DNA from: a virus
Strand: one strand, 5' to 3'
Virus record (IMG/VR): IMGVR_UViG_3300045988_052724
Coordinates: 125,818-189,817 of that record
DNA: 64,000 nucleotides
Shown: positions 1-64,000 of the stretch, piece after piece
Numbering within the stretch: position 1 is the stretch's first letter
How the letters are laid out: each line of letters begins with the position of its first letter
The notes under the pieces: generated by a model
What the model saw: only the letters and a program-made list of their open reading frames with translations
What the model was told of the DNA's origin: nothing
Database searches by the model: none
Translations under genes and position numbers: made by a program

Positions 1-3000
1 ACCTAAAGCCATCCAATTAATCATAGAGTTAACCGTTTCACAATTGGCTATAGTACAACTTGTTCTAGTGTAATTACCTGCTACACAAACCTTGTCCCAG
101 TTAGTTGCAGTTGTTTTATGTGTTACTTGTACCGATATACAAGCTGTTGGGAATGCAATCGGGAAGGATTTATGTCCCGTAGAATTTGCACCTACATATG
201 CTTCACCCCATTGAATTATAAATCCGTTAGGGAATTTAACATATCCAGAAGCGTCTTTAGAAGCTGCCCAATTTGAGTTCAGTGTAAAGTCTGACAATGC
301 TTTATACCCACCAGCACCAAGTACTACATTATTATTACTACCACCTTTAGTTATATATGAACCATCGTGGTTATGGTTACTGTTTGCTTTAGAGTTAGGG
401 TCAAAGTTCTTGGTATCCCATACTTTTACCCATCCATACCAATTGTCAGTAGTATCTCTTAACGCTCTGTACCACAATCCCATACCAGCAGTCCATCCTC
501 CAGCAATTTCAACCGTACCTCCAGTACTTCTTCCAAATCCTATAACGGATGTATATGTAGTTGGTGCACCATTACTAGTTCCACTAACTGTATTATAGGA
601 GTACACATTACCTAGGTTTTGGGTTCTTCCTGTTTGTGGATTGAGGTTTCCTCTAGAATTTATATAGTTATGTGAATGGTCTGCAGGAGCGCCTCCAATA
701 TCAGCAAAAGACCATGAAACATTGGCAGAACCATTTACTGACTTAGTAGTATTACCAATAGTAAAGTTCCTAGCTGTTCCCCAATAAGAGGTAGTAATAT
801 TTGCAGTACCGTCGAAGTTAGTTCCATTAATAGAGCGGGCTATTGTAAGTCTGTCTGCACTAGCAGCATGATTGGTATAACTTGAATTAGGTCTACTAAC
901 ATTAGTGTTATAATTATTAGCCACAGTGCTTGAATAAGAAGTATTAGTAAACTGACCTGCCGATATACTACCACCATTATTAGTTACTGTATATTCAAGG
1001 CTTATATTAGTCCAATCGCTAGGTTGCCTTACTTGTACCTCCCAACTGTTGTTATTATATCGTACTATCCTAATCATATCCCAAGTACAATAAGGAGGAA
1101 GGTATAGATAACTTTGATTTAACATTGAGTCTGCAGTACCGCTATAAGCATACATTATCGCTTCAAATGGTATATCTATTACGTGCCCTTGATTGTGATT
1201 ACCTGTTATATAGTAGATTGTACCTTTGACTTTACAGCTTTGATATTGCCCTCCACCTGTACAAACATAGGTTACTATCTTCTTCCAGTTCTTGTCTGTA
1301 CCACCTCCCCATCTATCAACCCTGTATTTAGTTGAAGTAGTCCAGCCCATACTGAATGCTGCTTGGTGGTAGCCATCTAATAAATCCGCATTTAAATTAT
1401 TCCATTGTGCTGTACTACTAGATGTCATGTTAGAACCATTCCAAGTAAATCTATAGTTGTTTCCACCTCTCCATGAAGCACCCTGTTGGATAAATGCTAG
1501 TCCAGTTGCTCCGTTTAATCCTTGTAATCCAAGGCAGCCTCCGATATTACAGTCACCGAAACCGCAATCATCTCCAGCATTGTTTCTAGTACCATTAGCT
1601 AGATGTAATGCACCAGTCATAGTATCACCAGTAACATTAACATACCTACCGTCTATAATTCCAGCATAGTTATTAGTATCTAACACTCTATACCATCCAT
1701 AGTTAGTACCCCCTTGTATTCTTCTCCAGTAAATACCATCAGATGTATTTAAAGGGACTGCTATATCAGCGAAATACCCAGAACCATTTCCATGATTCAT
1801 TCTTAATATATGCCACCATTGAGCTGTTGGTCCAACATTCTGATTAGCAGCAGTACCAGCACCTAGATTTGCATTGAAGTAAGTTAATCCATTTAGTCCA
1901 AATGTTAACTGACTATTAGTAGCCAATCTCTTAGACCATTCAGCAGTACCATTTAAAGCACCAGTAAATGTTGGAGCTGTGACTGTGCCAGGGAATATTG
2001 TATTTCCATTAGCATCCAATAATGTTGCTGTCCTCTTTATGGTAGTAAATACGCCCGTGTATTGTCTTACATATATAGGTTCATCTCCATCATCACAAGA
2101 AGCTATCTCCATCCATCCTGCATTACTTGCAGTTCCCCCAAAAGCTATTCTACCATAATCGTTATCCCCACCTTGGAATCTAACTTGCCTAGTTCCAGTA
2201 GTGCTAGCTTGGTTTATTATAATATCTCCGTTCTGGGTTAAGGTTCCATTGTTAGTAATACCAGTAGTGGTAAGTAATGCAGTAAATAAACCTCCACCAA
2301 TAACATGAAGCTTCTGTGTTGGAGTTGTAGTGCCAATTCCTACATTTCCTAATCCAGTTAATACCATTTTAGCACTCATAGCCGGGTCTGTTCCAGCCTC
2401 TCCAACAGAACTCATAAAGGCTAGGTAATTATTATCATTAGTACCACTAAAGTATGGGGTTAATCCAAATTTATCACCAAAGCCATTCTCTTTCCAATAT
2501 ATAGTATTAGCACCCATTCCAAGAGTACCAGTCATGGTATCACCTGCTTTCTTTACGTAACGTCCGTCAGAATAGCTGGCGTAGTTTCCACTATGTATTA
2601 ACACAACCCAATCATTCCACTTTGAATCATCATGCCTTCTGTATTTAATCGTGTTTGTATCATAATGGAAAGCTAACTGAGTATTTCTTGTTGGAACGTC
2701 ACCTAGACTTAGCACAGTAGTATTTGCAGATAGGGTAACATCATCCGTAGGTTTAGGGTCAATAGTAACTACGTTTCCATTTCCAAAATATTGGTTTACA
2801 GTAGTGTATCTACCTCTAAGCCAAGAACGCATAACACCCTCTCTTCCACTAAATCCTGCCAAATGTACTCCATCAAGCAAATCTGCATTTAAATTATTAA
2901 CAAGCGTATTGCTTGAAACTATCAACGGTGATAACCCTGTGGCAACAGTTGACATAAACCTAGGTGCTCTCACATCATTTGGAGTGACACGTAAAACTAG

Positions 3001-5436
3001 CTTGTTGTTATGGTCTACGACACCAAATCCTGCACTATCCGTACTACCTCCTCTAAGGTTTCCTATATACCAGTATGTGTCATACCAGTTGAACCTTAAT
3101 CCGTTTCTTATAGAAGTTAACCCACCATCATCGTTCCTGATAACTTCGTTATCTTTATAGATATTGGTAATATCACAATTTTCCAATCCCTTGAATACGA
3201 TTGAGCTGGAAGTAGATGCGGATGTAAGTGTTCCAGTCATAGTATCGCCAGTCTTCTTAAGGTAACGTCCATCGAGAGTTCCTGCATAATTAGTAACATC
3301 TAATATATCTACCCAAGAACCATAGGAAGTAGAATCATTACCTGTACGATACTTTAGCCCACGTATGCCTTTTGTTGGTAATGCAAGTTGTGTAACCCAG
3401 GTCTTGTTTCCTACAATTCCCATATTAGAACCACCCCAGTTCATAGATATGATATGCCACCAGTTGCCGTTTATACCTGACTTTGTAGTCATTCCCATGT
3501 AATAACCATCGTAAGTGGCTGGGTCAAAGTCTTCTTCCTTGTAGAATATAAAGCTTTTAGCGTGTAACCCATCAAGTAAATCAGCGTTAAGATTACTTAC
3601 TAAGGTATTACTAGCTACAACTAATGGTGCAGTTCCACTAGCTACTGTAGATATGATAGGAGTTGTAAACGTCTTGCTACCATTAATAGTCTGTTCAGTA
3701 TCTAATGTTACATATATAGGGTGTGTATGGTCTGTTGTTGATACTTTTTTACCATCACTATATAGACAGTTATCAGCACCAACGTATACGTATCTATTAC
3801 TGTATGTTTGAGGACTTTCAGTCTGTGATTCTGCTCCGATTAAGAATAACTTTGTGTTTATTAAATCAGTAGCTCCAGCTGTATTTACAGTATCATTTCC
3901 AGGGTCTGCAGCTAAAGTTAAATTACCTTGGTTATCTGGAGTAATAAACATATTGTCTCCAGCAATGAAATTTACTTTCTTAGCTTCATAGCCATCAAAC
4001 GATGTAAACTCGACTCCCTTTACTTGGAATGATAATGCATGATTCAATCTATCAGGTTTATTGGCCCATGTAGGTGTGCCAGACTCATTGATTACTAGCA
4101 TTTGCCCTACTGAACCGTTTGGTAGACCTTTTATCAACTTACCCGTTATACTATCAAACACTGCCAGTTGTCCTATTGTAGAGGATGAAGGTCCACTAAC
4201 AACTCCAGTAGTATTAGTCTGAACATATGTCCACTTCTTAGAAACCTCTTCCCAGTTAGTACCATCAGAAGCAGCAGTAGCTTCCTTACATATAAGTAAG
4301 TCACCAACCTCTACCGACACTCCGTTTATATACCCCACACTATCCCTATAAGCACCATTACCAAAGGTTACAACATAAGTATTACCTACATCTGCCATTG
4401 GTGTATAAGTACCTGGAGAAGATATACCAGCCTCTAATGCTCCCTTAAATAGCATAGCATTATTAGAGCCGAGGATACTATCAGCATAACTCTTAGCAGT
4501 TTCTATAGCGTTCCATACCATTAATGGGGATGCTGCAATAGCTGCAACTACGTTAGTGTCATTTATATTCTCATTATCACTTGATGGGTCCGGCTTTCTA
4601 CTTAATATGTCCTGCAGTTTTACGTGACCATATAATTTAGTAGAAGCACCACCATATTCTGGTTTTAGAGATAAGTGAATCTTAGGAGTAGCTTGTCCTT
4701 CTACATCTCCCTTTAGCTTACCAATAATATAACCATCTAATACAGAAACGTCTCCATGATTAACTGTTACTGCTCCATCGGAAGTCATTCCTCCTGCTAT
4801 AGTTATTCTCTGTGTAGCATCATTAAATGTCAAACCATTAGCCTTTCTAACTTGAGATGTGTCCATATTATTATTAGCTTCATTATAGGATAATAATACG
4901 TTCCTCTCAGCCATCTGATTAGATGGAGCTACCTGTTCAACATAGTCCCTAATCTCAATATTATGATTCTCTGCAAATGTTATATGTCCTGTAGCATCTA
5001 CTATAAAGTTTGGAACAACAAACACACTAGCATTTCCTAGATTAGTTGATTGTCCATAAGAGCCTGAAGCTACACCGCTCTCCATGTGTAATAACTTCCT
5101 ATTAGAAGCATCCCACTTCAAAGGAGGTTCAGTATCCACTCTATTAAGTGCATTACTGCTGATAATAATTCTATTACCATCACCTTTTCTAAGGCTAATA
5201 CTGTCACCTGTAGGAGTTAGCAGGAAGAAGCTATTTCCTATTTGAACCTTAACAGAGCCGCTAACTTCTGATACTTCTATACTTGGATAGCCAATACTAA
5301 AGTAAGTACCACAAGTCCACATCTCTCTAGTATCCTCAATGAACACTACTGGATTAAGCCCTTCTGGTATTGTGGGTATTAGTGGCTCAAACTCTTCTTT
5401 CTTTCTAGCATATACAATCTTCTTATTTATTATCAT
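1..5436 (-). CDS. Large tail fiber / receptor-binding protein; C-terminal end runs off the left window edge (1812 codons in window)
   Basis: ATG at 5436-5434 (ATGATAATAAATAAG). Hand translation of the minus strand stays open to base 1 (ends ...NSMINWMALG). It is missing from the ORF track only because no stop lies in the window. Repeated modules GDTMTG(T/A)L and SNTLV(S/N)NLNADLLDG(L/V/Y)H are typical of phage fibers. Confidence 0.8.
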   Translation of the reverse strand, partial: MIINKKIVYARKKEEFEPLIPTIPEGLNPVVFIEDTREMWTCGTYFSIGYPSIEVSEVSGSVKVQIGNSFFLLTPTGDSISLRKGDGNRIIISSNALNRVDTEPPLKWDASNRKLLHMESGVASGSYGQSTNLGNASVFVVPNFIVDATGHITFAENHNIEIRDYVEQVAPSNQMAERNVLLSYNEANNNMDTSQVRKANGLTFNDATQRITIAGGMTSDGAVTVNHGDVSVLDGYIIGKLKGDVEGQATPKIHLSLKPEYGGASTKLYGHVKLQDILSRKPDPSSDNENINDTNVVAAIAASPLMVWNAIETAKSYADSILGSNNAMLFKGALEAGISSPGTYTPMADVGNTYVVTFGNGAYRDSVGYINGVSVEVGDLLICKEATAASDGTNWEEVSKKWTYVQTNTTGVVSGPSSSTIGQLAVFDSITGKLIKGLPNGSVGQMLVINESGTPTWANKPDRLNHALSFQVKGVEFTSFDGYEAKKVNFIAGDNMFITPDNQGNLTLAADPGNDTVNTAGATDLINTKLFLIGAESQTESPQTYSNRYVYVGADNCLYSDGKKVSTTDHTHPIYVTLDTEQTINGSKTFTTPIISTVASGTAPLVVASNTLVSNLNADLLDGLHAKSFIFYKEEDFDPATYDGYYMGMTTKSGINGNWWHIISMNWGGSNMGIVGNKTWVTQLALPTKGIRGLKYRTGNDSTSYGSWVDILDVTNYAGTLDGRYLKKTGDTMTGTLTSASTSSSIVFKGLENCDITNIYKDNEVIRNDDGGLTSIRNGLRFNWYDTYWYIGNLRGGSTDSAGFGVVDHNNKLVLRVTPNDVRAPRFMSTVATGLSPLIVSSNTLVNNLNADLLDGVHLAGFSGREGVMRSWLRGRYTTVNQYFGNGNVVTIDPKPTDDVTLSANTTVLSLGDVPTRNTQLAFHYDTNTIKYRRHDDSKWNDWVVLIHSGNYASYSDGRYVKKAGDTMTGTLGMGANTIYWKENGFGDKFGLTPYFSGTNDNNYLAFMSSVGEAGTDPAMSAKMVLTGLGNVGIGTTTPTQKLHVIGGGLFTALLTTTGITNNGTLTQNGDIIINQASTTGTRQVRFQGGDNDYGRIAFGGTASNAGWMEIASCDDGDEPIYVRQYTGVFTTIKRTATLLDANGNTIFPGTVTAPTFTGALNGTAEWSKRLATNSQLTFGLNGLTYFNANLGAGTAANQNVGPTAQWWHILRMNHGNGSGYFADIAVPLNTSDGIYWRRIQGGTNYGWYRVLDTNNYAGIIDGRYVNVTGDTMTGALHLANGTRNNAGDDCGFGDCNIGGCLGLQGLNGATGLAFIQQGASWRGGNNYRFTWNGSNMTSSSTAQWNNLNADLLDGYHQAAFSMGWTTSTKYRVDRWGGGTDKNWKKIVTYVCTGGGQYQSCKVKGTIYYITGNHNQGHVIDIPFEAIMYAYSGTADSMLNQSYLYLPPYCTWDMIRIVRYNNNSWEVQVRQPSDWTNISLEYTVTNNGGSISAGQFTNTSYSSTVANNYNTNVSRPNSSYTNHAASADRLTIARSINGTNFDGTANITTSYWGTARNFTIGNTTKSVNGSANVSWSFADIGGAPADHSHNYINSRGNLNPQTGRTQNLGNVYSYNTVSGTSNGAPTTYTSVIGFGRSTGGTVEIAGGWTAGMGLWYRALRDTTDNWYGWVKVWDTKNFDPNSKANSNHNHDGSYITKGGSNNNVVLGAGGYKALSDFTLNSNWAASKDASGYVKFPNGFIIQWGEAYVGANSTGHKSFPIAFPTACISVQVTHKTTATNWDKVCVAGNYTRTSCTIANCETVNSMINWMALG

Positions 5437-5438
5437 TC

Positions 5439-5813
5439 CTATATGATTTGAGTTGTTAATAATTCATCAAACCTCTGAGCTGTTTGAGCAACAGTTAGAC
5501 CTTTATCTATAAAGTTACCTGACCACCCAATAAGTAAGTCAGTACCGTCTAGTACTGGATTATTCTTAATAGCCTTCTTATTTACAGTCTTATTGCCCAG
5601 GTTCTCGATTTCTTTTTGCATATTATCAAGCTTCTCTTGAATCTTATTCACAATGTCGATAATCTCTTTATTATCAAGGAATACAACCCATTGTTCCCCA
5701 TCAAATAAGAGCATCTTACTGTTATCTTTAATCCAAATGTGGTAAATGGTTGGAGGGATTTGGTCACCCCTCCAGAAATTTACCTGCTTGTTATTTACCA
5801 TTTCATTTGCCAT
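5439..5813 (-). CDS. Hypothetical protein, 124 aa, between two fiber genes (possible fiber adaptor/assembly factor)
   Basis: ORF track. Its stop lies 2 nt before the start of the downstream fiber gene. Confidence 0.5.
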   Translation of the reverse strand: MANEMVNNKQVNFWRGDQIPPTIYHIWIKDNSKMLLFDGEQWVVFLDNKEIIDIVNKIQEKLDNMQKEIENLGNKTVNKKAIKNNPVLDGTDLLIGWSGNFIDKGLTVAQTAQRFDELLTTQII

Positions 5814-5814
5814 T

Positions 5815-8643
5815 CTATTCTAATACTATCGTTTTACTTAAATCAAGACCTTGCACCAACTTCTCTAATGCTGTAAGTCTTTCAACTAAGGCTTCAGTTC
5901 CAGTGGAAGAAGATGTTATAAATTCCTTATTAAATGTATATGTCGTTTTAGTTCCTACTACTAATGTAAATGTTAACTTCAAGTCCTGAAGTTCATCATA
6001 GTGAAACATCATTACCACTTCTACAGTTCTAACATCATCAGTGTCTTTGGTATCTGTAGCTGTCTTTCTATAAGCCGTTACAAATTTTAAAGTTGCATAT
6101 TCTAATGTTACTAATCTAGCCTTGGATAAAGCTACTATAAAATCGTGTGCATCTTCAGCCTCAGTATAATAATCAGATAGGTTCTCAGACAGATAAAGAG
6201 CCTTCTCAATATGCATGACATAGCCCTGCACATCTGACTTAAATACATTAAGTAGTCCTATCTGTTCTTTTACGTATGTATCATTATAATTCTCGAGTGA
6301 TTGTAACTTAGCTTTGTTCTCATTAGTAAAGTCATTAGTAGACAATCCTTTACCTTCAACCTTATCAACCTTAGTACTAATGTCTGGAAGTTCACTCTTT
6401 AGAGCATAATTACTTAAATCAGTTTCTGGAATATTAGCTATAGCTTGCTTGACATACTCTTCAGTAGCTAAGCCTACTATACTAGGAATTTCAGGTTTCC
6501 CAACTAAGTCTTGATACTCACCGGAGAATAATTCACTTCTATCTGCTTTGCCACCTAATGTAGTATTTATTGCAGCGATGTCTTTATTATTCTTTATAAT
6601 TGCATCTCCGACCTCTTTGAATGTGTTATAAGAAGGGTCAGAATCTTGAGTAAGTATGTCAAACTGCTGTCTAGTAAAGTTGTTAGCTATCTCAAGTATT
6701 TCTGCTGCTGTCCCAGCCCTTTCTGCACCTAACTCTTCGAGGGTATATGTAGGTTTATTAGGTTGTTTAGCCCACTCAGGAACAGTTGGGTCAGTTTCAG
6801 TATAGCTAGTTAGAAACCCTTTACTATTCAATTCTTCTTCAGTAACTAAGTTATTTGGAATTGTTGTTAAGTAATGTTTATCATTCTCTAACTGAGATAC
6901 TTTAGTAGGTACATCCTCTATATCGGCTTTATTACTAACATCAGGGATTTCACTCCTATCTGCTTTTGTGTTAACCTTCTCATCAACTTCTTTAATCAGT
7001 TCTCTAACACTAGTATCACTATAGTTAGTTAGCCCTTTTAGTTTATTCTTCTCTTCTAATGTAAAGCTTTGCTCAGATAAGCCCATTCCTTGGACTTTGT
7101 CTACCTTGTTGTTCCAATTTTGTATATCAGTAGTGTTTATAGTTGCAGCTGCACTAGCTATAAATGCCGGCTCAATCTCTTCTGTTAAATACCCTCGGCT
7201 ATCAAGCTCATGCTTTGTAACATATTCGTCTGGAATATCTGTAATGTAGTGAGAGTCATTCTCTAGTTGAGATACCTTAGTAGGTACGTCTTCTATGTCT
7301 GCCTTACCTGATACATCTGGAATTAGTGCTTTAACTTCATCCTTAGTATAATAATTATTAAGCTGAATGTCTCCTGATTCTATGTCCTGCAACTTCTTAT
7401 CAATTTCTTCCTTAGTGTAGACAGTATACTTATCAACTTTAGATGCTAAAAGCTCTTTAATTGTAGTAGTGTCAAACCCTTTAGAATCAAATCCAGCTTG
7501 ACTTAATATTTCTATTGTTGTTTCCCCAAGCCCTGCATTAGCACTCTTGAATATATAGTATATATTACCAAATATTTCCTGTGTACCTAAGAGTCTAAAT
7601 CCACCAATAATATTACTAACTGCCAACACTGCACTGGAGCCATTTGGAATCATAACGTATATGTACTCACTGCCATTTGCAGTAGTAGTAAATATATTGT
7701 CAATAGTCTTGTTTAACTTAGTATAGTCTGGTGAGGTTCCATAGTAGTTAGGATATTTAATGTCAAATGTTACTACCTTTACAGCAGTAATATCCTCATA
7801 TTTATATCGTAACGTAATAACCATAGAAGTAGTCATTCCAGCAAATGTATACTGCCTAGCTTCAGGCTTAAGAGTTACACCATTAATTGTCTGCTCAGTT
7901 ACATCTTTGTAGTATTCCCAAGTTACAGTTACATCAGTAGGCTCATCACCATAACTCATATACTCTGGGTCTACTGATATGGCTTTAATATTTTCATCTA
8001 TAGCTGCTGCTTCAATTCTAGCATTAACCCATTCAGTAGATGCAATCCTATTAGAACTATCTGTCATTAATGGTAATGTAGTAGTTGGAGTTCCAGTAAA
8101 CTTAGGTGAGTATATGTCAGCTTTGTTATTTAATCTTATTTCAATTTCACACGCCCATTGAGCAAGTTTTAGATTTATTTCATCAATTACCTTATTAATA
8201 TCAAAGGCTATTGAATCAGTCACAAAGGTATATAAATCTTTTTGATTAGACAAGTTACCTTTGATGTTTCCCCACTTTAGAGCATATTCATCTGCTATAC
8301 CAAGATTAATTCTGGCTATAGTTCTCTGATACTCATCAGTTAACTCTGAGAATAGATTCTCCTTTTGGAATCCATCATCCCCGCCAGTACACCCATAATA
8401 TTTAGAAGTATCACAATCATCCTTAATACAGATGTGGTCTACTCCTTCCTCTTCTACTTTTACACTGTCTATCTTGTCTATTGTAATAACACCATAGTCA
8501 GCACAGATTCCTTCTACCTCTTCCTTCTCAATAACTCCGTCAATTATTTTAGTATCGGGCTTTATATTGGAAATAGAATGAGGATAATCGGGTAAAATGG
8601 GGGCATCCTGTTCTTGTTCATCAAGACGTATAAACTCTGCCAT
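5815..8643 (-). CDS. Tail fiber-like protein, 942 aa, with internal tandem repeats
   Basis: Duplicated blocks PDVS(G/N)KADIEDVPTKVSQLEND(S/K)HY and KVDKV.G.GLS...FT.E.K.KL, a fiber-repeat motif also present in the DGR target protein. Confidence 0.7.
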   Translation of the reverse strand: MAEFIRLDEQEQDAPILPDYPHSISNIKPDTKIIDGVIEKEEVEGICADYGVITIDKIDSVKVEEEGVDHICIKDDCDTSKYYGCTGGDDGFQKENLFSELTDEYQRTIARINLGIADEYALKWGNIKGNLSNQKDLYTFVTDSIAFDINKVIDEINLKLAQWACEIEIRLNNKADIYSPKFTGTPTTTLPLMTDSSNRIASTEWVNARIEAAAIDENIKAISVDPEYMSYGDEPTDVTVTWEYYKDVTEQTINGVTLKPEARQYTFAGMTTSMVITLRYKYEDITAVKVVTFDIKYPNYYGTSPDYTKLNKTIDNIFTTTANGSEYIYVMIPNGSSAVLAVSNIIGGFRLLGTQEIFGNIYYIFKSANAGLGETTIEILSQAGFDSKGFDTTTIKELLASKVDKYTVYTKEEIDKKLQDIESGDIQLNNYYTKDEVKALIPDVSGKADIEDVPTKVSQLENDSHYITDIPDEYVTKHELDSRGYLTEEIEPAFIASAAATINTTDIQNWNNKVDKVQGMGLSEQSFTLEEKNKLKGLTNYSDTSVRELIKEVDEKVNTKADRSEIPDVSNKADIEDVPTKVSQLENDKHYLTTIPNNLVTEEELNSKGFLTSYTETDPTVPEWAKQPNKPTYTLEELGAERAGTAAEILEIANNFTRQQFDILTQDSDPSYNTFKEVGDAIIKNNKDIAAINTTLGGKADRSELFSGEYQDLVGKPEIPSIVGLATEEYVKQAIANIPETDLSNYALKSELPDISTKVDKVEGKGLSTNDFTNENKAKLQSLENYNDTYVKEQIGLLNVFKSDVQGYVMHIEKALYLSENLSDYYTEAEDAHDFIVALSKARLVTLEYATLKFVTAYRKTATDTKDTDDVRTVEVVMMFHYDELQDLKLTFTLVVGTKTTYTFNKEFITSSSTGTEALVERLTALEKLVQGLDLSKTIVLE

Positions 8644-8645
8644 AT

Positions 8646-9626
8646 TTAGATTTGAATAATTTGATAAGCATATGTCATAGGGTCTAAGAAGGATATAATT
8701 GTAGCCTCATTAACCTTATGAATTGTTTTAGTAATGGTCATTGATAAGCTAGTATCTCCAATAGGAAATACTTTATTATATAATGAACCTTCCATATAAC
8801 ATACGTTCTCATTGAACATATTATTAACGGAATTCCATCTTAAAGTTGTATCATGACAACCTCTTAGGAAGGTATTACCTCTACAGTCTGCTTCTAGCAC
8901 ATTATCGTAAGTATCACCTAGAAAGATATTATTAGTACATCCTTGTTTTAATTCATTATGCTTAGTATTATGTAATTCAGAGCTGTCAGTGATAACTCCT
9001 CCAGTTAAGTCTGAGAATGTATAGAAATCTCCATATGCTGCCCCAAGATTAAGATTAGTATTATCTAACTCCTCCGCAGTTCTTCTGAATTTAATATTCT
9101 TGAAATCATAGTGAGCTGAATTGAAATGATTGTCTCTCATAAATGTTATCCTACCTTTAGTGGTAGCCCCATCTTCGAGAGTTTCTTTAGTAGGGTCATA
9201 TTCAATAACCCAATCCTTCATTTTATTATCATCAATAACAATCCTTGGGTCTAATCTGTTATTAGTAATAGCTGTTACAATTAACTTCCAAACAGGAGAA
9301 GGGTTAGTGGAGTCTTCAGTACCCCACGTAACCTTTTGACCTGAATTATTAGTAACATTAGAAGAGTAAATAGTTTGAAAGTCTGTAATAACATACCTTG
9401 CTCCTGTTATTAAGCTATTCTTACTTATGTAATCATTAAGTAGCGTATATGTCACTTCCAATGGCTTAGCTTGTCCGCCTTCTCCGCTATAATCAATAAT
9501 ACCTATATTCTTCCTTAACTGTTCCTGCTCTAGTTCGGTTAAACCTCCTAGTAAGTCTTTCTTCTTGAAATAATTATTCAAATCATGAATACAGGCATAA
9601 CGTCTTGTATCCCTTTCTATTGCCAT
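8646..9626 (-). CDS. Hypothetical virion/tail protein, 326 aa
   Basis: ORF track. Lies in the tail module. The C-terminal half is N/T-rich and repetitive (beta-helix-like impression only). Confidence 0.45.
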   Translation of the reverse strand: MAIERDTRRYACIHDLNNYFKKKDLLGGLTELEQEQLRKNIGIIDYSGEGGQAKPLEVTYTLLNDYISKNSLITGARYVITDFQTIYSSNVTNNSGQKVTWGTEDSTNPSPVWKLIVTAITNNRLDPRIVIDDNKMKDWVIEYDPTKETLEDGATTKGRITFMRDNHFNSAHYDFKNIKFRRTAEELDNTNLNLGAAYGDFYTFSDLTGGVITDSSELHNTKHNELKQGCTNNIFLGDTYDNVLEADCRGNTFLRGCHDTTLRWNSVNNMFNENVCYMEGSLYNKVFPIGDTSLSMTITKTIHKVNEATIISFLDPMTYAYQIIQI

Positions 9627-9627
9627 G

Positions 9628-9813
9628 TTAATTATTCATTAGAAATTCGTATATTCCATCTATTTTATCAAAGTATTGACAAGTCTGAATAAAGGATATT
9701 TGATGTAGAATCATGTCATAATTATCTATATAGCCTTTATTTAGTCTGTTAAGGAACTTATTAAAGTCCTTAATCACTTTAAGCTTCAGGTTAGTTATTG
9801 CATCCACAACCAC
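9628..9813 (-). CDS. Hypothetical protein, 61 aa
   Basis: ORF track, tightly packed in the operon. Confidence 0.35.
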   Translation of the reverse strand: MVVDAITNLKLKVIKDFNKFLNRLNKGYIDNYDMILHQISFIQTCQYFDKIDGIYEFLMNN

Positions 9814-10585
9814 CTCCTCCTATAGTATTCTTATCAATCATAACATCTCTACAAATTCCTCCGCACTGAGTAACATCCTCTAATACTCTCTGAGCTTCGT
9901 AATACTGTCCCAGCTCAATTAGATATTTAATAATATTGATAGCCATCCATATAATATCTCTATTGTAGATTAGTGATTTAACATCATCAAGCCTATTCTT
10001 GCACCTTCCAGGTAAATCTCCTAAAAGATTTTTACATAGTCTGTAAAAGCATTCATTAATATGGCATATACAGAACGTATTCTTATCACCTCTGATAATC
10101 GTAGTAGTTTTCTCAGTGACAGTAGATGGGGGTGTAGCATTCACCTCTAATACCTCTTCTATAGTTACCTCAACAGACTCTTCATCAACATACTTCATAA
10201 ATACTTCAGATTTGGTATCATAGTAGTAAATAGAGTTATAAGCTGTTAAAGCAGTTGCATTCCTCTCTAACACATAATCCAACCATGCATCAGTGGGTAG
10301 TATTATATGTGTAACTTCATATAAACCGTCAATAGGCATTTCCATTTCAGATTCATCAATACAATCTATAACGTGTTCAACAATGTCATACTTCTGTGTT
10401 ATTTCTTCTCCAGAAGATTTAATACTTGTTATAGCATTAATAGTTACAGTTTGACTGTAGGTATAATTACGAGTACTTACTGCAACTTCTCCATCCTCAT
10501 TTAAGTATTCATCATTGTCTTTCTCTAGCCCAGTGATTGTAATACCGCAGGCTCCCTTCTTGCATATTTTAAATACTGAATCCAT
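9791..10585 (-). CDS. Hypothetical protein, 264 aa, Cys-rich C-terminus
   Basis: ORF track, operon context. Confidence 0.45.
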   Translation of the reverse strand: MDSVFKICKKGACGITITGLEKDNDEYLNEDGEVAVSTRNYTYSQTVTINAITSIKSSGEEITQKYDIVEHVIDCIDESEMEMPIDGLYEVTHIILPTDAWLDYVLERNATALTAYNSIYYYDTKSEVFMKYVDEESVEVTIEEVLEVNATPPSTVTEKTTTIIRGDKNTFCICHINECFYRLCKNLLGDLPGRCKNRLDDVKSLIYNRDIIWMAINIIKYLIELGQYYEAQRVLEDVTQCGGICRDVMIDKNTIGGGGCGCNN

Positions 10586-10587
10586 AA

Positions 10588-10965
10588 TTATACGTTGAAG
10601 TCAGCTCTTACTTTAGTTTTGATTTCTCCTACCAGTGTAAGATAATCTAGGTATTTCTGTCTATCAGTTTGATTATCAGATAAACCTAAAACAATACTAT
10701 TGGAGCTGTTAATTAAATCAAACTCTTCATCTTGGTCTACATACTGTCTAATAATAGCTTTAATGCATTCTTTGTGGTCTGGTTGACCATGTAGATGAAC
10801 TTGTATATATGTCCACCTTGTTTCCTTCGTTACATCTTCTGTTTCTGGGTCTGTAACATTAACCTCTTTTGATTTAATATCATAGTTATAGTAATATGTA
10901 CCATTACCTAATTTCTCTATTAAGTCTGGCTGCACATCCATTTCTATTCTTCTTGGTTCTAACAT
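10588..10965 (-). CDS. Hypothetical acidic protein, 125 aa; overlaps the 3' end of the RT gene by 62 nt
   Basis: ORF track. Its acidic composition argues against an Avd-type DGR accessory protein. Confidence 0.4.
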   Translation of the reverse strand: MLEPRRIEMDVQPDLIEKLGNGTYYYNYDIKSKEVNVTDPETEDVTKETRWTYIQVHLHGQPDHKECIKAIIRQYVDQDEEFDLINSSNSIVLGLSDNQTDRQKYLDYLTLVGEIKTKVRADFNV

Positions 10966-12160
10966 AAGGTCTTATTTTAAAATTTACTGGGAATGAATAT
11001 CTGGTTAGAGAGTAGAATAGATTCCTACTCTTACTCTCAAAGTAATAGGATTTATTATTGTATACAAGGTTAACTCTAGAACACTTACTATAGCCAACTA
11101 TATCTACAATATGAATGTACTTGTTATAAAATCTTGAAATATTAGATTTCTTCCCATCCCAATTAGAGAATCTCAAACCTGTATCTCTTTGAATCTTCCT
11201 TAGTAGATTCTTAGAATTACAAAACTTTAGCCAACCAAAATATGATTGCATTCTCCTTCTTAATTCTTGTTTATCAATCTTGCCTGATTGATACCTTCTA
11301 ATAAGCTTGAATAATCTAATCTTAATTGACTTCCTTAATAATACATGGGTATGATAGAACCTATAACCTACAAAGTCTACACCTCTATCATCTACTGGGA
11401 ATATTTGGTAATTTGATTTTAACCTTAAATTTAGAACCTCCTTTAAGTACATCTTAATTGCTATAAGTATGTTTCTCAAGAAGTTCTTATCACTGCTGAG
11501 AATTACAATATCATCAGCATACCTGAAATAGAATTTACACTTTAACTCCTCCTTGACCCAATGGTCAAAGTAAGCTAAATATAGATTAGCAAAGAACTGA
11601 GATAAGTAATTACCTATAGGAACCCCATCGGCTGAATAGATAATCCCAATAAGTAATGTTAGAAGATATTTGTCCTTTATCTTCTTTTTAATTATATCAC
11701 ATAATATATCGTGGTTTACAGATGGGTAAAACTTCCTAACATCCATCTTCAAACAATATATAGTTTCTTCTGGATGTTCAATTAATGCAGTCTTTAAGTC
11801 ATGAGCTACATTATGAATACCTCTATTCTTAATACAAGAGTAAGTCTGCTTAATAAATATTTTAGTCCAAATAGGTTCCATCACGTTCATTATAGCGTGA
11901 TGTGTTATTCTATCTGGATAGTATGGTAGTCTAAATATCAACCTTTCTTTAGGTTCATATACTTTAAAGGTACTATATTCAGAGGTTTCATATACCAAGT
12001 CCCTTAGCTGCTCAGATAACCTCTCATTCTCATTTTGTCTATTTCTATCGTGCTTAACGATTCCCCATCTAATTGATTTATTCTTTCTAGCCTTATCATC
12101 AGCTATTTCGATATTCTCTATATCATAAACCTGTTCATGTAAATAACCTATACGTTTCAA
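10904..12160 (-). CDS. DGR-type reverse transcriptase, 418 aa
   Basis: YADDIVILS catalytic motif. IGNYLSQFFANLYL carries the SQ motif characteristic of DGR RTs. Lies 145 nt downstream of the template repeat. Confidence 0.9.
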   Translation of the reverse strand: MKRIGYLHEQVYDIENIEIADDKARKNKSIRWGIVKHDRNRQNENERLSEQLRDLVYETSEYSTFKVYEPKERLIFRLPYYPDRITHHAIMNVMEPIWTKIFIKQTYSCIKNRGIHNVAHDLKTALIEHPEETIYCLKMDVRKFYPSVNHDILCDIIKKKIKDKYLLTLLIGIIYSADGVPIGNYLSQFFANLYLAYFDHWVKEELKCKFYFRYADDIVILSSDKNFLRNILIAIKMYLKEVLNLRLKSNYQIFPVDDRGVDFVGYRFYHTHVLLRKSIKIRLFKLIRRYQSGKIDKQELRRRMQSYFGWLKFCNSKNLLRKIQRDTGLRFSNWDGKKSNISRFYNKYIHIVDIVGYSKCSRVNLVYNNKSYYFESKSRNLFYSLTRYSFPVNFKIRPYVRTKKNRNGCAARLNREIR

Positions 12161-12305
12161 GTCTTATATATTTATTATGGAAGCGTTCGAGACTTAACCT
12201 ACTAACACCCAGTTATTAAATACTACGTTGTCTTTTGCCAAGAGGCAAGGGTACTATTTAGACTGTAAAATGAAACCAAATTACCTAAATAAAGAAATAT
12301 ATAAT

Positions 12306-12408
12306 AAGCCTACATTGGAATTGACATTGCTGACTCCATTGTTAGAATTGAAGTTACTAAGACTGGCATTACTACCATTATTAGCGTTGCTGCTAACGAT
12401 GAGTGTTT
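12306..12408 (-). repeat. DGR template repeat (TR)
   Basis: 103 nt, aligning with 12516-12618 at a constant offset of 210 nt. All 18 mismatches fall at TR adenines on the coding strand. Read in the VR frame the TR is AAY/AGY-rich (AGC AGC AAC GCT AAT AAT GGT AGT AAT ...). Confidence 0.9.
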
Positions 12409-12487
12409 GTAGTAATTTGAATTAATCAGCACCAACAGAAGTGTAGGTAAATAGCACCCCTAATCTCGTATTTTATCTGTTTATGTA

Positions 12488-14428
12488 TTATTGAGTTATT
12501 CTGTTTAATGTTCTGAAGCCCACATTGGAACCGACATTGCCGACCCCATTGTTAGAATGGAAGTGACTAAGACCGGCATCACCACCATTAGAAGCGCCGC
12601 CGCCAACGATGAGAGTTCTTAAAGATGTACTAGCAGCATTGCACCAATGATAGTCACACATATAAGTAGTAGCTGAACCACCGACTACTGAAGGTATAAT
12701 TTCACCCTTACTTCCAAGGTCAAAATCCTTTGTATATCCATCAGACACTATTTCTTTACCTGCAACAGTCATTTTACCTTTAGCAGTATTATCATCTCCA
12801 AATGCACTCGGATTAGATGTAGTATACACACTACTTGGTTGATTAGCTGCTGTTCTTTCTAAGATAATACCATCTAGGTTTGTCCAAATGTCTCCGAATG
12901 GATTGTCAAATCCCCTCCACCTTGGAACTTTAAATGTCTTAGTGGGGACTGTTGCAGATTCATTCACTATGGTCTCTGGAATAACTAACTCCTTAATTCC
13001 AGTGAAGTTACCAATATCATTACAATATCCGCATGGTGTTATTGGATAAGTCCCATTATATCCAGACCACCCATTAGCATTGTTGTTCCAATCAGTAATT
13101 CCGGGACCAAGTCCTCCTTGATGATAACCATCAGCTGTTAACTCAGCGTTATAAGTAGCTTGTGAATTAAATGTTGCATATTCAATAACCCAAGCCCAGT
13201 AGAATATCCACTTGTAATATTCATAGCATAGCATTTCTGAACCAGCATTAGTGGCATAAGTTCTCATGTTTGCTCTTGAAATATTAGTTCTTGGTTTACC
13301 TAAGTCACTTCTAAATTTATCAGATGATAGATATGTATCGTTAGCTGTTCTATTACCACCACCTCTAAATTGAGCTGTAGTGTTAACTACTGATACAGCC
13401 TTATTACCAGTCTGGTTCACCGTACTCCTATAGGCATCTAACAGCATTTCTGGAATCTCTACCCATGTATCATCACATTTAACTGTAGAAATTCTAACCC
13501 ATCTCTTATTACCTTCAACTCCAGACTTACCATAGAATTTGGGAATGTGTACTCTTACAGTACCATCAGTCCCATCAAGGACAGAAGGGGTTCCATCAGC
13601 TTTCTTAGACCAATCGTTAGGGTCTAAATAATAATTAACTTTAGCACCATTAGCTACACAACCCTTATATTGAGATTGCACTGGTAATGACTTATGTAGC
13701 AATGGATTACCAATTCTAGTTAATGTGGGGTCTGCTACTGTAGAATCCCATTCAACTCCATAGGAGTAAATATCTTCCAATCCAGTTAAATCAATACCAG
13801 GCTCTACATCTTTCCATTCTCCAGTACCATCGCCACTGTTGACTAACACCTGCCCTACTGTACCACCAGCAGGTAGATGTTTATTTCCAGCTGTAGTTGG
13901 ATGGGTATAGTTATTAGCATTGGCAGCAATACCTTGCAATTTATTCTTCTCACTTGTTGTATAATCATTGGTAGATAATTGCTTACCATCAACCTTATCA
14001 ACCTTTAGAGCAAGTGCACTAGTAGTTCTACCTTCTACTCCTTCAATTGCTTCATTAACCTCGGCCTTAGTATAATAATCTTTTAAGTTTACGTCTACGT
14101 GTTTATTTCCTAAGAACTCCCAGCCAGTCTTTTGTTCTGTAATAAGATAAATATATTCATCATATACATCATTTGTTCTTGAGCTTTCGTTAGGAATTAG
14201 GTAGATTTTATTTACATCTCCCTTTGCAGGTAATTCAGTAACAACTACTGTCTTACCGCCAGCATTATTAATTGCTTCTATAACCCATGCCTCTGTTGCT
14301 AACCCTTCTTTGATTTTAGAAATAGTAGCTGACTTATTACTTCCGTTCTGTACTATAGGAACTAACTCATCTCCAGCAAGGGTGTTAGTAGCATCCATTT
14401 GAGATATTTTTACTCCTGTTGCTGCCAT
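12488..14428 (-). CDS. DGR target: tail fiber / receptor-binding protein with a variable C-terminal (C-type-lectin-like) domain, 646 aa
   Basis: Contains the VR. The N-terminus carries the fiber repeat KVDKVDGKQLSTNDYTTSEKNKLQ. The C-terminus is Gly/Asn-rich and ends in FRTL, as in DGR variable proteins. Confidence 0.85.
   Translation of the reverse strand: MAATGVKISQMDATNTLAGDELVPIVQNGSNKSATISKIKEGLATEAWVIEAINNAGGKTVVVTELPAKGDVNKIYLIPNESSRTNDVYDEYIYLITEQKTGWEFLGNKHVDVNLKDYYTKAEVNEAIEGVEGRTTSALALKVDKVDGKQLSTNDYTTSEKNKLQGIAANANNYTHPTTAGNKHLPAGGTVGQVLVNSGDGTGEWKDVEPGIDLTGLEDIYSYGVEWDSTVADPTLTRIGNPLLHKSLPVQSQYKGCVANGAKVNYYLDPNDWSKKADGTPSVLDGTDGTVRVHIPKFYGKSGVEGNKRWVRISTVKCDDTWVEIPEMLLDAYRSTVNQTGNKAVSVVNTTAQFRGGGNRTANDTYLSSDKFRSDLGKPRTNISRANMRTYATNAGSEMLCYEYYKWIFYWAWVIEYATFNSQATYNAELTADGYHQGGLGPGITDWNNNANGWSGYNGTYPITPCGYCNDIGNFTGIKELVIPETIVNESATVPTKTFKVPRWRGFDNPFGDIWTNLDGIILERTAANQPSSVYTTSNPSAFGDDNTAKGKMTVAGKEIVSDGYTKDFDLGSKGEIIPSVVGGSATTYMCDYHWCNAASTSLRTLIVGGGASNGGDAGLSHFHSNNGVGNVGSNVGFRTLNRITQ
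12516..12618 (-). repeat. DGR variable repeat (VR) at the 3' end of the target gene
   Basis: Encodes ...LIVGGGASNGGDAGLSHFHSNNGVGNVGSNVGF, ending about 25 nt before the stop of the 646-aa ORF. Confidence 0.9.
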
Positions 14429-14625
14429 GTTTCACTATTTAATATTTCATTTAATTCTACACTGTCGTATGGGTAGAATATAATCTCTTCATCATTATTA
14501 ATAACTGGTTTAATGAAATCTTCATGTAGAATTACTTCTGAGCTATCTAAGCTCCTTCTTGCGTGGATGGGAGGAACAATCCCATGTTCCATACACCATT
14601 CTATTGTTACTATAACGTATCTCAT
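14410..14625 (-). CDS. Hypothetical protein, 71 aa
   Basis: ORF track, overlapping starts and stops with neighbours. Confidence 0.4.
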   Translation of the reverse strand: MRYVIVTIEWCMEHGIVPPIHARRSLDSSEVILHEDFIKPVINNDEEIIFYPYDSVELNEILNSETWQQQE

Positions 14626-16160
14626 TGTGTTATTATATTTTTAAGTACATAATCAATCAAATCCTGTTCGGTGAATCCGTCAGTTTCCTTGGTAGGAACT
14701 GAATCGAATAAGATAGATTTATAAAACGCCATAGAGCCAAATCTAGTCTTATTGTTGCTATCCGACAAGAATAATGACATATTTGTACCAGTTTGTCCAT
14801 AAGTACCTGCTAGAGTTGCCTTCTCTTCACCTACATAGCAAGTCATTAATTCATTATTTGCCGAGAGAACATAACTGATTTTATCCTCTACACTAGGCGT
14901 AAACTTAAAGTCTGTATAAACGTAGTTACCGAACTTTACAGAATTTGCACTTCGTCCTTGCAATAACATCCATCCTCGATTACTTGTCGCTATTGAAGTT
15001 GTCGAGAACATACCTTTAAGAGCGGTAGGTCTTATGATAGCACATTGGAAGAACATCATGTAATTTTGCAGTGATTTAAAGTTCTCCACAACACCGTAAT
15101 CATCCGCTCCATCAGTTACTAGTGAGTTGGGATATTTAGGCAGGAACTCTATTGTTACGTCCATATCTCCTATATCCCCTGTAACTCCTATGGCGTTATA
15201 CAATGAAGTGGTTCCTTCGGGATAGGTTAATGTCACCTCATGTTCTCCGTTGTCAAAAGTATAAAATCCGCCATTTCTGTTTACCAAACTAACTTGTCTG
15301 CCATCAGAAAGACCTGTAACCTTAAACTTATGCGTTGGGTTAGAGTTTGCCGGAACTATGTTTACCATGTTATCCGTAGTGGATAGTTTTTTAGTAATAT
15401 GAATAATTCTGTTATCTGTAACAGTAACATTTGCTCTATCGGGTAGAATATTGGTGCTAGAAATGTCATACCCTCCCACACCGCTCATTGCAGCGAACAG
15501 GAAATTGTTAAGTTTCAATCGTCTGTTGTTTCCACTGAAATCCTGCAAATAAGGATTAGCTTTTAGTATTTCGTTTGTGGGAACGGATTGTCCTGACGGG
15601 AGCTGGGTAATGGTGATATTACAAGCACCGACTATGTTTATACTCCTAAAACCTATATTTCCTGTTACACTATTAATAGGTTCTAGTGTATAAGTTCCAT
15701 TTTTAGGCATCCTTACCAATGGATCGTTATTATATCCCCATGCTATTTCTTGACCGTCCAATAATCCATCTACCGTAATCGTTATGCCATTAAACTTTTT
15801 AGATTTGGCGATATATATAGACGCATTATTTACGGCATCAAAATTTGTTATATTGACGCTCTTATTTGTCACGGTATATTTTGCTCCTGTGAATTTCGTC
15901 CAATCATTAAAGTTTTCCGCATAAACATCCACAGGCTTTGACATATCATACCAAAACACCATGTGTTCTTTCACCCAGGTAGCGATTTCATCTTCTGTAA
16001 CATATTTATCTAATAATATATGCTTACCTCTTTCAGTAAGTACAGCGATTTCATCTTCTGTAATTATATAGTAATCGTTAGGCCCAATTGGTTGCCCTCC
16101 GCCATCACCAATCTGCCTAACTCTACCTATATAATTACCAATACCTACAAATATTCCCAT
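14622..16160 (-). CDS. Hypothetical tail-associated protein, 512 aa (C-terminal lectin/LamG-like impression)
   Basis: ORF track. Lies between portal and fiber genes. The domain call is weak. Confidence 0.4.
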   Translation of the reverse strand: MGIFVGIGNYIGRVRQIGDGGGQPIGPNDYYIITEDEIAVLTERGKHILLDKYVTEDEIATWVKEHMVFWYDMSKPVDVYAENFNDWTKFTGAKYTVTNKSVNITNFDAVNNASIYIAKSKKFNGITITVDGLLDGQEIAWGYNNDPLVRMPKNGTYTLEPINSVTGNIGFRSINIVGACNITITQLPSGQSVPTNEILKANPYLQDFSGNNRRLKLNNFLFAAMSGVGGYDISSTNILPDRANVTVTDNRIIHITKKLSTTDNMVNIVPANSNPTHKFKVTGLSDGRQVSLVNRNGGFYTFDNGEHEVTLTYPEGTTSLYNAIGVTGDIGDMDVTIEFLPKYPNSLVTDGADDYGVVENFKSLQNYMMFFQCAIIRPTALKGMFSTTSIATSNRGWMLLQGRSANSVKFGNYVYTDFKFTPSVEDKISYVLSANNELMTCYVGEEKATLAGTYGQTGTNMSLFLSDSNNKTRFGSMAFYKSILFDSVPTKETDGFTEQDLIDYVLKNIITQ

Positions 16161-16161
16161 A

Positions 16162-16425
16162 TTAATTACCTACTTGTAATGTATTCTCAGGTACGGCCTT
16201 AATCCCTATAACTAACTCAGGGTTCCATCCAGGATAGAACACGGTAGATATATACTGACCCTCTGCATCTTTTAATAACACCTCTACAGTTACATTATCT
16301 TCAGTAATATTCTTAACAAGAACTGCATTACTTCCATAAGGCAACTCAAAGTTACCTGCGGGCAGTAGAGATAATCTACTTACTTGTAGGGAGGTTGGTC
16401 TTTCATTCTGATTGAGATTTATCAT
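16162..16425 (-). CDS. Hypothetical protein, 87 aa
   Basis: ORF track. Confidence 0.4.
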   Translation of the reverse strand: MINLNQNERPTSLQVSRLSLLPAGNFELPYGSNAVLVKNITEDNVTVEVLLKDAEGQYISTVFYPGWNPELVIGIKAVPENTLQVGN

Positions 16426-16427
16426 TT

Positions 16428-18650
16428 CTATGCGTTTTTAACTTCGTTATTCATTTGGTTACCATCGAATAATTGAGCATATTCAATGTCTGTTCTCTTA
16501 GTATCGTTCTCAGCATCACTCTGAGATTTGTCTCTTTGAGTCCTAGCATTATACCAGTTAATATCAGCCTCATTCTGAACCTTCTGTCTCTCAATGTCCA
16601 ACTTAGCCTCATTAAGACTTTCAATCTTGCCTTGAGCTTGTTGTAGTTGTTGTTGTAACTTCTGATTCTCTTGCTGTAATTGTTCAAGCTGTTGTTGCAT
16701 TTGACCTACCTCATTCATCTCCTTCTTCTTCTTAGCAAAGGCTTTGGTAACCTTAGCCTTAAGTTCAGTAAGACTTCTAGCAGTTAAAGCATCAACAATC
16801 ATATCTGGGTCTAATTGACCACTCTTTATAAGCTCAATAATGATTTGCTGAACATTCTGCATCTCCTTCATAATCTGAGTACTCGGCACAATATGCACAT
16901 CGTAATCAGTATGAGTAAAATGCTCTGGTAGTGCGGTAAATACTTTCTGTAGTTTATCTCCAAGAATTAGAGTTCCAGTTAATCCTTTCTTCCACACTAT
17001 CTTAGCTATATCAAGACAATCTCTAAGAATGTCTATTGATAATGTATCCATAGTCTGATAGAATGGTTTAGTAATAGTATATGAGTTTCTAGCTCCAGCC
17101 TCTACATTACTAACTGCATCCTTTTGCTGAATACCATTAAGTCTTTCTCTAAATACACCAGTGATAGATGATGTTTGGTCTTCCACTCTTTGTAGTGCTA
17201 AATCAAAGGCTTGAATAGTCTGCACTTTAATAGTATCAGTAAATCCAGCAAATGAAGTATTGTTATTAAATGCCCTACCTTCCTGACTGGTATCTACTAA
17301 AGCTACTCCAGTCTTTTTAAATGCAATCCATTTCTGTATTCTTTCAGTAAGGTCATCACCTAATATTGTTGGAAGCATAGATAAGTCTAGCCAATCACCA
17401 TCAGTACCACTATTAGCTAAGATATTATCTCTAAAGTAAGTAATTAAGTCATACTTATCCTGTAGGTGAGCACATTGTAATACTAAAGACTGTGGAACAT
17501 TGTCTCTATTAACCAGATATATACCATTAACAGATAATCCACACTTAGTAGGGGCATCCTTAGTTCTAATTACATTCTCTGATTTACCAGTAAGAACATA
17601 TATAGACTGTCCTATCCTAACTCCCTCGTACCTATTCTGAACGTATTCATTACCTTCTTTGTCTATGTCAATCCATTCTGTTTCATAAACAGGTAATAGC
17701 TTATAGTTAAATGACTCATAAGTATCAGCAGGAAATCCTGGGACAATACCTTTACCTGCATCTAATCCAGCACCCTCACCTTCCATAATAGGTCTACATC
17801 CTACTTGGTTCTCCATAGCTCTAATATACATATAGGAACTATCAGAGTAATGCTCATACATATCTTCTAATTCAGCTCTACTCTCATCATTTAGGTCTTT
17901 ACCATACTCAATAAGAATTTGCTGTTTAGTCATCCATTTCCTAATTACGACCCTATAACTATCCTTTACATAAGGAGATTCAGGGTTCCTATCAACAAAT
18001 GTATTTAAGGGATTAAGAACATCAATACTAATATTAGTTCCACTAGCTGATGGTTTAACCTTATAGAATGAGCATCCAGTAACAAGTAAGTCTAATAGTA
18101 ATGCCTTTAGCTTATTAGCCAAGTCAGTGTTCCTTGATTGAATTACGTACTCAATAACATTCTGGGCAGCTATTTCGTAGTCACTAATAAAGTTATTATT
18201 AATATCCTCAATTAGCTTCTCTATGTCGGCCTCAACTGAAGCATCACTAACATTACCTCCTCCTATAAAGGCTAGAATCTGATTGTTCAAATGCCTCTGT
18301 AAGAATGTATAGACTTGCTGGCTTATTTCTAACTCCTTCTGCCTAGTAATCTTGGAGATTGTTTCCTTATCTTTACAAGATACCTTTGGAAGAATTGGAA
18401 TGTCTAAATACTCTCCAATTAAAGCATCAACGTGTTTCTTTATAAGGGGAGTGAACTCAATAGAAGTAGGATTACCTATTCCAAAGTTTTCTTCAAGATA
18501 CCTAAATTGTTCGGCGTCTCTCTTACCGTTATAATAGTTGTATGCCTTCTGTAACTTCCATTTGTTGAAGACTAACTCATTTACAGCTTTGTCAATCTTC
18601 TCTATCAAATAATCATCACTTCTTTGCTTTGCACTCATCTTCGTAATCAT
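16428..18650 (-). CDS. Portal protein, 740 aa, with a Gln-rich coiled-coil C-terminus
   Basis: Size and position immediately downstream of the large terminase. Long QQLEQLQQENQKLQQQLQQ coiled-coil tail. Confidence 0.6.
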   Translation of the reverse strand: MITKMSAKQRSDDYLIEKIDKAVNELVFNKWKLQKAYNYYNGKRDAEQFRYLEENFGIGNPTSIEFTPLIKKHVDALIGEYLDIPILPKVSCKDKETISKITRQKELEISQQVYTFLQRHLNNQILAFIGGGNVSDASVEADIEKLIEDINNNFISDYEIAAQNVIEYVIQSRNTDLANKLKALLLDLLVTGCSFYKVKPSASGTNISIDVLNPLNTFVDRNPESPYVKDSYRVVIRKWMTKQQILIEYGKDLNDESRAELEDMYEHYSDSSYMYIRAMENQVGCRPIMEGEGAGLDAGKGIVPGFPADTYESFNYKLLPVYETEWIDIDKEGNEYVQNRYEGVRIGQSIYVLTGKSENVIRTKDAPTKCGLSVNGIYLVNRDNVPQSLVLQCAHLQDKYDLITYFRDNILANSGTDGDWLDLSMLPTILGDDLTERIQKWIAFKKTGVALVDTSQEGRAFNNNTSFAGFTDTIKVQTIQAFDLALQRVEDQTSSITGVFRERLNGIQQKDAVSNVEAGARNSYTITKPFYQTMDTLSIDILRDCLDIAKIVWKKGLTGTLILGDKLQKVFTALPEHFTHTDYDVHIVPSTQIMKEMQNVQQIIIELIKSGQLDPDMIVDALTARSLTELKAKVTKAFAKKKKEMNEVGQMQQQLEQLQQENQKLQQQLQQAQGKIESLNEAKLDIERQKVQNEADINWYNARTQRDKSQSDAENDTKRTDIEYAQLFDGNQMNNEVKNA

Positions 18651-18930
18651 ATAATTGTATAGCAGTGAAGTACTTAGTTCTCACTAAGCTTCTCTCCCTT
18701 AATTCTTTCTCAATAAACTTTATAAACTCCTCAGCCGTACCATCACATGCAATGGACAATGGCTTCTCATCTTTATTAAGTCCAAGGTCCATTCTGTATC
18801 CCACGTGCTCAGATTCTTCGCCTGGAAATTTATAAGTGGTTTCATAAACCTTTAGGACTCCTTGATATTCTACGCAATATAAAGATTTAATTAAATCTCG
18901 GATTGCTTGTTCGATGTCCTGTGTCGTCAT
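18616..18930 (-). CDS. Hypothetical protein, 104 aa
   Basis: ORF track, between terminase and portal. Confidence 0.4.
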   Translation of the reverse strand: MTTQDIEQAIRDLIKSLYCVEYQGVLKVYETTYKFPGEESEHVGYRMDLGLNKDEKPLSIACDGTAEEFIKFIEKELRERSLVRTKYFTAIQLYDYEDECKAKK

Positions 18931-21136
18931 AATATTGTGTAGGGAATAAGTTAAACTTAGGTACTATAGACTGTTTGTCTGGAATAACTCCTTTATGTTT
19001 TATGCCATATTCATCAGTCCAGTAGCCAAATAGCTTCAACTTCCTACCCCCATTATCAGCTTCCTGTGGTGGAATACCACTTAACTCCTCATCTCCTAAT
19101 TCAGCCATACCCATTGCTGCTACAATATCGAACTTTCTTTTATTCTCATATGAATAAGTGATAAGCTCGTTAATCATTGGTTCAAACCACATATTGTGAC
19201 AATAGTCATTGATGTAGCAATCAATAAGGTCTAACTGATGTTGAATAACTGCTTCAGTTGCAGGAGCACCAAACTGTTTACTCCTACCACCCTGTATATC
19301 AGATTGAGTAGCTCTTGGTCTTCTCATTAAGAATCTCTCTTCCTTATGCTTAGTTCTAAACCATGTTAAGATACTAATACGGGTAGATTCCAAACAAGCT
19401 TTACAGTTATAGTATTCTAATATCTTTAGGGTAGTTCTATATGCCTCTTCAAGGTTGTTAGGTCTGTCTTTATAGACACAAACATACATTGGCTCTTGTA
19501 AACCAAAGCATCTCTTTTTAACTACTACACAGAAGTCTGATGGGTCCCTTGTATTATCTGATGTATCATTCATACCCATATCAATACCGTCAATACCAGC
19601 TACATATAGGTTTCTAAAGTCTACACCATTCTCGCTCTTAATAGGATGTTCAATAATGCAAACTTTACCTTTATCACTAGGGATAAACCTCACTCCATTC
19701 TTAGCTTCTTCAGAATGTACATTGTTTTGAAATATATATTCTAGTTGTCCCCATTTAGGTTTTAACTCCGGAGGAGTAACTTTGTGTAATTTAATTGCAG
19801 CTAACTGTTCTGTTAGTAATACAGTATTAAACTGGTTATCACCTTCCAAAGCTAATGCTTCATCAGGAGTGAAGCAATACTCAGCAGAGTATAACATTAA
19901 TCCTTTGGGGTCAGCTATCTTGGTAGCCCTCTTAGCCATGTAGAACTCCTTACCCTTCTCTGGGTCTGTCCATCCTCTGTGGTCTACATATCCTGGAGCA
20001 GTAACAATAGTATATGCGGGAATGAAATATGCAGTCTCTACATAAGTACCTTCCTTAGTATAGTTATGTTTATAGGGAAGAACATCATATCCTCTAGGGT
20101 CATGGAATGCAGCAGCCACACCCTCCAATGCAGGACCACTATCACCACCTGTACCCCAAGCTAGTTTAATGCCGAATCTCTGTCCTTGAATATCAATCAA
20201 AGCATCACCCTGAATGAAAGCTTTCTTCCAATTGGGCCATGAACCGCTTTCTTCATACATCAAAATATCAGTACGGTCACCTCTAATCTTATTAGGCTTA
20301 TCAGCTGTAATACCTTCAATTTCTGACATCCATCCAGATTCTACACCATCTACATTCTTACTAGAAGCTCTCTTCCATTTAGCTGTATTGTGAACCTGCC
20401 TTAGTTTTCTCATACCATCTTCTGTATTATCATCTAAGTATGATAATTGCATCCAGCACTTACTAAGGGTATCGTCAACATAACCTTCTTGTTGTGCAGC
20501 TACTACTCCTCTAAAGTGTGGCCTTGTTATATAACCATTAATAAGGATAGCGGCAGCTATTTCTGAGAATCCAACACCTCTGGCTTTTAATCCAATGGCA
20601 TTCTTTCTCAATACTTTACATAATTCTATGTAATGGAAGTACTCATATTGTTTTACAAAGAAATTTGGGAAGTCTACTGAACGACCACCACCAGCTTTAG
20701 TAGCAGAAGATAGATTAGGTAACTGGTAGTAATTTATAAAATAATAATTATCACCAGTAATAGTATAACCATTAACAGTCATACCATTTCTACATCTATC
20801 ATATTCTTGGTCCCAGAACTCACCATAAGCCTTACCAAACATTGGTTCATTACAGTACTTACCAGTAGCAGCCTTAGTTCGTCTAGCTTCCATAAACCAT
20901 TCTGGGTCAAAGTCTAATCCTCTCGTACCATCAATGGGTCTATAGCCAGTAAGTTCATAAGATAGATTAGAGTCAAAATAGTCTACTGGGTCCCCAATTT
21001 TAACATCCCATTCAAATTCTGTAGGCTTCTGTTCTAGTACTCCAGTATTCTCCCCTACCTCAGTAATCTTTTCAACTAAGGCTTGGACGGTAGGGGATTC
21101 TGGTAATTTATTCTTAGGTTTCCTTCCACGTGCCAT
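18887..21136 (-). CDS. terL: Terminase large subunit, 749 aa
   Basis: ATPase-like segment GLKARGVGFSEIAAA. C-terminal nuclease-like segment VAGIDGIDMG...DPSDFCVV. Size and context fit. Confidence 0.8.
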   Translation of the reverse strand: MARGRKPKNKLPESPTVQALVEKITEVGENTGVLEQKPTEFEWDVKIGDPVDYFDSNLSYELTGYRPIDGTRGLDFDPEWFMEARRTKAATGKYCNEPMFGKAYGEFWDQEYDRCRNGMTVNGYTITGDNYYFINYYQLPNLSSATKAGGGRSVDFPNFFVKQYEYFHYIELCKVLRKNAIGLKARGVGFSEIAAAILINGYITRPHFRGVVAAQQEGYVDDTLSKCWMQLSYLDDNTEDGMRKLRQVHNTAKWKRASSKNVDGVESGWMSEIEGITADKPNKIRGDRTDILMYEESGSWPNWKKAFIQGDALIDIQGQRFGIKLAWGTGGDSGPALEGVAAAFHDPRGYDVLPYKHNYTKEGTYVETAYFIPAYTIVTAPGYVDHRGWTDPEKGKEFYMAKRATKIADPKGLMLYSAEYCFTPDEALALEGDNQFNTVLLTEQLAAIKLHKVTPPELKPKWGQLEYIFQNNVHSEEAKNGVRFIPSDKGKVCIIEHPIKSENGVDFRNLYVAGIDGIDMGMNDTSDNTRDPSDFCVVVKKRCFGLQEPMYVCVYKDRPNNLEEAYRTTLKILEYYNCKACLESTRISILTWFRTKHKEERFLMRRPRATQSDIQGGRSKQFGAPATEAVIQHQLDLIDCYINDYCHNMWFEPMINELITYSYENKRKFDIVAAMGMAELGDEELSGIPPQEADNGGRKLKLFGYWTDEYGIKHKGVIPDKQSIVPKFNLFPTQYYDDTGHRTSNPRFN

Positions 21137-21137
21137 A

Positions 21138-21725
21138 TTACTTCAGTTTTGGTACATATCCCTCAACAGCACCAGCACGAAGACCTGTAGCAGCTTTCTG
21201 TTTCTTCTTAATACGGGCTTCTAAGGCATCTAATTCGTCTAATACCTTAGATATAGATGACATTTCACCAATAACATCTTTAGCCTTAAAGATTGGCTTG
21301 CCAGTGATTGGGTCTCTTTCTTGTAAATCTGAACCTTCATTGAAATAATCAATTAGTTCATCTACCTTATTCTGAGCTGCCCTTATTAACTTAATGTCTC
21401 TTGCTGATTCTTGTATCTCTCTATATTTCCTACATGCAGCTCTAAACAGAGGGTCATTAAACTCCTCTTCTGTAATACCACTATCCTGTTTAGCAGCCTC
21501 ATTACGTTCTGCTTCAGTAAATTGTGAATAGTGTGATTGCCAGTCAATCATTAGATACATATAGGTAAACTCTTTAAATGCTCTTAGCTTTTTAATACCC
21601 TTTGGGTCTTCCTTACTGATATTTCTATCATTAGTCCATAACTCAGCAAACTCCTTAATAAGGAGAATCTCTGGCTCGTTTAATCGCAATTCATGATTTA
21701 CATTATCATATAGAAATATTGTCAT
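21138..21725 (-). CDS. Hypothetical protein, 195 aa; possible small terminase subunit by position only
   Basis: Immediately upstream of terL; helical and charged. Confidence 0.3.
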   Translation of the reverse strand: MTIFLYDNVNHELRLNEPEILLIKEFAELWTNDRNISKEDPKGIKKLRAFKEFTYMYLMIDWQSHYSQFTEAERNEAAKQDSGITEEEFNDPLFRAACRKYREIQESARDIKLIRAAQNKVDELIDYFNEGSDLQERDPITGKPIFKAKDVIGEMSSISKVLDELDALEARIKKKQKAATGLRAGAVEGYVPKLK

Positions 21726-21730
21726 AATAA

Positions 21731-22363
21731 TTACTGTTTAATTATACGTCTTTGGACTGTTCCTCCGAAGTAATTCTTACCAATTCCTTTATTCTTTACA
21801 GCTCCTGCCCCGCCAGCACCTCTACCATTAGCTTGGTCTTTCATATCAACCTTAACTTTATCCCTATCAGATAGTTTTCTATAATCAGCAGGAGTCATCT
21901 TTTTATAAGGAAGCTTCTTATTACTAACATTATATACTCCCTTATTTGTGTGTACAGTATCAGCCTTATTAACTACAGCACCTTTTTGGTCTTTCTTAAC
22001 TCTCTTCTTAGCTTTACCTCCACATTTATCCTTAAATATATCTACTACTTTAGCACCCTCAGCTTTCTTCTTGCACTTAACACAACCTCCAGCCATATAC
22101 TTCTCAACCTCGTATCCTTCTGGGCACTCACCTCTAAGGGTTTGAACATAACTTAATTTGGCTCCTAATTTAGCCATTGAAATTTGATTACCTTCCATTG
22201 CTTTGTATTGTTTATAAAACTCTTTTAATTCGTTCTCTGATAGCTGTGCTACTTTGTTTTCAAAGTCCGCTGCATCTTTAGGGTTTAGGACTTTAATAAG
22301 ATAGGCAGTGAACGCTTTTTGTTCTTCGTTCATCTGCCCACCCTGTTGAAACATACTTATCAT
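21731..22363 (-). CDS. Hypothetical Lys-rich protein, 210 aa
   Basis: ORF track. Confidence 0.4.
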   Translation of the reverse strand: MISMFQQGGQMNEEQKAFTAYLIKVLNPKDAADFENKVAQLSENELKEFYKQYKAMEGNQISMAKLGAKLSYVQTLRGECPEGYEVEKYMAGGCVKCKKKAEGAKVVDIFKDKCGGKAKKRVKKDQKGAVVNKADTVHTNKGVYNVSNKKLPYKKMTPADYRKLSDRDKVKVDMKDQANGRGAGGAGAVKNKGIGKNYFGGTVQRRIIKQ

Positions 22364-22379
22364 ACTTTAACTAAATCAA

Positions 22380-22607
22380 TTATACCTTCAAAAGGTCTTT
22401 GGTATTAAAAATAGCTTCCTGCAAAACTCCTTCTGTAGAGAACCACCTACATCTAATACCTTTAAAATAATCTTCTGCCATATTTGAAACACCATGAGTC
22501 CTAATGCTCATAGTCTCTTTCTTAACCACAATCATTACAGGTTTGTTAGGTATATCTTGCTTAAGAGTTACTACCTCACCTGGCATAAAATAAACTTTCT
22601 CTTCCAT
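22380..22607 (-). CDS. Small protein, 75 aa, DUF2158/YodC-like
   Basis: Pattern F.PGEVVTLK....KP.M.V......C.WF recalled from the YodC family. Confidence 0.35.
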   Translation of the reverse strand: MEEKVYFMPGEVVTLKQDIPNKPVMIVVKKETMSIRTHGVSNMAEDYFKGIRCRWFSTEGVLQEAIFNTKDLLKV

Positions 22608-23230
22608 TATACATTATCACTTTTAAATTCCTTTGTATATCTATCTTTTAATCCAGAATTAACTACTACTTGAACTTGAGGTTCAGCTACAACTTCAAAT
22701 CCTTGTCCGAAGAATGGGATAGGAACTCCACAAGCTCTTCTATAGTAAATAATATCGCCCTCCTTCACAAATTTACATAAAGGACTAGCTTCTATTACTA
22801 ATGCTTGAACTGATAAGTTCTCTTCTTGGTCCATTTCACCAGAGTCTGGATTTTTAAATGTACCTGTATATTCTGGAAGTATCAACCCCGACTCAGTTAC
22901 CTTCATCTTCTGGAATGGGTTCTTAGCATAAGGTTGTACTAATATATAACTGTTGATAGGGACAATCTGTAAGTCCTTCATCTTCTCATCCATCATCTTA
23001 GCGTGTCTTTCCTGCTCTTCAATTTTAGCATTCCATTCTGCTCTAGCCTCTTCAACTTGTTCATTGAACTTTACTTTAGCATCCTGTTTAGCCATTTCAG
23101 CTACAGTAGGAGACATAATAAATACATCACCATTGCCCATTAAATTATTCTTGCCATTACCATCTCCTTTGACTAATTGATTCTTTGTTCTTAATACTGC
23201 TTCTACTGTACTTAAATTATCCATACTCAT
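22607..23230 (-). CDS. Protein with a C-terminal GroES/gp31-like co-chaperonin domain, 207 aa
   Basis: The C-terminal 100 aa follow the GroES pattern: IVPINSYILVQ ... ESGLILP ... ALVIEAS ... VKEGDIIYY ... EVVAEPQVQVVV. Confidence 0.45.
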   Translation of the reverse strand: MSMDNLSTVEAVLRTKNQLVKGDGNGKNNLMGNGDVFIMSPTVAEMAKQDAKVKFNEQVEEARAEWNAKIEEQERHAKMMDEKMKDLQIVPINSYILVQPYAKNPFQKMKVTESGLILPEYTGTFKNPDSGEMDQEENLSVQALVIEASPLCKFVKEGDIIYYRRACGVPIPFFGQGFEVVAEPQVQVVVNSGLKDRYTKEFKSDNV

Positions 23231-23239
23231 TTAATTAAA

Positions 23240-23512
23240 TTACCATTTCCCTATAGGACACGTTGCGTTAGGTAGAGTTGTTTTAGCTCTTAACCTACAC
23301 CCACATCCATTAATATAACCATCTTTCTTCTCTGTACTTACATCTTCATTATCGGGGTTTACCCATAACTTACTGTTACATATCTCCCCCAATACTACAC
23401 TCTTCTTGTAGAGTTTACATCCTTTACACAAACGGATGCGGACTTCTGATATATTCTTATTAAGCCCGAACATCTCGTTAGTGTGCCCATTTAAAATAGC
23501 ACCAAGACCCAT
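23240..23512 (-). CDS. Cys-rich small protein, 90 aa (zinc-ribbon-like)
   Basis: CKGCK...CGCRLRAK....CPIGKW. Confidence 0.4.
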   Translation of the reverse strand: MGLGAILNGHTNEMFGLNKNISEVRIRLCKGCKLYKKSVVLGEICNSKLWVNPDNEDVSTEKKDGYINGCGCRLRAKTTLPNATCPIGKW

Positions 23513-23584
23513 ATTATTCTTTTTAATTCATAAGTTGCTAATATCTCAAACCTAAATGTTTGAAAGATACTCATATAGGTAATA

Positions 23585-24502
23585 TTAGAATTCTATAGGT
23601 CTTCTGCTATTCTTTCTGGCTTCTAATATAGCTTCCTTCTTATAGAACCTACACATTCTTTCTACATCATCTCTTAGGTAATCTAGCTCATGCTCGGAGA
23701 CATTGCCTTGATGGTCGTAATGTATAAGTATTAATTTTTTAACTACGAACTTAGGGTTTAGTTTCTGAAGCATCCAAGCATAGGTTGATAATTGTAATGC
23801 ATAGTGCATCTTGTTACAATCCATAATATTATTCATAGGATACTTCATCATTTGACATTTCTTTGTTCTCTTATCAAAGAATGACTTATCATCCAATTTC
23901 TTATTGGTCTTATAGTCTATGATGTAGATGTCGTTGCCATCCTTAATTAGTAAGTCAATCTGACCTGCCAACCTAAATTTACCATCTTCTGACTTCCTAT
24001 ATATCATATACTCAGGGAATACCCCCTTATCAATGTCAAGTAAATCCTTGTTATGCTTCATTAAAGAATCATTGGTGTTCACTTCAAATTTACCCCCAAG
24101 CCCAAACTTCTTTATTTCACATTGCTTCTTAGAAGTGTATTTACCTTCTAGTTCTGCATGAATTTTAGAACCTCTTTCACAGGATTCAGCATTAGTCTTC
24201 TGCCACTCATCTAAAATATCCTGCTGAGCTTTATTGTAATCATTAACAGTAAACCCATACATATCACAGAAGTATTTAACATCTATCTTATGTGTGTTTA
24301 GTAACTGAGACTTCTCAGCCTTAAATTCGTCTGCTGATAATAACTTCTCCAATGCCTTATAACCTGACCAGAAATCCTTATCAAAATCTTGGCAGAATTT
24401 GCCAATTAATGTTGTTACTGATACATATACTCCATTTTCATCCCAGTACATATGCTTCTCATCGTTGTAGCAAACGTTCTGGTTCTGCTTGTCCACTTTC
24501 AT
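23585..24502 (-). CDS. PD-(D/E)XK family nuclease/exonuclease, 305 aa
   Basis: GQIDLLIKDGNDIYIIDYKTNKK matches the D...(D/E)xK core. Confidence 0.6.
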   Translation of the reverse strand: MKVDKQNQNVCYNDEKHMYWDENGVYVSVTTLIGKFCQDFDKDFWSGYKALEKLLSADEFKAEKSQLLNTHKIDVKYFCDMYGFTVNDYNKAQQDILDEWQKTNAESCERGSKIHAELEGKYTSKKQCEIKKFGLGGKFEVNTNDSLMKHNKDLLDIDKGVFPEYMIYRKSEDGKFRLAGQIDLLIKDGNDIYIIDYKTNKKLDDKSFFDKRTKKCQMMKYPMNNIMDCNKMHYALQLSTYAWMLQKLNPKFVVKKLILIHYDHQGNVSEHELDYLRDDVERMCRFYKKEAILEARKNSRRPIEF

Positions 24503-25196
24503 ATAGCCTTTTAAATTTATCCTTTACTGAATTATAATCTAACCATGTTGTAAGAGGTTGAAGAGATGGGGCTATTATAGATTGATAATATCCCAGGTAG
24601 TACTCCTTCTTCACAGGATAGATAACTATTAACATTCCTACAGGTCCATCTACACCTGATAACGTGTAGAACGCAGCCGACTTAGCTTTGCTACGTTGCA
24701 ACAGTTCAGTTAAATTCGGAAGACTTATACTGTACTGTTGAATGCTATCCATTCTTAAAGACTTACTTTCATTTACCTTTTCAATCTCATCTCCATAGTT
24801 TGTATATTCTAACTCCTTCCATATCCTTAGACAGCTCCTAGTGTTTAGACCTCTCTTCTTCTCAGTTAGTGCTGTAAGATACCTATACGATAATCCATGA
24901 GTACTAACCAAGGAATTGTGGTAATTCATTAGGATAACATTAGATGCCTCTTTGTCTTGTACTAGTATTCTTTCAATGTACTCATTAATAGAAGGGGAGA
25001 TTATCTTTGTGTATTCCTCAGCGAGGTACTTTTCCTGCCGGACTTGTTCAGTATAATCTTGTAAGATAAGTTTCGTATGACCTCTAAAACCTGTTTCCAA
25101 TACTATTATTGATAAAACTATAATAATGATAGTCTTAACATTTGGACCTAAGTTATTAATCCAGCCATAAATTGCTTCTAGTCTACTTAACGACAT
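24459..25196 (-). CDS. Membrane-anchored hypothetical protein, 245 aa
   Basis: N-terminal TM segment (IIIIVLSIIVL). First gene of the leftward operon. Confidence 0.45.
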   Translation of the reverse strand: MSLSRLEAIYGWINNLGPNVKTIIIIVLSIIVLETGFRGHTKLILQDYTEQVRQEKYLAEEYTKIISPSINEYIERILVQDKEASNVILMNYHNSLVSTHGLSYRYLTALTEKKRGLNTRSCLRIWKELEYTNYGDEIEKVNESKSLRMDSIQQYSISLPNLTELLQRSKAKSAAFYTLSGVDGPVGMLIVIYPVKKEYYLGYYQSIIAPSLQPLTTWLDYNSVKDKFKRLYESGQAEPERLLQR

Positions 25197-25364
25197 TAAT
25201 CTATTTCCTTTAAATGTTGAATGTTAGTCCGCCTAAAAATAAACTCTAATTCATTTTCATCAATCCATTATTTATAATTTACCACCTTTCATTTGATAAT
25301 GTGCAAATTTAGTGATAACTTGCGACATAAAAAAGTAAAGTTTAAACTTAATATAAAATGAATC

Positions 25365-26051
25365 ATGGGAGAACGTAAATTGATTAATGGTAAAGAGGAT
25401 TTAAAGGTAAAAGAGATAAATGGAGCACATTATAAGCACTGCCCAAAGTGTAAAAAGTACAAACCAATGACTGATGAATTCTTTCATAAAAATAAAAACT
25501 TGTCTACTGGATATGACTCATACTGTAAGGAATGTAAGAAATTATTAAGGTCAGAGTATACTAGATATAAAGAAATTGACAGTAATGGAAATCTATACTG
25601 TTTAAGTTGTAAAACATATAAACCATTATCTGAATTTAGTAAAACTCCAGGACATAACCCAAAAAGAGGAGAATATCATATTAATTGTAATGACTGTATG
25701 CAATTAAAATCCAATCCATTAAAGTCACATATATCTAAAATAATATACGAGTGTAATTATACAAAATCTAAATATAAGAGAGAATATGAGGTGCTGATAA
25801 ATATAGAGGACATATTAAATTTGTATGAAGAACAAAATCATAGATGTGCTTTAACAGGACTTGAATTAACATATTCTAAAGATGATACTCACACTAATCT
25901 GTCAATAGATAGGATAAACCCAGGTAAAGACTATTCCATTGACAATATTAGACTGGTATGTAAAACTGTAAATATAATGAGGAACTCCCTATCAGATGAG
26001 GAATTTATTAAGTGGTGCAATTTAGTTGTTTTACATAATGAAAATGATTAA
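25365..26051 (+). CDS. Zinc-ribbon-rich protein with a C-terminal HNH-like nuclease motif, 228 aa
   Basis: Repeated CxxC pairs. C-terminal SIDRINPGKDYSIDNIRLVC..VN resembles IDRID-type HNH endonucleases. Confidence 0.45.
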   Translation: MGERKLINGKEDLKVKEINGAHYKHCPKCKKYKPMTDEFFHKNKNLSTGYDSYCKECKKLLRSEYTRYKEIDSNGNLYCLSCKTYKPLSEFSKTPGHNPKRGEYHINCNDCMQLKSNPLKSHISKIIYECNYTKSKYKREYEVLINIEDILNLYEEQNHRCALTGLELTYSKDDTHTNLSIDRINPGKDYSIDNIRLVCKTVNIMRNSLSDEEFIKWCNLVVLHNEND

Positions 26052-26090
26052 TTTTGTAAATAAAAAAATGAAACATAAACTTATTTAATT

Positions 26091-27002
26091 ATGGAACTAA
26101 ATCAGAGAGAATTGAAGGCATTGTATATCTCTTTAAAGGAGATGTGTAGTAATGTGGATTGTGATAGTATTCCTATGTTTAGACAGGGAAGTAAGTTAAT
26201 ACCAAGATGTAAGAATGGAAGTGGTATTCATATTAAGAAGGAGAATAGAGGTAAGTTTACAGCATCAGCTAAGAGGGCAGGTCAGGGAGTTCAGGAGCAT
26301 GCTCGTTCTGTACTTAATAACCCAAATGCTACTCCTCTACAGAAAAAGAGAGCTAACTTTGCTAGGAATGCTGCCAAGTGGAAACACCAGGAAGGAGGGA
26401 TACTTTATAATGGAACTCTTCCAGAAATTACAGTAACTCCTAGCAAATACCAAAATCAATATTTTAAAGAAATGCGGCCCTATTTAGATAAAAAAGTAGC
26501 TACTGCTTTAGCTCATGATTTTGATAGAGACAGACTAAAATATGGTGATGAGATTATGGCTGCTTTAGCAGATATTCATAAAATGTCAGGAAAGCCTAGA
26601 ATAACTTCCACTGATAGGTTAAACAACAATCCTAAAGATAGTATTCCTAGACCCTATTGGGTTCCTGTAGTTAATAATATTCATAGTGCACATGGTATTG
26701 AAGATATAATTAGTGAATTAGCACATCCCTTGCAGTCGAAATATGGAAATAACTATGAAATATTAAATAAAATTAATAGCTGGATTCACCTTAAACCATA
26801 TAATGCTGATAAGGGAATCAATGGAGTTTCTTGGTATAATAATCCTTCAGGGATGGAATACGAAACCCATAAAATATTTGAACCTATGATTAAGAAAGAA
26901 ATTTACTATTCAAATCCCCCACTTAATGAAAAAGAAATCTTTACTAAAGAAAATATAAGGGATTGGGCTGACTGGGCTAAAGAATATTACAATGAAAAGT
27001 AA
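26091..27002 (+). CDS. Hypothetical protein, 303 aa
   Basis: ORF track. Confidence 0.45.
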   Translation: MELNQRELKALYISLKEMCSNVDCDSIPMFRQGSKLIPRCKNGSGIHIKKENRGKFTASAKRAGQGVQEHARSVLNNPNATPLQKKRANFARNAAKWKHQEGGILYNGTLPEITVTPSKYQNQYFKEMRPYLDKKVATALAHDFDRDRLKYGDEIMAALADIHKMSGKPRITSTDRLNNNPKDSIPRPYWVPVVNNIHSAHGIEDIISELAHPLQSKYGNNYEILNKINSWIHLKPYNADKGINGVSWYNNPSGMEYETHKIFEPMIKKEIYYSNPPLNEKEIFTKENIRDWADWAKEYYNEK

Positions 27003-27258
27003 ATACTATAAAGAGAATAGAAAAATATTTAATAATGCTAAAACAAAGTGTTGTTTATGTGGTGAGTCAAATAAGTGTTGTTTAGAATTTCATCATAATC
27101 AAGAGAAGCATTTTAATATATCTAAATCACTTAAATATATAACCCCGAAACAATTGATAGATGAACTGAAATTAACTTGTTGTGTTTGCTCAAATTGCCA
27201 CAAGAAAATACATAATAATATTAAATATGGAGATAATAAACAAATTACAGAAGGGTAA
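26992..27258 (+). CDS. Small HNH endonuclease, 88 aa
   Basis: CCLCGESNKCCLEFHHNQEK ... CSNCHKKIHNN. Confidence 0.6.
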   Translation: MKSKYYKENRKIFNNAKTKCCLCGESNKCCLEFHHNQEKHFNISKSLKYITPKQLIDELKLTCCVCSNCHKKIHNNIKYGDNKQITEG

Positions 27259-29482
27259 TGTAGTTAAACAAGACAATACTAGAGTATCTAAACCAATCAT
27301 CCCAGAAATTATTAAGGCAACCCCAAGACAGTATCAATTTGTTGACCTAGGGGGAGGGCCTTCTACTGATACAAGAACAGCTGCTGAAAGGAATAGAGAC
27401 TATTGGCATCCCATTAAAGGAGCTAAAGAAAGGTTTAAATCTTCTATGAAGAATGAGACTAACCCACTAGTAGGTATAGAAAGAACTATAATGCCTGCTA
27501 TGGCTGGTGCAACATTAGTAACAACTCCAGCTACAGTAGGAGGTTTATTAGGAAGTGAAGCTGTTAATAATGCTACTGGTGGATTTGGTCAATGGTTGGA
27601 AGGTAAGGTTGGAATACCAGCTGAAGTTGGAGAATATCTAAACCCTGGTGCAGTATATGGAGGAGGCAAAGGTCTTAATGTTACTAAGAACAAATTAGTT
27701 TCTAAGTTTATTAAAGGGGATGCTGACTTAGGTTGGAATGCTCTTAATAGAAATCATTGGATATTTAATAGAGAGGCTCGTACACCTACTAATATTGCTA
27801 TGGCTACTGCTAATAGAGCAATGCCATTCTTATCTAATGTAGAGAAGACTCCAGCAAGAATTGCAGCTTATAAAGTAGGTAGAAGAACCAAAGGTAATGC
27901 TTCTGTATCTTTAAAGGATATAAAGAATAATGAGTCTACATACACAGGTTCAGCAACACCAGAAGGTAATAATGGTGATAGGGACTTATTAGGAATGTAT
28001 CTATTTCAGAATGACCCATTAATAAGTAAGAGTCCTTGGTTTCAGAAGGTAGCTAAATCATTTAAACCTGCTAAAGGAAAAGGGTTCAGTCATGGAGATA
28101 GATATAATCAACTATATCCTGGTATTGAGAATAGAAGATACCAAATGCAATCTGTAGTTAAAGATTCAAGACCTTTAAGGTTTAGAAATATAGAAGAGTT
28201 TAATGAATACTCTAATGGTATAGGTAAATTACAAGGTAAAGAAGGTGATATGGTTATAGAGATGCCAGATGGATTTCAAACCTTTAGACAGCCTGGAACT
28301 AATTATGTAGGACCTATAGATGATGTAGGAGGTCATGTTATAAAGATTGATTACAACAATAAGGGAAAGCTAACCCAAATATCTCAAGATATGTGGAAGT
28401 TTAATCCAGCTGACTATGCTAAGAGATGGTCTGGCAAGAGTGTAGCAGAGGGAGTTAGGGCTACTAAACAAGCTGCACTTATGGATAAGGTGGGAACTCC
28501 ATTTATATTACAGCAAGAGAATCCTATCTATATAGGTGGAAGAAGAGTATGGGATAGCATTAAGAGTATTCCTAAGAATCCATATATAAGAAGACAACCT
28601 ATGATGCAAGGTGCATTATTAACTATGAAGAAAGGTGGTAGTCTAGTATCTGATGGTAGAAGATTCAAGTTTAAAGATTCTACACTAGTAAAGAACTCTA
28701 AGACTCTTAACAATAAGAGAGATATGAGGAAGAAATTCATGAAATCTGACAGACCTACATATAGTAACAATAGAGTTAGGAAGGGACAAGAAGGATTACG
28801 ATTTACTAGGTATGATGTTATAGAAAGACCTACTCTTAATATGGATAATACATTTGAAGAATACAGATTCCCAGTTGATAATACTCCAACTTATACTATT
28901 AAGAGAGAGGAAACTCCAGTAGATGTACAGCAACCCATTATTAAAGAAGAAGAAACACCTATTATGAAGAGAGAGTTATTCAACATCAAACCATCTAAAG
29001 GATTAGATGAGTTTAATAAGTGGTACGATGAGGTAGAACAAGAAGACCCAGAAGCTAAGAACTATAGACAATTCCTTACTAAGATGGCTGAACAGGAATC
29101 AGGATTTAATAGTGCAATACAAAATAGAGCTGGCGCTCCTGCCTATGGCTACTTCCAATTCATGCAAGATGGTAAAAAATATAATAATATTTCTGCTTAT
29201 GCTGGAACAGATGTAGATACATTTAGGAATAATCCTAAACTACAGATTAAAGCCGCTATTAAATTAGCTAAGCAATTTGAAAGAGGGTTTAATAAACAAG
29301 ATTTAGAGCTAGCTGCACAAAAAGGATATACTAAATTTGGATTGTTAGGTGGGGCATGGTTGGCTGGTAATGGTGGAGTTAGAAAATATCTACAAGGATT
29401 GGCTAACCCATCTGATAAACATTGGAGTAAATCTGGAAGTGGAACGGATGTAGCTAGTAGAATACAGATGTTTAATTTCTAA
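27227..29482 (+). CDS. Large virion-associated protein with a C-terminal lytic transglycosylase (SLT) domain
   Basis: C-terminal MAEQESGFNSAIQNRAGAPAYGYFQFM carries the catalytic E-S motif and GxxQ. The internal ATG at 27227 is preferred over the track start at 27182. Confidence 0.65.
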   Translation: MEIINKLQKGNVVKQDNTRVSKPIIPEIIKATPRQYQFVDLGGGPSTDTRTAAERNRDYWHPIKGAKERFKSSMKNETNPLVGIERTIMPAMAGATLVTTPATVGGLLGSEAVNNATGGFGQWLEGKVGIPAEVGEYLNPGAVYGGGKGLNVTKNKLVSKFIKGDADLGWNALNRNHWIFNREARTPTNIAMATANRAMPFLSNVEKTPARIAAYKVGRRTKGNASVSLKDIKNNESTYTGSATPEGNNGDRDLLGMYLFQNDPLISKSPWFQKVAKSFKPAKGKGFSHGDRYNQLYPGIENRRYQMQSVVKDSRPLRFRNIEEFNEYSNGIGKLQGKEGDMVIEMPDGFQTFRQPGTNYVGPIDDVGGHVIKIDYNNKGKLTQISQDMWKFNPADYAKRWSGKSVAEGVRATKQAALMDKVGTPFILQQENPIYIGGRRVWDSIKSIPKNPYIRRQPMMQGALLTMKKGGSLVSDGRRFKFKDSTLVKNSKTLNNKRDMRKKFMKSDRPTYSNNRVRKGQEGLRFTRYDVIERPTLNMDNTFEEYRFPVDNTPTYTIKREETPVDVQQPIIKEEETPIMKRELFNIKPSKGLDEFNKWYDEVEQEDPEAKNYRQFLTKMAEQESGFNSAIQNRAGAPAYGYFQFMQDGKKYNNISAYAGTDVDTFRNNPKLQIKAAIKLAKQFERGFNKQDLELAAQKGYTKFGLLGGAWLAGNGGVRKYLQGLANPSDKHWSKSGSGTDVASRIQMFNF

Positions 29483-29486
29483 GAAC

Positions 29487-29744
29487 ATGAAATTTATAAC
29501 CTTTATAAAGGGGATGGTTACTTCACATTCTGGTATTAGTAGTAAGAGAGTGTGTGGAGTATTAGGATGGATAGTTGCTATAATAGTGTTACTATATTGT
29601 ACTATTCATGTTATCCAAGCCCCATTAATGATAGATACATTCTTAGTATGCTGTATGGCATTACTTGGTATAGATTCAATAACTGGTATCTGGAAGAAAT
29701 TTGATAAACATGATAGACCAAATAAAGAAATTCCTGAAGGGTGA
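29487..29744 (+). CDS. Membrane protein, 85 aa (holin-like)
   Basis: Two predicted TM segments. Follows the transglycosylase gene. Confidence 0.4.
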   Translation: MKFITFIKGMVTSHSGISSKRVCGVLGWIVAIIVLLYCTIHVIQAPLMIDTFLVCCMALLGIDSITGIWKKFDKHDRPNKEIPEG

Positions 29745-29943
29745 TAAAATATTACATATGATATGCTGCTTTGCTATTGTAGTAATATTTGGATTAATCT
29801 TAAATATAGTTAGTGGAATTGCTCTAGCTCTAATAGCTTCATTTGGTAAAGAAACTTATGATGAAGTAAAATACAAAGGTTGGAGCTGGGATGATTTGCT
29901 AGCAGATTTATTAGGAATAGTTTTAGGAATCTTAGTACTATGA
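29701..29943 (+). CDS. Membrane protein, 80 aa (holin/spanin-like)
   Basis: Hydrophobic segments CCFAIVVIFGLILNIVSGIALALIA and LLGIVLGILVL. Confidence 0.4.
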   Translation: MINMIDQIKKFLKGDKILHMICCFAIVVIFGLILNIVSGIALALIASFGKETYDEVKYKGWSWDDLLADLLGIVLGILVL

Positions 29944-30131
29944 ATTATAATCAAGCTACACTTCACGCTGCTACTGGTAAGATATTAATGCTTCCAGGTT
30001 GGCACGGATACTTTTATTGGAACTATAGTACTAAGGAACTAAACTTTAGAGATGGCGATTATCATTTAGATGGGAAGCAATTACGAGATATGAACATTAG
30101 AGATAGGAATGATTGGTATTATATTACCTAA
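29940..30131 (+). CDS. Hypothetical protein, 63 aa
   Basis: ORF track, ATGA start/stop overlap. Confidence 0.35.
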   Translation: MNYNQATLHAATGKILMLPGWHGYFYWNYSTKELNFRDGDYHLDGKQLRDMNIRDRNDWYYIT

Positions 30132-30161
30132 GTTTTATTAACAATTAAACACAACACAATT

Positions 30162-30362
30162 ATGAGACATTTTATGATGGACGTTTGGATTTGGACAGAG
30201 GATAAGCACTCTAAGCCATTAAAGACAATTAGATTTGAGCAAGACCATTTTCCTACTGAGAAGGAATGTTGGCATTGGTTTACTAAAGATGAAGATGTAG
30301 AAGTATATATGAAAAGTGGTATTTGTGTAAAATTCAATAATATACATGAGTATCAGAAATAA
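30162..30362 (+). CDS. Hypothetical protein, 66 aa
   Basis: ORF track. The antisense 69-aa ORF is judged spurious. Confidence 0.35.
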   Translation: MRHFMMDVWIWTEDKHSKPLKTIRFEQDHFPTEKECWHWFTKDEDVEVYMKSGICVKFNNIHEYQK

Positions 30363-30366
30363 ACAA

Positions 30367-30410
30367 AAAGGCGGCTCTAGCTTAATTGCTAAAGTCGCCT
30401 TTAAATTTTT
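30367..30410. terminator. Bidirectional intrinsic terminator between convergent operons
   Basis: aaaggcg ... cgccttt stem flanked by A-run and T-run. Confidence 0.6.
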
Positions 30411-30414
30411 ACTA

Positions 30415-30765
30415 CTATTGTGGATTGCATCTTCCTACAAATACAAGAATTGGATAGCCATCTTCATCTAATTCTTCATCATACATCTTATTAGATGTCA
30501 AGTTAGAGTAGCATACTTCTAGCTCTACTGCTGGGTATTTAAGATAGTCCCAGCCTGGATGTACATAAGCTCTTTCTTGTATAGCTCTACACTTTAGATT
30601 ATATAGTGCAGGAGGCATTGGATTAGCATAATTAAGAACAGCTAAATTAAATAATGCTGCACCCTTCTCACCAGTTATAAATGTGAAGTCATTATCTTCT
30701 TTAATAGCATTTAGCTTATTAATAGTATCCTTAAAGGTTTCCCAGGTTAGGTTATTGTAACTCAT
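30415..30765 (-). CDS. Hypothetical protein, 116 aa
   Basis: ORF track. Confidence 0.45.
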   Translation of the reverse strand: MSYNNLTWETFKDTINKLNAIKEDNDFTFITGEKGAALFNLAVLNYANPMPPALYNLKCRAIQERAYVHPGWDYLKYPAVELEVCYSNLTSNKMYDEELDEDGYPILVFVGRCNPQ

Positions 30766-31030
30766 TGAAATTTATTTTAAAACTCTTAGATGTATAACTT
30801 AATGAACTATTATCAACATGAGATGGAAAGTCTACATCCTTAGTCTTTACATATAATTGACAGTGGCACATACCCTCTTCCATTTCTCTAAACTCTTTAC
30901 ACATACATACTGTATCATCGTCCCTTACTAAGGAGCAAGGGCAGTATCTTTTACCATACTTCTCCTTGTTCCTTTGTAAGCCTGCTAATACAGCTTCCTT
31001 CACTTCTTTATCATCGGTTACTCTTACCAT
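30752..31030 (-). CDS. Ferredoxin-thioredoxin-reductase catalytic-subunit-like Cys-rich protein, 92 aa
   Basis: YCPCSLVRDDDTVCMCKEF....GMCHCQLY matches the CPC...CxC...CHC pattern of FTR beta chains. Confidence 0.45.
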   Translation of the reverse strand: MVRVTDDKEVKEAVLAGLQRNKEKYGKRYCPCSLVRDDDTVCMCKEFREMEEGMCHCQLYVKTKDVDFPSHVDNSSLSYTSKSFKINFNELQ

Positions 31031-31055
31031 ATATTTATACTTATATTTCTAATGC

Positions 31056-31229
31056 TCATCTTCTCCCTGTCTTTATTAGTCTGACCATCTCTTCATGGGC
31101 TTTTGCTATATTCATAAGTAATAACTCCTCTGCAATCTGAGGATTAGTTGGAACCACATGAGAGATTTTTACAGTATACTTCCCCTCTTTAAGGAGTATA
31201 TAGCACACTCCACCATTATAATATATCAT
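31056..31229 (-). CDS. Hypothetical protein, 57 aa (below the ORF-track cutoff)
   Basis: Hand translation MIYYNGGVCYILLKEGKYTVK.... ATGA overlap with the upstream gene stop. Confidence 0.35.
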   Translation of the reverse strand: MIYYNGGVCYILLKEGKYTVKISHVVPTNPQIAEELLLMNIAKAHEEMVRLIKTGRR

Positions 31230-31501
31230 AGTATATTAGACCACTTCTTATTTGGAGCAATGTCTTGAATGCAGCCTGGAATACGTTTAGTTTCATATTC
31301 TGTGATAGTCTTAGCACCTAGAATGTTGCCAGCTTGTAGTATCTTTTCCCTTAGCTCTTTAATATATTTATCTCTAATAGTAATCATCCCGCATAAAGAT
31401 GATATTGCTCTTTGTACAACATTAGCATCTTCATCGGATAGGTGTGATAATATTTCATCAACAGCCTCTACATCATATAATTCAATTTCATCAATAGTCA
31501 T
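31226..31501 (-). CDS. Hypothetical protein, 91 aa
   Basis: ORF track. Confidence 0.45.
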   Translation of the reverse strand: MTIDEIELYDVEAVDEILSHLSDEDANVVQRAISSLCGMITIRDKYIKELREKILQAGNILGAKTITEYETKRIPGCIQDIAPNKKWSNIL

Positions 31502-31644
31502 TATTTCTTTAGTTTATTTTCTAGCTCAAGAATCTTAGCCTTTAATTCGGAGTTCTCCTTAGCTAGTGCTATATTATCATTCTTAACCTGTTCTGCTTTC
31601 TTCATAAACTCTTCTACACCCTGCTCAAACAGAGTTAGATTCAT
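31501..31644 (-). CDS. Coiled-coil microprotein, 47 aa
   Basis: Hand translation MNLTLFEQGVEEFMKKAEQVKNDNIALAKENSELKAKILELENKLKK. Fills the gap between two genes. Confidence 0.35.
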   Translation of the reverse strand: MNLTLFEQGVEEFMKKAEQVKNDNIALAKENSELKAKILELENKLKK

Positions 31645-31645
31645 T

Positions 31646-32035
31646 TTAATTTGTCTGATTTCTGGAATCATTGTTAAACTTATCCTCTAGTTCATTAATA
31701 ATTCTGTGAAGACTTGGAATCTTACTTGTAATAATACTATCCAAGTAATCTTTAATATCATCCAGAGTCATTGCATCAAATTCATCTTTAGATAAATTAC
31801 GTGATTCAATTGTCTCTATAAATACATCAATAGCATCTTTAATAGCTTGTTTGTCTCTTAGTAGCTGTTCATGTGTTAGATGAACATTAGTAATCTTAGA
31901 GAACAATGCTGGGTGTCTAGTAAATATCTCTTCTAATTCCTCATCACTAATTAGTTGCAGTAATTCTACTGCCTTATTATAGAGTACTTGTGCCTCTATA
32001 ACATCGTACTTATCAAGTATAGATTTTAATTGCAT
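31646..32035 (-). CDS. Hypothetical protein, 129 aa
   Basis: ORF track. Confidence 0.45.
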   Translation of the reverse strand: MQLKSILDKYDVIEAQVLYNKAVELLQLISDEELEEIFTRHPALFSKITNVHLTHEQLLRDKQAIKDAIDVFIETIESRNLSKDEFDAMTLDDIKDYLDSIITSKIPSLHRIINELEDKFNNDSRNQTN

Positions 32036-32238
32036 AGATTTCTGTAAATATTAGATAGTGTTAGACAATGCTCAATATTAGCACCATTCTCTAGTCCTGA
32101 TATGATTTTATCTAATACTGTCAGTTTAGCTACCATAGCCTTACCCCATACAATAGAATCCTCTTTAGGTTCGCAAGAACCACACTGACATTTACAACCT
32201 TCTTCTGTTGTTACAATTTCTTTTACTTCTTTAGCCAT
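32026..32238 (-). CDS. Hypothetical Cys-containing protein, 70 aa
   Basis: ORF track. First gene of the leftward early-type operon. Confidence 0.4.
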   Translation of the reverse strand: MAKEVKEIVTTEEGCKCQCGSCEPKEDSIVWGKAMVAKLTVLDKIISGLENGANIEHCLTLSNIYRNLCN

Positions 32239-32446
32239 AATTCAAAATTTTATAATTAATACGTTATTTCTTCCTTATTGTTTGGTAATACAAAGATAAT
32301 ACATTCTAAATAGATTACCTAATGAGTTATACTTAAATATACTTAATATAGGCGAACTCAATTACTAGGTACTCCAAAAATACGCCCCTCCCCATTGAGG
32401 TGACCAGTCAATAAATATTTGAGTTTTATTGGTAGATAATTGTTAG

Positions 32447-32470
32447 ATTTGCAATTCGCGAATTGCAAAT
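32447..32470. promoter_or_regulatory. Perfect 24-bp palindrome in the divergent control region (candidate operator)
   Basis: atttgcaattcg|cgaattgcaaat, an exact reverse complement. Confidence 0.5.
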
Positions 32471-32595
32471 TCTTTAGTCTGAGTTTGTCATGGGATATGT
32501 GAGTAGGAGCTATGTTGTGAGAGGGAGGGTAGTGTACTACAAAACGCCCCCTCTGGGTTGCTCAAGAAAAATTGAATTAAAATTGAAGTTGCCGA

Positions 32596-32675
32596 TGCAC
32601 TATTACTAATATATTTCATCAGTCTTTGCTTGAATTGTTGAACTTAAAACCTTGCGGTGTAGAGGCTAACCGCAA
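32596..32675 (+). promoter_or_regulatory. Promoter/leader cassette copy A (conserved TTGAATTGTTGAACTT box plus leader hairpin ttgcggt/accgcaa)
   Basis: Shares boxes and the CGGT...ACCG leader hairpin with copies at 32811-32885 and 33225-33301. Confidence 0.45.
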
Positions 32676-32682
32676 TACAGTC

Positions 32683-32763
32683 ATGCAAACTACATACGTT
32701 TTATTCAATGGCGTTTTGGTTACTTTACAAGAGTACAAAGAAATGATTGCAGAGCAACAATAG
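32683..32763 (+). CDS. Microprotein, 26 aa (MQTTYVLFNGVLVTLQEYKEMIAEQQ)
   Basis: Has its own leader and terminator. Paralog of the 25-aa ORF at 32896. Confidence 0.45.
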   Translation: MQTTYVLFNGVLVTLQEYKEMIAEQQ

Positions 32764-32776
32764 TGCTCTGCTTTCA

Positions 32777-32810
32777 AAAGGAGATTGTCTCCCTTTAATT
32801 CTTTTCTTTT
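32777..32810 (+). terminator. Intrinsic terminator
   Basis: ggaga-ttg-tctcc hairpin followed by a T-rich tract. Confidence 0.5.
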
Positions 32811-32885
32811 ATATACTATTACTTGTTATATATCTTCATTATGGTTTTGATTATTAACTTAGGCTTTGCGGTTGTGTGTAACCGT
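32811..32885 (+). promoter_or_regulatory. Promoter/leader cassette copy B
   Basis: ATATACTATTACTT box, TTGATTATTAACTT box, leader hairpin gcggtt/aaccgt. Confidence 0.45.
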
Positions 32886-32895
32886 TATCAGAATT

Positions 32896-32973
32896 ATGAA
32901 TACGACATACGTTCTTTATTGTGGTGCATTGATTACTTTAGCTGAATACAAAGCAATCATCGCTGAACAGTAG
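32896..32973 (+). CDS. Microprotein, 25 aa (MNTTYVLYCGALITLAEYKAIIAEQ)
   Basis: Paralog of the 32683 ORF (TTYVL....L.TL.EYK..IAEQ conserved). Confidence 0.45.
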   Translation: MNTTYVLYCGALITLAEYKAIIAEQ

Positions 32974-32980
32974 CATTAAT

Positions 32981-33007
32981 GGGAGTGGCGACACTCCCTT
33001 ATTTTTT
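32981..33007 (+). terminator. Strong intrinsic terminator
   Basis: gggagtg-GCGA-cactccc followed by ttatttttt. Confidence 0.7.
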
Positions 33008-33028
33008 CTAATCATTAATACTTATCTT

Positions 33029-33202
33029 ATGAATACGTTAACAGACAAGGAACTTAATGACTTACTATCATTAATGGTTATGGTTGGGCAACAACCATCT
33101 ATTAAAGCTTATGACCTTCTTGACCCATATTATGGAAAGGTCTCTCAGGAGGTGTGGGAACATGCTAACACTCTCATTCAGTTAAGACTAAGACAGGGTT
33201 AA
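33029..33202 (+). CDS. Hypothetical protein, 57 aa
   Basis: Hand translation MNTLTDKELNDLLSLMVMVGQQ.... Followed by a terminator hairpin. Confidence 0.4.
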   Translation: MNTLTDKELNDLLSLMVMVGQQPSIKAYDLLDPYYGKVSQEVWEHANTLIQLRLRQG

Positions 33203-33219
33203 TCCCTGTTTTAGTTTTT
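33193..33219 (+). terminator. Intrinsic terminator
   Basis: acaggg-ttaat-ccctgt followed by a T-run. Confidence 0.55.
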
Positions 33220-33224
33220 GAATA

Positions 33225-33301
33225 ATATACTATTACTTAATTAATATCTTCAGAATATCCTTGAATTATTAACTTTCCCTTTTACGGTGTGGGTAAAACC
33301 G
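33225..33301 (+). promoter_or_regulatory. Promoter/leader cassette copy C
   Basis: ATATACTATTACTT, TTGAATTATTAACTT, leader hairpin acggt/accgt. Ends 10 nt before the ATG at 33312. Confidence 0.45.
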
Positions 33302-33311
33302 TTAGAAGCAT

Positions 33312-33833
33312 ATGGATACATTATTCAGCTTTGCAATCGAGTACAACAAGGCATTCTGTGCCAAGTTAGGTGTTGAGATTAAGACTGGCTTAGATGCCTT
33401 CGAGTCTAACGACACAGTTGTGCGGCGTTCCTTAGAGGACGCAATGTTTCACGTTGGTGACATCGTGGAAATACCTGCAAAGGATAGTGACCAATGGGTT
33501 TCGTGTCCCGTAGCTAAAGGAGGCAATGCAGTGGTTCGTCCAGTCTGCAAGGTCACTGCATCAGACGGGACAGTTACAGCACGCGAGCTGTTTTACGGTA
33601 CACTCACCAAATCGGTGCAGAATCGTGAGACGAAGCAGACTGTAGCTGTTACTGGCACGATTGTCGACGAACTTCGTAACTGCATCATGCAGAAGGAAGG
33701 TTGGTTGAAATTGTGCGGCAAGAAGCTCAAGGTGACCAATGCAGTCGAGGTGCCAATCATCCGAAGAGGGTGGAATGGGCAGCCAGACAGAGCTACCACA
33801 ACCACAGTCTACAGCATAGACGTGGTTGAGTAA
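33312..33833 (+). CDS. Hypothetical protein, 173 aa, visibly more GC-rich than its surroundings; paralog of 34385-34915
   Basis: Shares VTASDGT, LF.GTL.KSVQNRETKQ, VPIIRRG.NGQPDR with the 176-aa ORF. Confidence 0.6.
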   Translation: MDTLFSFAIEYNKAFCAKLGVEIKTGLDAFESNDTVVRRSLEDAMFHVGDIVEIPAKDSDQWVSCPVAKGGNAVVRPVCKVTASDGTVTARELFYGTLTKSVQNRETKQTVAVTGTIVDELRNCIMQKEGWLKLCGKKLKVTNAVEVPIIRRGWNGQPDRATTTTVYSIDVVE

Positions 33834-33838
33834 CACAG

Positions 33839-33870
33839 AGGAGAGTGGTGACAGCACTCTCCTTTCTTCT
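33839..33870 (+). terminator. Intrinsic terminator
   Basis: aggagagtg...cactctcct followed by ttcttctt. Confidence 0.55.
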
Positions 33871-33894
33871 TAAAACAATTAAATACATTATATT

Positions 33895-34224
33895 ATGAAA
33901 GTTACAATATCAGGAATTACATTAAAAGATGAGAAAACTATTCATCTGTTAGTTGCAGGAAATGCTAAGCCCAATCAGCAAGTCACATTCCATTACAGTC
34001 ACAACATTCTGACTGTTGAACATAAATATGGAGCAGTTCAACTTCCAGTAATCAAGTTCAAGTTTAGTAGAAATGATGTAACGTTCTATTGCTATGATTT
34101 GGACGGCAAAACTGTTCTATATTTCAATGGCAGCAAATTCACATCTAACCCTAAAGAGTTCGAAGACACTATTGATAAGTGGGCTTTGCAGGATTTAGAT
34201 GAAATAATCGAAATGAATAGATAG
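33895..34224 (+). CDS. Hypothetical protein, 109 aa
   Basis: ORF track. Confidence 0.45.
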   Translation: MKVTISGITLKDEKTIHLLVAGNAKPNQQVTFHYSHNILTVEHKYGAVQLPVIKFKFSRNDVTFYCYDLDGKTVLYFNGSKFTSNPKEFEDTIDKWALQDLDEIIEMNR

Positions 34225-34229
34225 ACAGA

Positions 34230-34255
34230 AGGGAGACTAACAATCTCCCTTTAAA
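34230..34255 (+). terminator. Intrinsic terminator
   Basis: agggaga-ctaacaa-tctccct followed by tt. Confidence 0.45.
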
Positions 34256-34384
34256 ACTTTCTAATGCTACATCCTTATACTAGTACTCCTCACATCCTCG
34301 ATATGTATTTGAATAAAATAATATACTAAATACTTTTATGTATTGGTGTATTGCATTGTTAAACTCAAATAAATTTTAAAGATT

Positions 34385-34915
34385 ATGGCAAACGAAAGCC
34401 TTTTCGCTTTTGCAACTAATTATGCAGAAGCTAGAGCTAAAGCTCTTGGTGGTAACATTGTTAAGGGTGCAGCAGCATTCGAAGTTGAAGACGCTCCAGT
34501 AAGACGTGACTTGTCGGAAACCCAGTTCAATATTGGGGATAAGATTGTCATTCCTGCTACTGCTGATTCAGAACAATGGATTTGTACTCCGCTGACTAGA
34601 GGACAGAATCCTGTTACTCGTGCACTGTGTGAAGTCACTGCATCTGACGGCACGAAGAGTGTTAAGGAGTTGTTCCTCGGTACACTCATGAAGTCCGTAC
34701 AGAACAGAGAGACTAAACAGAATGTCAGCGTTACTGGCTCAATCACCAACTTCACTTCGAATTGTATTACGAAGAAAGAAGTATGGCAGAAGCTGTTCGG
34801 TAAGACTCTGGAAGTCGTTGGTGTTCAGATGGTTCCTATCATCCGAAGAGGATTCAACGGACAACCTGACAGACCGACTGAAACATCTGTACTGAAAATC
34901 AATGTCCTCGAATAG
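34385..34915 (+). CDS. Hypothetical protein, 176 aa; paralog of 33312-33833
   Basis: See the paralog entry. The antisense ORFs are judged spurious. Confidence 0.6.
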   Translation: MANESLFAFATNYAEARAKALGGNIVKGAAAFEVEDAPVRRDLSETQFNIGDKIVIPATADSEQWICTPLTRGQNPVTRALCEVTASDGTKSVKELFLGTLMKSVQNRETKQNVSVTGSITNFTSNCITKKEVWQKLFGKTLEVVGVQMVPIIRRGFNGQPDRPTETSVLKINVLE

Positions 34916-35093
34916 ACCTCGAAGGACAAAGACAGTTAAAGCTTGGGTAATGGATAAGTATCGTATTAGGACTAATGATAATATATATCAAGTTCTTGAT
35001 ACGAGTTCATTACCCCAAGACAAAAGCTTCTGGGCACTAATAACTCCGCTCGACTTTTGTAACTGGGCAGTCCTAAAATGGATTCCTCTTTGA
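34902..35093 (+). CDS. Hypothetical protein, 63 aa
   Basis: ORF track only. Confidence 0.3.
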   Translation: MSSNRPRRTKTVKAWVMDKYRIRTNDNIYQVLDTSSLPQDKSFWALITPLDFCNWAVLKWIPL

Positions 35094-35107
35094 GGGACAT
35101 TTGTAAC

Positions 35108-35190
35108 TGTACACACATTTAGACACAAGCTCTAAAGAATTAAATTCCAAATATACCCAAATTAAGGGTTTGGTTCTAAATGTGTGTACA
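35108..35190. repeat. 16-bp perfect inverted repeat with a 51-nt spacer
   Basis: tgtacacacatttaga (35108-35123) against tctaaatgtgtgtaca (35175-35190). Confidence 0.6.
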
Positions 35191-35321
35191 TATATACCTT
35201 TATTTATTGTAATGCAGCATATAGATGTATTAACACCTATATAGAGTTCAAAGCCTCTACAAATGCAGATGACAATAACTAATTCTAAAGACCTCACACT
35301 GATTAGGTAAGTGTAAAGATT

Positions 35322-35522
35322 ATGAATCCATTAAATATTCAATCGGGTTGGTGGGTATCTACAGATGAAAGATTTGTGCGTTGTTATAACACTAGAGAAG
35401 AGGCAATCTCTCATGTGAAATATCAACAAGATGTAATGCATTCAACAGCAAACTGGCGTGTGCAACACATTAAAATCACATTTGAAGAACAGGAAAGTTT
35501 CATCTACAATCCCACAAAATGA
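35322..35522 (+). CDS. Hypothetical protein, 66 aa
   Basis: ORF track. Confidence 0.4.
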   Translation: MNPLNIQSGWWVSTDERFVRCYNTREEAISHVKYQQDVMHSTANWRVQHIKITFEEQESFIYNPTK

Positions 35523-35728
35523 TAATTCATATTGATAAAGAGGAAGTAACTATTTTAGAGATTAAGATAGTTACTCTTGGAGAGAAGGACACTCATGCAT
35601 ATAATTATAGAAAGGATAAGAAGTGGATAAAGTTCTGTAGGGAACATAACTTCCATCCACACAAGGACTATAATACAAAAATATATGACCTATATCTAAG
35701 GTTATGTGCAGAGGGTATAATTAACTAA
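35519..35728 (+). CDS. Hypothetical protein, 69 aa
   Basis: ORF track, ATGA overlap. Confidence 0.4.
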   Translation: MIIHIDKEEVTILEIKIVTLGEKDTHAYNYRKDKKWIKFCREHNFHPHKDYNTKIYDLYLRLCAEGIIN

Positions 35729-35760
35729 TCGTATAAACCTATAATTGGAGGATTAAAATT

Positions 35761-36147
35761 ATGAAATTATTTTATTTGCCTGATACTAAGGCAATAGTTG
35801 CAAAGTACAACAACAAGTTTGTCTCATTGCCCAACGCAGAAGAGATAGAGAAACCTGCTAAGCTCATCCCTTGTCAGCCATTCTTAAAGGAGTCTAAAAC
35901 CTCTAAATGGAATGACATTCCAGATGACGATGATGCGTTCTATGCTCATTTAAGACACTATAATGCTGCATGCCCATCTAATTGGAGACCTGGTATTATT
36001 AAAGTTCACAAGATTGTGTTGACTATAATATATACTACTAATGAGGTGGGAGAACCTTGGTTCCAGCTATCTGGCAACGTTCCTCACTATGTATTAAATG
36101 GAATTGCTAATGTTCTAAAAGAAGAATATTATGATTCTATTAAATAA
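35761..36147 (+). CDS. Hypothetical protein, 128 aa
   Basis: ORF track. One of the few genes with a GGAGG motif upstream. Confidence 0.5.
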   Translation: MKLFYLPDTKAIVAKYNNKFVSLPNAEEIEKPAKLIPCQPFLKESKTSKWNDIPDDDDAFYAHLRHYNAACPSNWRPGIIKVHKIVLTIIYTTNEVGEPWFQLSGNVPHYVLNGIANVLKEEYYDSIK

Positions 36148-36207
36148 GTAGTATTATTTACCTTTGACAACTAATAAAATAAGTAACAATTTAAATAACT
36201 AATCGAC

Positions 36208-37017
36208 ATGAAAGTAATCAAAACTAATATTAAGGCTGAAACTGTAGAAATCAATCCTAGAGAAGCTGAAGCTCTCAGAAACACATTCCAGGACAATAGA
36301 CGTACTTATAACGATAATATACGCAAGTATGCCAAACAGATGAAAGATGGGAAGTGGAGACTAAACGGTGAACCAATCATCGTTGATGATCAGGGATGTT
36401 GTGTGAATGGCTACCATAGGCTTTCTGCCTGCATTGAAGCAGGAGTTCCATTTAGAACTTTATTAGTAACTGGAGTACCTCACGAGACTTGGACTACAGT
36501 AGATACTGGCAAGGTTCGTAGTGCTGGAGATGTCTTCCAGATAGATGGAATTAAGAATGGCATTGCTAAGGCTACTTTAGTTGCTAAGTTCTCTGCCCTA
36601 GTTCAAGGACTGAATGGTATTGCTGATACTGGTAGTTTGCACAGACTTCGTAGTTCAAGTATTACTCGCGAAGACCTGTTAAAGTTATATAGAGAGCACG
36701 AGGAGGACTTTGATAAAGTAATTAGCCTTATTGGTAAGTATTCTGCTACTTTGAAAGGTATAATTACTCCATCTATGCTCGGAGGTATAATTGCTTATCT
36801 GTACATACAAAAAGGCTATAAGTTCTCAAAGCTGGAAGAGTTTGTAGACAGACTAGCTACAAGTGGATTAAGTATCTATGCTACTGGAAGGATGAAACTT
36901 AAGAGTTGTAGAGGATTTGATAAGCAGAAAGCTATATGTGATATATGGAATAAGTTCAAGACCAACAAGGAGAAAGTAAGAATATGTATCACCTATGTGT
37001 CTGGAACATTTGAATAA
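36208..37017 (+). CDS. ParB N-terminal-domain-like (sulfiredoxin/ParB nuclease fold) protein, 269 aa
   Basis: PIIVDDQGCCVNGYHRLSACIEAGVPF resembles the ParB-like DG.HR..A motif. Confidence 0.45.
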   Translation: MKVIKTNIKAETVEINPREAEALRNTFQDNRRTYNDNIRKYAKQMKDGKWRLNGEPIIVDDQGCCVNGYHRLSACIEAGVPFRTLLVTGVPHETWTTVDTGKVRSAGDVFQIDGIKNGIAKATLVAKFSALVQGLNGIADTGSLHRLRSSSITREDLLKLYREHEEDFDKVISLIGKYSATLKGIITPSMLGGIIAYLYIQKGYKFSKLEEFVDRLATSGLSIYATGRMKLKSCRGFDKQKAICDIWNKFKTNKEKVRICITYVSGTFE

Positions 37018-37019
37018 AC

Positions 37020-37755
37020 CTACGTAATGGGTGCTAGTTTAATAGCTAGCACCGCTCACCCATAATTAAGGCAGGTTCTCCGTGAGGAGAATAAGTGAAA
37101 GCACAAGTGTAACATCTAAAAGCTTAGATAGTTAATTACTGTGAGTTGAGTAACCCAAGACCTGTGCTCACTTGGTATAAGAAGAAGCGTTTAATAGTGT
37201 ACATAAAAGCGTGGATACTCAGAGCACCAAGTATGGTTGTAGGTAAAAATTAAAAAACTCAATAACTTCCCAAGACATTGAGGGCACCAGTTTCTTTATT
37301 ATAAAATGTAAGCAAACTATTCCAACTAGAATGTGAGTTGCGACTTATAAAGTTTTAGGTGTAAAATGCATTTGTGTATTCTTGATTTAAGATTTAACTT
37401 GGTAAATTCCGAGACCATAATGGGTACGCCCTGAGACTAATGCAGAGCATCTCTTATACCAAACAGTATGACCTTGATACTGGAGAGATGTCTTATCGAG
37501 AGATAAGGCAAAGTATCGTGAGATTGCACTGGCAATCAAAGACAGTCATGCGCACCTTAATAACAGCGGTTATTAAAGAGACTGTAGGCACAGGAAGGTC
37601 TTGCGTTCCATAAATTAAAATTTTATATATAGGTAGATATTTCTACTATACCCCGTGATGGGGTCGGCATCATGACTAAGCCTTTACGTGGCGATGCTAT
37701 AAGTAAGCTATAAGCTGAAACTAATTAGTCATAACTAATTAAAACTAATCGCAAT
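37020..37755 (+). ncRNA. About 730-nt ORF-free, hairpin-dense region; candidate large structured RNA
   Basis: No ORF of 60 aa or more on either strand. Many local helices capped by GNRA loops: ttctcc-GTGA-ggagaa, cttatc-GAGA-gataag, cccc-GTGA-tgggg, taataac-AGCG-gttatta. Nested long-range pairs such as acagtc/gactgt. Confidence 0.5.
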
Positions 37756-38019
37756 ATGAAGTATTATGCATTTATGCCATTTTGGCATTGGTCTGAAGTT
37801 ATGGATGAAAGACCAAAAGATAGTGACTTTGTTCTCGGAAATATAGTCAGAACTACTGATTCATTGGTAGCTCTTAGTTTATATTCAGAGACAAGATGCC
37901 CTGCATCTCAACTAGTTGAGGCTAATAGTGAAGAAGAGCTTGAAGCCAAAATAGAAGAGATGAAACAGAACTTTAAGAACAATGATTGGTTGGAGGCAAA
38001 TCTCTACCCTTGTCTGTAG
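37756..38019 (+). CDS. Hypothetical protein, 87 aa
   Basis: ORF track. Preceded by the AACTAATCG motif. Confidence 0.45.
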   Translation: MKYYAFMPFWHWSEVMDERPKDSDFVLGNIVRTTDSLVALSLYSETRCPASQLVEANSEEELEAKIEEMKQNFKNNDWLEANLYPCL

Positions 38020-38143
38020 TTTCCATATTTGTAAAAACTTAGTTTGAACACTAGTTTCCTATGAAAAGAGTAATCATGTGCTAGCCCTGTGAAACATGAC
38101 ATAGGTTTTAAGTGTTCTTTTAACAATTAAAACTAATCGTAAT

Positions 38144-38443
38144 ATGAAGATTGAAAAGAACAAATTGGTGAATCGTGCACAAGTGTTAAACAAAGACATT
38201 CAGCTGGGAATTATTGCATACTCTGTAGCTGAAATGGCATCTATTGCTGCTCAGAGTCTAGAGAAACGAAATGCAGGTAAAATTACAGAGGAAGAAGATA
38301 AAGCTGTCTTTAAGGACTGCAAGGAGTATATTCGCTCAGCAAAAGAGTTCTGTGACGAGAATGGCCTTGACTGGTCTGTATGTATCCTACTGTCTCGTTC
38401 CTCACTTAAACAGTACACAGATGTGGAAAGCAAGAACGACTAA
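38144..38443 (+). CDS. Hypothetical protein, 99 aa
   Basis: ORF track. Preceded by the AACTAATCG motif. Confidence 0.45.
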   Translation: MKIEKNKLVNRAQVLNKDIQLGIIAYSVAEMASIAAQSLEKRNAGKITEEEDKAVFKDCKEYIRSAKEFCDENGLDWSVCILLSRSSLKQYTDVESKND

Positions 38444-38570
38444 AACAATATTCCTGCTATTAGCAGGATATTTAGGACTACAATGTATCAGAGCATCCTT
38501 ATGGATTCCTCTGATATTATGCATATTATTATTTACTTTTATTATTCAACTTAAAAACAAAGAATTATGA
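38421..38570 (+). CDS. Small membrane protein, 49 aa
   Basis: Internal ATG of the 38271 ORF. Sequence MWKARTTKTIFLLLAGYLGLQ...LILCILLFTFII is hydrophobic. ATGA-coupled to the next gene. Confidence 0.35.
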   Translation: MWKARTTKTIFLLLAGYLGLQCIRASLWIPLILCILLFTFIIQLKNKEL

Positions 38571-39004
38571 GAAAGATTAACGCAATCCTGAGCAACTCAA
38601 CTAAAGAACAGTATCCAGTATTAATAAACAAACTATCTGACATTATTGAACCCTTCGCTCTACGTGCTGTAGGCTTACCTCCAGTATATGTTGGGCTTGA
38701 AGTTGAGCAACTTACAGTTAAGCAGAGCGGAGAGAGTGTTTATGTATTTGGCATTAATGGTAAGGATGTTGCCCATGTTGATACTGAGAAGGCAGAAGCA
38801 TCTGTGTTTGGAGGTAAAACATTCGCCATCTCCGCTGAGGATGTTAAGTCCGTAACTAATACACTAACAGCATTACATAACTGTAAAGAAGAGGATGATG
38901 AAGACCCTCTTGAGGGAATTCTTGAGAATATACCTAGAGAACTCAAACCTCTTCTTGGGGCAGCTATCATAGCATCTAAACTCCGCAAGGGAGGAAACAA
39001 CTAA
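38567..39004 (+). CDS. Hypothetical protein, 145 aa
   Basis: ORF track. Confidence 0.45.
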   Translation: MRKINAILSNSTKEQYPVLINKLSDIIEPFALRAVGLPPVYVGLEVEQLTVKQSGESVYVFGINGKDVAHVDTEKAEASVFGGKTFAISAEDVKSVTNTLTALHNCKEEDDEDPLEGILENIPRELKPLLGAAIIASKLRKGGNN

Positions 39005-39087
39005 AGAAGGTTTTTGAAGACAAATATCAAGGGGTTAGTCCACTGTGAAGTGAGCTAGCTCCGCCAACTTTTAAAGCTAATAATGAA

Positions 39088-39288
39088 ATGGATATACTGA
39101 AGCAATTAGAAGAAGGCAAACCTTTCTCTGGTAGAAATGGTGCTTTTACTGGAAGAGTTGAACCGCAATCAATAAGTGGAGATACTCTGAATGTCATATG
39201 TGATAAGGATGGCACAAGATGGCATGAGAATTGGGAATTACAGCATGTTATTTGGGCATTTGAATGTGGAGATTATTACTTCTTATGA
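39088..39288 (+). CDS. Hypothetical protein, 66 aa
   Basis: ORF track. Confidence 0.4.
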   Translation: MDILKQLEEGKPFSGRNGAFTGRVEPQSISGDTLNVICDKDGTRWHENWELQHVIWAFECGDYYFL

Positions 39289-39686
39289 TTAAGTGTGATA
39301 TATCTAAATGCCATGCGAGTTGTTGTTATAACGCTCCATTGCCTAAGAAATACATATTTGCATTAAAGAATAGGATTGTTACTCCAGTTAAGGAGATTCT
39401 CGTTATTGATGATGAGAATATGAAAGGTGAGGTAATGTGTTATCCAATCACAGACCATAACCCTGATAAGAACAAATGTCCATTCTTAACTGAGAATTGT
39501 AGATGTAATATTTATGATAGAAGACCACCAATATGTAAGAAGTTTGGTAATGGTACTGAACCATTATTGACTTGCTCATTCTTAGTTCCAGAAGAACAAA
39601 GAGAGTCTGTATTGGCTGGATATAAATCTGCTATCAATAAACTAACATCTCCAGCTGCTTGGGAACTTGCTAAAAAGTATAAATAA
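39264..39686 (+). CDS. Zinc/iron-chelating CxxCxxCC-type (YkgJ/UPF0153-like) protein
   Basis: KCHASCCYN ... CPFLTENCRCNIYDRRPPICKKF. Confidence 0.5.
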   Translation: MWRLLLLMIKCDISKCHASCCYNAPLPKKYIFALKNRIVTPVKEILVIDDENMKGEVMCYPITDHNPDKNKCPFLTENCRCNIYDRRPPICKKFGNGTEPLLTCSFLVPEEQRESVLAGYKSAINKLTSPAAWELAKKYK

Positions 39687-39687
39687 T

Positions 39688-40050
39688 ATGCCAAAGGATT
39701 ACGCTCTAAGAAAGTTACACTCTAAAGAAGAGAAAATCATCTTCTGTGGATGCGATGCTATAAGCGGTTTATTAATGCATTACCTACTTGATGAATTGTT
39801 TGGTAGAGGTGAATACAAGATATTACACCACTACGATTTACGATTACAGAAAGAATGGGAATGGACTATTGATGAACCAATACCTGACAAAGATATTATT
39901 AAGGAATGGTTCTTCTGTGAACCTGAGAGGATAATAACTACTTGTTGGGATTACGAGAGAACTCTCAAAGCTGTAGAAGATGCACAGATTAGCAATGTGC
40001 GTGTCTATGAGTTTTGTAAGTATAAACACATAACTGACTTACCGTTCTAA
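39688..40050 (+). CDS. Hypothetical protein (ATG at 39688 preferred)
   Basis: ORF track 39667-40050 with the first in-frame ATG. Confidence 0.4.
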   Translation: MPKDYALRKLHSKEEKIIFCGCDAISGLLMHYLLDELFGRGEYKILHHYDLRLQKEWEWTIDEPIPDKDIIKEWFFCEPERIITTCWDYERTLKAVEDAQISNVRVYEFCKYKHITDLPF

Positions 40051-40271
40051 TGTTAGTACCTCTAAGTACCCAAATAGTTGCTGATGACCCTATAGAGGAA
40101 CGTCAGATAGCTAAGGAGAAATACTCATCGTACAAACGACCAGGAGTTGAACCAATTACTATAGTTAAGACATATGTAAAAGGTAACATACGATATTGGG
40201 AAGAGTGTACACCTAGTGGTATAATAGTTAGAATTAGTAGTAGAGAAATAACTCATAGTGCAGGAGTATAA
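40050..40271 (+). CDS. Hypothetical protein, 73 aa
   Basis: ORF track. Confidence 0.4.
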   Translation: MLVPLSTQIVADDPIEERQIAKEKYSSYKRPGVEPITIVKTYVKGNIRYWEECTPSGIIVRISSREITHSAGV

Positions 40272-40282
40272 CTGCACTAACT

Positions 40283-40818
40283 GGGCTTGCATGGTTTTGA
40301 CAGGCGATTACAAGTTATAAGGACGTGTAGAGTTCGTACCAACTCTTATAAAATGATACACAATTTTAAGTGGCAACACTGAAGTAAGAATGGCAGCTTA
40401 AGCTGTGGCTTATTAATATTAACGTATTAGTATAGTCGGGTTAACGGAGAAGACCTAGAAACAGAAGAGGTGTGGGAAGAAGCATATAGGGCAGCCCACT
40501 TAACTTGAACGCCAAAGGTTAGTAGAGCTGAGATTCTCCACAATGTGTATGGTAGAGACGCAAGGGCTATGCCTAAAAGTACTACTCGTTCTCCAACGTA
40601 AATGGAGTGGTGGAGAGCCGACTTCGGTCAGCCCAGGTTTGGTAGTTTGTAAATTAGCTTTAAGTGTACTGACTTCATCTATGATAAGTCTGGTTCTGAG
40701 TAAGACTAATAAAACTATCTACATGCTAGAACTCACTAGCTGATGTAATAAAAATGAGACACACGTTATCCTTGTAATAAGGGTTGTTTGGACGGCGGTT
40801 CGACTCCGCCCAAGTCCA
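40283..40818 (+). ncRNA. ssrA: tmRNA (SsrA), unusually long at about 536 nt
   Basis: The 5' strand GGGCTTG pairs with CAAGTCC at 40811-40817, giving a G3:U70 wobble (Ala identity). T-arm ggcgg-TTCGACT-ccgcc. GGTTTTGACAGG resembles the conserved GGATTCGACGGG. Candidate tag ORF GGC AAC ACT GAA GTA AGA ATG GCA GCT TAA at 40372-40401 encodes (A)GNTEVRMAA and starts about 90 nt from the 5' end. Confidence 0.75.
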
Positions 40819-40851
40819 CAAACATTATGTTTAACTAATCGACAATTTGAA

Positions 40852-41379
40852 ATGGAACAGAAAAAGAAACGAAATTACGGTAAGATGACAGCTGAAGAGT
40901 TGTCAGCTGCTGTAAATCTAGTGAAGTCTGAGAACTCTGGAGTATTCGGAGTTAAGGACATTAGAAGTGCATTTAAAGACCTAGGTGTGCCCATGTATAG
41001 CGAGTTTGCTACAACATTGGTTCAACAAGGTGTTCTCGTACAGGCAGGACTGACATATCAAGATGGATTTAGTTGGTCTAGTACAGAGCCTATTCATATA
41101 AATAAGGTAGTAGAGCTTATGACTATTACTCGTAAGAAAGTAGCTGCACAGGCAAGAAAGTATAGTCAAAAGAAGAAAGCTATACAACAAGGTACATGGG
41201 TTGAACAACCTAAAGAAACTACAGAGATTGAACAGGTACTTGAAGAAGTTCCAGTTCATGAACGTAAAGAGCTTGTACCAGTTGATAAGGCTATTAATAA
41301 GGCTATTAAATTATTAACCGAGAATGGTTATAGAGTCTCTAGACCAGTCTTAATATACGAAGAAGTAACAGTGAAATAA
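40852..41379 (+). CDS. Hypothetical protein, 175 aa
   Basis: ORF track. AACTAATCG motif upstream. Confidence 0.45.
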   Translation: MEQKKKRNYGKMTAEELSAAVNLVKSENSGVFGVKDIRSAFKDLGVPMYSEFATTLVQQGVLVQAGLTYQDGFSWSSTEPIHINKVVELMTITRKKVAAQARKYSQKKKAIQQGTWVEQPKETTEIEQVLEEVPVHERKELVPVDKAINKAIKLLTENGYRVSRPVLIYEEVTVK

Positions 41380-41380
41380 T

Positions 41381-41632
41381 ATGAGAAGAGTATATATTCA
41401 AATTATTGACCCGATTAATGGTACATATATAAATGCACGCCATGAATACCTCAATGCACATATGCAAGTCGTAGAGTCTACTCTAAGACAGTATGGCATA
41501 CGTAGCTCAGATTGTACACTTAAAACTGTGTCTAATATCGGTAAGGAGGTTCCTGGAATGCCCAAATACTCATTGTATCAAGGGTTGGTAAATGATACTT
41601 CCAAACTAGTAAATATAACTGTTGTAGGATAA
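41381..41632 (+). CDS. Hypothetical protein, 83 aa
   Basis: ORF track. Confidence 0.4.
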   Translation: MRRVYIQIIDPINGTYINARHEYLNAHMQVVESTLRQYGIRSSDCTLKTVSNIGKEVPGMPKYSLYQGLVNDTSKLVNITVVG

Positions 41633-41952
41633 CTCCTACTGCGAAACACGAAACTGACCTGATGAGTTAGGCTACATAGTGCGCACTATGTGGTTGACTT
41701 AAACGTGTATAAATAAAAGTTGGAACCTATTACGTATAGATTGTATTCTGCCCTCTGCGGGTGGATGAGGTGCAACTCCTCAATGTAATATATAAGGAGA
41801 GAATCCTTATATCTCTTGTAGTATCTATGTATAACTTGATTAATAGTCAGCATAACAAGAGTAGGTCGTCAGTGAAATTATTAAAAGATAGATTATGTAG
41901 GTAAAGTACGCTATATAATTATCTTATTTATGTATAAATAAGATATAAAACA
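41633..41952 (+). ncRNA. 320-nt ORF-free structured leader upstream of the TROVE-like gene
   Basis: Hairpins acatagtg-cg-cactatgt, tgagg-tgcaact-cctca, taagga-gagaa-tcctta. Contains cacgaaactgacctgatgagtt. Confidence 0.35.
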
Positions 41953-43755
41953 ATGGAATTTAGTAAGAAAAAGAAAAGTCTTTTTAAGACTGAAACTCCA
42001 ACGCAGGAGAACAACTTTGTGAAGGAGGGATTGAAGCTATCGGCTGAAACTGTGAGTGGAAACGGTGCTAAGAAGTATAGCACCAGTAACGATGCATTCG
42101 TAGACAACTTCTCAATGATTGCAAACTTTAAGGCACCTCGTGATTATGCTGAGGTATCTAAAGATATGTATAAATTGTGGAGTATTAATCCGAAGAAGTG
42201 TCTGCAACTCGCTGTATATATTCGGTTGATTACTCGTGAGACTCAGATTGTTCTTCCTAATGAAACTATCACTCTGGATGTTCAGAGAGGACAAGGCTTA
42301 AAGAATGAAGGTATTATGCGTATGCTATGGTTAGCTATGCATCACAAACCTACATTCATGGCTAACATGCCTTATTTCATCGCTGCTGGTAGTTGGAAGG
42401 ATGTATTTGAAATGATGAGCCTTGATTTACAATATCATGGCTGGGAAGGAAGGAAGTTGGATTGGAATTTCATGCGTAAGGTTATCTTAGCTGGATTAGC
42501 TAATGGTCATACAAGTGAATTGGTAAAGAAATACCTGCCAACTATTCGTTCAATGAAAGAATGTAAAACTGTTGAATCACAAGCTCGTACTATTATCGGT
42601 CAGTATCTTGCTTCTTGCATCTATGGTAAAAAGAAAGACAAGAAGGCAGATAAAGAGACTGCGGATAGCCGTGCTGCACAACGTAGATACAGGAAACTTA
42701 AACAGAGTGGAACTGCTCATACTTGGCAGCAATTAATAAGTCAGAAGAAGTTGCTCGAACTGGACTTCAATACCATTCATGGACGCGCTCTGAGCCTATT
42801 GGTAGGCTCTAAGTTCTTGAAAAATCAGGGATTAGTAGAGAAGTATTCTAAGTGGATAAGTGGTCGCAAAGTGGCTAAATACACTGGATTTGTGTTCGAG
42901 TTGTTCCAACCGCTTGGTGAAAGCTACCGTACTAATAGGCTTGAAGAGTATAGAGAACAGACTATCAATGCTCAGTTTAATGGGCTAGTTGAGACTGGAA
43001 GACAGAATCTTAACCAGAACAGCAAGCTGTTAGTGGTTAGAGATATTTCTGGTTCTATGACCTCTAAGGCAGTTGGAACCAATATGTCTTCTTATGCTAT
43101 TGGTAAAGCAATGGCATTATATTTCTCTGCTCTGTTGGATGGTCCATTTAAAGATGCCTATGCTACATTTAGTAGTACTTGTAAGCTCTGTACATGGAAG
43201 GGTAAGACTCCTATTGAGAAATGGGCTAACGACACAGATGGTAACTTTGGTAATACCAATTTACTATCTGTGGCAGATATGTTCGTTAAGCTGAGAAGCA
43301 CAATGAAGATTTCTGAGAACGAGTTCCCAACAGGAGCATTGTTGGTTAGTGATGGTGAATTTGATGCAGCTCGTAGTTGGGGTGGCTCAGGTGCATCCGT
43401 TACTAATTTTACTGCATTCAGACAAAGACTACTTAGAGGTGGTTTCAGTAAGGAGTATGTGGATAACTTTAAGTTAATCCTTTGGGATTTACCTAACGGT
43501 TATTATGGTGGAGGTCTTCGTCCTAAGTTTGAAGACTTTGCAGATGCTCCGAACAATTTCTATATCAGTGGCTATGACCCTGCTGCTGTAGCATTTATCT
43601 TGGGAACTAAACCATTCAAGGCTACACCTAAGAATGCAACAGAGTTGTTCAATGCAGCTATGGACCAAGAATTGTTAAATCGCCTTGTTGTGTCTGAACG
43701 AAAGGTGGTCAACAAAACTAAGAAGAATACAAACTTTAAAAAGAATAAGAAATAA
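41953..43755 (+). CDS. DUF2828/TROVE-like domain plus vWA domain protein, 600 aa (Ro60-like architecture)
   Basis: The N-terminal T.SGNGAKKYSTSNDAFVDNF...LW..NP...LQLAVYIRLITR...G.G.K.EG...LWLA pattern matches recalled DUF2828 proteins. vWA MIDAS VVRDISGSMTS lies near residue 362, as in Ro60. Confidence 0.55.
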   Translation: MEFSKKKKSLFKTETPTQENNFVKEGLKLSAETVSGNGAKKYSTSNDAFVDNFSMIANFKAPRDYAEVSKDMYKLWSINPKKCLQLAVYIRLITRETQIVLPNETITLDVQRGQGLKNEGIMRMLWLAMHHKPTFMANMPYFIAAGSWKDVFEMMSLDLQYHGWEGRKLDWNFMRKVILAGLANGHTSELVKKYLPTIRSMKECKTVESQARTIIGQYLASCIYGKKKDKKADKETADSRAAQRRYRKLKQSGTAHTWQQLISQKKLLELDFNTIHGRALSLLVGSKFLKNQGLVEKYSKWISGRKVAKYTGFVFELFQPLGESYRTNRLEEYREQTINAQFNGLVETGRQNLNQNSKLLVVRDISGSMTSKAVGTNMSSYAIGKAMALYFSALLDGPFKDAYATFSSTCKLCTWKGKTPIEKWANDTDGNFGNTNLLSVADMFVKLRSTMKISENEFPTGALLVSDGEFDAARSWGGSGASVTNFTAFRQRLLRGGFSKEYVDNFKLILWDLPNGYYGGGLRPKFEDFADAPNNFYISGYDPAAVAFILGTKPFKATPKNATELFNAAMDQELLNRLVVSERKVVNKTKKNTNFKKNKK

Positions 43756-43757
43756 GT

Positions 43758-44549
43758 ATGATTAAGCTTAACACTTTACTTGCTAAAGTAGAACATGGTA
43801 CATCAACATTCAATAGAATGATTGGTGATTATGCTGTGTTCTTTAAGAATAAGCAAGGTATGTTTGAGGGTATCAAGAAGACCTTCAAACCGAGAGATGG
43901 CTACGCAGAAGATGCTCGTTATATGGGCACTACTAAGGTAGCTACAACTGTAGAGGAGAAGCTCGCATGGTTCGAACAGAATGCAATTCCTTATTTGAAA
44001 GACCTATTCTCTGTTGAGGCAACTAACTCTGCTGGTGCACCGAGAGTTGAATTGATAGTAGATGGTATTTCATTTGGTAAGTTGACTGCTCTTGACCTTA
44101 TGAGGCTTAAAACTATCCTAACCAGTAAGCAGCTGGAAGATATGTACGCCAATGTACCAGTGCGTTCAGATTCTGAGGTTTGGCTTGAAGGAACTGATGC
44201 AGAATATCAGGGACGTGATGTACATGAGACAGAAATGTTGAAAGGTATAACTCGTACTACTGAATCTGAGGAAGTTATCCTTAAAGACCCGAATCTTGAC
44301 CCAGCTAAGTTACCTGCTAACTATAACGCTAAGGTTACTGTTAAGAAGAAAACAGTAGAAACTGGCGATTATACATTGCAGAAGTTTACTGGCGCCTGGA
44401 CACAGAGACAACGTGCTGAATTACTGCAAAGAAGAAGTAAGATTCTTGCAGCAGTGATTGAAGCATTGAAGGTTGTTAATGATAACGAAGCACAGAGTCC
44501 GAACCTCAGTGTAGAGAAACTCATTAACTTCTTGCATCATGGTAAGTAA
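43758..44549 (+). CDS. Hypothetical protein, 263 aa, translationally adjacent to the TROVE-like gene
   Basis: ORF track. Confidence 0.45.
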   Translation: MIKLNTLLAKVEHGTSTFNRMIGDYAVFFKNKQGMFEGIKKTFKPRDGYAEDARYMGTTKVATTVEEKLAWFEQNAIPYLKDLFSVEATNSAGAPRVELIVDGISFGKLTALDLMRLKTILTSKQLEDMYANVPVRSDSEVWLEGTDAEYQGRDVHETEMLKGITRTTESEEVILKDPNLDPAKLPANYNAKVTVKKKTVETGDYTLQKFTGAWTQRQRAELLQRRSKILAAVIEALKVVNDNEAQSPNLSVEKLINFLHHGK

Positions 44550-44660
44550 GAAATAAAATATTGACTAAAGCTTTAGCTTAAGCCTCAGCATTACTAAATC
44601 CTAGATATTTAGCATAAGCATTGAGTCAAGAGCTTTAGCTTTAGCCTTATAGTGAGAAAC

Positions 44661-44918
44661 CAGTAGCTTAAATAATCAATTGATTATAAATCTGACCATT
44701 CGCAGGTTCGAATCCTGTACGCGCCTCTAAACATAATCCTTTGTTTTAAAAGGTGAGATAGAAGCATAAGAATCAACATACTAGATAAGCAGTATTGCAA
44801 GTAAGCAGCAATCAGTATGACTCTTATGTGTATGATTCTCACCTTTCTACTAACATGGCGCGTTGGTGAAGTGGATTAACACGTCAGACTAATAAACAGC
44901 ATTAGCATGAAACTACTG
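44661..44918 (+). ncRNA. Circularly permuted tRNA-like RNA with a long imperfect closing stem
   Basis: Order is tctgac (stem), T-arm gcagg-TTCGAAT-cctgt, acgcgcc, a 131-nt insert with a 9-bp stem aaggtgaga/tctcacctt, ggcgcgt, D-arm-like gtgaagtggattaacac, gtcaga. The outer ends pair as cagtag/ctactg. Confidence 0.5.
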
Positions 44919-44971
44919 AACGTTATCTCACAACTAGGGGCTATCATCGAGGATTTTCGAGTTAGTCCTTA

Positions 44972-45046
44972 GGGGGGTTAGCTTAATGGTTAAAGCACAA
45001 GAACGTTTAATTCTTGGGAGTGGGAGTTCGACTCTCCCACCCTCTG
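44972..45046 (+). tRNA. tRNA-Lys(TTT)-like, atypical (G33, two G:U pairs in the acceptor)
   Basis: Cloverleaf gggggt/accctct, D gctt/aagc, loop cgtttaa, T gggag-TTCGACT-ctccc. Confidence 0.5.
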
Positions 45047-45083
45047 CTTCTTTTCGACATAATAAGAAATAATAGTAGAATAA

Positions 45084-45109
45084 ACTACTTGTCTGTGAAG
45101 ATAGGTAGT
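45084..45109 (+). ncRNA. Conserved GTGA-capped leader hairpin, copy 1
   Basis: Apical G-TCT-GTGA-AGA-T is conserved in 3 copies, with covarying basal stems. Confidence 0.45.
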
Positions 45110-45114
45110 AATAT

Positions 45115-45208
45115 AAGGGGATACGCAAATGGTAAAGCGGCAGTCATTAGGGACTGTGGTATAATATTCTAGGTGTATACATTGAGGGTTCGATTCCCTC
45201 TCTCCTTA
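45115..45208 (+). tRNA. Class II tRNA-like gene (long variable arm), irregular anticodon loop (6 or 8 nt, contains TAG/TTA); possibly Leu-derived or a pseudogene
   Basis: Acceptor aagggga/tctcctt, T gaggg-TTCGATT-ccctc, variable arm gtata...tatac, anticodon arm cagtc-attagg-gactg. Confidence 0.4.
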
Positions 45209-45238
45209 CAATTCTTTGTAAAAATTACATTTGTCAGC

Positions 45239-45266
45239 AGTTATTGGTCTGTGAAGATAGATAACT
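45239..45266 (+). ncRNA. Conserved GTGA-capped hairpin, copy 2
   Basis: agttattgg-TCT-GTGA-AGA-tagataact. Confidence 0.45.
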
Positions 45267-45436
45267 ATTAGTAGAGCATTAAGAAATGGTTTCTATAATG
45301 GGATATAGTAATAAATTTGATTGTTACAAAATTTAACATTATTCACTTTGTAGAGTCTAAAGATTACACTATCTTTGTACTCAGAAACGTTGAGAGAACG
45401 TGATTGTGTTTGTGTTTTATTTATCCCATTGTTGAG

Positions 45437-45520
45437 GGGAGTGCGCCAGAGTTGGAGAGCTGGGGCGGACTGTAAATCCGTTGCCTTCGGGCTGAGTAGG
45501 TTCGAATCCTACCACTCCCA
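45437..45520 (+). tRNA. tRNA-Tyr(GTA)
   Basis: Acceptor gggagtg/cactccc, loop ctgtaaa, long variable arm, T gtagg-TTCGAAT-cctac. Confidence 0.85.
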
Positions 45521-45558
45521 CAACAATATCTGCTAAAGTCAAGTGCTTTGGTGAAAAG

Positions 45559-45584
45559 TGTGCTCGTCTGTGAAGATGGGCACA
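45559..45584 (+). ncRNA. Conserved GTGA-capped hairpin, copy 3
   Basis: tgtgctcg-TCT-GTGA-AGA-tgggcaca. Confidence 0.45.
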
Positions 45585-45593
45585 TTTCATCTT

Positions 45594-45665
45594 GCAGGAT
45601 TAGTACAATGGTTAGTATGTCAGACTTCCAATCTGAATATGAGAGTTCGATTCTCTTATCCTGCT
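45594..45665 (+). tRNA. tRNA-Gly(TCC)
   Basis: gcaggat/atcctgc, loop cttccaa. Confidence 0.85.
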
Positions 45666-45672
45666 CAAATTT

Positions 45673-45746
45673 GCGGGTATAGCTCAATCGGCTAGAGTAC
45701 CACCTTGCCAAGGTGGAAGTTGTGGGTTCGAATCCCATTACCCGCT
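45673..45746 (+). tRNA. tRNA-Gly(GCC)
   Basis: gcgggta/tacccgc, loop ttgccaa. Confidence 0.85.
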
Positions 45747-45754
45747 CTTCTTAT

Positions 45755-45827
45755 GGGCTGATAGTGATAACGGTAAGCACTTCTGCTTTGCACGCAGAGA
45801 GTCTAGGTTCGAATCCCAGTCGGTCCA
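45755..45827 (+). tRNA. tRNA-Ala(TGC)
   Basis: gggctga/tcggtcc with G3:U70, loop tttgcac. Confidence 0.75.
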
Positions 45828-45838
45828 CTATTTATAAT

Positions 45839-45910
45839 GGTGCATTGGTCTAATGGTCAGGATACTAGACTGTCTATCTTGGGGTACGAGTTCGATTCTC
45901 GTATGCACCG
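45839..45910 (+). tRNA. tRNA-Asp(GTC)
   Basis: ggtgcat/atgcacc, loop ctgtcta, one U:U mismatch in the anticodon stem. Confidence 0.75.
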
Positions 45911-46163
45911 CATTCTTCCCCAATCTTCCAAAGGGTGAGACGGAAGCGTTATGTTGAGGGCATCACGATAGAGAGACCTTAGTATCATGCTAACTTGAAA
46001 GCATGGAGAGCATTCGCTAATAAGGCTCTCTTAAATATTTTTAGTGAGGTTAGGTAAAGCTAGCATAGCCTAATGACAGGAATTTAGTCCATAATAGATG
46101 GAAACCAATGAAGTGAGGATTGAAGTCTTCCTTATGTCCAACTAAATTCCTTTATTCAACATC
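45911..46163 (+). ncRNA. Structured spacer (several strong hairpins)
   Basis: cttcc...ggaag, catgct-aacttgaa-agcatg, and the 11-bp aggaatttagt/actaaattcct. Confidence 0.3.
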
Positions 46164-46249
46164 GCGGATTAGAGAAGTGGTCTATCTCGCCAGTCTCATA
46201 AGCTGGAACACTCATAAGGTGTCACAAGTTCGAATCTTGTATCCGCAAC
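46164..46249 (+). tRNA. Atypical tRNA, anticodon CAT, long variable arm, C1:A72 mismatch
   Basis: cgcggat/atccgca, D gaga/tctc, ccagt-CTCATAA-gctgg, 17-nt variable arm acac...gtgt, T acaag-TTCGAAT-cttgt. Confidence 0.6.
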
Positions 46250-46264
46250 TAACTTAATGTATTA

Positions 46265-46441
46265 TGGAAGAGAAATTAGACTTAATTATTCAAAAATTAG
46301 ATGAATTGCTTGTATTAGCAAAACGTATTCATAAAGATACAGAGCCATCTATTGAGAATAATGCATCTGAATATCTTCTAAATGTATTAGGTGATGTTAC
46401 TGGCGATGTCTTAATGCAAGGTTTTACTGGTAGCAGATAAG
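46265..46441 (+). CDS. Hypothetical protein, 58 aa
   Basis: Hand translation MEEKLDLIIQKLDELLVLAKRIHK.... Confidence 0.35.
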
Positions 46442-46452
46442 GAAATTAATAT

Positions 46453-46535
46453 GTGGGATGGTGTAAGGGTAACATTCTAGGCTCATAACCTAGAGACAGT
46501 AATGCTTGTGGTGGTTCGAATCCACCTCCCGCTAC
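46453..46535 (+). tRNA. Atypical tRNA, anticodon CAT, long variable arm, U1:U72 mismatch
   Basis: tgtggga/tcccgct, ctagg-CTCATAA-cctag, 17-nt variable region, T ggtgg-TTCGAAT-ccacc. The HNH ORF starts 2 nt downstream. Confidence 0.6.
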
Positions 46536-46536
46536 T

Positions 46537-47007
46537 ATGAAGAGCAGGATTGATACATTTAATGATTCTACATTTAAGGAGATAGTTAGTTCTTCATCAA
46601 CTTGGAAAGAACTAGCGGAGAGATTTGGATATGAAAGTACCTTGTCCTCAAACCTTAAAGCTAAGATTATTCAAAGATGTAAGTCCCTAGGCATTCCTTG
46701 CTTAGAGATTGCTAAGAAGATACCTGCAAACCAAAGAACTAAAGGAGAGTTGTTTACTACATTAAAGAATTGGCAAACTGCTAGAACAGCAATTAGGAAA
46801 GATGCCCAAGCCGTATTTGATAAATCTAATATCCCAAGATGTTGTGCTGTATGTGGATATGATAAACACATTGAGATAGCACACATTAAAGCCGTAGCCG
46901 ATTTTGATGATGGTACTTTAGTTTCTGAGATAAATGATATAAATAATCTAATAGCCTTATGTCCTAATCACCACTGGGAATATGATAATGGGCTTTTAGA
47001 ATTGTAA
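46537..47007 (+). CDS. HNH homing-type endonuclease, 156 aa
   Basis: CAVCGYDKHIEIAHIKAV ... LCPNHHWEYDNG. Confidence 0.75.
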   Translation: MKSRIDTFNDSTFKEIVSSSSTWKELAERFGYESTLSSNLKAKIIQRCKSLGIPCLEIAKKIPANQRTKGELFTTLKNWQTARTAIRKDAQAVFDKSNIPRCCAVCGYDKHIEIAHIKAVADFDDGTLVSEINDINNLIALCPNHHWEYDNGLLEL

Positions 47008-47099
47008 TGATATTACTCCAGGCAATGCAGAGAATTTCTCTGTTATTAGGACTGTTGTAGTTACGAAGAGTATGAGGGGTGAAACTCATAACTCACTAT

Positions 47100-47166
47100 A
47101 AGAAAGCATACAGCAACTATTTCAGCATCAAACTTTCAATTTGACACCGCTAAAACTGCTTTCTGT
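47100..47166 (+). ncRNA. Box element (agaaagc ATACAGCAA ... gctttct GT), simple form
   Basis: Closing 7-bp helix plus the conserved box. Ends 6 nt before tRNA-Ile. Confidence 0.55.
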
Positions 47167-47172
47167 TTAGAT

Positions 47173-47246
47173 TGGGTGATGGCGCAATTGGTTAGCGCAC
47201 CTCTCTGATAAGGAGGAGGTTCTGGGTTCAAGTCCCAGTCACCCAA
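47173..47246 (+). tRNA. tRNA-Ile(GAT)
   Basis: tgggtga/tcaccca, loop ctgataa. Confidence 0.85.
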
Positions 47247-47263
47247 CATCTTGATGATAGAAT

Positions 47264-47335
47264 AAGAAGTCTAACAGCAAATTACTAATCCAACATTTGA
47301 TTGCTATTCAAATTAATGATTACAGCGACTTCTGT
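47264..47335 (+). ncRNA. Box element (agaagtc TAACAGCAA ... gacttct GT), simple form
   Basis: As above. Ends 4 nt before tRNA-Val. Confidence 0.55.
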
Positions 47336-47339
47336 AAAT

Positions 47340-47413
47340 AGTCCCTTAGCTCAGTTGGTGAGAGTATCTGGCTTACATCCAGAGGGTCGTAGGTTCGAAC
47401 CCTACAGGGACTA
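47340..47413 (+). tRNA. tRNA-Val(TAC)
   Basis: agtccct/agggact, loop cttacat. Confidence 0.85.
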
Positions 47414-47496
47414 CGTAATGCACGTGAGGCTAGCGTGACGTAGACATTCCTATCCCTGACAGCAAATATGGAATCCACATCGTAGGGTGGCGTTGG

Positions 47497-47527
47497 TACT
47501 ACAGCAAGGGTAGTGTTATCTGTAGTA
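47497..47527 (+). ncRNA. Leader hairpin tactacag/ctgtagta containing ACAGCAA
   Basis: 8-bp perfect stem. Ends 3 nt before tRNA-Asn. Confidence 0.4.
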
Positions 47528-47530
47528 ATT

Positions 47531-47605
47531 GGGGAGTTAGCTATAATTGGTTAGAGCGACGGGCTGTTAACCCGTAGGTTGTCGGTTCGAACCCGACACT
47601 CCCCT
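47531..47605 (+). tRNA. tRNA-Asn(GTT)
   Basis: ggggagt/actcccc, loop ctgttaa. Confidence 0.85.
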
Positions 47606-47687
47606 CAACCTAGCGAGGTTTCACGTACTAATATGTACACAAAAGAGAACTTCTACGTAGATTTGTTGTGAAACAAGTCTACTATAT

Positions 47688-47759
47688 GCGTCGGTGGCAT
47701 GACTGGGAAGCAACGCTCTCCAAAAGCGTGATATGGGGGTTCGAATCCCTCACGGCGTG
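47688..47759 (+). tRNA. tRNA-Trp(CCA), weak D-arm
   Basis: acgct-CTCCAAA-agcgt, T ggggg-TTCGAAT-ccctc. The acceptor has wobbles. Preceded by the 11-bp GTGA-capped hairpin gtagatttgtt/aacaagtctac. Confidence 0.65.
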
Positions 47760-47777
47760 CAGCGATTAGTTATCAAT

Positions 47778-47849
47778 AAGAAGACTTACAGCAAACAATT
47801 ATGATTATAGCAGTATTTTGGACCGCAAATATCAACAATAGTCTTCTGT
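47778..47849 (+). ncRNA. Box element (agaagac TTACAGCAA ... gtcttct GT), simple form
   Basis: Ends 5 nt before tRNA-Pro. Confidence 0.55.
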
Positions 47850-47854
47850 TAAAT

Positions 47855-47928
47855 TGGGAGGTAGGACAATGGGCTAGTCTACTACATTTGGGATGTAGAG
47901 GTTGCGAGTTCGAATCTCGTCCTCCCAA
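47855..47928 (+). tRNA. tRNA-Pro(TGG)
   Basis: tgggagg/cctccca, loop tttggga. Confidence 0.85.
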
Positions 47929-47950
47929 CACATTTATGGTTAAGTTATAT

Positions 47951-48107
47951 AAGAATACTTACAGCAAAACTTAAAGCAAATTCAAACAAATCGTAATTTT
48001 GTCTTAAACGTAGGTTCGATTCCTACCCTTCCCACCATTGTGTGACTATTTAAATGGGAAGGTTGAAATGTTGGGGTAGTCCGAAAGGGCGAAAAGAAGT
48101 ATTCTGT
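47951..48107 (+). ncRNA. Box element (agaatac TTACAGCAA ... gtattct GT) enclosing a permuted tRNA-like core
   Basis: Interior order: T-arm gtagg-TTCGATT-cctac, ccttccc-ACCA, 18-nt loop, gggaagg. Ends 4 nt before tRNA-Ala. Confidence 0.55.
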
Positions 48108-48111
48108 CTAT

Positions 48112-48184
48112 GGGGAGGTAGCATAATTGGCTAATGCACTAGATTTGCAATCTGGAGGATTGGGTTCGAGTCCCACCTGCTCCA
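48112..48184 (+). tRNA. tRNA-Ala(TGC), second copy
   Basis: ggggagg/ctgctcc with G3:U70, ctaga-TTTGCAA-tctgg. Confidence 0.7.
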
Positions 48185-48271
48185 CGAATCTTAGAGATTC
48201 ATGTTTCAACAACTCTTTATTTAAATTAGACCCAGATAGAGAAACATAAATACACGTAAAGTAGTGTTTAT

Positions 48272-48343
48272 GTAGGGTTGCCCGAGCGGTTTAGGGGCTG
48301 GTCTGCAAAACCAGTTAGAACGGTTCGACTCCGTTACCCTACT
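48272..48343 (+). tRNA. tRNA-Cys(GCA)
   Basis: gtagggt/accctac, ctggt-CTGCAAA-accag. Confidence 0.8.
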
Positions 48344-48362
48344 CTATTTTGAGTTTAACGAA

Positions 48363-48484
48363 AAGAAACCTTACAGCAATACCTCTATGCCTTGTAAGCC
48401 GTAGGTTATGGGTTCGAGTCCCATAGGTGGATACGTCCACTTTAGCTCAATTGGATAGAGCAACGTATTAAAAATGGTTTCTGT
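48363..48484 (+). ncRNA. Box element (agaaacc TTACAGCAA ... ggtttct GT) enclosing a permuted tRNA-like domain with a tetraloop-capped acceptor
   Basis: atggg-TTCGAGT-cccat, then gtgga-TACG-tccac, then tt-agctcaattggatagagc (canonical D-arm). Confidence 0.65.
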
Positions 48485-48522
48485 ACCCACATCTATTGTT
48501 AATTCAATAATGTGGGTTTTCT

Positions 48523-48596
48523 CACCCCGTAGCTTAATTGGTTAAAGCCTTGCACTTTTAATGCAGAGAGTCCGAGTTCGAGTCTCGGCGGGGTGA
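48523..48596 (+). tRNA. tRNA-Lys(TTT)
   Basis: caccccg/cggggtg, loop cttttaa. Confidence 0.85.
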
Positions 48597-48633
48597 CAAG
48601 GTGTTTTTCATAACACCTCCTTTCAACTACTGT

Positions 48634-48851
48634 AAGAGGACATACAGCAAAGTCTGATACAACTAATTATTAAATTCAATGACTGTCTCCGAAGTAATCC
48701 CGTAAGGGTGCAGGCAAGACTAGAGTAGGACGCTTGAAGTAAATGTACTAAGCTATGAGAATTAGCCCTGACTATGCTAGGTAAGTATAGTGTCTACCCA
48801 TTCTGAATTGGGAGAGTGGGAGACATTAAATGTAAAACCCATGTCCTCTGT
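48634..48851 (+). ncRNA. Box element (agaggac ATACAGCAA ... gtcctct GT) with a 200-nt structured interior
   Basis: Nested long-range pairs gtctcc/ggagac. Local hairpins ccc-GTAA-ggg and ccca-ttctgaat-tggg. Confidence 0.5.
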
Positions 48852-48852
48852 T

Positions 48853-48903
48853 AAACCTATCCATCGAATTTCTGTTTCTGGAGTTTTGGATAGGTTTATT
48901 TTA
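48853..48903 (+). terminator. Intrinsic terminator
   Basis: aaacctatcc...ggataggttt (10 bp) followed by atttt. Confidence 0.6.
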
Positions 48904-48945
48904 ACTAACAAGATTGACATATTTATTCAGTAACACTATCTTATT

Positions 48946-49050
48946 ATGAAAGCAATTAGACTAATTAAGAAGGCTGTTAAGTGGTATTTGGACAGAACTG
49001 CTAATTCTTACATCTACCCTACTGGAACTCTCCCTATTATAAAGGAGTAA
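48946..49050 (+). CDS. Possible microprotein, 34 aa
   Basis: MKAIRLIKKAVKWYLDRTANSYIYPTGTLPIIKE. TTGACA-17 nt-TATCTT lies upstream. Confidence 0.25.
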   Translation: MKAIRLIKKAVKWYLDRTANSYIYPTGTLPIIKE

Positions 49051-49092
49051 GTTCCTATGCTGCTGAAGTGAATATGTAAATCAACAAACTAT

Positions 49093-49184
49093 GGAAGTGT
49101 AAGCCTAATTGCTAAGGCAGCGGTCTTGAAAACCGCCAGTAATCGTGTAACAGCGATGTGTGGGTTGGAGTCCCACCACTTCCT
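49093..49184 (+). tRNA. tRNA-Ser(TGA)
   Basis: ggaagtg/cacttcc, gcggt-CTTGAAA-accgc, long variable arm, unusual T-loop TTGGAGT. Confidence 0.75.
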
Positions 49185-49206
49185 CAACTATCAACAACAA
49201 AGTATT

Positions 49207-49515
49207 ATGACAGGAAGATTTAGAGCAATTAACAAGATTAGTAAACACAAGATGTCCTTATTATGGGATAGAGCATTTGCAGTACTTACAAAGGAGTATG
49301 CAGTGGTCAATGCTATTAATAAAGGATTTAGTGAAGAGAGCAAACAAGTAGTAACTAAGAGATTTGATTACCTCGAATCCTTAATCTCTACTGGTCACTT
49401 AGAGAAAATGCCTCGTAAAATGAAGAAGGCATTTATAAGAGAACTTTCAGCAAGGTATAACCTTTGTCTGATTATATTACAACATTGGGATGAATTTAAA
49501 GAAATAAAGGCATGA
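49207..49515 (+). CDS. Hypothetical protein (start moved to the ATG downstream of tRNA-Ser)
   Basis: The ORF-track 49126 start lies inside the tRNA. MTGRFRAINK... begins at 49207. Confidence 0.45.
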   Translation: MTGRFRAINKISKHKMSLLWDRAFAVLTKEYAVVNAINKGFSEESKQVVTKRFDYLESLISTGHLEKMPRKMKKAFIRELSARYNLCLIILQHWDEFKEIKA

Positions 49516-49581
49516 TTGACGTATTATTAGCAGACATTGTATTTGATTGGACTTTCCTAAAACCCTTAATTGAAAGAGACG

Positions 49582-49842
49582 ATGGAAAGAAAGAATCAAA
49601 CGAAGTGGATGAGTCCACGCAACAGGTATTGGCGCAAGCAGAAGTTAGTCCAGAAATATATTACTAGGTTAAAGAAGTTTCCTGCTAGTAATTATGGATT
49701 GTGGTGTGATAACTATAATCAACATTGGACTTTGCCTTATAAATCAACAAGTACTCCATGTAGTTGTTGGTTATGTAAAGGAGAACGATATAATAGACGA
49801 AAGTTTAAAAAGGAAACTAGACTTGAAATAGCAATGTTTTAA
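49582..49842 (+). CDS. Hypothetical basic protein
   Basis: ORF track frame, first ATG. Confidence 0.4.
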   Translation: MERKNQTKWMSPRNRYWRKQKLVQKYITRLKKFPASNYGLWCDNYNQHWTLPYKSTSTPCSCWLCKGERYNRRKFKKETRLEIAMF

Positions 49843-49856
49843 GTTATTTAATTTAT

Positions 49857-50000
49857 AAGAAGTCTTACAGCAACAACATTAGCAATTCGATTATGGTTCG
49901 ACTAGCCTGGGTTCAACTCCCAGCAACCTCCCAAATTATTAGTACTATATGGAGGTTGTAGTGTAACGGTTAGCACAGTATATGCAAACAAATGACTTCT
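49857..50000 (+). ncRNA. Box element (agaagtc TTACAGCAA ... gacttct) enclosing a permuted tRNA-like domain
   Basis: ctggg-TTCAACT-cccag, caacctcc, 18-nt loop, ggaggttg, ta-gtgtaacggttagcac (D-arm). Ends 6 nt before tRNA-Arg. Confidence 0.6.
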
Positions 50001-50006
50001 GATGAT

Positions 50007-50078
50007 GCCTCGATAGTTCAACGGATAGAACAGTAGCCTTCTAAGCTACATATCTAGGTTCGATTCCTAGTCGGGGTA
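50007..50078 (+). tRNA. tRNA-Arg(TCT)
   Basis: gcctcga/tcggggt, gtagc-CTTCTAA-gctac. Confidence 0.8.
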
Positions 50079-50208
50079 CTAACTTGGCAAGGTTGACTTA
50101 TAGACCGAGGTTGTGGTAGGGGTAGTGCCTTATGTGGATGAGGTCGTACCTTATTGGTGATGCATCACTAATCATAAATGGAAGTGGGTACGAGTGTAGG
50201 TCTAACAT

Positions 50209-50281
50209 GGTGTTTATAGTTCAACGGTTAGAATAACTGATTGTGGTTCAGTAGATGTGGTTTCGACTACCACTAAACACC
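50209..50281 (+). tRNA. tRNA-His(GTG) with encoded G-1
   Basis: 8-bp acceptor ggtgttta/taaacacc, actga-TTGTGGT-tcagt. Confidence 0.85.
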
Positions 50282-50376
50282 CTTATGGCAGTAGGTTTTA
50301 AAATAAAATCTTCCTGTTTGTTTACTATTGCCTTAACGTGGTTTAGAAGGATTGCACGAAAATAAATCCTTCCTCT

Positions 50377-50448
50377 GGGGCGGTAGCTCAATGGTAGAGC
50401 GCAGGTCTGAAGAGCCTGGCGTTGGAGGTTCGATTCCTCCTCGCCCCA
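50377..50448 (+). tRNA. tRNA-Phe(GAA)
   Basis: ggggcgg/tcgcccc, caggt-CTGAAGA-gcctg. Confidence 0.85.
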
Positions 50449-50463
50449 CGTCGATTAGTAGAC

Positions 50464-50582
50464 GAGAACTAACAGCATTAGCATTGTTTCCCAAGCAGTT
50501 GGTCTGAGGTTCGAATCCTCACGTTAGCTTAGGCTAATGTAGCTCAGTGGTAGAGCAACAGCCTCATAAACAAATAGTTCTC
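50464..50582 (+). ncRNA. Box element (gagaac TAACAGCA ... gttctc) enclosing a permuted tRNA-like domain
   Basis: tgagg-TTCGAAT-cctca, cgttagc-TTAG-gctaatg, ta-gctcagtggtagagc, then acagc-CTCATAA. Confidence 0.6.
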
Positions 50583-50621
50583 AGCTGTTTTACAGAGTTA
50601 CAGGTTAAAGAAACTCTGTAT

Positions 50622-50709
50622 GGAGAGTTGGGTGAGCGGTCGAAACCAGAGTCCTGCTAAGACTCCGAACCTCAAAAGGGTTCCGCTAGTTCGAATCTAG
50701 CACTCTCCG
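50622..50709 (+). tRNA. tRNA-Ser(GCT)
   Basis: ggagagt/actctcc, gagtc-CTGCTAA-gactc, long variable arm. Confidence 0.85.
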
Positions 50710-50747
50710 CAAGTATATTTGGAATTTTTGTATAATAATGATTAATT

Positions 50748-51086
50748 ATGATTACTATGACAAAGATTCAGCCTATAAATCCTAATGAAATAATCAGCGA
50801 GAAGGTAAAGATAATACCTGACCAAGTTATTAGGGTTTTCAACGAACTGATTGCAAGAAACTGGAACAAAGACAAATCAATAGTGTTTACTAATGAAGCT
50901 GTTGAGTTTATAAAGTTTCTGACTGGTGCTAGTAAGGATACTATCATACAAAACCATTGGTTAGATGTAGAACCTCTCTACAGAGAAAATGGATATGAAG
51001 TAACTTACCATGAGTCCCAGGGTAATGAATCCTTCCCCTCATATTATGAGTTTAGGAAGAAGTCTCTAAATGCTGGGTTCGAATAA
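50748..51086 (+). CDS. Hypothetical protein, 112 aa; 3' end overlaps tRNA-Glu by 15 nt
   Basis: ORF track. Confidence 0.4.
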   Translation: MITMTKIQPINPNEIISEKVKIIPDQVIRVFNELIARNWNKDKSIVFTNEAVEFIKFLTGASKDTIIQNHWLDVEPLYRENGYEVTYHESQGNESFPSYYEFRKKSLNAGFE

Positions 51087-51143
51087 CGGCTAGTTCCTCA
51101 CACTTTCGATGTGAAGATAGGGGTTCGATTCCCCTACCCAGTA
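51072..51143 (+). tRNA. tRNA-Glu(TTC)
   Basis: gctgggt/acccagt, tcaca-CTTTCGA-tgtga. Confidence 0.8.
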
Positions 51144-51326
51144 CCTTGTAGTCCTCCTTAATCCTTAATAGGATAGTTAGGCTACACTGTGAACGAACAG
51201 AGGAGAGGAGTTCACACGTTGGCTAGCAACGTAGTACACAATGGTGGGATAGGAACGGCTAGCACCCACCTTAACTGTTCTTATAATACTAGTTAAACGC
51301 CTAGCGGGGGTTAGAACAGTTAAAAT
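51144..51326 (+). ncRNA. Structured spacer
   Basis: atcct-taat-aggat, ggtggg...cccacc, and the 11-bp ttaactgttct/agaacagttaa. Confidence 0.3.
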
Positions 51327-51398
51327 ACTCCTATCTACTAATGGTTAGGTAATCGGTCTCTCAAGCCGAAAATACGGGTTCGAATCCCGTTGGGAGTA
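51327..51398 (+). tRNA. tRNA-Glu(CTC)
   Basis: actccta/tgggagt, tcggt-CTCTCAA-gccga. Confidence 0.7.
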
Positions 51399-51469
51399 CG
51401 ATAATGGGGTACCATTATGAAAATCATCTTATAACAGAGTTATCAGTTCGTGAGAATAGATAACTAATC

Positions 51470-51539
51470 GAGGGCGTAGTGTAATGGTCAGCACGCCTCC
51501 CTGTCACGGAGGTAGAGGGGTTCGAGTCCCACGTTCTCG
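51470..51539 (+). tRNA. tRNA-Asp(GTC), second copy, weak T-stem
   Basis: gagggcg/cgttctc, cctcc-CTGTCAC-ggagg. Confidence 0.55.
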
Positions 51540-51568
51540 GCTGAACGTAGTAAGAATTACTTTATTGA

Positions 51569-51715
51569 AAGAAGACTTACAGCAAATCAAAACTACTAAG
51601 AATCAATTGGTAAGTGAAAGGTGCAGGGTTCGATTCCTTGCCTATACCGCTAAAGTCCTGATGGGTATAGTAGTTTAAATGGTTAGAACGTATTAGAAAC
51701 AGGCAATAGTCTTCT
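51569..51715 (+). ncRNA. Box element (agaagac TTACAGCAA ... gtcttct) enclosing a permuted tRNA-like domain
   Basis: caggg-TTCGATT-ccttg, ctatacc, 14-nt loop, ggtatag, ta-gtttaaatggttagaac. Confidence 0.6.
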
Positions 51716-51745
51716 GAGCGTACATCTAAGTATGTACGCTAATTC

Positions 51746-51805
51746 GCCTCCTTAGCTTTAATGGTAGAGCAACTCACTTGTAATGAGAAGGTTGTCAGTT
51801 AAGTA
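51746..51805 (+). pseudogene. 3'-truncated tRNA-Thr(TGT)
   Basis: gcctcct acceptor strand, D-arm and ctca-CTTGTAA-tgag are present. There is no matching T-stem or 3' acceptor strand. Confidence 0.5.
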
Positions 51806-51849
51806 TTACAAAGATTAGCATTTGCAAATGTTTTTATGTAAAATGATTT

Positions 51850-52227
51850 ATGAGTAGCTTTAAAGACGGATTGAGAAGAAGTGGTCAGAGTGTATTGGAT
51901 GCAAGGGCGCAGAACTTGTATGAAATGACTAAAATTGAAGAGGAACGTTTCATTCAGGAATGTAAAATGAAGGTTCTTCGTATCAAGAATGAGTTGAACA
52001 AACACAGAGACCTATCTGTAAAGTCCACTACTTCGTTAGAGGTTGGTAACGGCTTTGACCCGAAGGCTTGGGTAGCTAAAAGACATCAATTGGAACGTGA
52101 CCTGAGGGTTGCTAACATTGAATATGCTTTGGCTCTTAAAGTAGACGGAGAAGAGTTTCCAGCTGACGAAACTGAGGAACAACTTAACGTAGCAGCAGTG
52201 CTAGAAAACGATGCTAAATTGAATTAA
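51850..52227 (+). CDS. Hypothetical coiled-coil protein, 125 aa
   Basis: ORF track. Confidence 0.45.
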   Translation: MSSFKDGLRRSGQSVLDARAQNLYEMTKIEEERFIQECKMKVLRIKNELNKHRDLSVKSTTSLEVGNGFDPKAWVAKRHQLERDLRVANIEYALALKVDGEEFPADETEEQLNVAAVLENDAKLN

Positions 52228-52230
52228 TCT

Positions 52231-53178
52231 ATGGGAAGTGGAAGTTATTCTTTTGCAGCTTATGCAAGCTTAGCTAGTGATAGAGGATATGCAACTAAGT
52301 CAGCCGATGCTGTCTTCACTAATCATTCTCTATCAGCTAAATCAGACATTAAATTGTCTAATATAAATGCAAGAACTTATAACACTCAGATTAAACCAGA
52401 AATGGTTGATACTGGTGTTAGAGAAAGTAGAGATAGCAACGAACACCCAGAGACAACTCCAATTATCATTGCTCTTGATGTTACTGGTTCAATGCGTAGA
52501 ACACCTCATGAAATGATTAAGGATAACTTCCCTAAACTCATGGATGCTCTAATGCAACTGGGAGTCAAAGACCCGCAGCTGCTATTTATGGCTGTAGGAG
52601 ACCATGAATATGACCGCTATCCAATTCAAGTTGGGCAGTTTGAGTCTGATACTGAGAAGATTGTAAATTCACTAGAAGAGTTTGTACTCGAAGGTGGAGG
52701 TGGTGGTAATGCTGGCGAAAGCTACTTACTAGCACATATAATTGCTGGGTATCACACTGAAACAGATTCATGGTTTAAGAGACACAAGAAAGGTTACTTA
52801 TTCACCATTGGTGATGAACCTAACTTGCGTAACATCAGTGGACATGCTTTAGAAGATTTCTTAGGCTATCAACATCCTGCTAATCCTATTAGTGCGGATG
52901 AAGCTGTTAAGAAGGCTCAAGAGCAATATAATGTCTATCATATTCACGTTACTAATGGTAGCTATGGTACAAGAATCGCTCCAGGTTGGAAGGATTTACT
53001 TGGACAGAATGTATTAACTTGCGATTCGCATAACATTCACAATGTTATTGCAGAAGCTATCAAGCAACACGAAGACCTTACTGGAATACCTTATGAGGCA
53101 CAAGCAGTGGTTGATATCCCTGCTTACACTCCTAATAGTACCAGTGCAGGTGAAGAAAACGGAACTTATACCTATTAA
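52231..53178 (+). CDS. vWA-domain protein, 315 aa
   Basis: MIDAS-like IIIALDVTGSMRRT with downstream ...GGGGGNAGESY... and TIGDEP. Confidence 0.6.
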   Translation: MGSGSYSFAAYASLASDRGYATKSADAVFTNHSLSAKSDIKLSNINARTYNTQIKPEMVDTGVRESRDSNEHPETTPIIIALDVTGSMRRTPHEMIKDNFPKLMDALMQLGVKDPQLLFMAVGDHEYDRYPIQVGQFESDTEKIVNSLEEFVLEGGGGGNAGESYLLAHIIAGYHTETDSWFKRHKKGYLFTIGDEPNLRNISGHALEDFLGYQHPANPISADEAVKKAQEQYNVYHIHVTNGSYGTRIAPGWKDLLGQNVLTCDSHNIHNVIAEAIKQHEDLTGIPYEAQAVVDIPAYTPNSTSAGEENGTYTY

Positions 53179-53184
53179 TAGTAG

Positions 53185-54291
53185 ATGAATGAAATTGTAT
53201 TAGGTTCGTTCTTTGGTGACGAGGGTAAAGGACAAACTATCCATAATTTATGTAAGGCACATCCTAAAGAAGAGACAATAGTTATACGATTCAGTGGTGG
53301 ACACCAAGTAGGACATACTGTAAGGCATGGAAAGCTTGAACACACATTTAGTAATTATGGTAGTGGTACTTTACTAGGGATACCAACGTACTGGTCTAGT
53401 TACTGTACAGTAGACCCTATTACTACTATGAAGGAGTTGGTTGATTTAAATAAAATGGGAGCAAACCCTGAGATTATTTATCACCCACTCTGCGAGGTTG
53501 TTACTCCCTTTGACGTTATTAGTCAATGGAATAATGAGGACAACCTTAGACATGGTACTGTAGGGACTGGTTTCAAATCTGCTCTTGATAGAGTAGCTGC
53601 TGGTTATCATATTACAGTTCGAGATTGTGCTAATATCATGGTTTTAAGAACCAAGATAGCATCACTTATCAAGAACTATTATGATTTTAGTTCCAACCTT
53701 CCAATGTACAATATTGATGAATGGTGTGTTAAAGTGTATGAGTATTTCAAGTCCGTAATTGTACATGACGAGAGTATTTTAACTCGTTATGAGTACAAGG
53801 TATTTGAAGGCTCACAAGGTATATTATTAGACCAGAGGTTTGGTATAATGCCTTATTGCACTCCAAGCAACACCACTTGTCAAAATGCTGTGGAGATTAT
53901 TAATAGGATTAGAAAAGAATCTAAGAACCACTTAGATAGAATGACGGAAGAGATAACAGACCATGTGTATGTTATCAGACCATATATCACTAGACATGGT
54001 AATGGTCCAATTCCTTCTACTAAACCTGTTAGAGAAGTAAATGACCCTAATAATAAGTTCAACGAGTTTCAAAAGACTCTTAGAGCTGTAGAGTTTGATG
54101 TGAATTTATTCCAGCACTCTTTATTAGTTGATTCTACTTTCATTCCACACCATTACACTCACAGAAGAGTATTAGTTATTACTCATAGAGATGAAATCAC
54201 ATCTCAGTTTAATGATGAACTTCTATCTGGTGATTGGGAGGAACAATTCAACAGCATACGAACATCTTATTATGACAAACTCACTGTTTGA
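53185..54291 (+). CDS. Adenylosuccinate synthetase family protein, short form, 368 aa (PurA/PurZ-like)
   Basis: GSFFGDEGKGQ (P-loop GDEGKG), RFSGGHQVGHTV, FEGSQGILLD, YCTPSNTT, ITRHGNGPIP align to PurA motifs. The Asp/IMP-binding TTGRRRR region is diverged. Confidence 0.65.
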   Translation: MNEIVLGSFFGDEGKGQTIHNLCKAHPKEETIVIRFSGGHQVGHTVRHGKLEHTFSNYGSGTLLGIPTYWSSYCTVDPITTMKELVDLNKMGANPEIIYHPLCEVVTPFDVISQWNNEDNLRHGTVGTGFKSALDRVAAGYHITVRDCANIMVLRTKIASLIKNYYDFSSNLPMYNIDEWCVKVYEYFKSVIVHDESILTRYEYKVFEGSQGILLDQRFGIMPYCTPSNTTCQNAVEIINRIRKESKNHLDRMTEEITDHVYVIRPYITRHGNGPIPSTKPVREVNDPNNKFNEFQKTLRAVEFDVNLFQHSLLVDSTFIPHHYTHRRVLVITHRDEITSQFNDELLSGDWEEQFNSIRTSYYDKLTV

Positions 54292-54304
54292 CATAGTATA
54301 TTAT

Positions 54305-54402
54305 AAAACGACATACAGCAAGTAATCATACTGACTTTCAAATAGTAAAACCCTCTGCTGCCCATTGTGGAGGTTAAAGAGTTGAATGGGAATGTCGTTT
54401 GT
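54305..54402 (+). ncRNA. Box element (aaacgac ATACAGCAA ... gtcgttt GT)
   Basis: Interior stem cccatt/aatggg. Ends 5 nt before tRNA-Gln. Confidence 0.55.
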
Positions 54403-54407
54403 TTTAT

Positions 54408-54479
54408 TGGGCTATAGTGTAACGGCTAGCACACAACACTTTGACTGTTGTAGTCCAGGTTCGAATCCTGGTAGCCCAA
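54408..54479 (+). tRNA. tRNA-Gln(TTG)
   Basis: tgggcta/tagccca, caaca-CTTTGAC-tgttg. Confidence 0.85.
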
Positions 54480-54494
54480 CTAAGAGATAATCTT

Positions 54495-54797
54495 ATGAAG
54501 GCAATGAAGGATAAGAAGAAATTCGGAGGATGTTCCTTAACATCTAAGAATCATAGCTGTAAGAAATTCGGCTGGAGTTATGATAAGGAAACAAGAAGAA
54601 TCTGGAGGATTGAAGCTAAACGTATGGCTCATAAAGTACTTATGCATCTACCTATCAGTAGGGAAGAGATTCAGAAAGCGTGGAGTAATCCATATATGAA
54701 CCTTTCTGAACTTGGTGTTCCTTATGTGTGGGATGGCGTAGGCTATTATGAAAGATGGGTTGAGCAAGTGTACAAAAAATTAAATAACGTAACATGA
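54495..54797 (+). CDS. Hypothetical basic protein (start moved downstream of tRNA-Gln)
   Basis: MKAMKDKKKFGG.... The ORF-track start at 54441 lies inside the tRNA. Confidence 0.45.
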   Translation: MKAMKDKKKFGGCSLTSKNHSCKKFGWSYDKETRRIWRIEAKRMAHKVLMHLPISREEIQKAWSNPYMNLSELGVPYVWDGVGYYERWVEQVYKKLNNVT

Positions 54798-54955
54798 TTT
54801 ATGCAAGAGTAATTCTAGTAGTGCTTATCATACTAATATTAGTATACTATGCTATGGTGGTTGCACACCTCTCTGGTATTATATACCTTACGAGCAGGAA
54901 AGTAACCTTCGCCAAACTGTGTATTCCGTTTTATTATTGGATACATCAGGATTAA
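54794..54955 (+). CDS. Small membrane protein, 53 aa
   Basis: MIYARVILVVLIILILVYYAMVV.... ATGA overlap. Confidence 0.35.
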   Translation: MIYARVILVVLIILILVYYAMVVAHLSGIIYLTSRKVTFAKLCIPFYYWIHQD

Positions 54956-54986
54956 TGATAATGTTTTAATGTAAATAAGTAGAAAA

Positions 54987-55883
54987 ATGAATCAACCTAA
55001 AGTAAGTAAAAGTTCAATCTTTGCTATTTTGGCAGGAGTAATCGTAGTACTGTTAGTCTGCATGGCAGGTTCACTCTTTGAAGATGCTGATAAGTCTAAG
55101 AACTATGTTTGTCAGATGCCTATGTCTGGTAAATACGTTGTATGGACAGATGGTGGTCTTCAATGGCAAGGCCTTGGTAACAAGCACGAGTACTTCAAAA
55201 CTTCTCAAATAGAGTTCGTAGATTTAACGGAAGTTAGTGAAGGTAATTATGTTGCATCTGGCGCAAATCCAGCAGCTTCACTTACCTTTAATGATAAGGG
55301 TAAGGGATTTATTATCGGTTCTTTCCGAGTTGTTATGCCTAATGATGAAGCTAATATGAAGAAGATTCAGCAGGACTTTGGTTCTGAAAAGGCATTAATA
55401 GCTAACTTAATTAAACCTACTCTATATAAGGTTGTAACATCTTGTGGTCCTCTGATGTCATCATTGGAATCTGTATCTGAGACAAGAACTGACCTTATTG
55501 CCTACATCACTGACCAGCTTAATAACGGAGTATACAAGACGGTTGTAATACGTGATTCCGTTACCAATGAAATTACTGGTGAGAAGGAATTGAGAGCTAA
55601 GGCACAGATTGTTGCTGATGCTAACTCTCCAAGTGGTTATAAACGTCAAGAAACATCACCGTTCAGTCAGTATGGTATTACCTGTGGATTGGTATCTATT
55701 TTGGATATTAAATATGATGGAGCTACTCAATCTCAGATTGATGCCCAAAAGCAAGCTAACTTAGCCGTAATAACTTCTAAGACTAAATCTTTGGAAGCAA
55801 TTCAAAGAACTGTTCAGATTACTGAAGAGGGCAGGTGTGTAGAGTTCTACAACATACTGAGGGTTTGGAGTCTGAGACGGTAA
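54987..55883 (+). CDS. SPFH/Band-7 (prohibitin-like) membrane protein, 298 aa
   Basis: N-terminal TM segment, then a typical SPFH core (FRVVMPNDEANMKKIQQDFGSEKALIANLIKPTLYKVV...). Confidence 0.5.
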   Translation: MNQPKVSKSSIFAILAGVIVVLLVCMAGSLFEDADKSKNYVCQMPMSGKYVVWTDGGLQWQGLGNKHEYFKTSQIEFVDLTEVSEGNYVASGANPAASLTFNDKGKGFIIGSFRVVMPNDEANMKKIQQDFGSEKALIANLIKPTLYKVVTSCGPLMSSLESVSETRTDLIAYITDQLNNGVYKTVVIRDSVTNEITGEKELRAKAQIVADANSPSGYKRQETSPFSQYGITCGLVSILDIKYDGATQSQIDAQKQANLAVITSKTKSLEAIQRTVQITEEGRCVEFYNILRVWSLRR

Positions 55884-55967
55884 GAACAAACTGGGTAAAG
55901 ACTAAGTAATTGCGTATTTACGGACCTATAGCTCAGCCAGGTCAGAGCAACTAATTATGAGTCAGAT

Positions 55968-56044
55968 AGGGACGTATCCCCTCAAGCTTATACCTTGTAG
56001 AAAGGGTAGTCGGTCGCACGTGGGTTCAAGCCCCACCGTCCCTA
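55968..56044 (+). ncRNA. Nested tRNA-like element inside the insertion
   Basis: agggacg/cgtccct acceptor, gtggg-TTCAAGC-cccac T-arm. The D and anticodon regions are irregular. Confidence 0.4.
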
Positions 56045-56117
56045 CAACTTCTGGATTGAATTTTTAGTTTTGCACCAAAACATTTGGTATTATGATTATT
56101 TTCATATATATTTGTAT

Positions 56118-56666
56118 ATGAATTACAATGATTATAATACACAGAAGTTAAGAGGTTTAAAGCGCAAATTAGAGCTAGTAAAATCTCGTGGTGGTAAATG
56201 TGAACTATGCGGCTATGATAGAAACATAGCTGTTCTAGAATTTCACCATATCAATCCAGATGAGAAAGAGTTTCAGTTAGATATGAGACATTTATCTAAT
56301 ACAAGTCTAGAAAGGCTTAAAGAGGAAGCAGATAAATGTCAACTTCTATGCGCTAATTGTCATAGAGAAGTACATAACCCTCACTTGGGAATGGACGAAG
56401 TTGAAGATTTAGTTAATACTGAAGCTAAAGATAAGACGTCTTTTGAAAATATGACTGGGTCTGTATGCCCAGTATGCGGCAAAAGATTTCCTAAATCTAA
56501 GGGTAAGATATACTGTTCTAAGGAATGCAGAGATGCTGATAAACATTATCCTTCTCTAGAAGAAGTAAATGAGCAGTACGAAATACTTAAGAATTGGGAG
56601 AAAGTTGCTCAGCATTTTGGATTAACTCGCAGAGTTATTCAAGGAATAAGAAAGAAAGACTCATAA
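56118..56666 (+). CDS. HNH homing-type endonuclease inside the tRNA-like gene
   Basis: CELCGYDRNIAVLEFHHINPDEKEF ... LLCANCHREVHN. Its stop TAA is part of the CTCATAA junction. ATG at 56118 preferred. Confidence 0.75.
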   Translation: MNYNDYNTQKLRGLKRKLELVKSRGGKCELCGYDRNIAVLEFHHINPDEKEFQLDMRHLSNTSLERLKEEADKCQLLCANCHREVHNPHLGMDEVEDLVNTEAKDKTSFENMTGSVCPVCGKRFPKSKGKIYCSKECRDADKHYPSLEEVNEQYEILKNWEKVAQHFGLTRRVIQGIRKKDS

Positions 56667-56864
56667 TCAGGAGGTCGGGGGTTCAAAGCCCTCTAGGTCC
56701 ACTCCAGTTCTGCAGGACTTATCTATGCTGGGATAGAGAAACAAAGCAACCAGCTAGGCTACTTGAGTGAAGTGACGTATAGTAGTAGGTAATTCCATAC
56801 CTAATTGACGGAATATAGTTAGCCATTACTGAAATTAATGGCAAATCAATGAGAATTTGGTGGG

Positions 56865-56938
56865 AACTTAGTAGCTCAGCTGGATAGAGCACTCCCTAGC
56901 TAAGGGAGAGGTCAGTGGTTCGAATCCACTCTAGGTTG
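56865..56938 (+). tRNA. tRNA with an Arg(CCT)-type body but anticodon loop TAGCTAA (GCT, A33)
   Basis: aacttag/ctaggtt, ctccc-TAGCTAA-gggag, T agtgg-TTCGAAT-ccact. Its backbone closely parallels the tRNA at 61696. Confidence 0.55.
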
Positions 56939-56961
56939 CAAGTAATATTAAACTATTAAAT

Positions 56962-57111
56962 ATGAGTAATTTTACGAAAGGTATTATATTAATTATCCTA
57001 GGTATCTGTATAGGATTACTGTCTACAGTAGTTCCAGAAGCAATTGGAGTATTTATCCCACTTGCAGTATTTTTAGGAACACTGGGAATATTTAAGTTAA
57101 TAGATGATTGA
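56962..57111 (+). CDS. Small membrane protein, 49 aa
   Basis: MSNFTKGIILIILGICIGLLSTVVPEAIGVFIPLAVFLGTLGIFKLIDD. The antisense track ORF is judged spurious. Confidence 0.4.
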   Translation: MSNFTKGIILIILGICIGLLSTVVPEAIGVFIPLAVFLGTLGIFKLIDD

Positions 57112-57486
57112 ATGAAGAATATACTTTTACTTTTATTACTTATTCCCATGTCTATGTCAGGTCAGCATAATGTAACGGCAACGTATTATCATGCAGGACC
57201 AAAACATGGTTTATCATGGCACACAGCCAGTGGGAATAGAATTAGTGTTAAGAAACTAAATGCTGGTAAGTTAAGATGGGTAGCGCTATCACATAACTTA
57301 TTAAAGCATTATGATTATGGAGATACTATTATAGTAGTATCTAATAACCCTAAGCTTAGAGGTAAATGGGTAGTGATGGATAAGATGCACAAGAGACACT
57401 ATAATAAGATAGATTTCTTGACTCCATCTGGAAAGAATTTAGGAATGCTAAAACCAACTAAAGTAAAGATAAAGAAAAAAGAATAG
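57112..57486 (+). CDS. Secreted RlpA/3D-domain (double-psi beta-barrel) lytic transglycosylase-like protein
   Basis: Signal peptide, then TATYYHAGPKHG...TASGNR pattern. Confidence 0.5.
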   Translation: MKNILLLLLLIPMSMSGQHNVTATYYHAGPKHGLSWHTASGNRISVKKLNAGKLRWVALSHNLLKHYDYGDTIIVVSNNPKLRGKWVVMDKMHKRHYNKIDFLTPSGKNLGMLKPTKVKIKKKE

Positions 57487-57490
57487 CAAT

Positions 57491-57571
57491 GGGGTAGTGG
57501 CGGAACGGTAGACGCGCATGGCTTAGGACCATGTGTCTTCGGGCGTGAGAGTTCGAGTCTCTCCTACCCTA
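57491..57571 (+). tRNA. tRNA-Leu(TAG)
   Basis: ggggtag/ctaccct, catgg-CTTAGGA-ccatg, long variable arm. Confidence 0.8.
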
Positions 57572-57594
57572 CAAACTTTTAAACAACAGGAAGT

Positions 57595-57966
57595 ATGAAA
57601 GAGATTAAAGAATTTATTCAAGAATTGTACGATAGTGCAACTTCTGGCTACACTGGTATGTTAGTACCCCTCGATGCTGCTACCAGAATTGTGTCCGAGG
57701 CGTTTGCTGCTGGTATGAACTTTCAAGACCATGAAATAAAGAGTAAACATAAGTTTAGGCGATTTGAGAAGTCAGATATTAATAAGGTGGCTGACTTTAA
57801 ATATATTCCAAATCCTGCCAATGGAGGTGATGATGATTACATCATTGCTGATATGGTATTTAGGGAATACACATATGGAGAAGATGGTACAGAACCCTTC
57901 TGTAATGTTAATGCCTTAAATAGAGATTTTGGAGAACTTAGGTTGAAAGAAATCATTAAACTTTAA
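57595..57966 (+). CDS. Hypothetical protein, 123 aa
   Basis: ORF track. Confidence 0.45.
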   Translation: MKEIKEFIQELYDSATSGYTGMLVPLDAATRIVSEAFAAGMNFQDHEIKSKHKFRRFEKSDINKVADFKYIPNPANGGDDDYIIADMVFREYTYGEDGTEPFCNVNALNRDFGELRLKEIIKL

Positions 57967-57969
57967 GCT

Positions 57970-58413
57970 ATGGCAATATTTATAGATTTAAGACCTCAAT
58001 TGAAGCATATAAGACTTCTTTACATCTTTATAGGTATACTCGTGTGTACTGCTTCTTTCAAAGGATGCCATTCAGGCAAGTTGGGAGAATTTAACGGACA
58101 TCGTACAGTCCCAGTAGACATTAATAATAGATATAAAAAGGCAACTTCTAATGGAATGGACTGTTATGTAACAGGGACTGTTCCAGGTGTAGGTGATTGT
58201 ACAATTAAGGTCACTGAGAGTACATACGATGAGGCTAGAAAGAAGGGTAAGTACCAGAGGTTGTATTTTGACCTTTATGGTAATGAGTATATGTCCACTG
58301 GATGGCTTTTGCCTGTGTTCCTTCTGGCTGCTGCTTGTATGGCTGGTGGAGGTCTTGCTATATTTAATGTATATCATTACATTGTTGAATTAGTTAAAAG
58401 GTATCATGGTTAA
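57970..58413 (+). CDS. Membrane protein, 147 aa
   Basis: N- and C-terminal TM segments. Confidence 0.45.
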   Translation: MAIFIDLRPQLKHIRLLYIFIGILVCTASFKGCHSGKLGEFNGHRTVPVDINNRYKKATSNGMDCYVTGTVPGVGDCTIKVTESTYDEARKKGKYQRLYFDLYGNEYMSTGWLLPVFLLAAACMAGGGLAIFNVYHYIVELVKRYHG

Positions 58414-59221
58414 ACAAGAATTATTAAAAGTTGCAGACGTGAGAGCAGAATTAGCTCTTGTAGCTGCAGAGTATGTAAGACGGTATCACGCTAAAGTAGA
58501 TACCAGCAAGGCTAGAGTTGAGTTAGCAAAGCTTAGAGAGTCCGGCTTAGGAGGTTCTTTGAATGCTAAGAAGCTTGCCTCTATTATTGATAGTACATCT
58601 GAAGCTGACCCATTTGGGGTTAGAATAAACATTGACAAAGTAATTAACACCTTAACAAAAGCTAAGCTTATATTGCCAGATTCTATAGTAGTACCCTGGA
58701 AAGCTTTCTTTGAAATATTGGCAAAGTATAATCTAGCGTGTGGACCTATAAGTGCTTATGAAGGAATCATACCCGAGGAGAATACTAGAGATGTGGAGAA
58801 GGCATCCCATGCGTTGAGTACATCTAATATTGCTTTTAACGACTTCTTATATCTCCGTAGAGTTAGAGTTGGAACTGATAAGCTCTCTAAGAAAGAACTA
58901 AATATGGTGGTGGAATACCTACGAAGGTTTCCATATGTTCCAAGTCAGCTTGAGATTTCTGATATACTACATAATATAGTTGGTAAGCGGCTTAATGTTA
59001 GAGCTACATATGATGCTCTTATGCGTAATGAATGGATAATTGCAGCTCCAGTAGATACTATGACTAATAATACTACTATAGAACTATATTCTGAGTACTC
59101 AGAAATGAAGAAACGTATAATAGAAGACCCTATTATATTTAAGGCTAGTGAGATAGGGGCAGTTATAGTTACTATGTGGGATAAAGAAGCCGAGGATAGT
59201 ATGTTTGACAAATATAGATAA
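58406..59221 (+). CDS. Hypothetical protein, 271 aa
   Basis: ORF track. Confidence 0.45.
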   Translation: MVKQELLKVADVRAELALVAAEYVRRYHAKVDTSKARVELAKLRESGLGGSLNAKKLASIIDSTSEADPFGVRINIDKVINTLTKAKLILPDSIVVPWKAFFEILAKYNLACGPISAYEGIIPEENTRDVEKASHALSTSNIAFNDFLYLRRVRVGTDKLSKKELNMVVEYLRRFPYVPSQLEISDILHNIVGKRLNVRATYDALMRNEWIIAAPVDTMTNNTTIELYSEYSEMKKRIIEDPIIFKASEIGAVIVTMWDKEAEDSMFDKYR

Positions 59222-59464
59222 ATGTCGATGAAATACTTATTGATATTATTAGTGTTGGGGTTCGCTTCATGTACTGGAGCAGAACCTAGAATGACAGCTC
59301 CTTCTAATAAGGAGAAGTTTGCTATTGAGGACTTTGCTAAGAGTGTCACTGCTGCTGAGTTTACGTACAGAGGTCATAGTTATATATGGTTCCATCACCC
59401 AGGAGGATGGGATGGTAATGATGGCATAGTACATAATCCAGACTGTGAGTGTAATAAGAAATAA
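59222..59464 (+). CDS. Lipoprotein, 80 aa
   Basis: Lipobox LVLGFASC. Confidence 0.5.
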   Translation: MSMKYLLILLVLGFASCTGAEPRMTAPSNKEKFAIEDFAKSVTAAEFTYRGHSYIWFHHPGGWDGNDGIVHNPDCECNKK

Positions 59465-59470
59465 ATCCAT

Positions 59471-59576
59471 ATAAGAACATAAAGAGACAAAGCCAGACTA
59501 GCTAGCAACGAGGCGAACGGGAGGTATTAAGGTTACATCAGTGATGATATAGACACGATGAGCTTTATGTTCTTAT
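59471..59576 (+). ncRNA. 106-nt element closed by a perfect 14-bp helix, ending 4 nt before tRNA-Met
   Basis: ataagaacataaag (59471-59484) pairs with ctttatgttcttat (59563-59576). Confidence 0.5.
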
Positions 59577-59580
59577 TAAT

Positions 59581-59655
59581 GGCGACATAGCTCATTTTGG
59601 TTAGAGCGTGGAAATCATAACTCCAAGGTGGTTGGTTCGAATCCGACTGTCGCCA
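59581..59655 (+). tRNA. tRNA-Met/Ile2(CAT), class I
   Basis: ggcgaca/tgtcgcc, tggaa-ATCATAA-ctcca (A31:C39 mismatch). Confidence 0.75.
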
Positions 59656-59669
59656 CACATCTTAATTTC

Positions 59670-59924
59670 ATGTATATGAGTAGAAGTAGAAAGAAGCACA
59701 TTATTGTCAAAGACAAGACTGGAAGATGGTATAATAAACTTATTCGGAGGAGGAACAAGATAGAGGTTAAACAGATAGCTAATTTAACTGATATGCTAGA
59801 ATATAATATCTCACAACCCTATGAATTAGTAAACCCTTGGGATATTTGTGATTGGAGATTTCTTGTAGATAAACGTGATGATATGTTCACCCCTGATGAA
59901 ATTAGAAAGTATTGCTGTAAATAA
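59670..59924 (+). CDS. Hypothetical basic protein (start moved downstream of the tRNA)
   Basis: MYMSRSRKKHIIVKDK.... Confidence 0.45.
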   Translation: MYMSRSRKKHIIVKDKTGRWYNKLIRRRNKIEVKQIANLTDMLEYNISQPYELVNPWDICDWRFLVDKRDDMFTPDEIRKYCCK

Positions 59925-60085
59925 CAGCACTCCCAATCTCAGTCAAAGGAGTTAAAATATTAGGCTGGGTGATGACAACTACATAGAGTTGAGCGTATGT
60001 AATAAGACGCGTTCCGAAGTACAAGGAATGGGGTGGGTGCAGAATACCTCTTTAGACTATCTTGTATAGTCAATCACTGCTTCAT

Positions 60086-60171
60086 GGCTCGATGGCGAAA
60101 TTGGTAGACGCCCCAGATTTAAGCTCTGGTGTCCAGAAATGGGCGTGTGGGTTCGAATCCCACTCGGGCTA
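60086..60171 (+). tRNA. tRNA-Leu(TAA)
   Basis: ggctcga/tcgggct, ccaga-TTTAAGC-tctgg, long variable arm. Confidence 0.8.
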
Positions 60172-60210
60172 CACCCTTGAATTTACTCTTAATCCTTAAA
60201 TATAACTGAT

Positions 60211-60441
60211 ATGAATATCTTTGGTAACACTGCAGCAGGATTTAGTAAGGAAGTAGACAACGCAATGTCTACATTTAAGAGTACTATTACGAAGCTTAAA
60301 GCTACAGCTGAGAAAGCAGTAGCAACTAAAGCTGAGAAGCAAGATGAAATTAAGAAGCTGGAATCTGAATGTTCAGCTCTTGATGGAGTATCTACTAAGG
60401 CTAATAACTTGGCTGCCAAGTTGGAAGCATTATTTGAATAA
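60211..60441 (+). CDS. Hypothetical coiled-coil protein, 76 aa
   Basis: ORF track. The antisense ORF is judged spurious. Confidence 0.45.
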   Translation: MNIFGNTAAGFSKEVDNAMSTFKSTITKLKATAEKAVATKAEKQDEIKKLESECSALDGVSTKANNLAAKLEALFE

Positions 60442-60443
60442 TC

Positions 60444-60845
60444 ATGAAAGTTGAGAATTTACTTGACCATCCTATTGACTTCACAACCGTTGAGGGATGC
60501 AAATCGTTCAACGAGTGGGTTAACAAAGACATATCTAATGCCTTCTACTTAGGGTTCCTAAGAGAAGAATTTAGTGAGTATGTCCCTAAGATAAACGAGA
60601 GCGAAGAGGGAGTTCAGTTTATAAAGAGTATGGTTACAGCAGGTGTAAAGGCTAAAAAGTATCTAAAAGAACTCGCTAGATTGATGGAGCCTTACTTACA
60701 TAGTAAAGAAGGGTTTATAATCCTGGATATGGTTAACGATGTACTAGAGAAAGTATCTTTAGAGAAGAAGGATGATGTCTATGGAGTTGCCTATGTATTA
60801 GGTGTTTATGTTAACTACTTATTTACTACTCAAGCTGAGGCATGA
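60444..60845 (+). CDS. Hypothetical protein, 133 aa
   Basis: ORF track. Confidence 0.45.
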   Translation: MKVENLLDHPIDFTTVEGCKSFNEWVNKDISNAFYLGFLREEFSEYVPKINESEEGVQFIKSMVTAGVKAKKYLKELARLMEPYLHSKEGFIILDMVNDVLEKVSLEKKDDVYGVAYVLGVYVNYLFTTQAEA

Positions 60846-61252
60846 GTTCTTATATTGTTTATACTGACGGTGCATATTCCAATACCAGAAATCAAGGTGG
60901 TATAGGGTTTGTCATTTTGAAAGAAGGTAAAGAAGTTGCTAGATATAGTAAAATGTATAAGAATACTACAAACCAAAGAATGGAGCAGATGGCAGCAATA
61001 GTTGCCCTTGAATCTATTACTACACCTTCAGAAGTTACCATAGTTTCTGATTCTCAGTATGTGGTCTGCACATACACTAAGAACTGGAAGAGAAAGGCGA
61101 ATCTGGACTTGTGGAAGAGATTTGATGCAGCAATCGCATTCCATACTAAGGTTGACTTCAGTTGGACTAAGGGTCATGCTGAAGACCAATATAACAAGAT
61201 TTGTGATAAGCTGGCGCAAGAAGCTAGTAAGACTATAGAGATTACTAATTAA
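60842..61252 (+). CDS. rnhA: Ribonuclease HI
   Basis: VYTDGAY, NQRMEQMA, VSDSQYV, TKGHAEDQYNKICDKLA (DEDD pattern). Confidence 0.8.
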   Translation: MSSYIVYTDGAYSNTRNQGGIGFVILKEGKEVARYSKMYKNTTNQRMEQMAAIVALESITTPSEVTIVSDSQYVVCTYTKNWKRKANLDLWKRFDAAIAFHTKVDFSWTKGHAEDQYNKICDKLAQEASKTIEITN

Positions 61253-61272
61253 TAATTTGTAAATTCTTCTAT

Positions 61273-61404
61273 ATGAAATACAAGAAAATGGTAGCTAACT
61301 TAGAAGCAGCTAAGAGATGGTGGGATGCTCAACCTGAATCATTCAAGAAGGCAACTACACGTCCTGGTTCTGTTAAATGCAAATCTGTTAATAGAGGTAA
61401 GTAA
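61273..61404 (+). CDS. Possible microprotein, 43 aa
   Basis: MKYKKMVANLEAAKRWWDAQPESFKK.... Confidence 0.3.
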   Translation: MKYKKMVANLEAAKRWWDAQPESFKKATTRPGSVKCKSVNRGK

Positions 61405-61552
61405 TACCGATTGGTTAAGGGAAGTGGGAAGTCCGTAACCCTTTGCTTAGGCTAAACCCACCATGAGAGGTATCGGTGACTCTCAATGCCCATGTAAAAT
61501 TACACTGGGTTTCGGGGCAGGAGGTACATGATTACTATCCTGCCCTGCGTAT
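61405..61552 (+). ncRNA. Structured leader upstream of tRNA-Lys(CTT)
   Basis: taccgat/atcggta closing helix with nested aaggg/ccctt and gtggg/cccac. 8-bp hairpin gggcagga/tcctgccc. Confidence 0.35.
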
Positions 61553-61625
61553 GACCCTATAGCTCAGTTGGCAGAGCTAATGACTCTTAATCATTAGGTC
61601 GTGAGTTCGAATCTCACTGGGGTCA
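61553..61625 (+). tRNA. tRNA-Lys(CTT)
   Basis: gacccta/tggggtc, aatga-CTCTTAA-tcatt. Confidence 0.85.
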
Positions 61626-61695
61626 CAATAAAGTTGAAATAATGAAAGAAGAAGTAGTATGTCACTTGCTCGTGAGAGTAGGTGGCATTTTTTAT

Positions 61696-61769
61696 GGTCT
61701 AGTAGCTCAGCTGAACAGAGCGTTCCCCTCCTAAGGGAAAGGTCGCGGGTTTGAATCCCGCCTGGACCA
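61696..61769 (+). tRNA. tRNA-Arg(CCT)
   Basis: ggtctag/ctggacc, ttccc-CTCCTAA-gggaa, T-loop TTTGAAT. Confidence 0.8.
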
Positions 61770-61791
61770 CTAATTTAACGTATTAAAGATT

Positions 61792-62121
61792 ATGAAAGTA
61801 TATGATGTTATAATAATTGCTGAGGATATCTATATAAATGAAATAAGTCATTTATGCTATCCAGGTATGTGTTGGTGTCTTAAAGTGGCAGCAACTAGAG
61901 GATTGGATTTTAAAGAGAAGAATAGGAGAGGACATCCGTCTTACAAAGACTTAGTCACTAATATACCTGAATTTAATCCAGAGTTCCTTAAAGCTACTAA
62001 AGATGTACGACATGCAGGTTTAGACTTCTGGTGGGACAACAACGATACAAAGTCTAGGCTCAGTGCCTTTAGTGTCTTAAAAGACATTTATAAAGAGAGT
62101 GTTAGAGAATTTGAATATTAA
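61792..62121 (+). CDS. Hypothetical protein, 109 aa
   Basis: ORF track. Confidence 0.45.
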   Translation: MKVYDVIIIAEDIYINEISHLCYPGMCWCLKVAATRGLDFKEKNRRGHPSYKDLVTNIPEFNPEFLKATKDVRHAGLDFWWDNNDTKSRLSAFSVLKDIYKESVREFEY

Positions 62122-62124
62122 CAT

Positions 62125-62545
62125 AATAGAGGGGATGTGGGCTTAAGAGTAGCCATCATTTAAAGAGTTGCGAGCGGAAGTTATGGTATATCCTTAGGTC
62201 ACGATTAGCTGTCGTGATGTAGACAAGCGTGAAGGTATAGAACTTACTGGTCCTTCCGTAGAGCCGCAGGGAGGTGCAAGCATTAATCTCGGAGAGTAGT
62301 ATTCCAAGTCTGAAATGACGAGGGTTCCTATACGTTGCTCAATGTGATATTAAGTGTCGGAGCCAGTTATTGATAAGTTCCAATAGTACGAGAGGAGCCT
62401 GGAATTAAGATTGGGAGAGTACGTGATACTCTTAGCCACTAATAGGAGAACGAAACACGGCTAATGTGTACCTTAAGTCAATGCACATACGTTCAACGTC
62501 AATAACCGCCCTTAGAGCATTTGGTGTAACAGCACACCCTCTATT
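62125..62545 (+). ncRNA. 421-nt structured RNA closed by a 9-bp helix; carries a sarcin-ricin-loop copy and other 23S-rRNA-like motifs
   Basis: aatagaggg (62125-62133) pairs with ccctctatt (62537-62545). No ORFs. tagtacgagagga at 62384-62396 sits in a hairpin closed by ttcca/tggaa. Ends 4 nt before tRNA-Arg(ACG). Confidence 0.6.
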
Positions 62546-62549
62546 CTTT

Positions 62550-62621
62550 AGTCTTATAGTTTAATGGATAAAACGCTAGCCTACGAAGCTTGAGTTCCCA
62601 GTTCGATTCTGGGTAAGACTA
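62550..62621 (+). tRNA. tRNA-Arg(ACG)
   Basis: agtctta/taagact, ctagc-CTACGAA-gcttg. Confidence 0.8.
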
Positions 62622-62644
62622 CAATACAAGAAATCTAAATTCTT

Positions 62645-63004
62645 ATGAATAAGTTAGTAAAGCTTAGGGATAAGTGGTTTCCCAAGCCTAAGCCACTAAG
62701 TGCCTTAGATGCTTATACAATCACTAAATATGGATTAAAACTTGATAAAGACACCTTGCATAAGAAATGTATAGGAGAGATAGCTGGCTTAATGCAAGCT
62801 AAATCTGCTAGAAATGAATATAGCCTGGTGTTTGACCTTGACGAGAATATTCCCGAATTAGGAGAATACTTATCTGAGTATTATACTAACCTAGGGTTTA
62901 ATTGCTTCGTCCTAGACAGCTCAGTAGATAAGAGGATTGAAACACCTCAACTCTATCTTAGCTGGAAACGAAAAGGTGTTAAATCGCCTGTGTTTGAAGG
63001 ATAG
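62645..63004 (+). CDS. Hypothetical protein, 119 aa
   Basis: ORF track. Confidence 0.45.
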   Translation: MNKLVKLRDKWFPKPKPLSALDAYTITKYGLKLDKDTLHKKCIGEIAGLMQAKSARNEYSLVFDLDENIPELGEYLSEYYTNLGFNCFVLDSSVDKRIETPQLYLSWKRKGVKSPVFEG

Positions 63005-63037
63005 TCCTTCAATTAACTTTAATAACTTAATTACATT

Positions 63038-63637
63038 ATGGCAATTAACTTGCAAAAAGGTGGACGCATTGACCTTTCTAAGGAGTCCACAGCTAGTGTG
63101 TTTAGAATTGGTTTGGGCTGGGATGCAGCACAACCTGGTAAAGAATTTGACTTGGATGCTATGGCATTGATGTTGAAAGCTGATGGTAAAGTCCTCAGTG
63201 ATAACAACATGGTGTTCTACGGTAACTTGGAAGACCCTTCTAAGTCTGTAAAGCATTCTGGTGATAACAGAACTGGTGCTGGTGACGGTGATGATGAAAC
63301 TATCACTATCGACACTACTAAGGTTCCTGCCGAGGTGCAAGAAGTTGTTATCTTAGTAAACATTCACGATGCTAAGAACCGTCAACAGAACTTCGGTATG
63401 GTTCACAATGCTAAGGTGAACCTGTATGAAGGTGCAGAAGGCAACAACATCCTTGCTAAGTATGACTTGGAAGAAGATGCTTCTATGGATAGAGCATTGG
63501 TATTCTGTAAGCTGTACCGTAAGGATGGTAGCTGGAAATTCCAGGCTGTGAATGAAGGTAAGGGTAACTATCAGTCAGTGCTGTTGTGCGACGTTCTGGC
63601 TGGTTACGGTATTGATGCTGGTCCAAAGGATTTATAA
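63038..63637 (+). CDS. terD: TerD-domain stress-response protein, 199 aa
   Basis: MAINLQKGGRIDLSK ... GLGWD ... DLDAMALML ... HSGDNRTGAGDGDDETI ... typical TerD/CAPAB Ca-binding motifs. Confidence 0.85.
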   Translation: MAINLQKGGRIDLSKESTASVFRIGLGWDAAQPGKEFDLDAMALMLKADGKVLSDNNMVFYGNLEDPSKSVKHSGDNRTGAGDGDDETITIDTTKVPAEVQEVVILVNIHDAKNRQQNFGMVHNAKVNLYEGAEGNNILAKYDLEEDASMDRALVFCKLYRKDGSWKFQAVNEGKGNYQSVLLCDVLAGYGIDAGPKDL

Positions 63638-63640
63638 GCT

Positions 63641-64000
63641 ATGATAAATCTATCTAAGGGTGGCAGAGTCAATCTGTCAAAGGACGATAACGGTAATAAG
63701 TTATCTAAAGTATTCTTTGGAGCAAACTGGGGAGCTATCAAATCTGGTGGTTTCTTAGGTTTTGGTGGAGGTACTGAGGCTGTAGACCTTGATGCTTCTG
63801 TAGTTCTTATGGACGCTAACAAGCGTAAGCTTGAAACTGTTTACTTTGGTCATAAAGACTCAAGTGACAGAGCAATCCATCACTCTGGTGATGATTTGGT
63901 AGGTGATACTGACGGAGACGACGGAATGGATAATGAAACTATCTTAGTAGAACTAGATAGAATCAGACCTGAAGTTGAGTATGTTGCTTTCATCCTCAAT
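63641..64000 (+). CDS. Second TerD-domain protein, partial (runs off the right edge)
   Basis: MINLSKGGRVNLSK ... VDLDASVVLMD ... HHSGDDLVGDTDGDDGMDNETI. Not in the ORF track because there is no stop in the window. Confidence 0.8.
   Translation, partial: MINLSKGGRVNLSKDDNGNKLSKVFFGANWGAIKSGGFLGFGGGTEAVDLDASVVLMDANKRKLETVYFGHKDSSDRAIHHSGDDLVGDTDGDDGMDNETILVELDRIRPEVEYVAFILN

Follow-up and report, generated by a model that had tools for sequence, protein, structure and literature searches.

[quoted passage not shown]

Table 1. Features of the DGR cassette, numbered from the first letter of the window.
Feature	Position	Strand	Remarks
Acidic 125-aa ORF (phrog_11557)	10588-10965	minus	overlaps RT 3' end by 62 nt; pI 4.7
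RT ORF	10904-12160	minus	418 aa; TTG start; IGNYLSQ and YADD
RT C-terminal extension (aa 329-418)	10907-11176	minus	absent from bRT; basic, pI 10.4
RT core (aa 1-328)	11177-12160	minus	N-terminal extension, fingers, palm (IGNYLSQ, YADD), thumb
TR-RT spacer	12161-12305	minus	145 nt; conserved structured RNA (predicted)
P0 helix	12295-12304 with 12164-12173	minus	in spacer
P3	12204-12210 with 12179-12185	minus	encloses P2 at 12189-12199
P1 hairpin TTGCC-AAGA-GGCAA	12235-12248	minus	3' arm runs into A-rich stretch AAAAGACAA, 12228-12236
Long-range duplex, downstream strand	12248-12260	minus	in spacer
TR	12306-12408	minus	103 nt; 35 adenines
Long-range duplex, upstream strand	12449-12461	minus	41-53 nt 5' of TR, in VR-TR gap; pairs with 12248-12260
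DGR target, tail-module protein	12488-14428	minus	646-aa ORF; VR forms last ~34 codons before short constant tail
VR	12516-12618	minus	ungapped match to TR; 18 mismatches, all at TR adenines

The cassette and its variation in nature

The TR and VR align without gaps at an offset of 210 nt, and an independent repeat search returned the same pair. Each of the 18 mismatches (18/18) falls on a T of the TR plus strand, that is, on an adenine of the coding strand, a confinement with a hypergeometric P of 8.3e-11 given 35 adenines in 103 nt; the repeats agree at all 68 of the 68 non-adenine positions. Read in the frame of the VR, the TR runs AGC AGC AAC GCT AAT AAT GGT AGT AAT GCC AGT and onwards, with 11 of 33 codons of the form AAY. 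The repeats are separated by 107 nt, and the VR ends 26 nt before the stop codon of the target gene. No second VR was found on either strand of the 64-kb window. Neither a GC-rich IMH nor a hairpin turned up on the downstream side of the VR (z +0.48).

The target protein matches phrog_5302 ('tail protein', 2.4e-89) and is 58% identical to a 'tail protein' of cr7_1 and 29% identical (E 2e-44) to the tail-collar fibre protein that is the DGR target of crAssphage LMMB. The label 'tail fibre' and the C-type lectin fold are putative, drawn from homology and annotation only; the protein has neither a Pfam match nor a PDB sequence match. The RT matches Pfam RVT_1, and its residues 6-328 align with residues 7-324 of the 328 in the Bordetella enzyme bRT (8ub7_A; phmmer E 8.4e-44). 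Its AF2 model (pLDDT 86) matches the same chain in Foldseek with a TM score of 0.95 and an rmsd of 1.6 Å; judged by sequence and model, it is a DGR-clade enzyme. TTG stands at the homologous start position in 75 of 77 relatives, and ATG in the LMMB-like and short-RT relatives examined. The first-pass annotation had described this repeat pair with its coordinates, ungapped offset and coding-strand adenine differences, the AAY-rich reading, the gene order, a tail-module gene with the VR at its 3' end, and a DGR-type RT with IGNYLSQ and YADD; all of this was reproduced, the last by the match to bRT and the fold, and the VR placement by phrog_5302 and the homology to the published LMMB target.

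Relatives are encoded at 457 IMG/VR loci. Where they were retrieved with upstream DNA, almost all have a TR/VR pair of ~100 nt with the same spacing and 16-28 mismatches, nearly all of them at TR adenines. Across eight near-identical public genomes the TR and its flanks are 98-100% identical and the VRs differ in all 8; 25 of the 35 VR A-sites are variable versus 2 of the 68 non-A sites (Fisher P 9e-14), diversification being read here from differences between assemblies. One of the two non-A changes mirrors a C>T in the TR of the same locus (L007). The TR is 100% identical in L002-L006 and L011, and the VRs of these loci are different. Polymorphism at TR-adenine positions, which had been suggested as a check, is therefore present among near-identical genomes, and these sequence comparisons indicate that the DGR is currently active, with ongoing A-site diversification in natural populations. 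It is very improbable that the cassette is a relic whose TR/VR differences record past activity and whose diversification has ended. For close relatives, some of the genes called in databases amount to short C-terminal fragments, but in-frame TAG codons in recoded relatives probably account for many of these, and the RT ORF, the breakage of which in relatives would have spoken for a dead element, is intact and full-length in the 29 closest loci. Moreover, all eight genomes with 98-99% identical flanks differ in their VRs almost only at A-sites, and even L011, with a target whose N-terminal part is only 74% identical, retains 99-100% conservation of the TR, the spacer and the VR-TR gap.

RNA structure around the TR

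The TR is flanked by two segments, GGGGUGCUAUUUA and UAAAUAGUACCCU, that can form a 13-bp long-range duplex, which is recovered in the MFE fold of a 316-nt RNA. Most of 66 unique related elements have an equivalent duplex of 12-16 bp with a different sequence. The mean energy is -16.8 kcal/mol for cognate pairs vs -10.4 for non-cognate pairs, and in a permutation test with the 60-nt and 50-nt flanks of 12 clades none of 20000 permutations (0/20000) was as low as the cognate arrangement. The spacer covariance model (R1, alignment A6) contains 26 pairs, 20 of which have changes on both sides, and 85% of its cells are paired vs 33-63% when the partners are slid. It includes the hairpin ttgcc-AAGA-ggcaa that had been noted in the spacer on first inspection (P1 in Table 1). 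The match of Rfam RT-17 (RF03020) to positions 12159-12252 scores 27.7 bits (E 1e-3) and falls short of the gathering score of 40.4, which the relatives L171, L147 and L166 exceed. No stem-loop lies immediately 3' of the TR; the bases there pair instead with the opposite end of the spacer.

Taken together, the comparative data indicate that a conserved, covarying RNA surrounds the TR. By analogy, its elements would have roles like those of the cPRT-Stop and bRT-binding elements of Bordetella. For pairing of the TR 3' end with the interior of the spacer, no preference for cognate partners was found (P 0.30). P0 may be the template:primer duplex.

Candidate stand-ins for Avd

When the 77 ORFs of 70-250 aa in the 64-kb window were scanned with Pfam and NCBIfam, none matched PF05635 or a four-helix bundle, and there is no ORF capable of encoding Avd between the VR and the RT, which bears out the first-pass annotation on both points. 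Avd-less target-VR-TR-RT cassettes have been published for crAss-like phages, for LMMB in 2020 (PMC7290462) and for the Zeta group in 2025, where 16 of 18 crAss-like DGRs are without avd (PMC12386605). DGR lineage 3 of Wu et al. (2018; PMC5758913), in which the related crAss LMMB element has been placed, also lacks it, and the present element corresponds to their architecture A1. The absence of Avd is thus already known in crAss-like phages and not unusual for the lineage. It is very improbable that this is a canonical DGR whose Avd-like protein comes from the host or from a gene beyond the window. The window is part of a genome whose related contigs measure 94-187 kb, and Avd beyond it is excluded only via the literature on related genomes; Avd is also poorly conserved, so that profile searches can miss it, and two Zeta crAss-like phages, Lera and ct1yV3, do have AVD genes (PMC12386605). 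However, profile searches of the whole genomes of avd-less DGRs found none (PMC5758913), complete genomes of the 16 Zeta phages and of the LMMB type are without it (PMC12386605, PMC7290462), and the RNA described above has no stem-loop at the place where Avd binds in the Bordetella element.

The C-terminal extension of the RT lies outside both the bRT alignment and the RT PHROG match, and is conserved in all full-length relatives, LMMB and cr7_1 (three crAss lineages). It is modelled as a small beta-barrel of ~75-90 aa with the order b-b-b-a-b (aa ~348-396), followed by a disordered basic tail; AF2 pLDDT is 79-91 in the full RT model and >90 in the core of a domain-only model. Related short RTs (316-339 aa, 53-57% identical) are without the extension, and at 24 of 24 short-RT loci the cassette encodes a phrog_19665 protein: directly downstream of the RT at 20, in most cases overlapping its stop codon, between VR and TR at 2, and after the acidic ORF at 2. 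The phrog_19665 domain also occurs as a fusion: in Hankyphage it forms the C-terminal part of the RT (aa 327-434, E 1e-22), and in LoVEphage it is attached to the thumb. Profile-profile comparison of the extension with phrog_19665 proteins gave P 1.3e-4 (probability 54%, 64 columns), with P 1e-3 to 4e-3 in other runs, and the phrog_19665 HMM does not detect the extension. The two are probably related, the case for homology resting on profile-profile P values of 1e-4 to 4e-3 plus position.

We infer that the extension does the RNA-positioning job of Avd, and that the phrog_19665 protein would do so in the short-RT sister elements; the Avd-less element thus points to testable stand-ins for Avd. 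It is possible, if somewhat unlikely, that the extension has nothing to do with replacing Avd and is a lineage-specific decoration, serving for example oligomerization, virion association or DNA target binding at cDNA integration, with the RT core and RNA sufficing. About 20% of DGR RTs carry C-terminal extensions of unknown role (PMC5758913), the Zeta paper treats C-terminal differences between RTs as thumb variability (PMC12386605), and no PDB structure matches the extension significantly (best E 0.14). Against this, the module is always present in the RT lineage, fused or as an adjacent gene often overlapping the RT stop, while the sampled loci showed no avd gene in the cassette; the extension is basic, and the structures that weakly resemble it are OB or SH3-like barrels that bind nucleic acids.

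The 125-aa ORF overlapping the RT 3' end is acidic, as had been observed from the sequence, and matches phrog_11557 (2.7e-15). Y-family matches occur in nearly all loci of the window's clade, and in 54 of 77 an ORF was called that overlaps the RT end. That this ORF is the DGR accessory factor, instead of or besides the RT C-terminal domain and comparable to the small acidic 'CH1' of lineage 3a, seems doubtful to us. In both this clade and cr7_1 it overlaps the RT stop, homologues directly follow short, extension-less RTs at three loci (L160, L163 and L164; E 5e-16 to 8e-5), and its pI equals that reported for CH1 (PMC5758913). Yet LMMB-like cassettes lack it, as do 21 of 24 short-RT cassettes, in IAS virus it occurs with neither an RT nor an RT-17-like RNA close by, and it has no fold or family annotation; CH1 proteins, to which it is likened by description and not by sequence, are 160-169 aa long. 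The acidic ORF is possibly a non-obligatory companion gene.

Proposed mechanism and relation to known systems

In the mechanism that we propose, transcription of the minus strand would begin upstream of 12461 and continue into the RT gene, giving an RNA of at least ~310 nt. The 13-bp duplex would loop out the TR by joining the segment upstream of it to the spacer segment that abuts the conserved hairpin and A-run, with P3/P2 forming a second stem-loop downstream, and in P0 the ten nucleotides after the first spacer base would pair with the ten that stop 3 nt short of the RT start codon. The RT, a bRT-like core with a basic C-terminal beta-barrel, would bind this RNA and copy the TR into cDNA, misincorporating opposite adenines. 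The cDNA would then replace the VR, recoding up to ~20 residues near the C-terminus of the tail protein and so changing receptor binding. We put the probability that the locus is a complete, currently active DGR of an Avd-independent Bacteroidota-phage type, carried by a crAss-like phage and working as proposed, at roughly 85%. New here are the RT C-terminal beta-barrel with its phrog_19665 link and the conserved covarying RNA around the TR.

The element shares with that of Bordetella phage BPP-1 (bRT-Avd-RNA RNP, PDB 8ub7) the RT fold, adenine-specific mutagenesis, a tail-protein target with a C-terminal VR and a spacer of similar length (145 vs ~140 nt). The RNA order also agrees with the one described in a preprint (bioRxiv 10.1101/2023.10.23.563531): an upstream/downstream duplex enclosing the TR, a stem-loop, an A-run, a single-stranded linker and an RT-binding stem-loop. 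Unlike BPP-1, the window has no Avd gene, no Avd-binding stem-loop directly 3' of the TR and no GC-rich IMH or hairpin 3' of the VR, its RT has the extra barrel, and its spacer RNA is RT-17-like, that of BPP-1 being Rfam RT-10 (PMC5737381). With RT-17 (Weinberg et al., 2017; PMC5737381), a motif that had no assigned function, the spacer shares the hairpin CCUUGCC-loop-GGCAAAA, the A-rich stretch, the GUGUUAGUA...CGAACGC stem-loop and the position just upstream of the RT gene; two parts of the crAss-type RNAs go beyond the Rfam model, namely the helix P0, which closes the structure, and the pairing to the region 5' of the TR, and the window's score is sub-threshold.

Hankyphage (Bacteroides phage p00, PMC6199706) is likewise a Bacteroidota phage with the order target-VR-TR-RT, and its RT, 31% identical over aa 1-355, has a C-terminal add-on domain at the same position. 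That domain is unambiguously phrog_19665, whereas the window's extension matches at profile level only; in addition, papers on Hankyphage point to a small ORF as Avd candidate, and this temperate, Mu-like phage has a very large target (VR at residues 2188-2225). The Zeta group (PMC12386605), compared through its published description, resembles the window and its relatives in full-length RTs of ~400-414 aa with GxxxSQ, tail-fibre targets, RT genes that in some cases contain amber codons, genomes rich in tRNAs and a general lack of AVD; its authors ascribe RT C-terminal differences to the thumb and not to a separate domain. The cassettes of crAssphage LMMB and related Intestiviridae (Morozova et al., 2020; PMC7290462) differ in phage lineage, the window's TerL being only ~30% identical to those of classified Crassvirales, in VR-TR offset (210 nt in the window vs 270 nt in LMMB), in target length (646 vs 486 aa) and in lacking the acidic ORF. 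They agree with the window in the Avd-less order target-VR-TR-RT, in a homologous target, in an RT of 431 aa that is 56% identical and bears the same C-terminal extension, and in a spacer RNA that is homologous with compensatory changes.

Repeat anatomy, RT identity and diversification in nature

[quoted passage not shown] The first-pass annotation had described this gapless pair, and its coordinates, offset and adenine-restricted differences proved exact both in the alignment and in a second, independent repeat search. It had also reported a reverse transcriptase (RT) with two characteristic motifs, an acidic ORF running over the RT 3' end and a hairpin in the spacer between TR and RT; the ORF calls agree with the first two, and the hairpin is present. 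No further VR-like copies were found on either strand of the window. The cassette is very compact, with ~3.5 kb between the RT stop codon and the target start codon, and the order of target, TR and RT on one strand, without avd, HRDC or MSL, is the architecture A1 pattern of Wu et al. The TR and VR 3' ends are identical apart from one A>G; searches 3' of the VR revealed neither a GC-rich IMH-type block nor a DNA hairpin, the flank folding no better than shuffles (z +0.48).

Coordinates of the DGR cassette features in the window
Feature	Coordinates	Strand	Description
TR	12306-12408	minus	Ungapped alignment to VR at 210-nt offset; 35 A in 103 positions
VR	12516-12618	minus	Within last 44 codons of the 646-aa target ORF
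Target ORF	12488-14428	minus	646 aa
RT ORF	10904-12160	minus	418 aa; TTG start; IGNYLSQ and YADD motifs
Acidic ORF	10588-10965	minus	125 aa; 62-nt overlap with RT end; pI 4.7
Hairpin TTGCC-AAGA-GGCAA	12235-12248	minus	In TR-RT spacer

The identity of the RT is established by motif, alignment and structure. It carries the [I/L]GxxxSQ motif and YxDD that mark the DGR clade, and residues 6-328 align with residues 7-324 of the Bordetella phage BPP-1 RT (bRT; PDB 8ub7_A, 328 aa; E 8e-44), its best PDB sequence match. The AlphaFold model (pLDDT 86) superimposes on 8ub7_A with a TM score of 0.95 and an rmsd of 1.6 Å. The RT is 56% identical to that of the crAss-like phage LMMB, whose DGR has been placed in lineage 3 (Morozova et al., PMC7290462), which lends indirect support to a lineage 3 placement of the window RT. 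Clustering at 90% identity places it in a cluster of 2,690 member sequences, and the window DGR belongs to a very abundant gut-phage clade.

A scan of IMG/VR located 457 loci with RT relatives, of which the best 80 (69-99% identical) were retrieved. Nearly all of those with upstream DNA share the cassette: its TR/VR pair of ~100 nt has 16-28 mismatches that fall exclusively or almost exclusively at TR adenines, the offset from VR to TR is 189-212 nt and the spacer measures 138-149 nt. For the window and seven genomes with flanks 98-99% identical (in one, L011, the cassette only), the TR is 99-100% identical in the seven and all eight VRs differ (82-88% identity); the varying VR columns comprise 25 of the 35 TR-adenine positions versus 2 of the 68 others (Fisher P 9e-14), a diversification seen between assemblies rather than within one sample. 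One of the two non-adenine changes is a C>T in locus L007 that the TR of this locus shares, in keeping with overwriting of the VR by the TR. The first-pass annotation had staked its reading on variability at TR adenines and on intact RTs in relatives; the former is evident at these 25 sites, and the RT ORF is intact in the 29 closest loci. The element is a genuine DGR, active in nature.

In an RT subclade (L054-L078; RT at ~5001-6224) the gene contains 3-5 in-frame TAG codons at conserved positions (127, 158, 292 and 404 in most), and the RT of the crAss-like phage cr7_1 (L001) has several in-frame stops and is annotated as truncated at 319 aa. The TR/VR pairs of these loci still differ almost only at adenines, and these RTs are therefore evidently translated under amber recoding, as reported for RT genes of Zeta crAss-like phages (PMC12386605).

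The diversified tail protein and its phage

The target protein matches phrog_5302, 'tail protein'. It shares 58% identity with the cr7_1 tail protein and 29% (E 2e-44) with the LMMB tail-collar fibre protein, a published DGR target; sequence searches of Pfam and the PDB gave no match. The LMMB target has been assigned to CLec3 (PMC7290462), and homology to it, the one line of support, suggests a C-type lectin fold for the window target. The cassette lies within a structural module, as its neighbours encode the portal, the large terminase (TerL) and a tail-fibre-like 942-aa protein. On the strength of DNA and protein matches to Crassvirales genomes the phage is assigned as crAss-like; its TerL is only ~30% identical to classified members, and no close genome was found in the phage collection. 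Between L011 and the window (12161-13220 compared), identity is 99-100% across the VR-TR gap, TR and spacer but only 74% over the 600 nt of target gene that precede the VR. The DGR core seems to be mobile as a module between different tail-protein bodies.

The window also encodes a very large translational toolkit for a phage, with 33 tRNA genes within 44972-62622 (plus strand), mostly in an array at 44.9-51.5 kb, and a tmRNA gene at 40283-40821 (83 bits); a RAGATH-34 RNA lies at 41623-41733. ARAGORN called a 95-nt tRNA-like gene at 45115-45209 (plus strand; 38 bits in Rfam) with an odd four-base anticodon, 'ttag', which could be an intron-containing or suppressor-type tRNA. Stop-codon recoding is not needed to account for ORF-poor parts of the window: 44.9-51.5 kb is the tRNA array, and 1-5463 is a single minus-strand ORF of at least 1821 aa that runs past the window start; its absence from the ORF list made the region seem empty. 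An RNase HI is encoded at 60842-61252 (plus strand; NCBIfam 5e-30; phmmer with E. coli RnhA 3e-25); the enzyme probably serves replication, but could process RNA:cDNA hybrids of the DGR. Small ORFs matching Pfam families for a TerD-domain protein (1e-64), a ferredoxin-thioredoxin reductase beta-chain-like protein (6e-15) and HNH endonucleases represent unusual cargo.

Absence of Avd and the RT C-terminal extension

Canonical avd-TR-RT DGRs (architecture B of Wu et al., the BPP-1 type) encode the four-helix-bundle accessory protein Avd (PF05635/TIGR02436) in or near the cassette. The window contains 77 ORFs of 70-250 aa, none of which matched either family (Pfam, with top families reported to E 0.015; NCBIfam, E <= 0.01), and the 107-nt gap between VR and TR is too short for an Avd gene, in agreement with the earlier proposal that this DGR apparently lacks an Avd accessory gene. 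The acidic ORF was considered as a universal accessory and rejected. Its family, phrog_11557, follows the RT in the window clade, in cr7_1 and in three loci with short RTs; LMMB-like and most short-RT cassettes lack it, and in IAS virus it occurs without an RT in the vicinity. At most, the ORF is an optional partner of the DGR.

A candidate replacement for Avd is part of the RT itself. The protein is ~90 aa longer than bRT, and residues 329-418 lie outside both the bRT alignment and the RT PHROG; unexplained C-terminal extensions have been described for ~20% of DGR RTs (Wu et al., PMC5758913). The extension is basic (pI 10.4), is conserved in all full-length relatives, in LMMB (431-aa RT) and in cr7_1, and is modelled confidently as a small beta-barrel of order b-b-b-a-b. 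Only 50 of 1.84 billion representative proteins matched it in an exhaustive HMMER search, nearly all at the C-terminal end of the hit; most are short proteins and three have 321-417 aa, and no free-standing distant family was reached by this search. A word-indexed homologue search with the extension alone returned RT C-terminal fragments only, and a fold search against BFVD returned RT C-termini only. Foldseek against the PDB gave no significant match (best E 0.14), the weak neighbours being OB and SH3-like nucleic-acid binders.

The nearest RTs without the extension have 316-339 aa and are 53-57% identical to the window RT; their contigs, where near-complete in appearance, are ~34-43 kb, much below crAss-like genome size. 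All 24 of these short-RT loci encode a phrog_19665 protein (~100-140 aa) inside the cassette: in 20 the gene is directly downstream of the RT, in most cases overlapping its stop codon, in two it follows a homologue of the acidic ORF, and in two it lies between VR and TR, the usual place of avd. A phrog_19665 domain is also fused to the C-terminus of the Hankyphage RT (residues 327-434, E 1e-22), and the LoVEphage RT is split into two ORFs, the second comprising the thumb and the phrog_19665 domain. The Hankyphage domain (L174, BK010646.1, 3477-3800) starts with a methionine (MRSFKDL...) aligned to the start of the free-standing proteins, and by this alignment looks like a fusion of a formerly separate ORF. 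The proteins diversified by the DGRs with short RTs (L146-L173; e.g. L151, 2073-2489) are very small, at ~137 aa (phrog_11581); in some loci two tandem paralogues give a VR-TR offset of ~615 nt, compared with ~195 nt.

Neither hmmscan nor hmmsearch linked the extension with phrog_19665, whichever of the two supplied the HMM. Only profile-profile comparison gave a signal, aligning the two over 64 columns, the whole domain, with P 1.3e-4 and a probability of 54% (other alignments, P 1e-3 to 4e-3). The extension occupies the same position in the RT as the clear phrog_19665 domain of Hankyphage, and a full-length profile alignment of the window RT to the Hankyphage RT continues through it. On these alignments the extension is probably homologous to phrog_19665.

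RNA architecture and comparison with known DGRs

Blocks of conservation mark the spacer (12161-12305) in all these lineages. With RNAalifold, the unedited MAFFT alignment yielded only 6 pairs, and a hand-seeded covariance model was therefore needed. Built on four seeded helices, the model has a single match in each locus, invariably in the TR-RT interval, and also detects short-RT loci excluded from its construction. The helices are conserved: 20 of 26 pairs have changes on both sides, and 85% of cells are paired, versus 33-63% with slid partners and with none of 500 shuffles reaching the observed values, statistics that are somewhat favourable to the structure as the alignment was fitted to the model. 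The Rfam family RT-17 (RF03020) covers the hairpin and the second stem-loop. The paper that described it treated it as an orphan motif found close to RT genes, and a sibling motif, RT-10, lies between TR and RT in BPP-1 (PMC5737381). Three short-RT relatives score above its 40.4-bit gathering threshold (L171, 57.7; L147 and L166, 43.7). The window RNA aligns over the full model length at 27.7 bits (E 1e-3), below that threshold, and we therefore regard it as a diverged relative of RT-17 and not a member by Rfam's criterion.

A longer duplex encloses the TR, with 12449-12461 upstream of it pairing with 12248-12260 in the spacer, abutting the hairpin. Most of 66 unique elements have an equivalent duplex of 12-16 bp, whose sequence is specific to the clade. 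Mean energies were -16.8 kcal/mol for cognate, -10.4 for non-cognate and -7.7 for shuffled pairs; the cognate mean was reached in 0 of 20000 permutations (12 clades, 60-nt and 50-nt flanks), and the duplex is present in the single-sequence MFE fold (z -2.9). In a further helix, P0, spacer nucleotides 2-11 pair with ten nucleotides ending 3 nt before the RT start codon, with a preference for cognate partners (P 0.001) and compensatory changes in four relatives (L094, L126, L135 and L172). P0 directly adjoins the final base of the TR, and the A-to-N change nearest the TR end is 5 nt from it; P0 is thus, speculatively, a candidate template:primer duplex. Pairing of the TR 3' end with the interior of the spacer, the BPP-1 arrangement, was considered for this role and showed no cognate preference (P 0.30). 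Within 12158-12173 (minus), the 3' strand of P0 comes to lie 3 nt from the TTG with which the RT begins, so that a folded DGR RNA could occlude initiation of RT translation; a TTG start is found at the homologous position in 75 of 77 relatives.

The order of elements in the window RNA, namely the TR-enclosing duplex, adjoining stem-loop, adenosine run, linker and second stem-loop, is that described for the Bordetella DGR RNA with its cPRT Stop, Thumb Ring and bRT-binding element. The Bordetella RNA has an Avd-binding stem-loop immediately 3' of the TR, which is lacking in the window RNA, where P0 takes its place. By analogy with the Bordetella paradigm, the TR and its flanks would be transcribed, self-primed, adenine-mutagenic cDNA synthesis would follow, and the VR would be replaced. 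We hypothesize that P0 would act as the priming duplex and that the C-terminal barrel, or the free phrog_19665 proteins in sister elements, would stand in for Avd.

Taken together, these observations raise the possibility, to which we assign a probability of roughly 0.4, that in the whole Bacteroidota-phage RT lineage (crAss-like phages, Hankyphage, LoVEphage and phages on ~35-kb contigs) Avd's role is filled by a small, basic, phrog_19665-related beta-barrel, working with an RT-17-type RNA that would have kept the cPRT-Stop and RT-binding elements and lost the Avd-binding stem-loop. The barrel module would be present as a fusion to the RT thumb or as a neighbouring gene, the latter often overlapping the RT stop codon. 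If true, this would add a second class of DGR accessory factor, so far unrecognised, and would account for how 'Avd-independent' DGRs function. A two-component mutagenesis system of RT and RNA could also interest DGR engineers.

How Avd-less DGRs achieve templated, self-primed cDNA synthesis has been in question from Wu et al. 2018 onwards, and the conserved domain at the RT C-terminus, its probable free-standing relatives and the architecture of the covarying RNA are concrete parts to test. The same avd-less TG-VR-TR-RT cassette was described in crAssphage LMMB (Morozova et al., PMC7290462), lineage 3 is without avd and whole-genome profile searches found none (Wu et al., PMC5758913), and among Zeta crAss-like DGRs only two have AVD and seven RT genes contain amber codons (PMC12386605). 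The seemingly unusual feature of the element was therefore already established: avd-less DGRs that diversify tail proteins are known in several crAss-like groups, and the window element is ordinary for this setting, its value lying in testable candidates for how such DGRs work and not in the missing Avd as such.

Follow-up and report, generated by a model that had tools for sequence, protein, structure and literature searches.

The closest described counterparts of the locus studied here are structured RNAs carried by phages. GOLLD (RF01998) and ROOL (RF03087) are large, structured non-coding phage RNAs found near tRNAs, in which conserved and variable parts are combined in one conserved multi-domain architecture. 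The hatchet, pistol and hammerhead ribozymes are found in clusters, together with one another and with phage genes (PMC4604425). The hatchet (RF02678) is built from a 5' hairpin and a long hairpin, whose internal loop is conserved and asymmetric and whose distal stem is highly variable in both length and sequence. The RAGATH families are RNAs associated with genes associated with twister and hammerhead ribozymes. Two of them, RAGATH-14 (RF03145) and RAGATH-34 (RF03103), are conserved orphan structured phage RNAs that lie beside self-cleaving ribozymes and tRNAs. Few RAGATH-type candidates are known to self-cleave. Lastly, the HK022 put RNAs are cis-acting processive antiterminator RNAs.

Few viruses of the human gut are as abundant as the crAss-like phages, yet their reference genomes contain unannotated stretches of 0.5-2 kb, at least some of which are dense islands of structured RNA. 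The window analysed here, a stretch of 64,000 nucleotides, comes from a distant crAss-like phage with a crAss-like terminase and a genome of ~180 kb. It contains a 736-nt ORF-free region that is conserved and strongly structured on the + strand, with 33 tRNAs and a tmRNA located 3-25 kb downstream. The original prediction was that this region holds a large ornate phage RNA, recalling GOLLD and ROOL. Part of that description stands, as the region is conserved, highly structured, phage-borne and near tRNA genes. However, it is not GOLLD, ROOL or HEARO, and it is not one fixed RNA of ~730 nt. Those RNAs have a conserved multi-domain architecture that is kept together as one unit, whereas this region consists of separable modules, here called A, B and C, and since module order and presence vary between phages the region is composite.

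Individual modules resemble the smaller known RNAs. Module B has the layout of the hatchet, including the highly variable distal stem, and is found in the same genomic neighbourhood. However, the conserved nucleotides of the two are entirely different, RF02678 does not match B at E<=10, the helices of B are invariant in sequence, and B has an extra pair between the P1 loop and the P1-P2 linker. Core motifs of known ribozymes are absent. RAGATH-14 and RAGATH-34 are located in the very islands that carry B and C, and our modules are of the RAGATH type in the operational, non-homologous sense, i.e. conserved structured RNAs by ribozymes and phage genes. The RAGATH families in Rfam 15 show no sequence or covariance-model similarity to the modules. 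Unlike them, B combines an invariant core with a hypervariable cassette, and C has two domains, a pseudoknot and a link to suppressor tRNAs. The HK022 put RNAs are like B in having two adjacent conserved stem-loops early in a phage operon, with the downstream gene immaterial. They are a possible functional analogy for B or for the 3' domain of C, although there is no sequence relation and both the hosts (Bacteroidota here) and the polymerases differ.

We searched Rfam 15 at gathering thresholds and at E<=10 with the window, a compact version of the locus (L147) and the islands of L048 and L003. The GOLLD, ROOL, HEARO and LSU models have no match at gathering score over the whole window, and none of the four matches the compact homologue (L147:5850-6340) at E<=10. 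No family matched within 36900-37900 at E<=10. Chance matches alone appeared, to CRISPR-DR37 (18 bits) and snoRNAs, and a known RNA family is rejected. The window-wide search gave no hatchet, pistol or twister match. ARAGORN finds no tRNA or tmRNA in 36000-42000 and no tRNA or tmRNA model matches the region. No Rfam riboswitch matches it either, and the genes that follow the 3' domain of C in different phages belong to at least 12 unrelated families. A group I intron, first suggested by GAGACTAAT and TTAGTC strings, was rejected: there is no Intron_gpI match and no P4-P6, the GACTAA/TTAGTC pairing is the pseudoknot of a small domain and not P7, and the flanks are not exons, with a stop codon on one side and the start codons of unrelated genes on the other. 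A T-box-like tRNA sensor (AAUGGGU against the T-box UGGN) was also rejected, with no specifier-like conserved codon and no Rfam T-box match. A literature search for the conserved strings of the modules found no match. A, B and C look like undescribed RNA motif families, three recurrent modules that would be new to RNA catalogues. They are small enough for direct assays, and adding them to RNA family databases would improve phage annotation.

A folded, coding-free region of the + strand

The region (37018-37755) is flanked by the stop codon of the ORF at 36208-37017 and the ATG of the ORF at 37756-38019. It is coding-free, as proposed, with no ORF longer than 57 aa in the standard code. Recoded protein genes were also looked for and are ruled out: when TAG or TGA is taken as a sense codon, the longest ORF has 78 aa, on the - strand, and frames open only with an unknown reassignment of TAA. 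The further claim that this is the longest coding-free stretch in the window does not hold, because the tRNA arrays are longer, as is a divergent intergenic region of 1.07 kb (32239-33311). The gaps that seem to lie at window positions 1-5438 result from the listing, since an ORF on the - strand, of at least 1,821 codons, extends past the start of the window.

The minimum free energy of the + strand is -202 kcal/mol (z = -8.65), which none of 20 shuffled sequences equalled, and that of the - strand has z = -5.1. The folded strand of the region is the + strand. This reading as RNA is supported by the G.U pairs, 62 of 433 base pairs when counted over distinct helix versions, which would be A.C mismatches on the opposite strand. 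Stable hairpins with GTGA, GAGA and AGCG loops were found just as they had been named, at 37079-37094 (TTCTCC-GTGA-GGAGAA), 37493-37508 (CTTATC-GAGA-GATAAG) and 37557-37576 (TTAATAAC-AGCG-GTTATTAA), and another is formed at 37651-37663 (CCCC-GTGAT-GGGG). The nested long-range complementarity is likewise real and covaries. The region lacks an intrinsic terminator, and its promoter-like matches do not exceed chance level. Full-length homologues are 64-99.7% identical, with 99.7% in the 179-kb contig IMGVR_UViG_3300045988_045527.

The proposed likeness to helices H70-H71 of 23S rRNA (domain IV) fared less well. No LSU or other Rfam model matches at E<=10. The rRNA-like string GGTAAATTCCGAGACC is a linker plus helix P0 of module C, a helix that reads CCACC, CATC or GGATTAT elsewhere among the homologues; the second one, ACCCCGTGA, is hairpin P1 of the C 3' domain, and is elsewhere replaced by CTCCCGTGACGGGAG, GGCACAGCGGTGCC or GGTAGCTTCGGCTACC. 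The likeness to helix 71 falls in non-conserved helices and is a chance resemblance.

Architecture of the modules

All of the features described below are on the + strand. Covariation was looked for among the homologues and was found in the 3' domain of C, in helix P0 of C, and in the long-range pair and cassette-closing stem of B.

Module A (37019-37243) is a multi-helix domain of ~225 nt that is evident from homologues and from compensatory change. Its closing helix pairs CCTAC (37019-37023) with GTAGG (37239-37243). Its 5' end carries the junction motif GTAATGGGT (24-32) and then a hairpin GCTAG..CTAGC that is changed in a compensatory manner to GCTGG/CCAGC in L150. The 5' and 3' parts of A are conserved, and the hairpins in the middle are variable, being swapped wholesale among homologues. 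There are 16 distinct homologues, with 75-100% identity, on viral contigs of ~90-190 kb, and A is confined to these closer relatives of the window phage.

Module B (37250-37369) stands out, in that an invariant core of ~65 nt hosts a freely exchanged hypervariable hairpin. Hairpin P1 is formed by CTCAAT (37258-63) and ATTGAG (37277-82), and a long-range pair, C37269-G37284, joins the P1 loop with the P1-P2 linker. A second helix, CACC (37285-88) with GGTG (37358-61), is formed around an invariant internal loop AGTTT/TTTTA. Beyond it lies the variable cassette, which in the window has 56 nt (37295-37350) and is closed by a stem. The module ends in the 3' tail TAAAATGC. Copies of B were found in more than 119 IMG/VR contigs and in 15 GenBank crAss-like phage records, RefSeq crAss-like genomes included, and in every case the site is unannotated DNA. 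The 103 unique copies have invariant flanks around cassettes of 23-114 nt, which fall into many unrelated types (at least 20). The long-range pair is C-G in 92 of these copies and U-A in the other 11, with zero exceptions, and the cassette-closing stem covaries. The helices of B are invariant in sequence and not in structure alone, which is unusual for small ribozymes. A protein or another nucleic acid that recognises B by its sequence would fit this invariance better than a small ribozyme does.

B reaches 97-100% identity between phages with terminases of only ~30% identity, and the copies of the window and of cr6_1 are 96.7% identical over 123 nt, with the same cassette in unrelated phage backbones. 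In cellular genomes (185,579 species) B is absent except from 6 metagenome-bin contigs (one of 100 kb, one of 186 kb), which we take as mis-binned phage, and a host-derived sequence or attachment site is ruled out on these grounds. In crAss-sized phages B is found 1-3 kb downstream of a divergent gene junction. No conserved protein partner was found near it, the best protein cluster being present in 51 of 134 loci, with the extent of the loci limiting this count. Synteny with a conserved upstream protein was rejected as well, the upstream proteins of the window, cr6_1, cr109_1 and cr53_1 being unrelated.

The linker between B and C (37370-37409) contains a small local hairpin (TCTTGATTTAAGA) and is conserved in the closest relatives only. 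The two modules are spaced by anything between 40 nt and about 480 nt, and in other phages their order is reversed.

Module C (37410-37733) has two domains, one with a junction (5') and one with a pseudoknot (3'). The 5' domain (37410-37603) was compared in 31 distinct contexts. Its closing helix P0, CGAGACC (37410-16) with GGTCTTG (37597-603), has 20 base-paired sequence versions among these, and the mean helix length is 5.2 bp, compared with 3.8+-0.2 bp when partners are shuffled (maximum 4.5 in 1,000). Inside P0 are the conserved junction strands ATAATGGGTACG (37417-28) and CACAGGAA (37589-96), and a helix Pa that carries variable hairpins (37445-37580). This insert is reduced from ~150 nt to no more than one hairpin of 20 nt in L079 and L112. 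An AU-rich linker of variable sequence follows (37604-37650), with a hairpin GGTAGA..TCTACT (37632-37647) that covaries, e.g. GGTGGA/TCCACT in L057 and L117 and GGAGAA/TTTCTC in L126 and L147.

The 3' domain (37651-37733) is a defined, covariation-supported pseudoknot fold that can be worked with. It contains P1 (37651-54/37660-63), P2 (GGCATC 37666-71/GATGCT 37693-98, closed by an invariant G.U), P3 (GCC 37680-82/GGC 37690-92, with the conserved loop TTTACGT), the junction ATAAGTA (37699-705), P4 (37706-09/37713-16), the segment GAAACTAAT (37717-25) and the pseudoknot ATGACTA (37672-78)/TAGTCAT (37726-32). With a covariance model, 76 copies were detected in 82 sources; the window has exactly one (105 bits). 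The three sequence types were aligned with an iterated covariance model. Paired cells make up 92.0%, compared with 66.5% in shuffled controls (0/500). The covariation score is 0.531, compared with 0.155 when shuffled (0/500) and 0.04-0.16 for slid controls, with most of the signal coming from the three main sequence types and a limited number of independent lineages. The pseudoknot was left out of the covariance model and shows double changes at 4 of its 7 pairs; the stem and pseudoknot cells of type 2 fell into alignment gaps and were analysed by segment parsing alone. P2 has 12 sequence versions and the pseudoknot at least 7.

The last ~20 nt of the region (37734-37755), AACTAATCGCAAT-ATG, lie outside the RNA element and are probably the translation-initiation region of the ORF at 37756-38019, judging from the motif AACTAATCG(A)CAAT..ATG, which recurs before other start codons, e.g. 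at 40834-40853, and in relatives. Whichever of the unrelated gene families follows, the ATG is found 27-65 nt (rarely ~130 nt) after the C 3' domain.

Modularity and genomic company

The architectures seen across phages are A>B>C, B>C, C>B, A>C2, A>D>C2 and B alone. A, B and the 5' and 3' domains of C are found alone, reordered, or split by tRNAs or protein genes in related phages, and they fill the intergenic space from a stop codon or tRNA up to shortly before the next ATG. In complete loci A is always followed by the C 3' domain, with nothing, D, B plus the C 5' domain, or 0.7-0.9 kb between them. Because this pair is present in every complete locus, A...C2 may work as one transcript.

B and C are found again in many crAss-like phages of the gut, in different arrangements and next to ribozymes and tRNAs. 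The related loci are RNA islands, with hatchet, pistol, hammerhead, RAGATH-14, RAGATH-34, tmRNA and tRNAs within 1-3 kb. For example, true hatchets are found 1-2 kb from B in cr6_1, cr109_1 and cr53_1, and the hatchets of L001-L003 score 85-95 bits. In 7 contexts suppressor tRNAs are located 29-53 nt upstream of the C 5' domain, and all tRNAs directly upstream of C are stop-codon suppressors (amber, ochre). The island in the window also encodes, 4 kb downstream of the region, a 600-aa protein (41953-43755) that matches a PHROG annotated 'RNA-binding protein'. A Ro60-like identity was considered for this protein and found no support, as there is no PDB sequence match and a single-sequence AF2 model, with a pLDDT of 35, is uninformative.

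Possible roles of the modules

We lean towards reading the region as a tandem array of A, B and the two-domain module C, co-transcribed on the + strand and folding independently, with B and C drawn from a pool that is shared among crAss-like RNA islands. Recombination adds, removes and rearranges the modules. We infer that they act as RNA within, or cut from, a rightward polycistronic transcript. Our preferred guess for the mechanism, a tentative one with less than even odds, is that they serve in ribozyme-like RNA processing or punctuation of the island transcript. One or more modules would then fix the ends of the tRNA, tmRNA or mRNA units beside them, acting like a ribozyme or by directing a nuclease. 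B would be the best candidate for a processing element, since its overall layout is the same as that of the hatchet ribozyme. The pseudoknot of the C 3' domain could serve, immediately before the next gene, as a structured 5' leader with a protective role.

It is possible, if somewhat unlikely, that the modules work in trans as stable RNAs bound to a protein of phage or host, as a scaffold, decoy or anti-defence RNA. The flanks of B would be the protein-binding platform, and the cassette a fast-diversifying functional or target-facing hairpin. This would suit flanks that are invariant, helices included, across phages with such divergent terminases while cassettes of at least 20 unrelated types come and go, the recurrence of one cassette in the unrelated backbones of the window and cr6_1, and the putative RNA-binding protein encoded in the same island. 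However, no protein family is consistently beside B, and the 600-aa protein has no PDB relative.

We are more doubtful that the modules are cis-regulatory leaders, in which the C 3' domain, and possibly B, would act on the polymerase or on downstream translation, e.g. as a put-like processive antiterminator through the RNA island or as a structured 5' UTR that controls initiation. The position of the C 3' domain, always shortly before a start codon, points this way, since placement that is indifferent to the gene is expected for an element directed at polymerase or ribosome. So does B, as two adjacent stem-loops with conserved internal loops shortly past a divergent junction, and its strict sequence conservation would suit binding to conserved machinery. 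On the other hand, any intergenic element of a compact phage genome is placed near a start codon, there is no ligand-type or gene-specific association among the unrelated downstream families, and no terminators that would need to be overridden were detected downstream in the window.

We hold it to be very unlikely that modules A to C make up a single large ornate RNA like GOLLD and ROOL, with optional internal domains and perhaps assembling into a higher-order particle. The constant succession of A and the C 3' domain, the phage setting near tRNAs and a whole-region minimum free energy structure closed by a long-range helix are consistent with it. By inspection, the conserved ACGUAA of A (37023-28) is also complementary to UUACGU of the P3 loop (37684-89), but the bases of this candidate contact are invariant and hence outside the reach of covariation. 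Furthermore, the GOLLD, ROOL and HEARO models find no match, and in other phages B and C are found without A, in either order and split by tRNAs or protein genes. A DNA-level element, such as a replication origin, packaging or recombination site whose inverted repeats are protein-binding or cruciform sites, is barely credible: mosaic junctions do occur at module borders and the invariant flanks of B could anchor cassette recombination, but folding is strand-asymmetric, covariation keeps the pairing and not the sequence, and pairing is kept through G.U pairs, invariant in P2, that are A.C mismatches on the other strand.

Returning to the array of independently folding RNA modules, two linked and improbable extensions of it are that C is coupled to stop-codon suppressor tRNAs and that B is a new class of catalytic or programmable RNA. 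B could be a hatchet-like self-cleaver with a new core, or a conserved scaffold that shows a hypervariable hairpin under diversifying selection, e.g. against host defence or rival phages. C might act in timing, processing or sensing the suppressor by which crAss-like phages switch to recoded late genes, and it is solely within this speculative reading that the T-box-like UGGN resemblance is retained. The exclusive pairing of C with amber and ochre suppressor tRNAs offers a handle on how crAss-like phages control stop-codon recoding.

A modular array of structured RNAs

The ORF-free region at 37018-37755 is a conserved, modular, + strand array of structured RNAs from undescribed motif families. 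It is flanked by the TAA stop of the ORF at 36208-37017 and the ATG of the ORF at 37756-38019, both on the + strand. As the original prediction held, the region is free of ORFs (none exceeds 57 aa in the standard code) and carries tetraloop-capped hairpins. A search for a recoded gene, with TAG or TGA as sense, gave a longest ORF of just 78 aa, on the - strand. The + strand RNA folds at -202 kcal/mol, compared with -168.5 ± 3.9 for dinucleotide shuffles (z = -8.65); for the - strand z = -5.1. The region had also been called the longest coding-free stretch, which it is not, as it is exceeded by 32239-33311 and by the tRNA arrays. The proposed likeness to 23S rRNA fails as well, with no LSU model match at E<=10, and the 'rRNA-like' strings sit in helices of non-conserved sequence. 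No Rfam 15 model of any family matches the region at E<=10. The region lacks an internal intrinsic terminator, and promoter-like matches occur at chance level.

Full-length homologues are 64-99.7% identical. The conserved stretch opens directly past the stop codon of the upstream gene and closes ~20 nt short of the downstream ATG; both of these neighbouring genes are variable. Within it, on the + strand, lie module A (37019-37243), module B (37250-37369) and module C, which consists of a 5′ domain (37410-37603) and a 3′ pseudoknot domain, C2 (37651-37733). Among 159 loci we found the orders A-B-C (8 loci), B-C (8), C-B with a spacing of 0.7-1.4 kb (7), A-D-C2 (6) and A-C2 (2), as well as C alone (7) and B alone (103). 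The smallest form, A plus C2, spans ~400 nt. One locus (L048) has the order RAGATH-14, tRNA(CUA), C, two small protein genes, B and the next gene.

Module D, an unrelated module of ~150 nt in the A-D-C2 loci, is a conserved non-coding block of ~120-260 nt that lies between A and C2 in some relatives (L126:7905-8060, L057:4839-4956 and L113) and is absent from the window. The 87-aa ORF at 37756-38019 and its flank are an insertion (37762-38120) missing in most relatives. It is present in L117 and L143, and absent from L043, L091, L057, L113 and L060, where the RNA array adjoins a 99-aa gene (38144 in the window).

Modules A, B and C

Module C is represented by 29 distinct full elements of 197 to 344 nt. 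The helix that closes its 5′ domain, P0, occurs in 20 base-paired sequence versions with a mean length of 5.2 bp, compared with 3.8 ± 0.2 for shuffled partners, and encloses the conserved strands AUAAUGGGUACG and CACAGGAA, plus a helix with variable hairpins. The 3′ domain consists, in order, of P1, P2 with a 5′ bulge, a P3 cap with the conserved loop UUYACGU, the junction AUAAGUA, the variable hairpin P4, GAAA(A)CUAAU and a tail, which forms a pseudoknot with the P2 bulge. The pseudoknot is found as GACUA/UAGUC, AGAAC/GUUCU, AGAGC/GCUCU, UAAGGC/GCCUUA, AAGGU/ACCUU, AUGAAG/CUUCAU and GUAGCU/AGCUAC, with double changes in 4/7 pairs. An iterated covariance model of this domain, from which the pseudoknot was left out, detects 76 copies among 82 sources; the window has exactly one. 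In the alignment 92.0% of cells hold standard pairs, compared with 66.5% for shuffled partners (0/500 reach the observed value) and 30-44% when slid by 1-3 columns. The covariation score is 0.531, compared with 0.155 (0/500) and 0.04-0.16, respectively; most of this signal comes from three main sequence types and therefore reflects a modest number of independent events. At least 12 unrelated families are represented among the genes 3′ of the domain, whose ATG follows after 27-65 nt.

A short form of the C 5′ junction domain (GTAATGGGTACGC-hairpin-GCACAGGAAG) occurs at L099:4835, L133:6368 and L049:5875. In L099 and L133 it lies ~100 nt upstream of the tmRNA; the window tmRNA is without it.

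The flanks of module B are essentially invariant among 103 unique copies, and its middle is a cassette of 23-114 nt. There are many unrelated types of cassette, and they mix freely with several contexts downstream and two alternative ones upstream. A long-range pair, C37269-G37284, is without exception either C-G (92 copies) or U-A (11), and the stem that closes the cassette covaries (e.g. one pair is A-U in 63, U-A in 15, C-G in 1 and G.U in 1). B shares the layout of the hatchet ribozyme, in which a 5′ hairpin is followed by a long one whose tip is hypervariable and whose internal loop is conserved; the two differ in their conserved bases, and the hatchet model gives B no score. Matches to B fall in 15 GenBank crAss-like phage records, among them the Suoliviridae cr6_1 (96.7% over 123 nt), cr109_1 and cr53_1, within unannotated gaps of 0.5-2.2 kb. 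It also occurs in IMG/VR contigs, more than 119 of them, with lengths of ~100 kb or 150-270 kb. In the genomes of 185,579 species it is absent except from six metagenome-bin contigs (one of 100 kb, one of 186 kb), which look like mis-binned phage. No protein family lies next to B with any consistency.

The 16 distinct copies of module A all come from contigs of ~90-190 kb. It starts with the UAAUGGGU junction motif, also found in the 5′ domain of C, and CCUAC pairs with GUAGG to close it. The 5′ and 3′ portions are conserved; the hairpins between them vary. Compensatory changes are few, and 16 copies vary too little for a firm fold.

RNA islands of crAss-like phages

The motif families belong to islands of crAss-like phages that are rich in ribozymes and tRNAs. 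In related loci, tmRNA, tRNAs, RAGATH-34 and RAGATH-14 lie within 1-3 kb of B or C, and in five loci RAGATH-14 is directly upstream of the suppressor tRNA. Pistol, RAGATH-1 hammerhead and hatchet ribozymes are found over the same distance, the hatchets in cr6_1, in cr109_1 and, twice, in cr53_1, as is a type III hammerhead that scores below threshold. The literature records clustering of such ribozymes, both with one another and with phage genes (PMC4604425). In the window a tmRNA, RAGATH-34 and 33 tRNAs lie downstream of the region. A tRNA is found 29-53 nt upstream of C in 7 of 32 distinct contexts, and each of the seven is a stop-codon suppressor: five are CUA, one is UUA, and the seventh is an odd call made in a close relative of the UUA case. 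Suppressors account for just 32 of the 211 tRNAs in these loci overall; the association is inflated by kinship among loci, but it involves two different suppressor types. The window holds no CUA suppressor.

The portal, tail and terminase genes of the window match phage families, the terminase being ~30% identical to those of crAss-like phages. Over the region, the window shares 99.7% identity with an IMG/VR contig of 179 kb. Large-genome, tRNA-rich ('Zeta') crAss-like phages have been described (PMC10136315), and the window genome fits these.

The unannotated, 'empty' 2.2-kb gap of the RefSeq phage cr53_1 (NC_055889.1, 816-3057) is itself an RNA island. It holds, in order, a conserved block (~1130-1373, common to L079), B, RAGATH-14, the type III hammerhead (sub-threshold, 42 bits, E = 3e-7), two hatchets and a C-type pseudoknot domain. 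The window tmRNA match (40283-40821) is 539 nt, against a model of 374 positions, with no ARAGORN call; versions in relatives are 545-568 nt, which suggests a phage tmRNA with large insertions. A 95-nt tRNA called by ARAGORN at 45115-45209 (Rfam tRNA, 38 bits) has the four-base anticodon 'ttag' and is assigned no amino acid; it may be interrupted, or else act as a frameshift or stop-related suppressor. The RAGATH-34 copy (41623-41733) contains hammerhead-type core strings, CUGAUGAG ... CGAAAC, seen by eye. Also within the island, 220 nt past RAGATH-34, lies the gene for a 600-aa protein (41953-43755; PHROG 850 'RNA-binding protein', Pfam DUF7788, a weak DUF2828 match; AF2 single-sequence model pLDDT 35, too poor to use). 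It is conceivably a Ro60/TROVE-vWA-like partner for some island RNAs.

Possible roles and further observations

We infer that the modules act as RNA, either inside a rightward transcript or excised from it. Our preferred proposal is a tentative one: one or more modules would be ribozyme-like or nuclease-directing, for processing and punctuation, and the C 3′ pseudoknot would be a protective leader. It is also possible, if doubtful, that they are stable protein-binding RNAs, with B an invariant platform for a diversifying hairpin. Cis-acting elements of transcription or translation seem unlikely. A single large ornate RNA running from A to C2, in keeping with the original GOLLD/ROOL-like proposal, is improbable: A is always followed by the C 3′ domain in complete loci, but the order and presence of modules vary among the 159 loci, which implies that the ~730 nt are a composite and not a single fixed RNA. 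A function at the DNA level is very improbable, as G.U pairs, which account for 62 of the 433 bp of distinct helix versions and include an invariant one at the close of P2, show that the RNA of the + strand is what folds.

Elements of this kind, orphan structured RNAs of phage RNA islands, are already known, and a literature search for the conserved strings of the modules found none. New are the motif families themselves, the invariant core and hypervariable cassette of B, and the link between C and suppressor tRNAs.

Elsewhere in the window, 35291-35646 (356 nt, two small ORFs) is 100% identical to L125, and to L130 over 296 nt, in other phage lineages, which suggests a very recent horizontal exchange. 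On the - strand, a frame stays open over 1-5463, for at least 1,821 codons, and extends past the window start; this giant protein gene lies upstream of the tail, portal and terminase block and does not appear in ORF lists from which edge-truncated ORFs are dropped. The 1.07-kb divergent intergenic region at 32239-33311, 76-86% conserved in relatives, has no Rfam match. Its repeated units are an AT-rich motif (TATACTATTACTT...ATCTTCA), ATTATTAACTT with a hairpin, and two paralogous mini-ORFs of ~26 codons (32683 and 32896; 70% identical); these units may be repeated early promoters and leaders.

Follow-up and report, generated by a model that had tools for sequence, protein, structure and literature searches.

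A phage protein with a predicted Ro60-like fold and an adjoining RNA that contains a tRNA-like module, ahead of a tRNA array

The 600-aa ORF at 41953-43755 is best read, with somewhat better than even confidence, as a divergent Ro60-like RNA-binding protein that acts on small structured RNAs and recurs as an accessory gene in tRNA-rich phages. The window, the whole stretch of 64,000 nucleotides that was analysed, comes from a large gut phage of ~185 kb. The features of the locus are:

40283-40821, plus strand: tmRNA, ~540 nt (Rfam RF00023).
40852-41379, plus strand: 175-aa ORF between the tmRNA and the structured RNA (ORF list).
41381-41632, plus strand: 83-aa ORF whose stop codon abuts the RAGATH-34 RNA (ORF list).
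41634-41733, plus strand: RAGATH-34 motif (RF03103), the 5' domain of the structured RNA (Rfam).
41634-41871, plus strand: whole structured ncRNA, ~240 nt, RAGATH-34 plus 3' domain (covariation).
41889-41919, plus strand: promoter-like block (conservation).
41920-41945, plus strand: 5'-UTR hairpin TATCTT...AAGATA, just before the ATG.
41953-43755, plus strand: Ro60-like DUF2828/DUF7788 protein, 600 aa (Pfam, PHROG, AF2, Foldseek).
43758-44549, plus strand: DUF7873 protein, 263 aa (Pfam).
44972-62622, plus strand: tRNA array, 33-34 genes with interspersed small ORFs (ARAGORN, Rfam).

The tmRNA covers the full RF00023 model (1-374) at 83.3 bits, against a gathering score of 47, and has a large insertion relative to that model. 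ARAGORN does not call it. A candidate tag ORF, GNTEVRMAA-stop, is located at 40372-40401. The initial annotation placed the Ro60-like gene next to this tmRNA; the tmRNA is present, but two ORFs intervene. The 175-aa ORF has no Pfam or PHROG match, and some members of the close clade keep it at 75-98%. The 83-aa ORF also lacks a family match in Pfam and PHROG, and most members of the close clade have a homolog of it (51-100%) immediately before the RNA. Of 80 related loci, ~40 have a full-length tmRNA homolog on the same strand, in most cases 1-5 kb upstream of the DUF2828 gene.

Behind the gene, the expected tRNA array is present, with 33 tRNAs according to ARAGORN and 34 Rfam tRNA matches, all on the plus strand. 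The layout with the array downstream of the module is also seen in relatives, and the grouping of the gene with a tmRNA, a structured RNA and a tRNA array is conserved within the phage's own group. The co-oriented 263-aa ORF, previously of no assigned family, matches Pfam DUF7873 (E 7.5e-31) and is probably co-transcribed with the Ro60-like gene, from which a 2-nt gap separates it. Only the clade of >=59% identity has DUF7873 beside the DUF2828 gene. Its AF2 model (pLDDT 83) retrieved no Foldseek PDB match with a probability >0.21, and as modelled the protein has no recognisable fold. Two other proposals for proteins inside the array fared less well. The ORF at 52231-53178, described as a second vWA protein, has no Pfam match, and the supposed SPFH/Band-7 protein at 54987-55883 has a weak Band_7 match (E 0.002) that falls below the cut-off.

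The 600-aa protein has a helical domain at its N terminus (residues ~21-350), followed by a vWA domain (~356-560) whose MIDAS is complete. Pfam DUF7788 is matched above cut-off at residues 361-560 (E 6e-10), DUF2828 below cut-off at residues 37-163 (22.3 bits; cut-off 29), and PHROG 850, "RNA-binding protein", at residues 31-556 (E 8e-30). The N-terminal domain is basic, with 58 K+R and 35 D+E. The DISGSM motif noted at the outset is intact: across 70 homologs, VVRDISGSM (D364, S366, S368), T435 and D467 do not vary. The family comprises 3475 representatives (50% clustering) at E <= 1e-3. PHROGs and GenBank label the DUF2828/DUF7788 family "RNA-binding protein".

By sequence the protein is not a canonical TROVE-family Ro60, because the TROVE HMM matches neither it nor any of the 70 homologs, and hhalign aligns only 38 columns with Bxz1 gp220, at the MIDAS strand (probability 53%). 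Pfam vWA_Ro60 gives weak matches in 10 of the 70 homologs, and the family profile finds no Ro60 among PDB sequences. These tests (TROVE HMM, hhalign and PDB profile) contradict a canonical Ro60/Rsr ortholog acquired from a bacterium and acting exactly as Rsr does together with YrlA and with PNPase or RtcB. Such an ortholog would agree with the domain order and overall fold, with the adjoining RNA that carries a tRNA-like module, and with RtcB near the homolog in Listeria phages, yet given the sequence results it is very improbable.

At the level of fold the Ro60 domain order that had been proposed is retained. The confident AF2 model (pLDDT 87.6, pTM 0.87) was compared with the PDB by Foldseek, and the best 8 matches are all Ro60, over ~575 columns. 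They include Xenopus 1yvr, human cryo-EM entries and 9l5y from Thermus phage phiLo. The match to 1yvr has E 4e-8 and TM-scores of 0.49/0.55 over 575 columns, and a TM-score of ~0.5 shows a Ro60-like two-domain architecture in the predicted model. A "Ro-like RNA binding protein" of a Gordonia phage is among the matches in BFVD. Every PDB match other than Ro covers the vWA domain only, and vWA domains that bind proteins, such as those of MDN1 and integrins, make up many of the matches to the C-terminal half.

The latter matches bear on a different reading, which seems unlikely, that the protein is a counter-defence factor directed at proteins. Its vWA/MIDAS would bind and block a host defence protein such as ppl, RNA would not be its ligand, and the vicinity of tRNAs would reflect the clustering of accessory or early genes. 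MIDAS sites of vWA domains classically bind acidic residues of protein ligands, and the invariance of the full MIDAS is in keeping with this. The full-length fold match, however, is specific to Ro60, and the basic N-terminal domain also speaks against a factor that ignores RNA. Ro60 retains its MIDAS while binding RNA, so both activities are compatible.

The region upstream of the gene was initially described as a 320-nt structured leader. Its structure is supported by covariation, but most of it looks to be an RNA separate from the gene's promoter-like block. RAGATH-34, its 5' domain, scores 73.6-73.8 bits with the full Rfam model (gathering score 60.7). It comprises the conserved loop CUGAUGA, a long hairpin that varies, GACUUAAA, and a tail, UAUAAAUAAAAGUUGGAACCU, that is single-stranded and conserved. 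In three loci (L009, L010 and L022) an entirely different sequence forms the hairpin between invariant flanks. No mention of RAGATH-34 was found in the literature searched. The 3' domain is closed by a helix of AACCUA (41724-41729) with UAGGU (41862-41866). This helix encloses an acceptor-like helix (41740-41747/41782-41789), a small hairpin (41750-41761), a T-arm-like hairpin with the loop UGCAACU (41766-41782), a hairpin with a GAGAA loop (41790-41812) and a further helix, CUCUUGU/ACAAGAG (41813-41819/41855-41861).

RNAalifold predicts 34 pairs for the ~240-nt RNA, 20-21 of them with compensatory changes. In the alignment 97% of cells are paired, against 35-46% in slid controls, a value reached by 0 of 500 shuffles; the single-sequence fold has a z-score of -2.4. 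Clade 2 has a full cloverleaf at the position of the tRNA-like module (42.6 bits on Rfam tRNA), and its RAGATH-34 copy scores 120.9 bits. None of the Y RNA families in Rfam matches the ~240-nt RNA at E <= 1, which is a further point against a canonical Rsr-YrlA system.

The promoter-like block, TAGATTATGTAGG-N8-GCTATATAAT, is unique in the window and is kept in all close relatives, including two (L019 and L021) that lack RAGATH-34. A sigma-70 scan does not call it, and its role as a promoter is putative. Most relatives have, between the RNA and the gene, a strong terminator-like hairpin with a U-tract and then the promoter-like block. In the window no terminator-like hairpin was found between the two.

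The RNA may be a Y-RNA-like partner of the protein, since in IMG/VR 41 of the 42 informative RAGATH-34 copies sit <900 nt upstream of a DUF2828 gene. A lesser but real possibility is that it is no trans-acting partner, and is either a cis element (a 5' leader or processing signal governing expression of the gene behind it) or an independent sRNA of the tRNA island, held there by inherited synteny. Its position immediately upstream on the same strand, with nothing resembling a terminator before the gene in the window, would suit a cis element, and a tRNA-like fold could serve to attract RNase P or RNase Z for the processing of a polycistronic transcript. Three RAGATH-34 variants (L092, L201 and L211) occur in phages without an adjacent DUF2828 gene, and the intermediate and many other DUF2828 clades lack RAGATH-34. 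The phages of the two clades that bear it are related to each other, and inherited synteny could account for the linkage. Against a simple leader stands the U-tract hairpin and promoter-like block that part RNA from gene in most relatives. The position of the RNA is also kept across proteins only 43% identical, although the surrounding intergenic sequence has diverged, and only the forms linked to DUF2828 carry the tRNA-like insert.

Homologs in other phages share the RNA-centred setting that was proposed for the module. Linkage to tRNA genes, tmRNA or RNA ligases was found in all nine deposited phage lineages checked, which belong to several phage families. In Felixounavirus 25 tRNAs begin 166 nt downstream of the DUF2828 gene, and in an Enterococcus phage 15 tRNAs and a tmRNA lie upstream of the homolog. 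Listeria phage LMTA-57 has a tRNA array upstream and RtcB 1.3 kb downstream; in Serratia jumbo phage BF an RNA ligase adjoins the homolog and a CCA-adding enzyme is nearby. Three tRNA genes stand 240 nt upstream in Campylobacter phage F352, and in Cronobacter S13 the homolog is inside the tRNA cluster. Among metagenomic loci, 43 of 65 have at least 3 tRNAs within 5 kb and ~12 have none. Generic gene clustering, as the counter-defence reading requires, explains poorly the linkage to RtcB, Rnl, CCA-adding enzyme, tmRNA and tRNAs in nine lineages, and the directly upstream tRNA genes of F352 likewise argue against it.

A point for counter-defence comes from Bas63 gp130, which a 2024 PhageMaP preprint (PMC11482910) found structurally similar to Ro60 and called Ro60-like; the preprint also noted its place upstream of tRNAs and considered a use of Y RNAs possible. 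Gp130 is reported to counter the ppl defence, and plasmid-expressed gp130 alone rescues T7, which is without tRNA genes, on ppl hosts (PMC11482910). At least that activity thus needs no phage-encoded RNA. Because the preprint had already described gp130, the core idea of a phage Ro60-like protein near tRNAs is not new; together with the PHROGs/GenBank label, this weakens the initial expectation of novelty.

If the protein is the divergent Ro60-like RNA-binding protein that we favour, it would bind tRNA-shaped RNAs early in infection, either phage or host tRNAs or damaged forms of them. It could also, or alternatively, bind the upstream ~240-nt RNA, which would take the role that Y RNAs have for Ro60. 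The resulting RNP might protect or sort RNAs in the face of host nucleases and defence systems, or might pass them to repair enzymes. The net outcome would be that the phage translation apparatus (tRNAs and tmRNA) stays working.

Several known systems resemble the locus. Gp130 of Bas63 (Escherichia phage JohannRWettstein, MZ501086) belongs to the same family and has both Pfam domains; hhalign pairs it with the window protein at 99.1% (E 5e-19, 428 columns), and both genes stand at the head of a tRNA array. The window protein, however, is ~130 aa longer and only ~21% identical, and the two phages are unrelated. The RAGATH-34/tRNA-like RNA and DUF7873 that flank the window gene are both absent from the scanned Felixounavirus locus HY02. 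In cluster C1 phages a Ro-like protein occurs with ~31-34 tRNAs and a tmRNA (PMC9583779, PMC4472892), so the trio attributed to Bxz1-type phages is genuine, and the window phage is likewise rich in tRNAs with a tmRNA. Bxz1 gp220 has TROVE and vWA_Ro60 domains. Like Ro60/Rsr (1YVR, 9L5Y, Bxz1 gp220), the window protein has a helical domain and a vWA domain with MIDAS, but without detectable TROVE sequence homology and with a TM-score of only ~0.5. In Thermus phage phiLo, the canonical Ro60 protein phiRo60 binds Yrl RNAs encoded next to it and attenuates PNPase (PMC12135203).

Mimicry of tRNA is known from bacterial Y RNAs, and as with YrlA, a structured small RNA with a tRNA-like module adjoins the window gene (PMC4201824). 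Unlike Y RNAs, this RNA has a RAGATH-34 5' domain and lacks the long terminal Ro-binding stem. The RF03103 entry describes only a ~107-nt sRNA motif. In the window the conserved "unstructured" 3' tail of that motif pairs ~135 nt downstream, so that RAGATH-34 forms the 5' domain of a longer RNA of ~240 nt with a tRNA-like insert, and a DUF2828 gene almost always follows RAGATH-34. Relative to the rsr-yrlBA-rtcBA operon, the protein family differs, and tblastn of the window with Listeria-phage RtcB, Serratia-phage RNA ligase and CCA-enzyme queries found no homolog, in agreement with the initial annotation as to RtcB. Some relatives, such as Listeria phage LMTA-57 and Serratia phage BF, nevertheless resemble that operon in that an RNA ligase accompanies the Ro-like protein and a tRNA-like ncRNA.

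The Ro60-like gene lies in the genome of a tailed phage with a GC content of about 33-40%, whose terminase, portal and tail genes occupy the minus strand at 5.8-21 kb of the window. The gene itself is on the plus strand, in the following order of features.

40283-40821, plus strand: tmRNA (Rfam, 83 bits)
40852-41379 and 41381-41632, plus strand: two small conserved ORFs, between the tmRNA and the 320-nt gap
directly 5' of the 600-aa ORF, plus strand: non-coding gap of 320 nt
41953-43755, plus strand: 600-aa ORF (the window protein)
43758-44549, plus strand: 263-aa ORF, DUF7873
44972-62622, plus strand: 33-34 tRNA genes

The coordinates and domain order that the initial annotation gave for the 600-aa ORF are correct. 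Pfam DUF7788 matches residues 361-560 with 39.2 bits (cut-off 27.1), and PHROG 850, "RNA-binding protein", matches the protein at E 8e-30. DUF2828 reaches 22.3 bits in the window protein, under the cut-off of 29, and is detected at E ≤ 10 in 60 of 70 close homologs. The MIDAS residues of the DxSxS motif (D364, S366, S368), together with T435 and D467, are invariant in the 70 homologs. The vWA domain with its MIDAS is C-terminal to the helical domain, which is the arrangement expected of a Ro60 protein. An AlphaFold2 model calculated from an alignment of 70 sequences (43-99% identity) is confident, with a pLDDT of 87.6 and a pTM of 0.87. The best eight Foldseek matches to this model in the PDB are all Ro60 structures (564-623 columns, E 4e-8 to 6e-5, TM 0.39-0.55) and include Xenopus 1yvr and 2i91, four human cryo-EM entries and the Ro60 of Thermus phage phiLo. 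Matches of rank 9 and beyond cover the vWA half only. A Gordonia phage "Ro-like RNA binding protein" is among the structure matches in the viral library. The predicted helical-repeat and vWA fold can be superimposed on solved Ro60, with rmsd values to these structures of 8-13 Å. The model thus has the architecture of Ro60, and its fold is probably the same.

Sequence comparisons give a different picture. TROVE (Pfam PF05731) does not match the window protein at E ≤ 0.1 or any of the 70 homologs at E ≤ 10, and vWA_Ro60 matches are faint and confined to 10 of the 70 (best E 0.012). Searches of PDB sequences with the window protein alone or with the family profile returned no Ro60, only a marginal vWA match. 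Bxz1 gp220 is a genuine phage Ro60 (TROVE 9e-50, vWA_Ro60 4e-54), and hhalign aligns the family with it over 38 columns only, in the vWA domain around the MIDAS strand. By these measures the DUF2828/DUF7788 family is distinct, and its membership in TROVE is not established. The family is large, with 3475 representatives at 50% clustering (E ≤ 1e-3) and matches in 355 deposited phage genomes. One member is gp130 of Bas63 (Escherichia phage JohannRWettstein, MZ501086), which hhalign places in the family with 99.1% probability over 428 columns and which has both Pfam domains.

Several details initially given for the surroundings of the gene need correction. The tmRNA, described initially as adjacent, is 1.1 kb away. 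It scores 83.3 bits against the Rfam model RF00023 (gathering threshold 47, model positions 1-374), has conserved ends of the GGGG...UCCACNA type, and contains a tag reading frame, GNTEVRMAA*. At about 540 nt it is unusually long; compared with the Rfam model it carries about 219 nt of inserted sequence, and a 66-aa ORF (40543-40743) lies inside it. ARAGORN calls no tmRNA at 40283-40821, probably on account of this insertion. Full-length homologs on the same strand are present in about 40 of 80 IMG/VR loci, and two human fecal phage contigs share 82-95% identity with the 3' part of the tmRNA in the window. DUF7873 was considered as a general partner and rejected, as it adjoins the DUF2828 gene in the closest clade only. 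Its AlphaFold2 model is acceptable (pLDDT 83), and neither Foldseek (best probability ≤0.21) nor HMM searches against the PDB matched it to a known fold. The ORF at 52231-53178, initially called a second vWA protein, has no match in a Pfam search and belongs to PHROG 2971 (function unknown); family support for the SPFH protein placed in the island is weak. The initial report that the window contains no RtcB-type ligase agrees with tblastn searches using a Listeria phage RtcB query, which found no match at E ≤ 1e-4. The Rnl and CCA enzyme of a Serratia phage likewise have no tblastn match in the window at E ≤ 1e-4. By these searches an RNA repair operon of the Rsr-RtcB type, in which an RNA ligase accompanies the Ro-like gene, is not present in the window, and such genes occur in some relatives only.

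Genomic context was surveyed in 80 IMG/VR loci whose proteins are 44-99% identical, and the proximity of tRNA genes was tabulated for 65. At least three tRNAs lie within 5 kb in 43 of these 65 loci, and about 12 have none within that distance. The start codon is preceded, at 25-32 nt, by the end of a tRNA in about 17 loci. The arrangements in deposited phages are as follows.

Positions of RNA genes and RNA-processing genes relative to the DUF2828 gene in deposited phages
Felixounavirus HY02 and Bas63: 24-25 tRNAs beginning about 165 nt downstream
Enterococcus phage ZJGS2: 15 tRNAs and a tmRNA upstream
Listeria phage LMTA-57: tRNA array upstream; RtcB 1.3 kb downstream
Serratia jumbo phage BF: RNA ligase two genes upstream and a CCA-adding enzyme in the vicinity
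Campylobacter phage F352: three tRNA genes 240 nt upstream
Cronobacter S13: gene within a tRNA cluster; CCA enzyme 5 kb away
Vibrio nt-1: tRNAs 3-7 kb upstream
Staphylococcus phage S-CoN_Ph3: tRNA-Pro gene 2.3 kb downstream
Leptolyngbya phage: one tRNA 2.7 kb upstream

Of the indirect arguments for a role centered on tRNAs or other small RNAs, the strongest is that this linkage recurs in several phage families. The main alternative is that the protein uses its MIDAS to inhibit a defense protein directly, and it is favored by the report that gp130 counters the bacterial ppl defense even when transferred alone into T7 (PMC11482910). The tRNA-centered role is the reading preferred here. Two of these loci contain RNAs that are candidates for other partners: the tRNA array of LMTA-57 contains a "drum" RNA (RF02958, L083:1101-1199), and Cronobacter phage S13 has two abnormally long "tRNAs" (113-121 nt, L237:7422-7664) 0.5 kb downstream of the DUF2828 gene, one of which is annotated tRNA-OTHER.

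The 320-nt gap was initially described as a structured leader. A structured RNA is indeed present, but most of the gap is probably a separate and larger RNA of about 240 nt (41634-41871) rather than a simple leader. Its 5' domain, at 41634-41733, is the Rfam motif RAGATH-34 (RF03103; 73.6-73.8 bits against a gathering threshold of 60.7, model positions 1-107). Among relatives, the sequences flanking a hairpin in this domain are invariant, and the hairpin sequence is wholly replaced in some genomes. The conserved single-stranded 3' tail of RAGATH-34 (…GUUGAAACCUA) pairs with UAGGU about 135 nt downstream, and three elements lie within the resulting helix: a T-arm-like hairpin (5-bp stem, 7-nt loop), a GAGAA-loop hairpin and a 7-bp helix. 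The T-arm-like loop varies among the RNAs (UGCAACU, UUUGAGU, UUAAAUU). Across two clades the 34 proposed pairs are 97% paired, as compared with 35-46% when the partners are slid. Changes on both sides are found in 21 of the 34 pairs, a level reached by none of 500 shuffles (slid controls, 0-4), and they represent few independent covariation events because most of them separate the two clades.

The insert of the second clade is a complete cloverleaf, with a 7-bp acceptor stem, a D arm with GG, a 5-bp anticodon stem, a 4-nt variable loop and a T arm. This cloverleaf (L124:417-487) scores 42.6 bits against the Rfam tRNA model (RF00005, threshold 29). Its T loop (UGCAAAU) is atypical, it lacks a free 3' end, and it is joined to a RAGATH-34 domain scoring 120.9 bits. 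The copy in the window, which does not match the Rfam tRNA model at E ≤ 1, has lost the D arm and retains an 8-bp acceptor-like helix and the T arm. A hammerhead reading of the CUGAUGA and GAAAC blocks in RAGATH-34 was rejected on inspection, as the order and spacing of the core elements forbid stems I-III. A much shorter conserved element, CTGATGAGTACGAAC(T/C)AAGT..GACTTAA, has CUGAUGA and GACUUAA blocks in common with RAGATH-34; it occurs in another clade, on the strand opposite to the DUF2828 gene and 3-4 kb downstream of that gene (minus-strand sites L032:13544, L034:14542, L035:15237, L036:14333 and L054:6562).

Between this RNA and the ATG, most relatives have, in order, a strong hairpin with a U-tract, the conserved block TAGATTATGTAGG-N8-GCTATATAAT and a short UTR hairpin. 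Because the terminator-like hairpin and the conserved block lie between the RNA and the gene in most relatives, 41634-41871 is read as a putative separate RNA gene or processed unit. In the window the terminator-like hairpin is absent and the block is present; scans of 40200-45000 for sigma-70 promoters and terminators gave nothing above shuffled expectation. The promoter-like block and the UTR hairpin (41889-41945) occur once in the window and are also kept in relatives that lack RAGATH-34 (L019, L021). This uniqueness and conservation suggest gene-specific regulation rather than a general phage promoter.

Linkage between RNA and gene was counted in IMG/VR with a strict RAGATH-34 pattern, which found 49 copies; a looser first pattern had given more than 120 stretches, mostly by chance. 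In 41 of the 49, including a clade with only 43-44% protein identity, a same-strand DUF2828 homolog starts downstream at a distance below 900 nt; seven others are truncated by the end of the available sequence, and one has no such DUF2828 gene. The two clades that carry RAGATH-34 are probably related phages, and DUF2828 clades intermediate between them lack it. A third variant of the RNA, in other phages (L092, L201, L211), lacks the tRNA-like insert and has no DUF2828 gene next to it. An Rfam scan of six deposited loci (Felixounavirus, Listeria, Enterococcus, Vibrio, Serratia and Leptolyngbya phages) found tRNAs, a tmRNA and a "drum" RNA only, and no RAGATH-34.

The tRNA island has other unusual features. 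The box AAGAnnnCTTACAGCAA occurs in 10 copies on its plus strand (47100-54321), where about one is expected. Downstream of several copies, at 30-50 nt, there is a lone T-arm (GGTTCGAnTCC) with an acceptor-like 3' end, in one case terminating in CCA. No tRNA is called at these elements by ARAGORN or by Rfam, and they are probably the Y-RNA-like "box elements" of the initial annotation. Examples of box or tRNA-like elements, all on the plus strand, are at 44640-44727, 47945-48037, 48355-48430, 49851-49930, 50465-50525 and 56620-56700. A 368-aa ORF in the island (53185-54291, plus strand) matches PHROG 1211, "2-aminooxy adenylosuccinate synthetase" (PurZ-like), at E 3.5e-41, which hints that the phage DNA may have 2-aminoadenine in place of adenine; Bxz1 gp250 has the same PurZ-like annotation. 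The tRNA at 45115-45209 is called with a 4-nt anticodon (ttag), and phages of the second clade encode an amber-suppressor-type tRNA with anticodon CTA (L124:4704-4776 and homologs). These two tRNAs suggest that phages of this group reassign a stop codon or suppress frameshifts.

The role of the tRNA arrays of large phages in evading tRNA-targeting defenses is an active topic. The present family, unnamed and widespread (about 3500 clusters at 50% identity), consistently occurs beside tRNA arrays, has a predicted Ro60-like fold and has one reported counter-defense phenotype, and is therefore a strong candidate for the role of the missing caretaker of the tRNAs of phages. Fold, homology, synteny and RNA structure are here matters of observation, and we infer from the analysis that the window protein binds RNA, forms an RNP and exerts a biochemical effect. 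The best-supported reading is that a Ro60-like RNA-binding protein would act on tRNA-shaped RNAs, with the adjacent RAGATH-34/tRNA-like RNA as a candidate Y-like partner. Its purpose could be to protect or repair the translation RNAs of the phage, or to neutralize host nucleases or defenses. A more specific proposal is speculative and, in our estimation, rather doubtful: that RAGATH-34 serves as the protein-binding domain in a phage Y-like RNA of a new class; that the ~240-nt RNA and the DUF2828 Ro60-like protein form an RNP in which the tRNA-shaped module is presented to host tRNA-directed nucleases, PNPase or repair enzymes and acts on them as a decoy, tether or sensor; and that a second Ro/Y system, evolved independently and devoted to the protection of phage tRNAs and tmRNA, would exist here. 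The orphan Rfam motif RAGATH-34 gains a genomic partner, as part of a larger RNA with a tRNA-like module fixed directly 5' of the gene, and this linkage yields a directly testable RNP hypothesis. If true, it would extend the Ro/Y paradigm to a second protein family, one linked to anti-defense.

The searched literature contained no functional paper on DUF2828 and none naming RAGATH-34. The RNA described here, a conserved structured neighbor of the gene, has a tRNA-like module; it lacks the terminal long stem of a Y RNA and has no Rfam Y RNA match at E ≤ 1. For canonical Ro60 proteins of phages, adjacent Y-like RNAs are documented (PMC4201824, PMC12135203), and the Bxz1-type trio of Ro homolog, tmRNA and large tRNA set mentioned in the initial annotation is real (PMC4472892). 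Bas63 gp130 is reported to have high structural similarity to Ro60 and tRNA genes directly downstream, some of which it might take as Y RNAs (PhageMaP preprint, PMC11482910). There is thus a precedent for the core interpretation. The finding is real and makes biological sense, but its headline idea, initially thought to be new, has already been published for a homolog. The present analysis sets the family clearly apart from TROVE, shows that its linkage to tRNA, tmRNA and RNA ligase genes is general, and reassigns the "leader" to an extended RAGATH-34/tRNA-like RNA that is closely tied to the gene.
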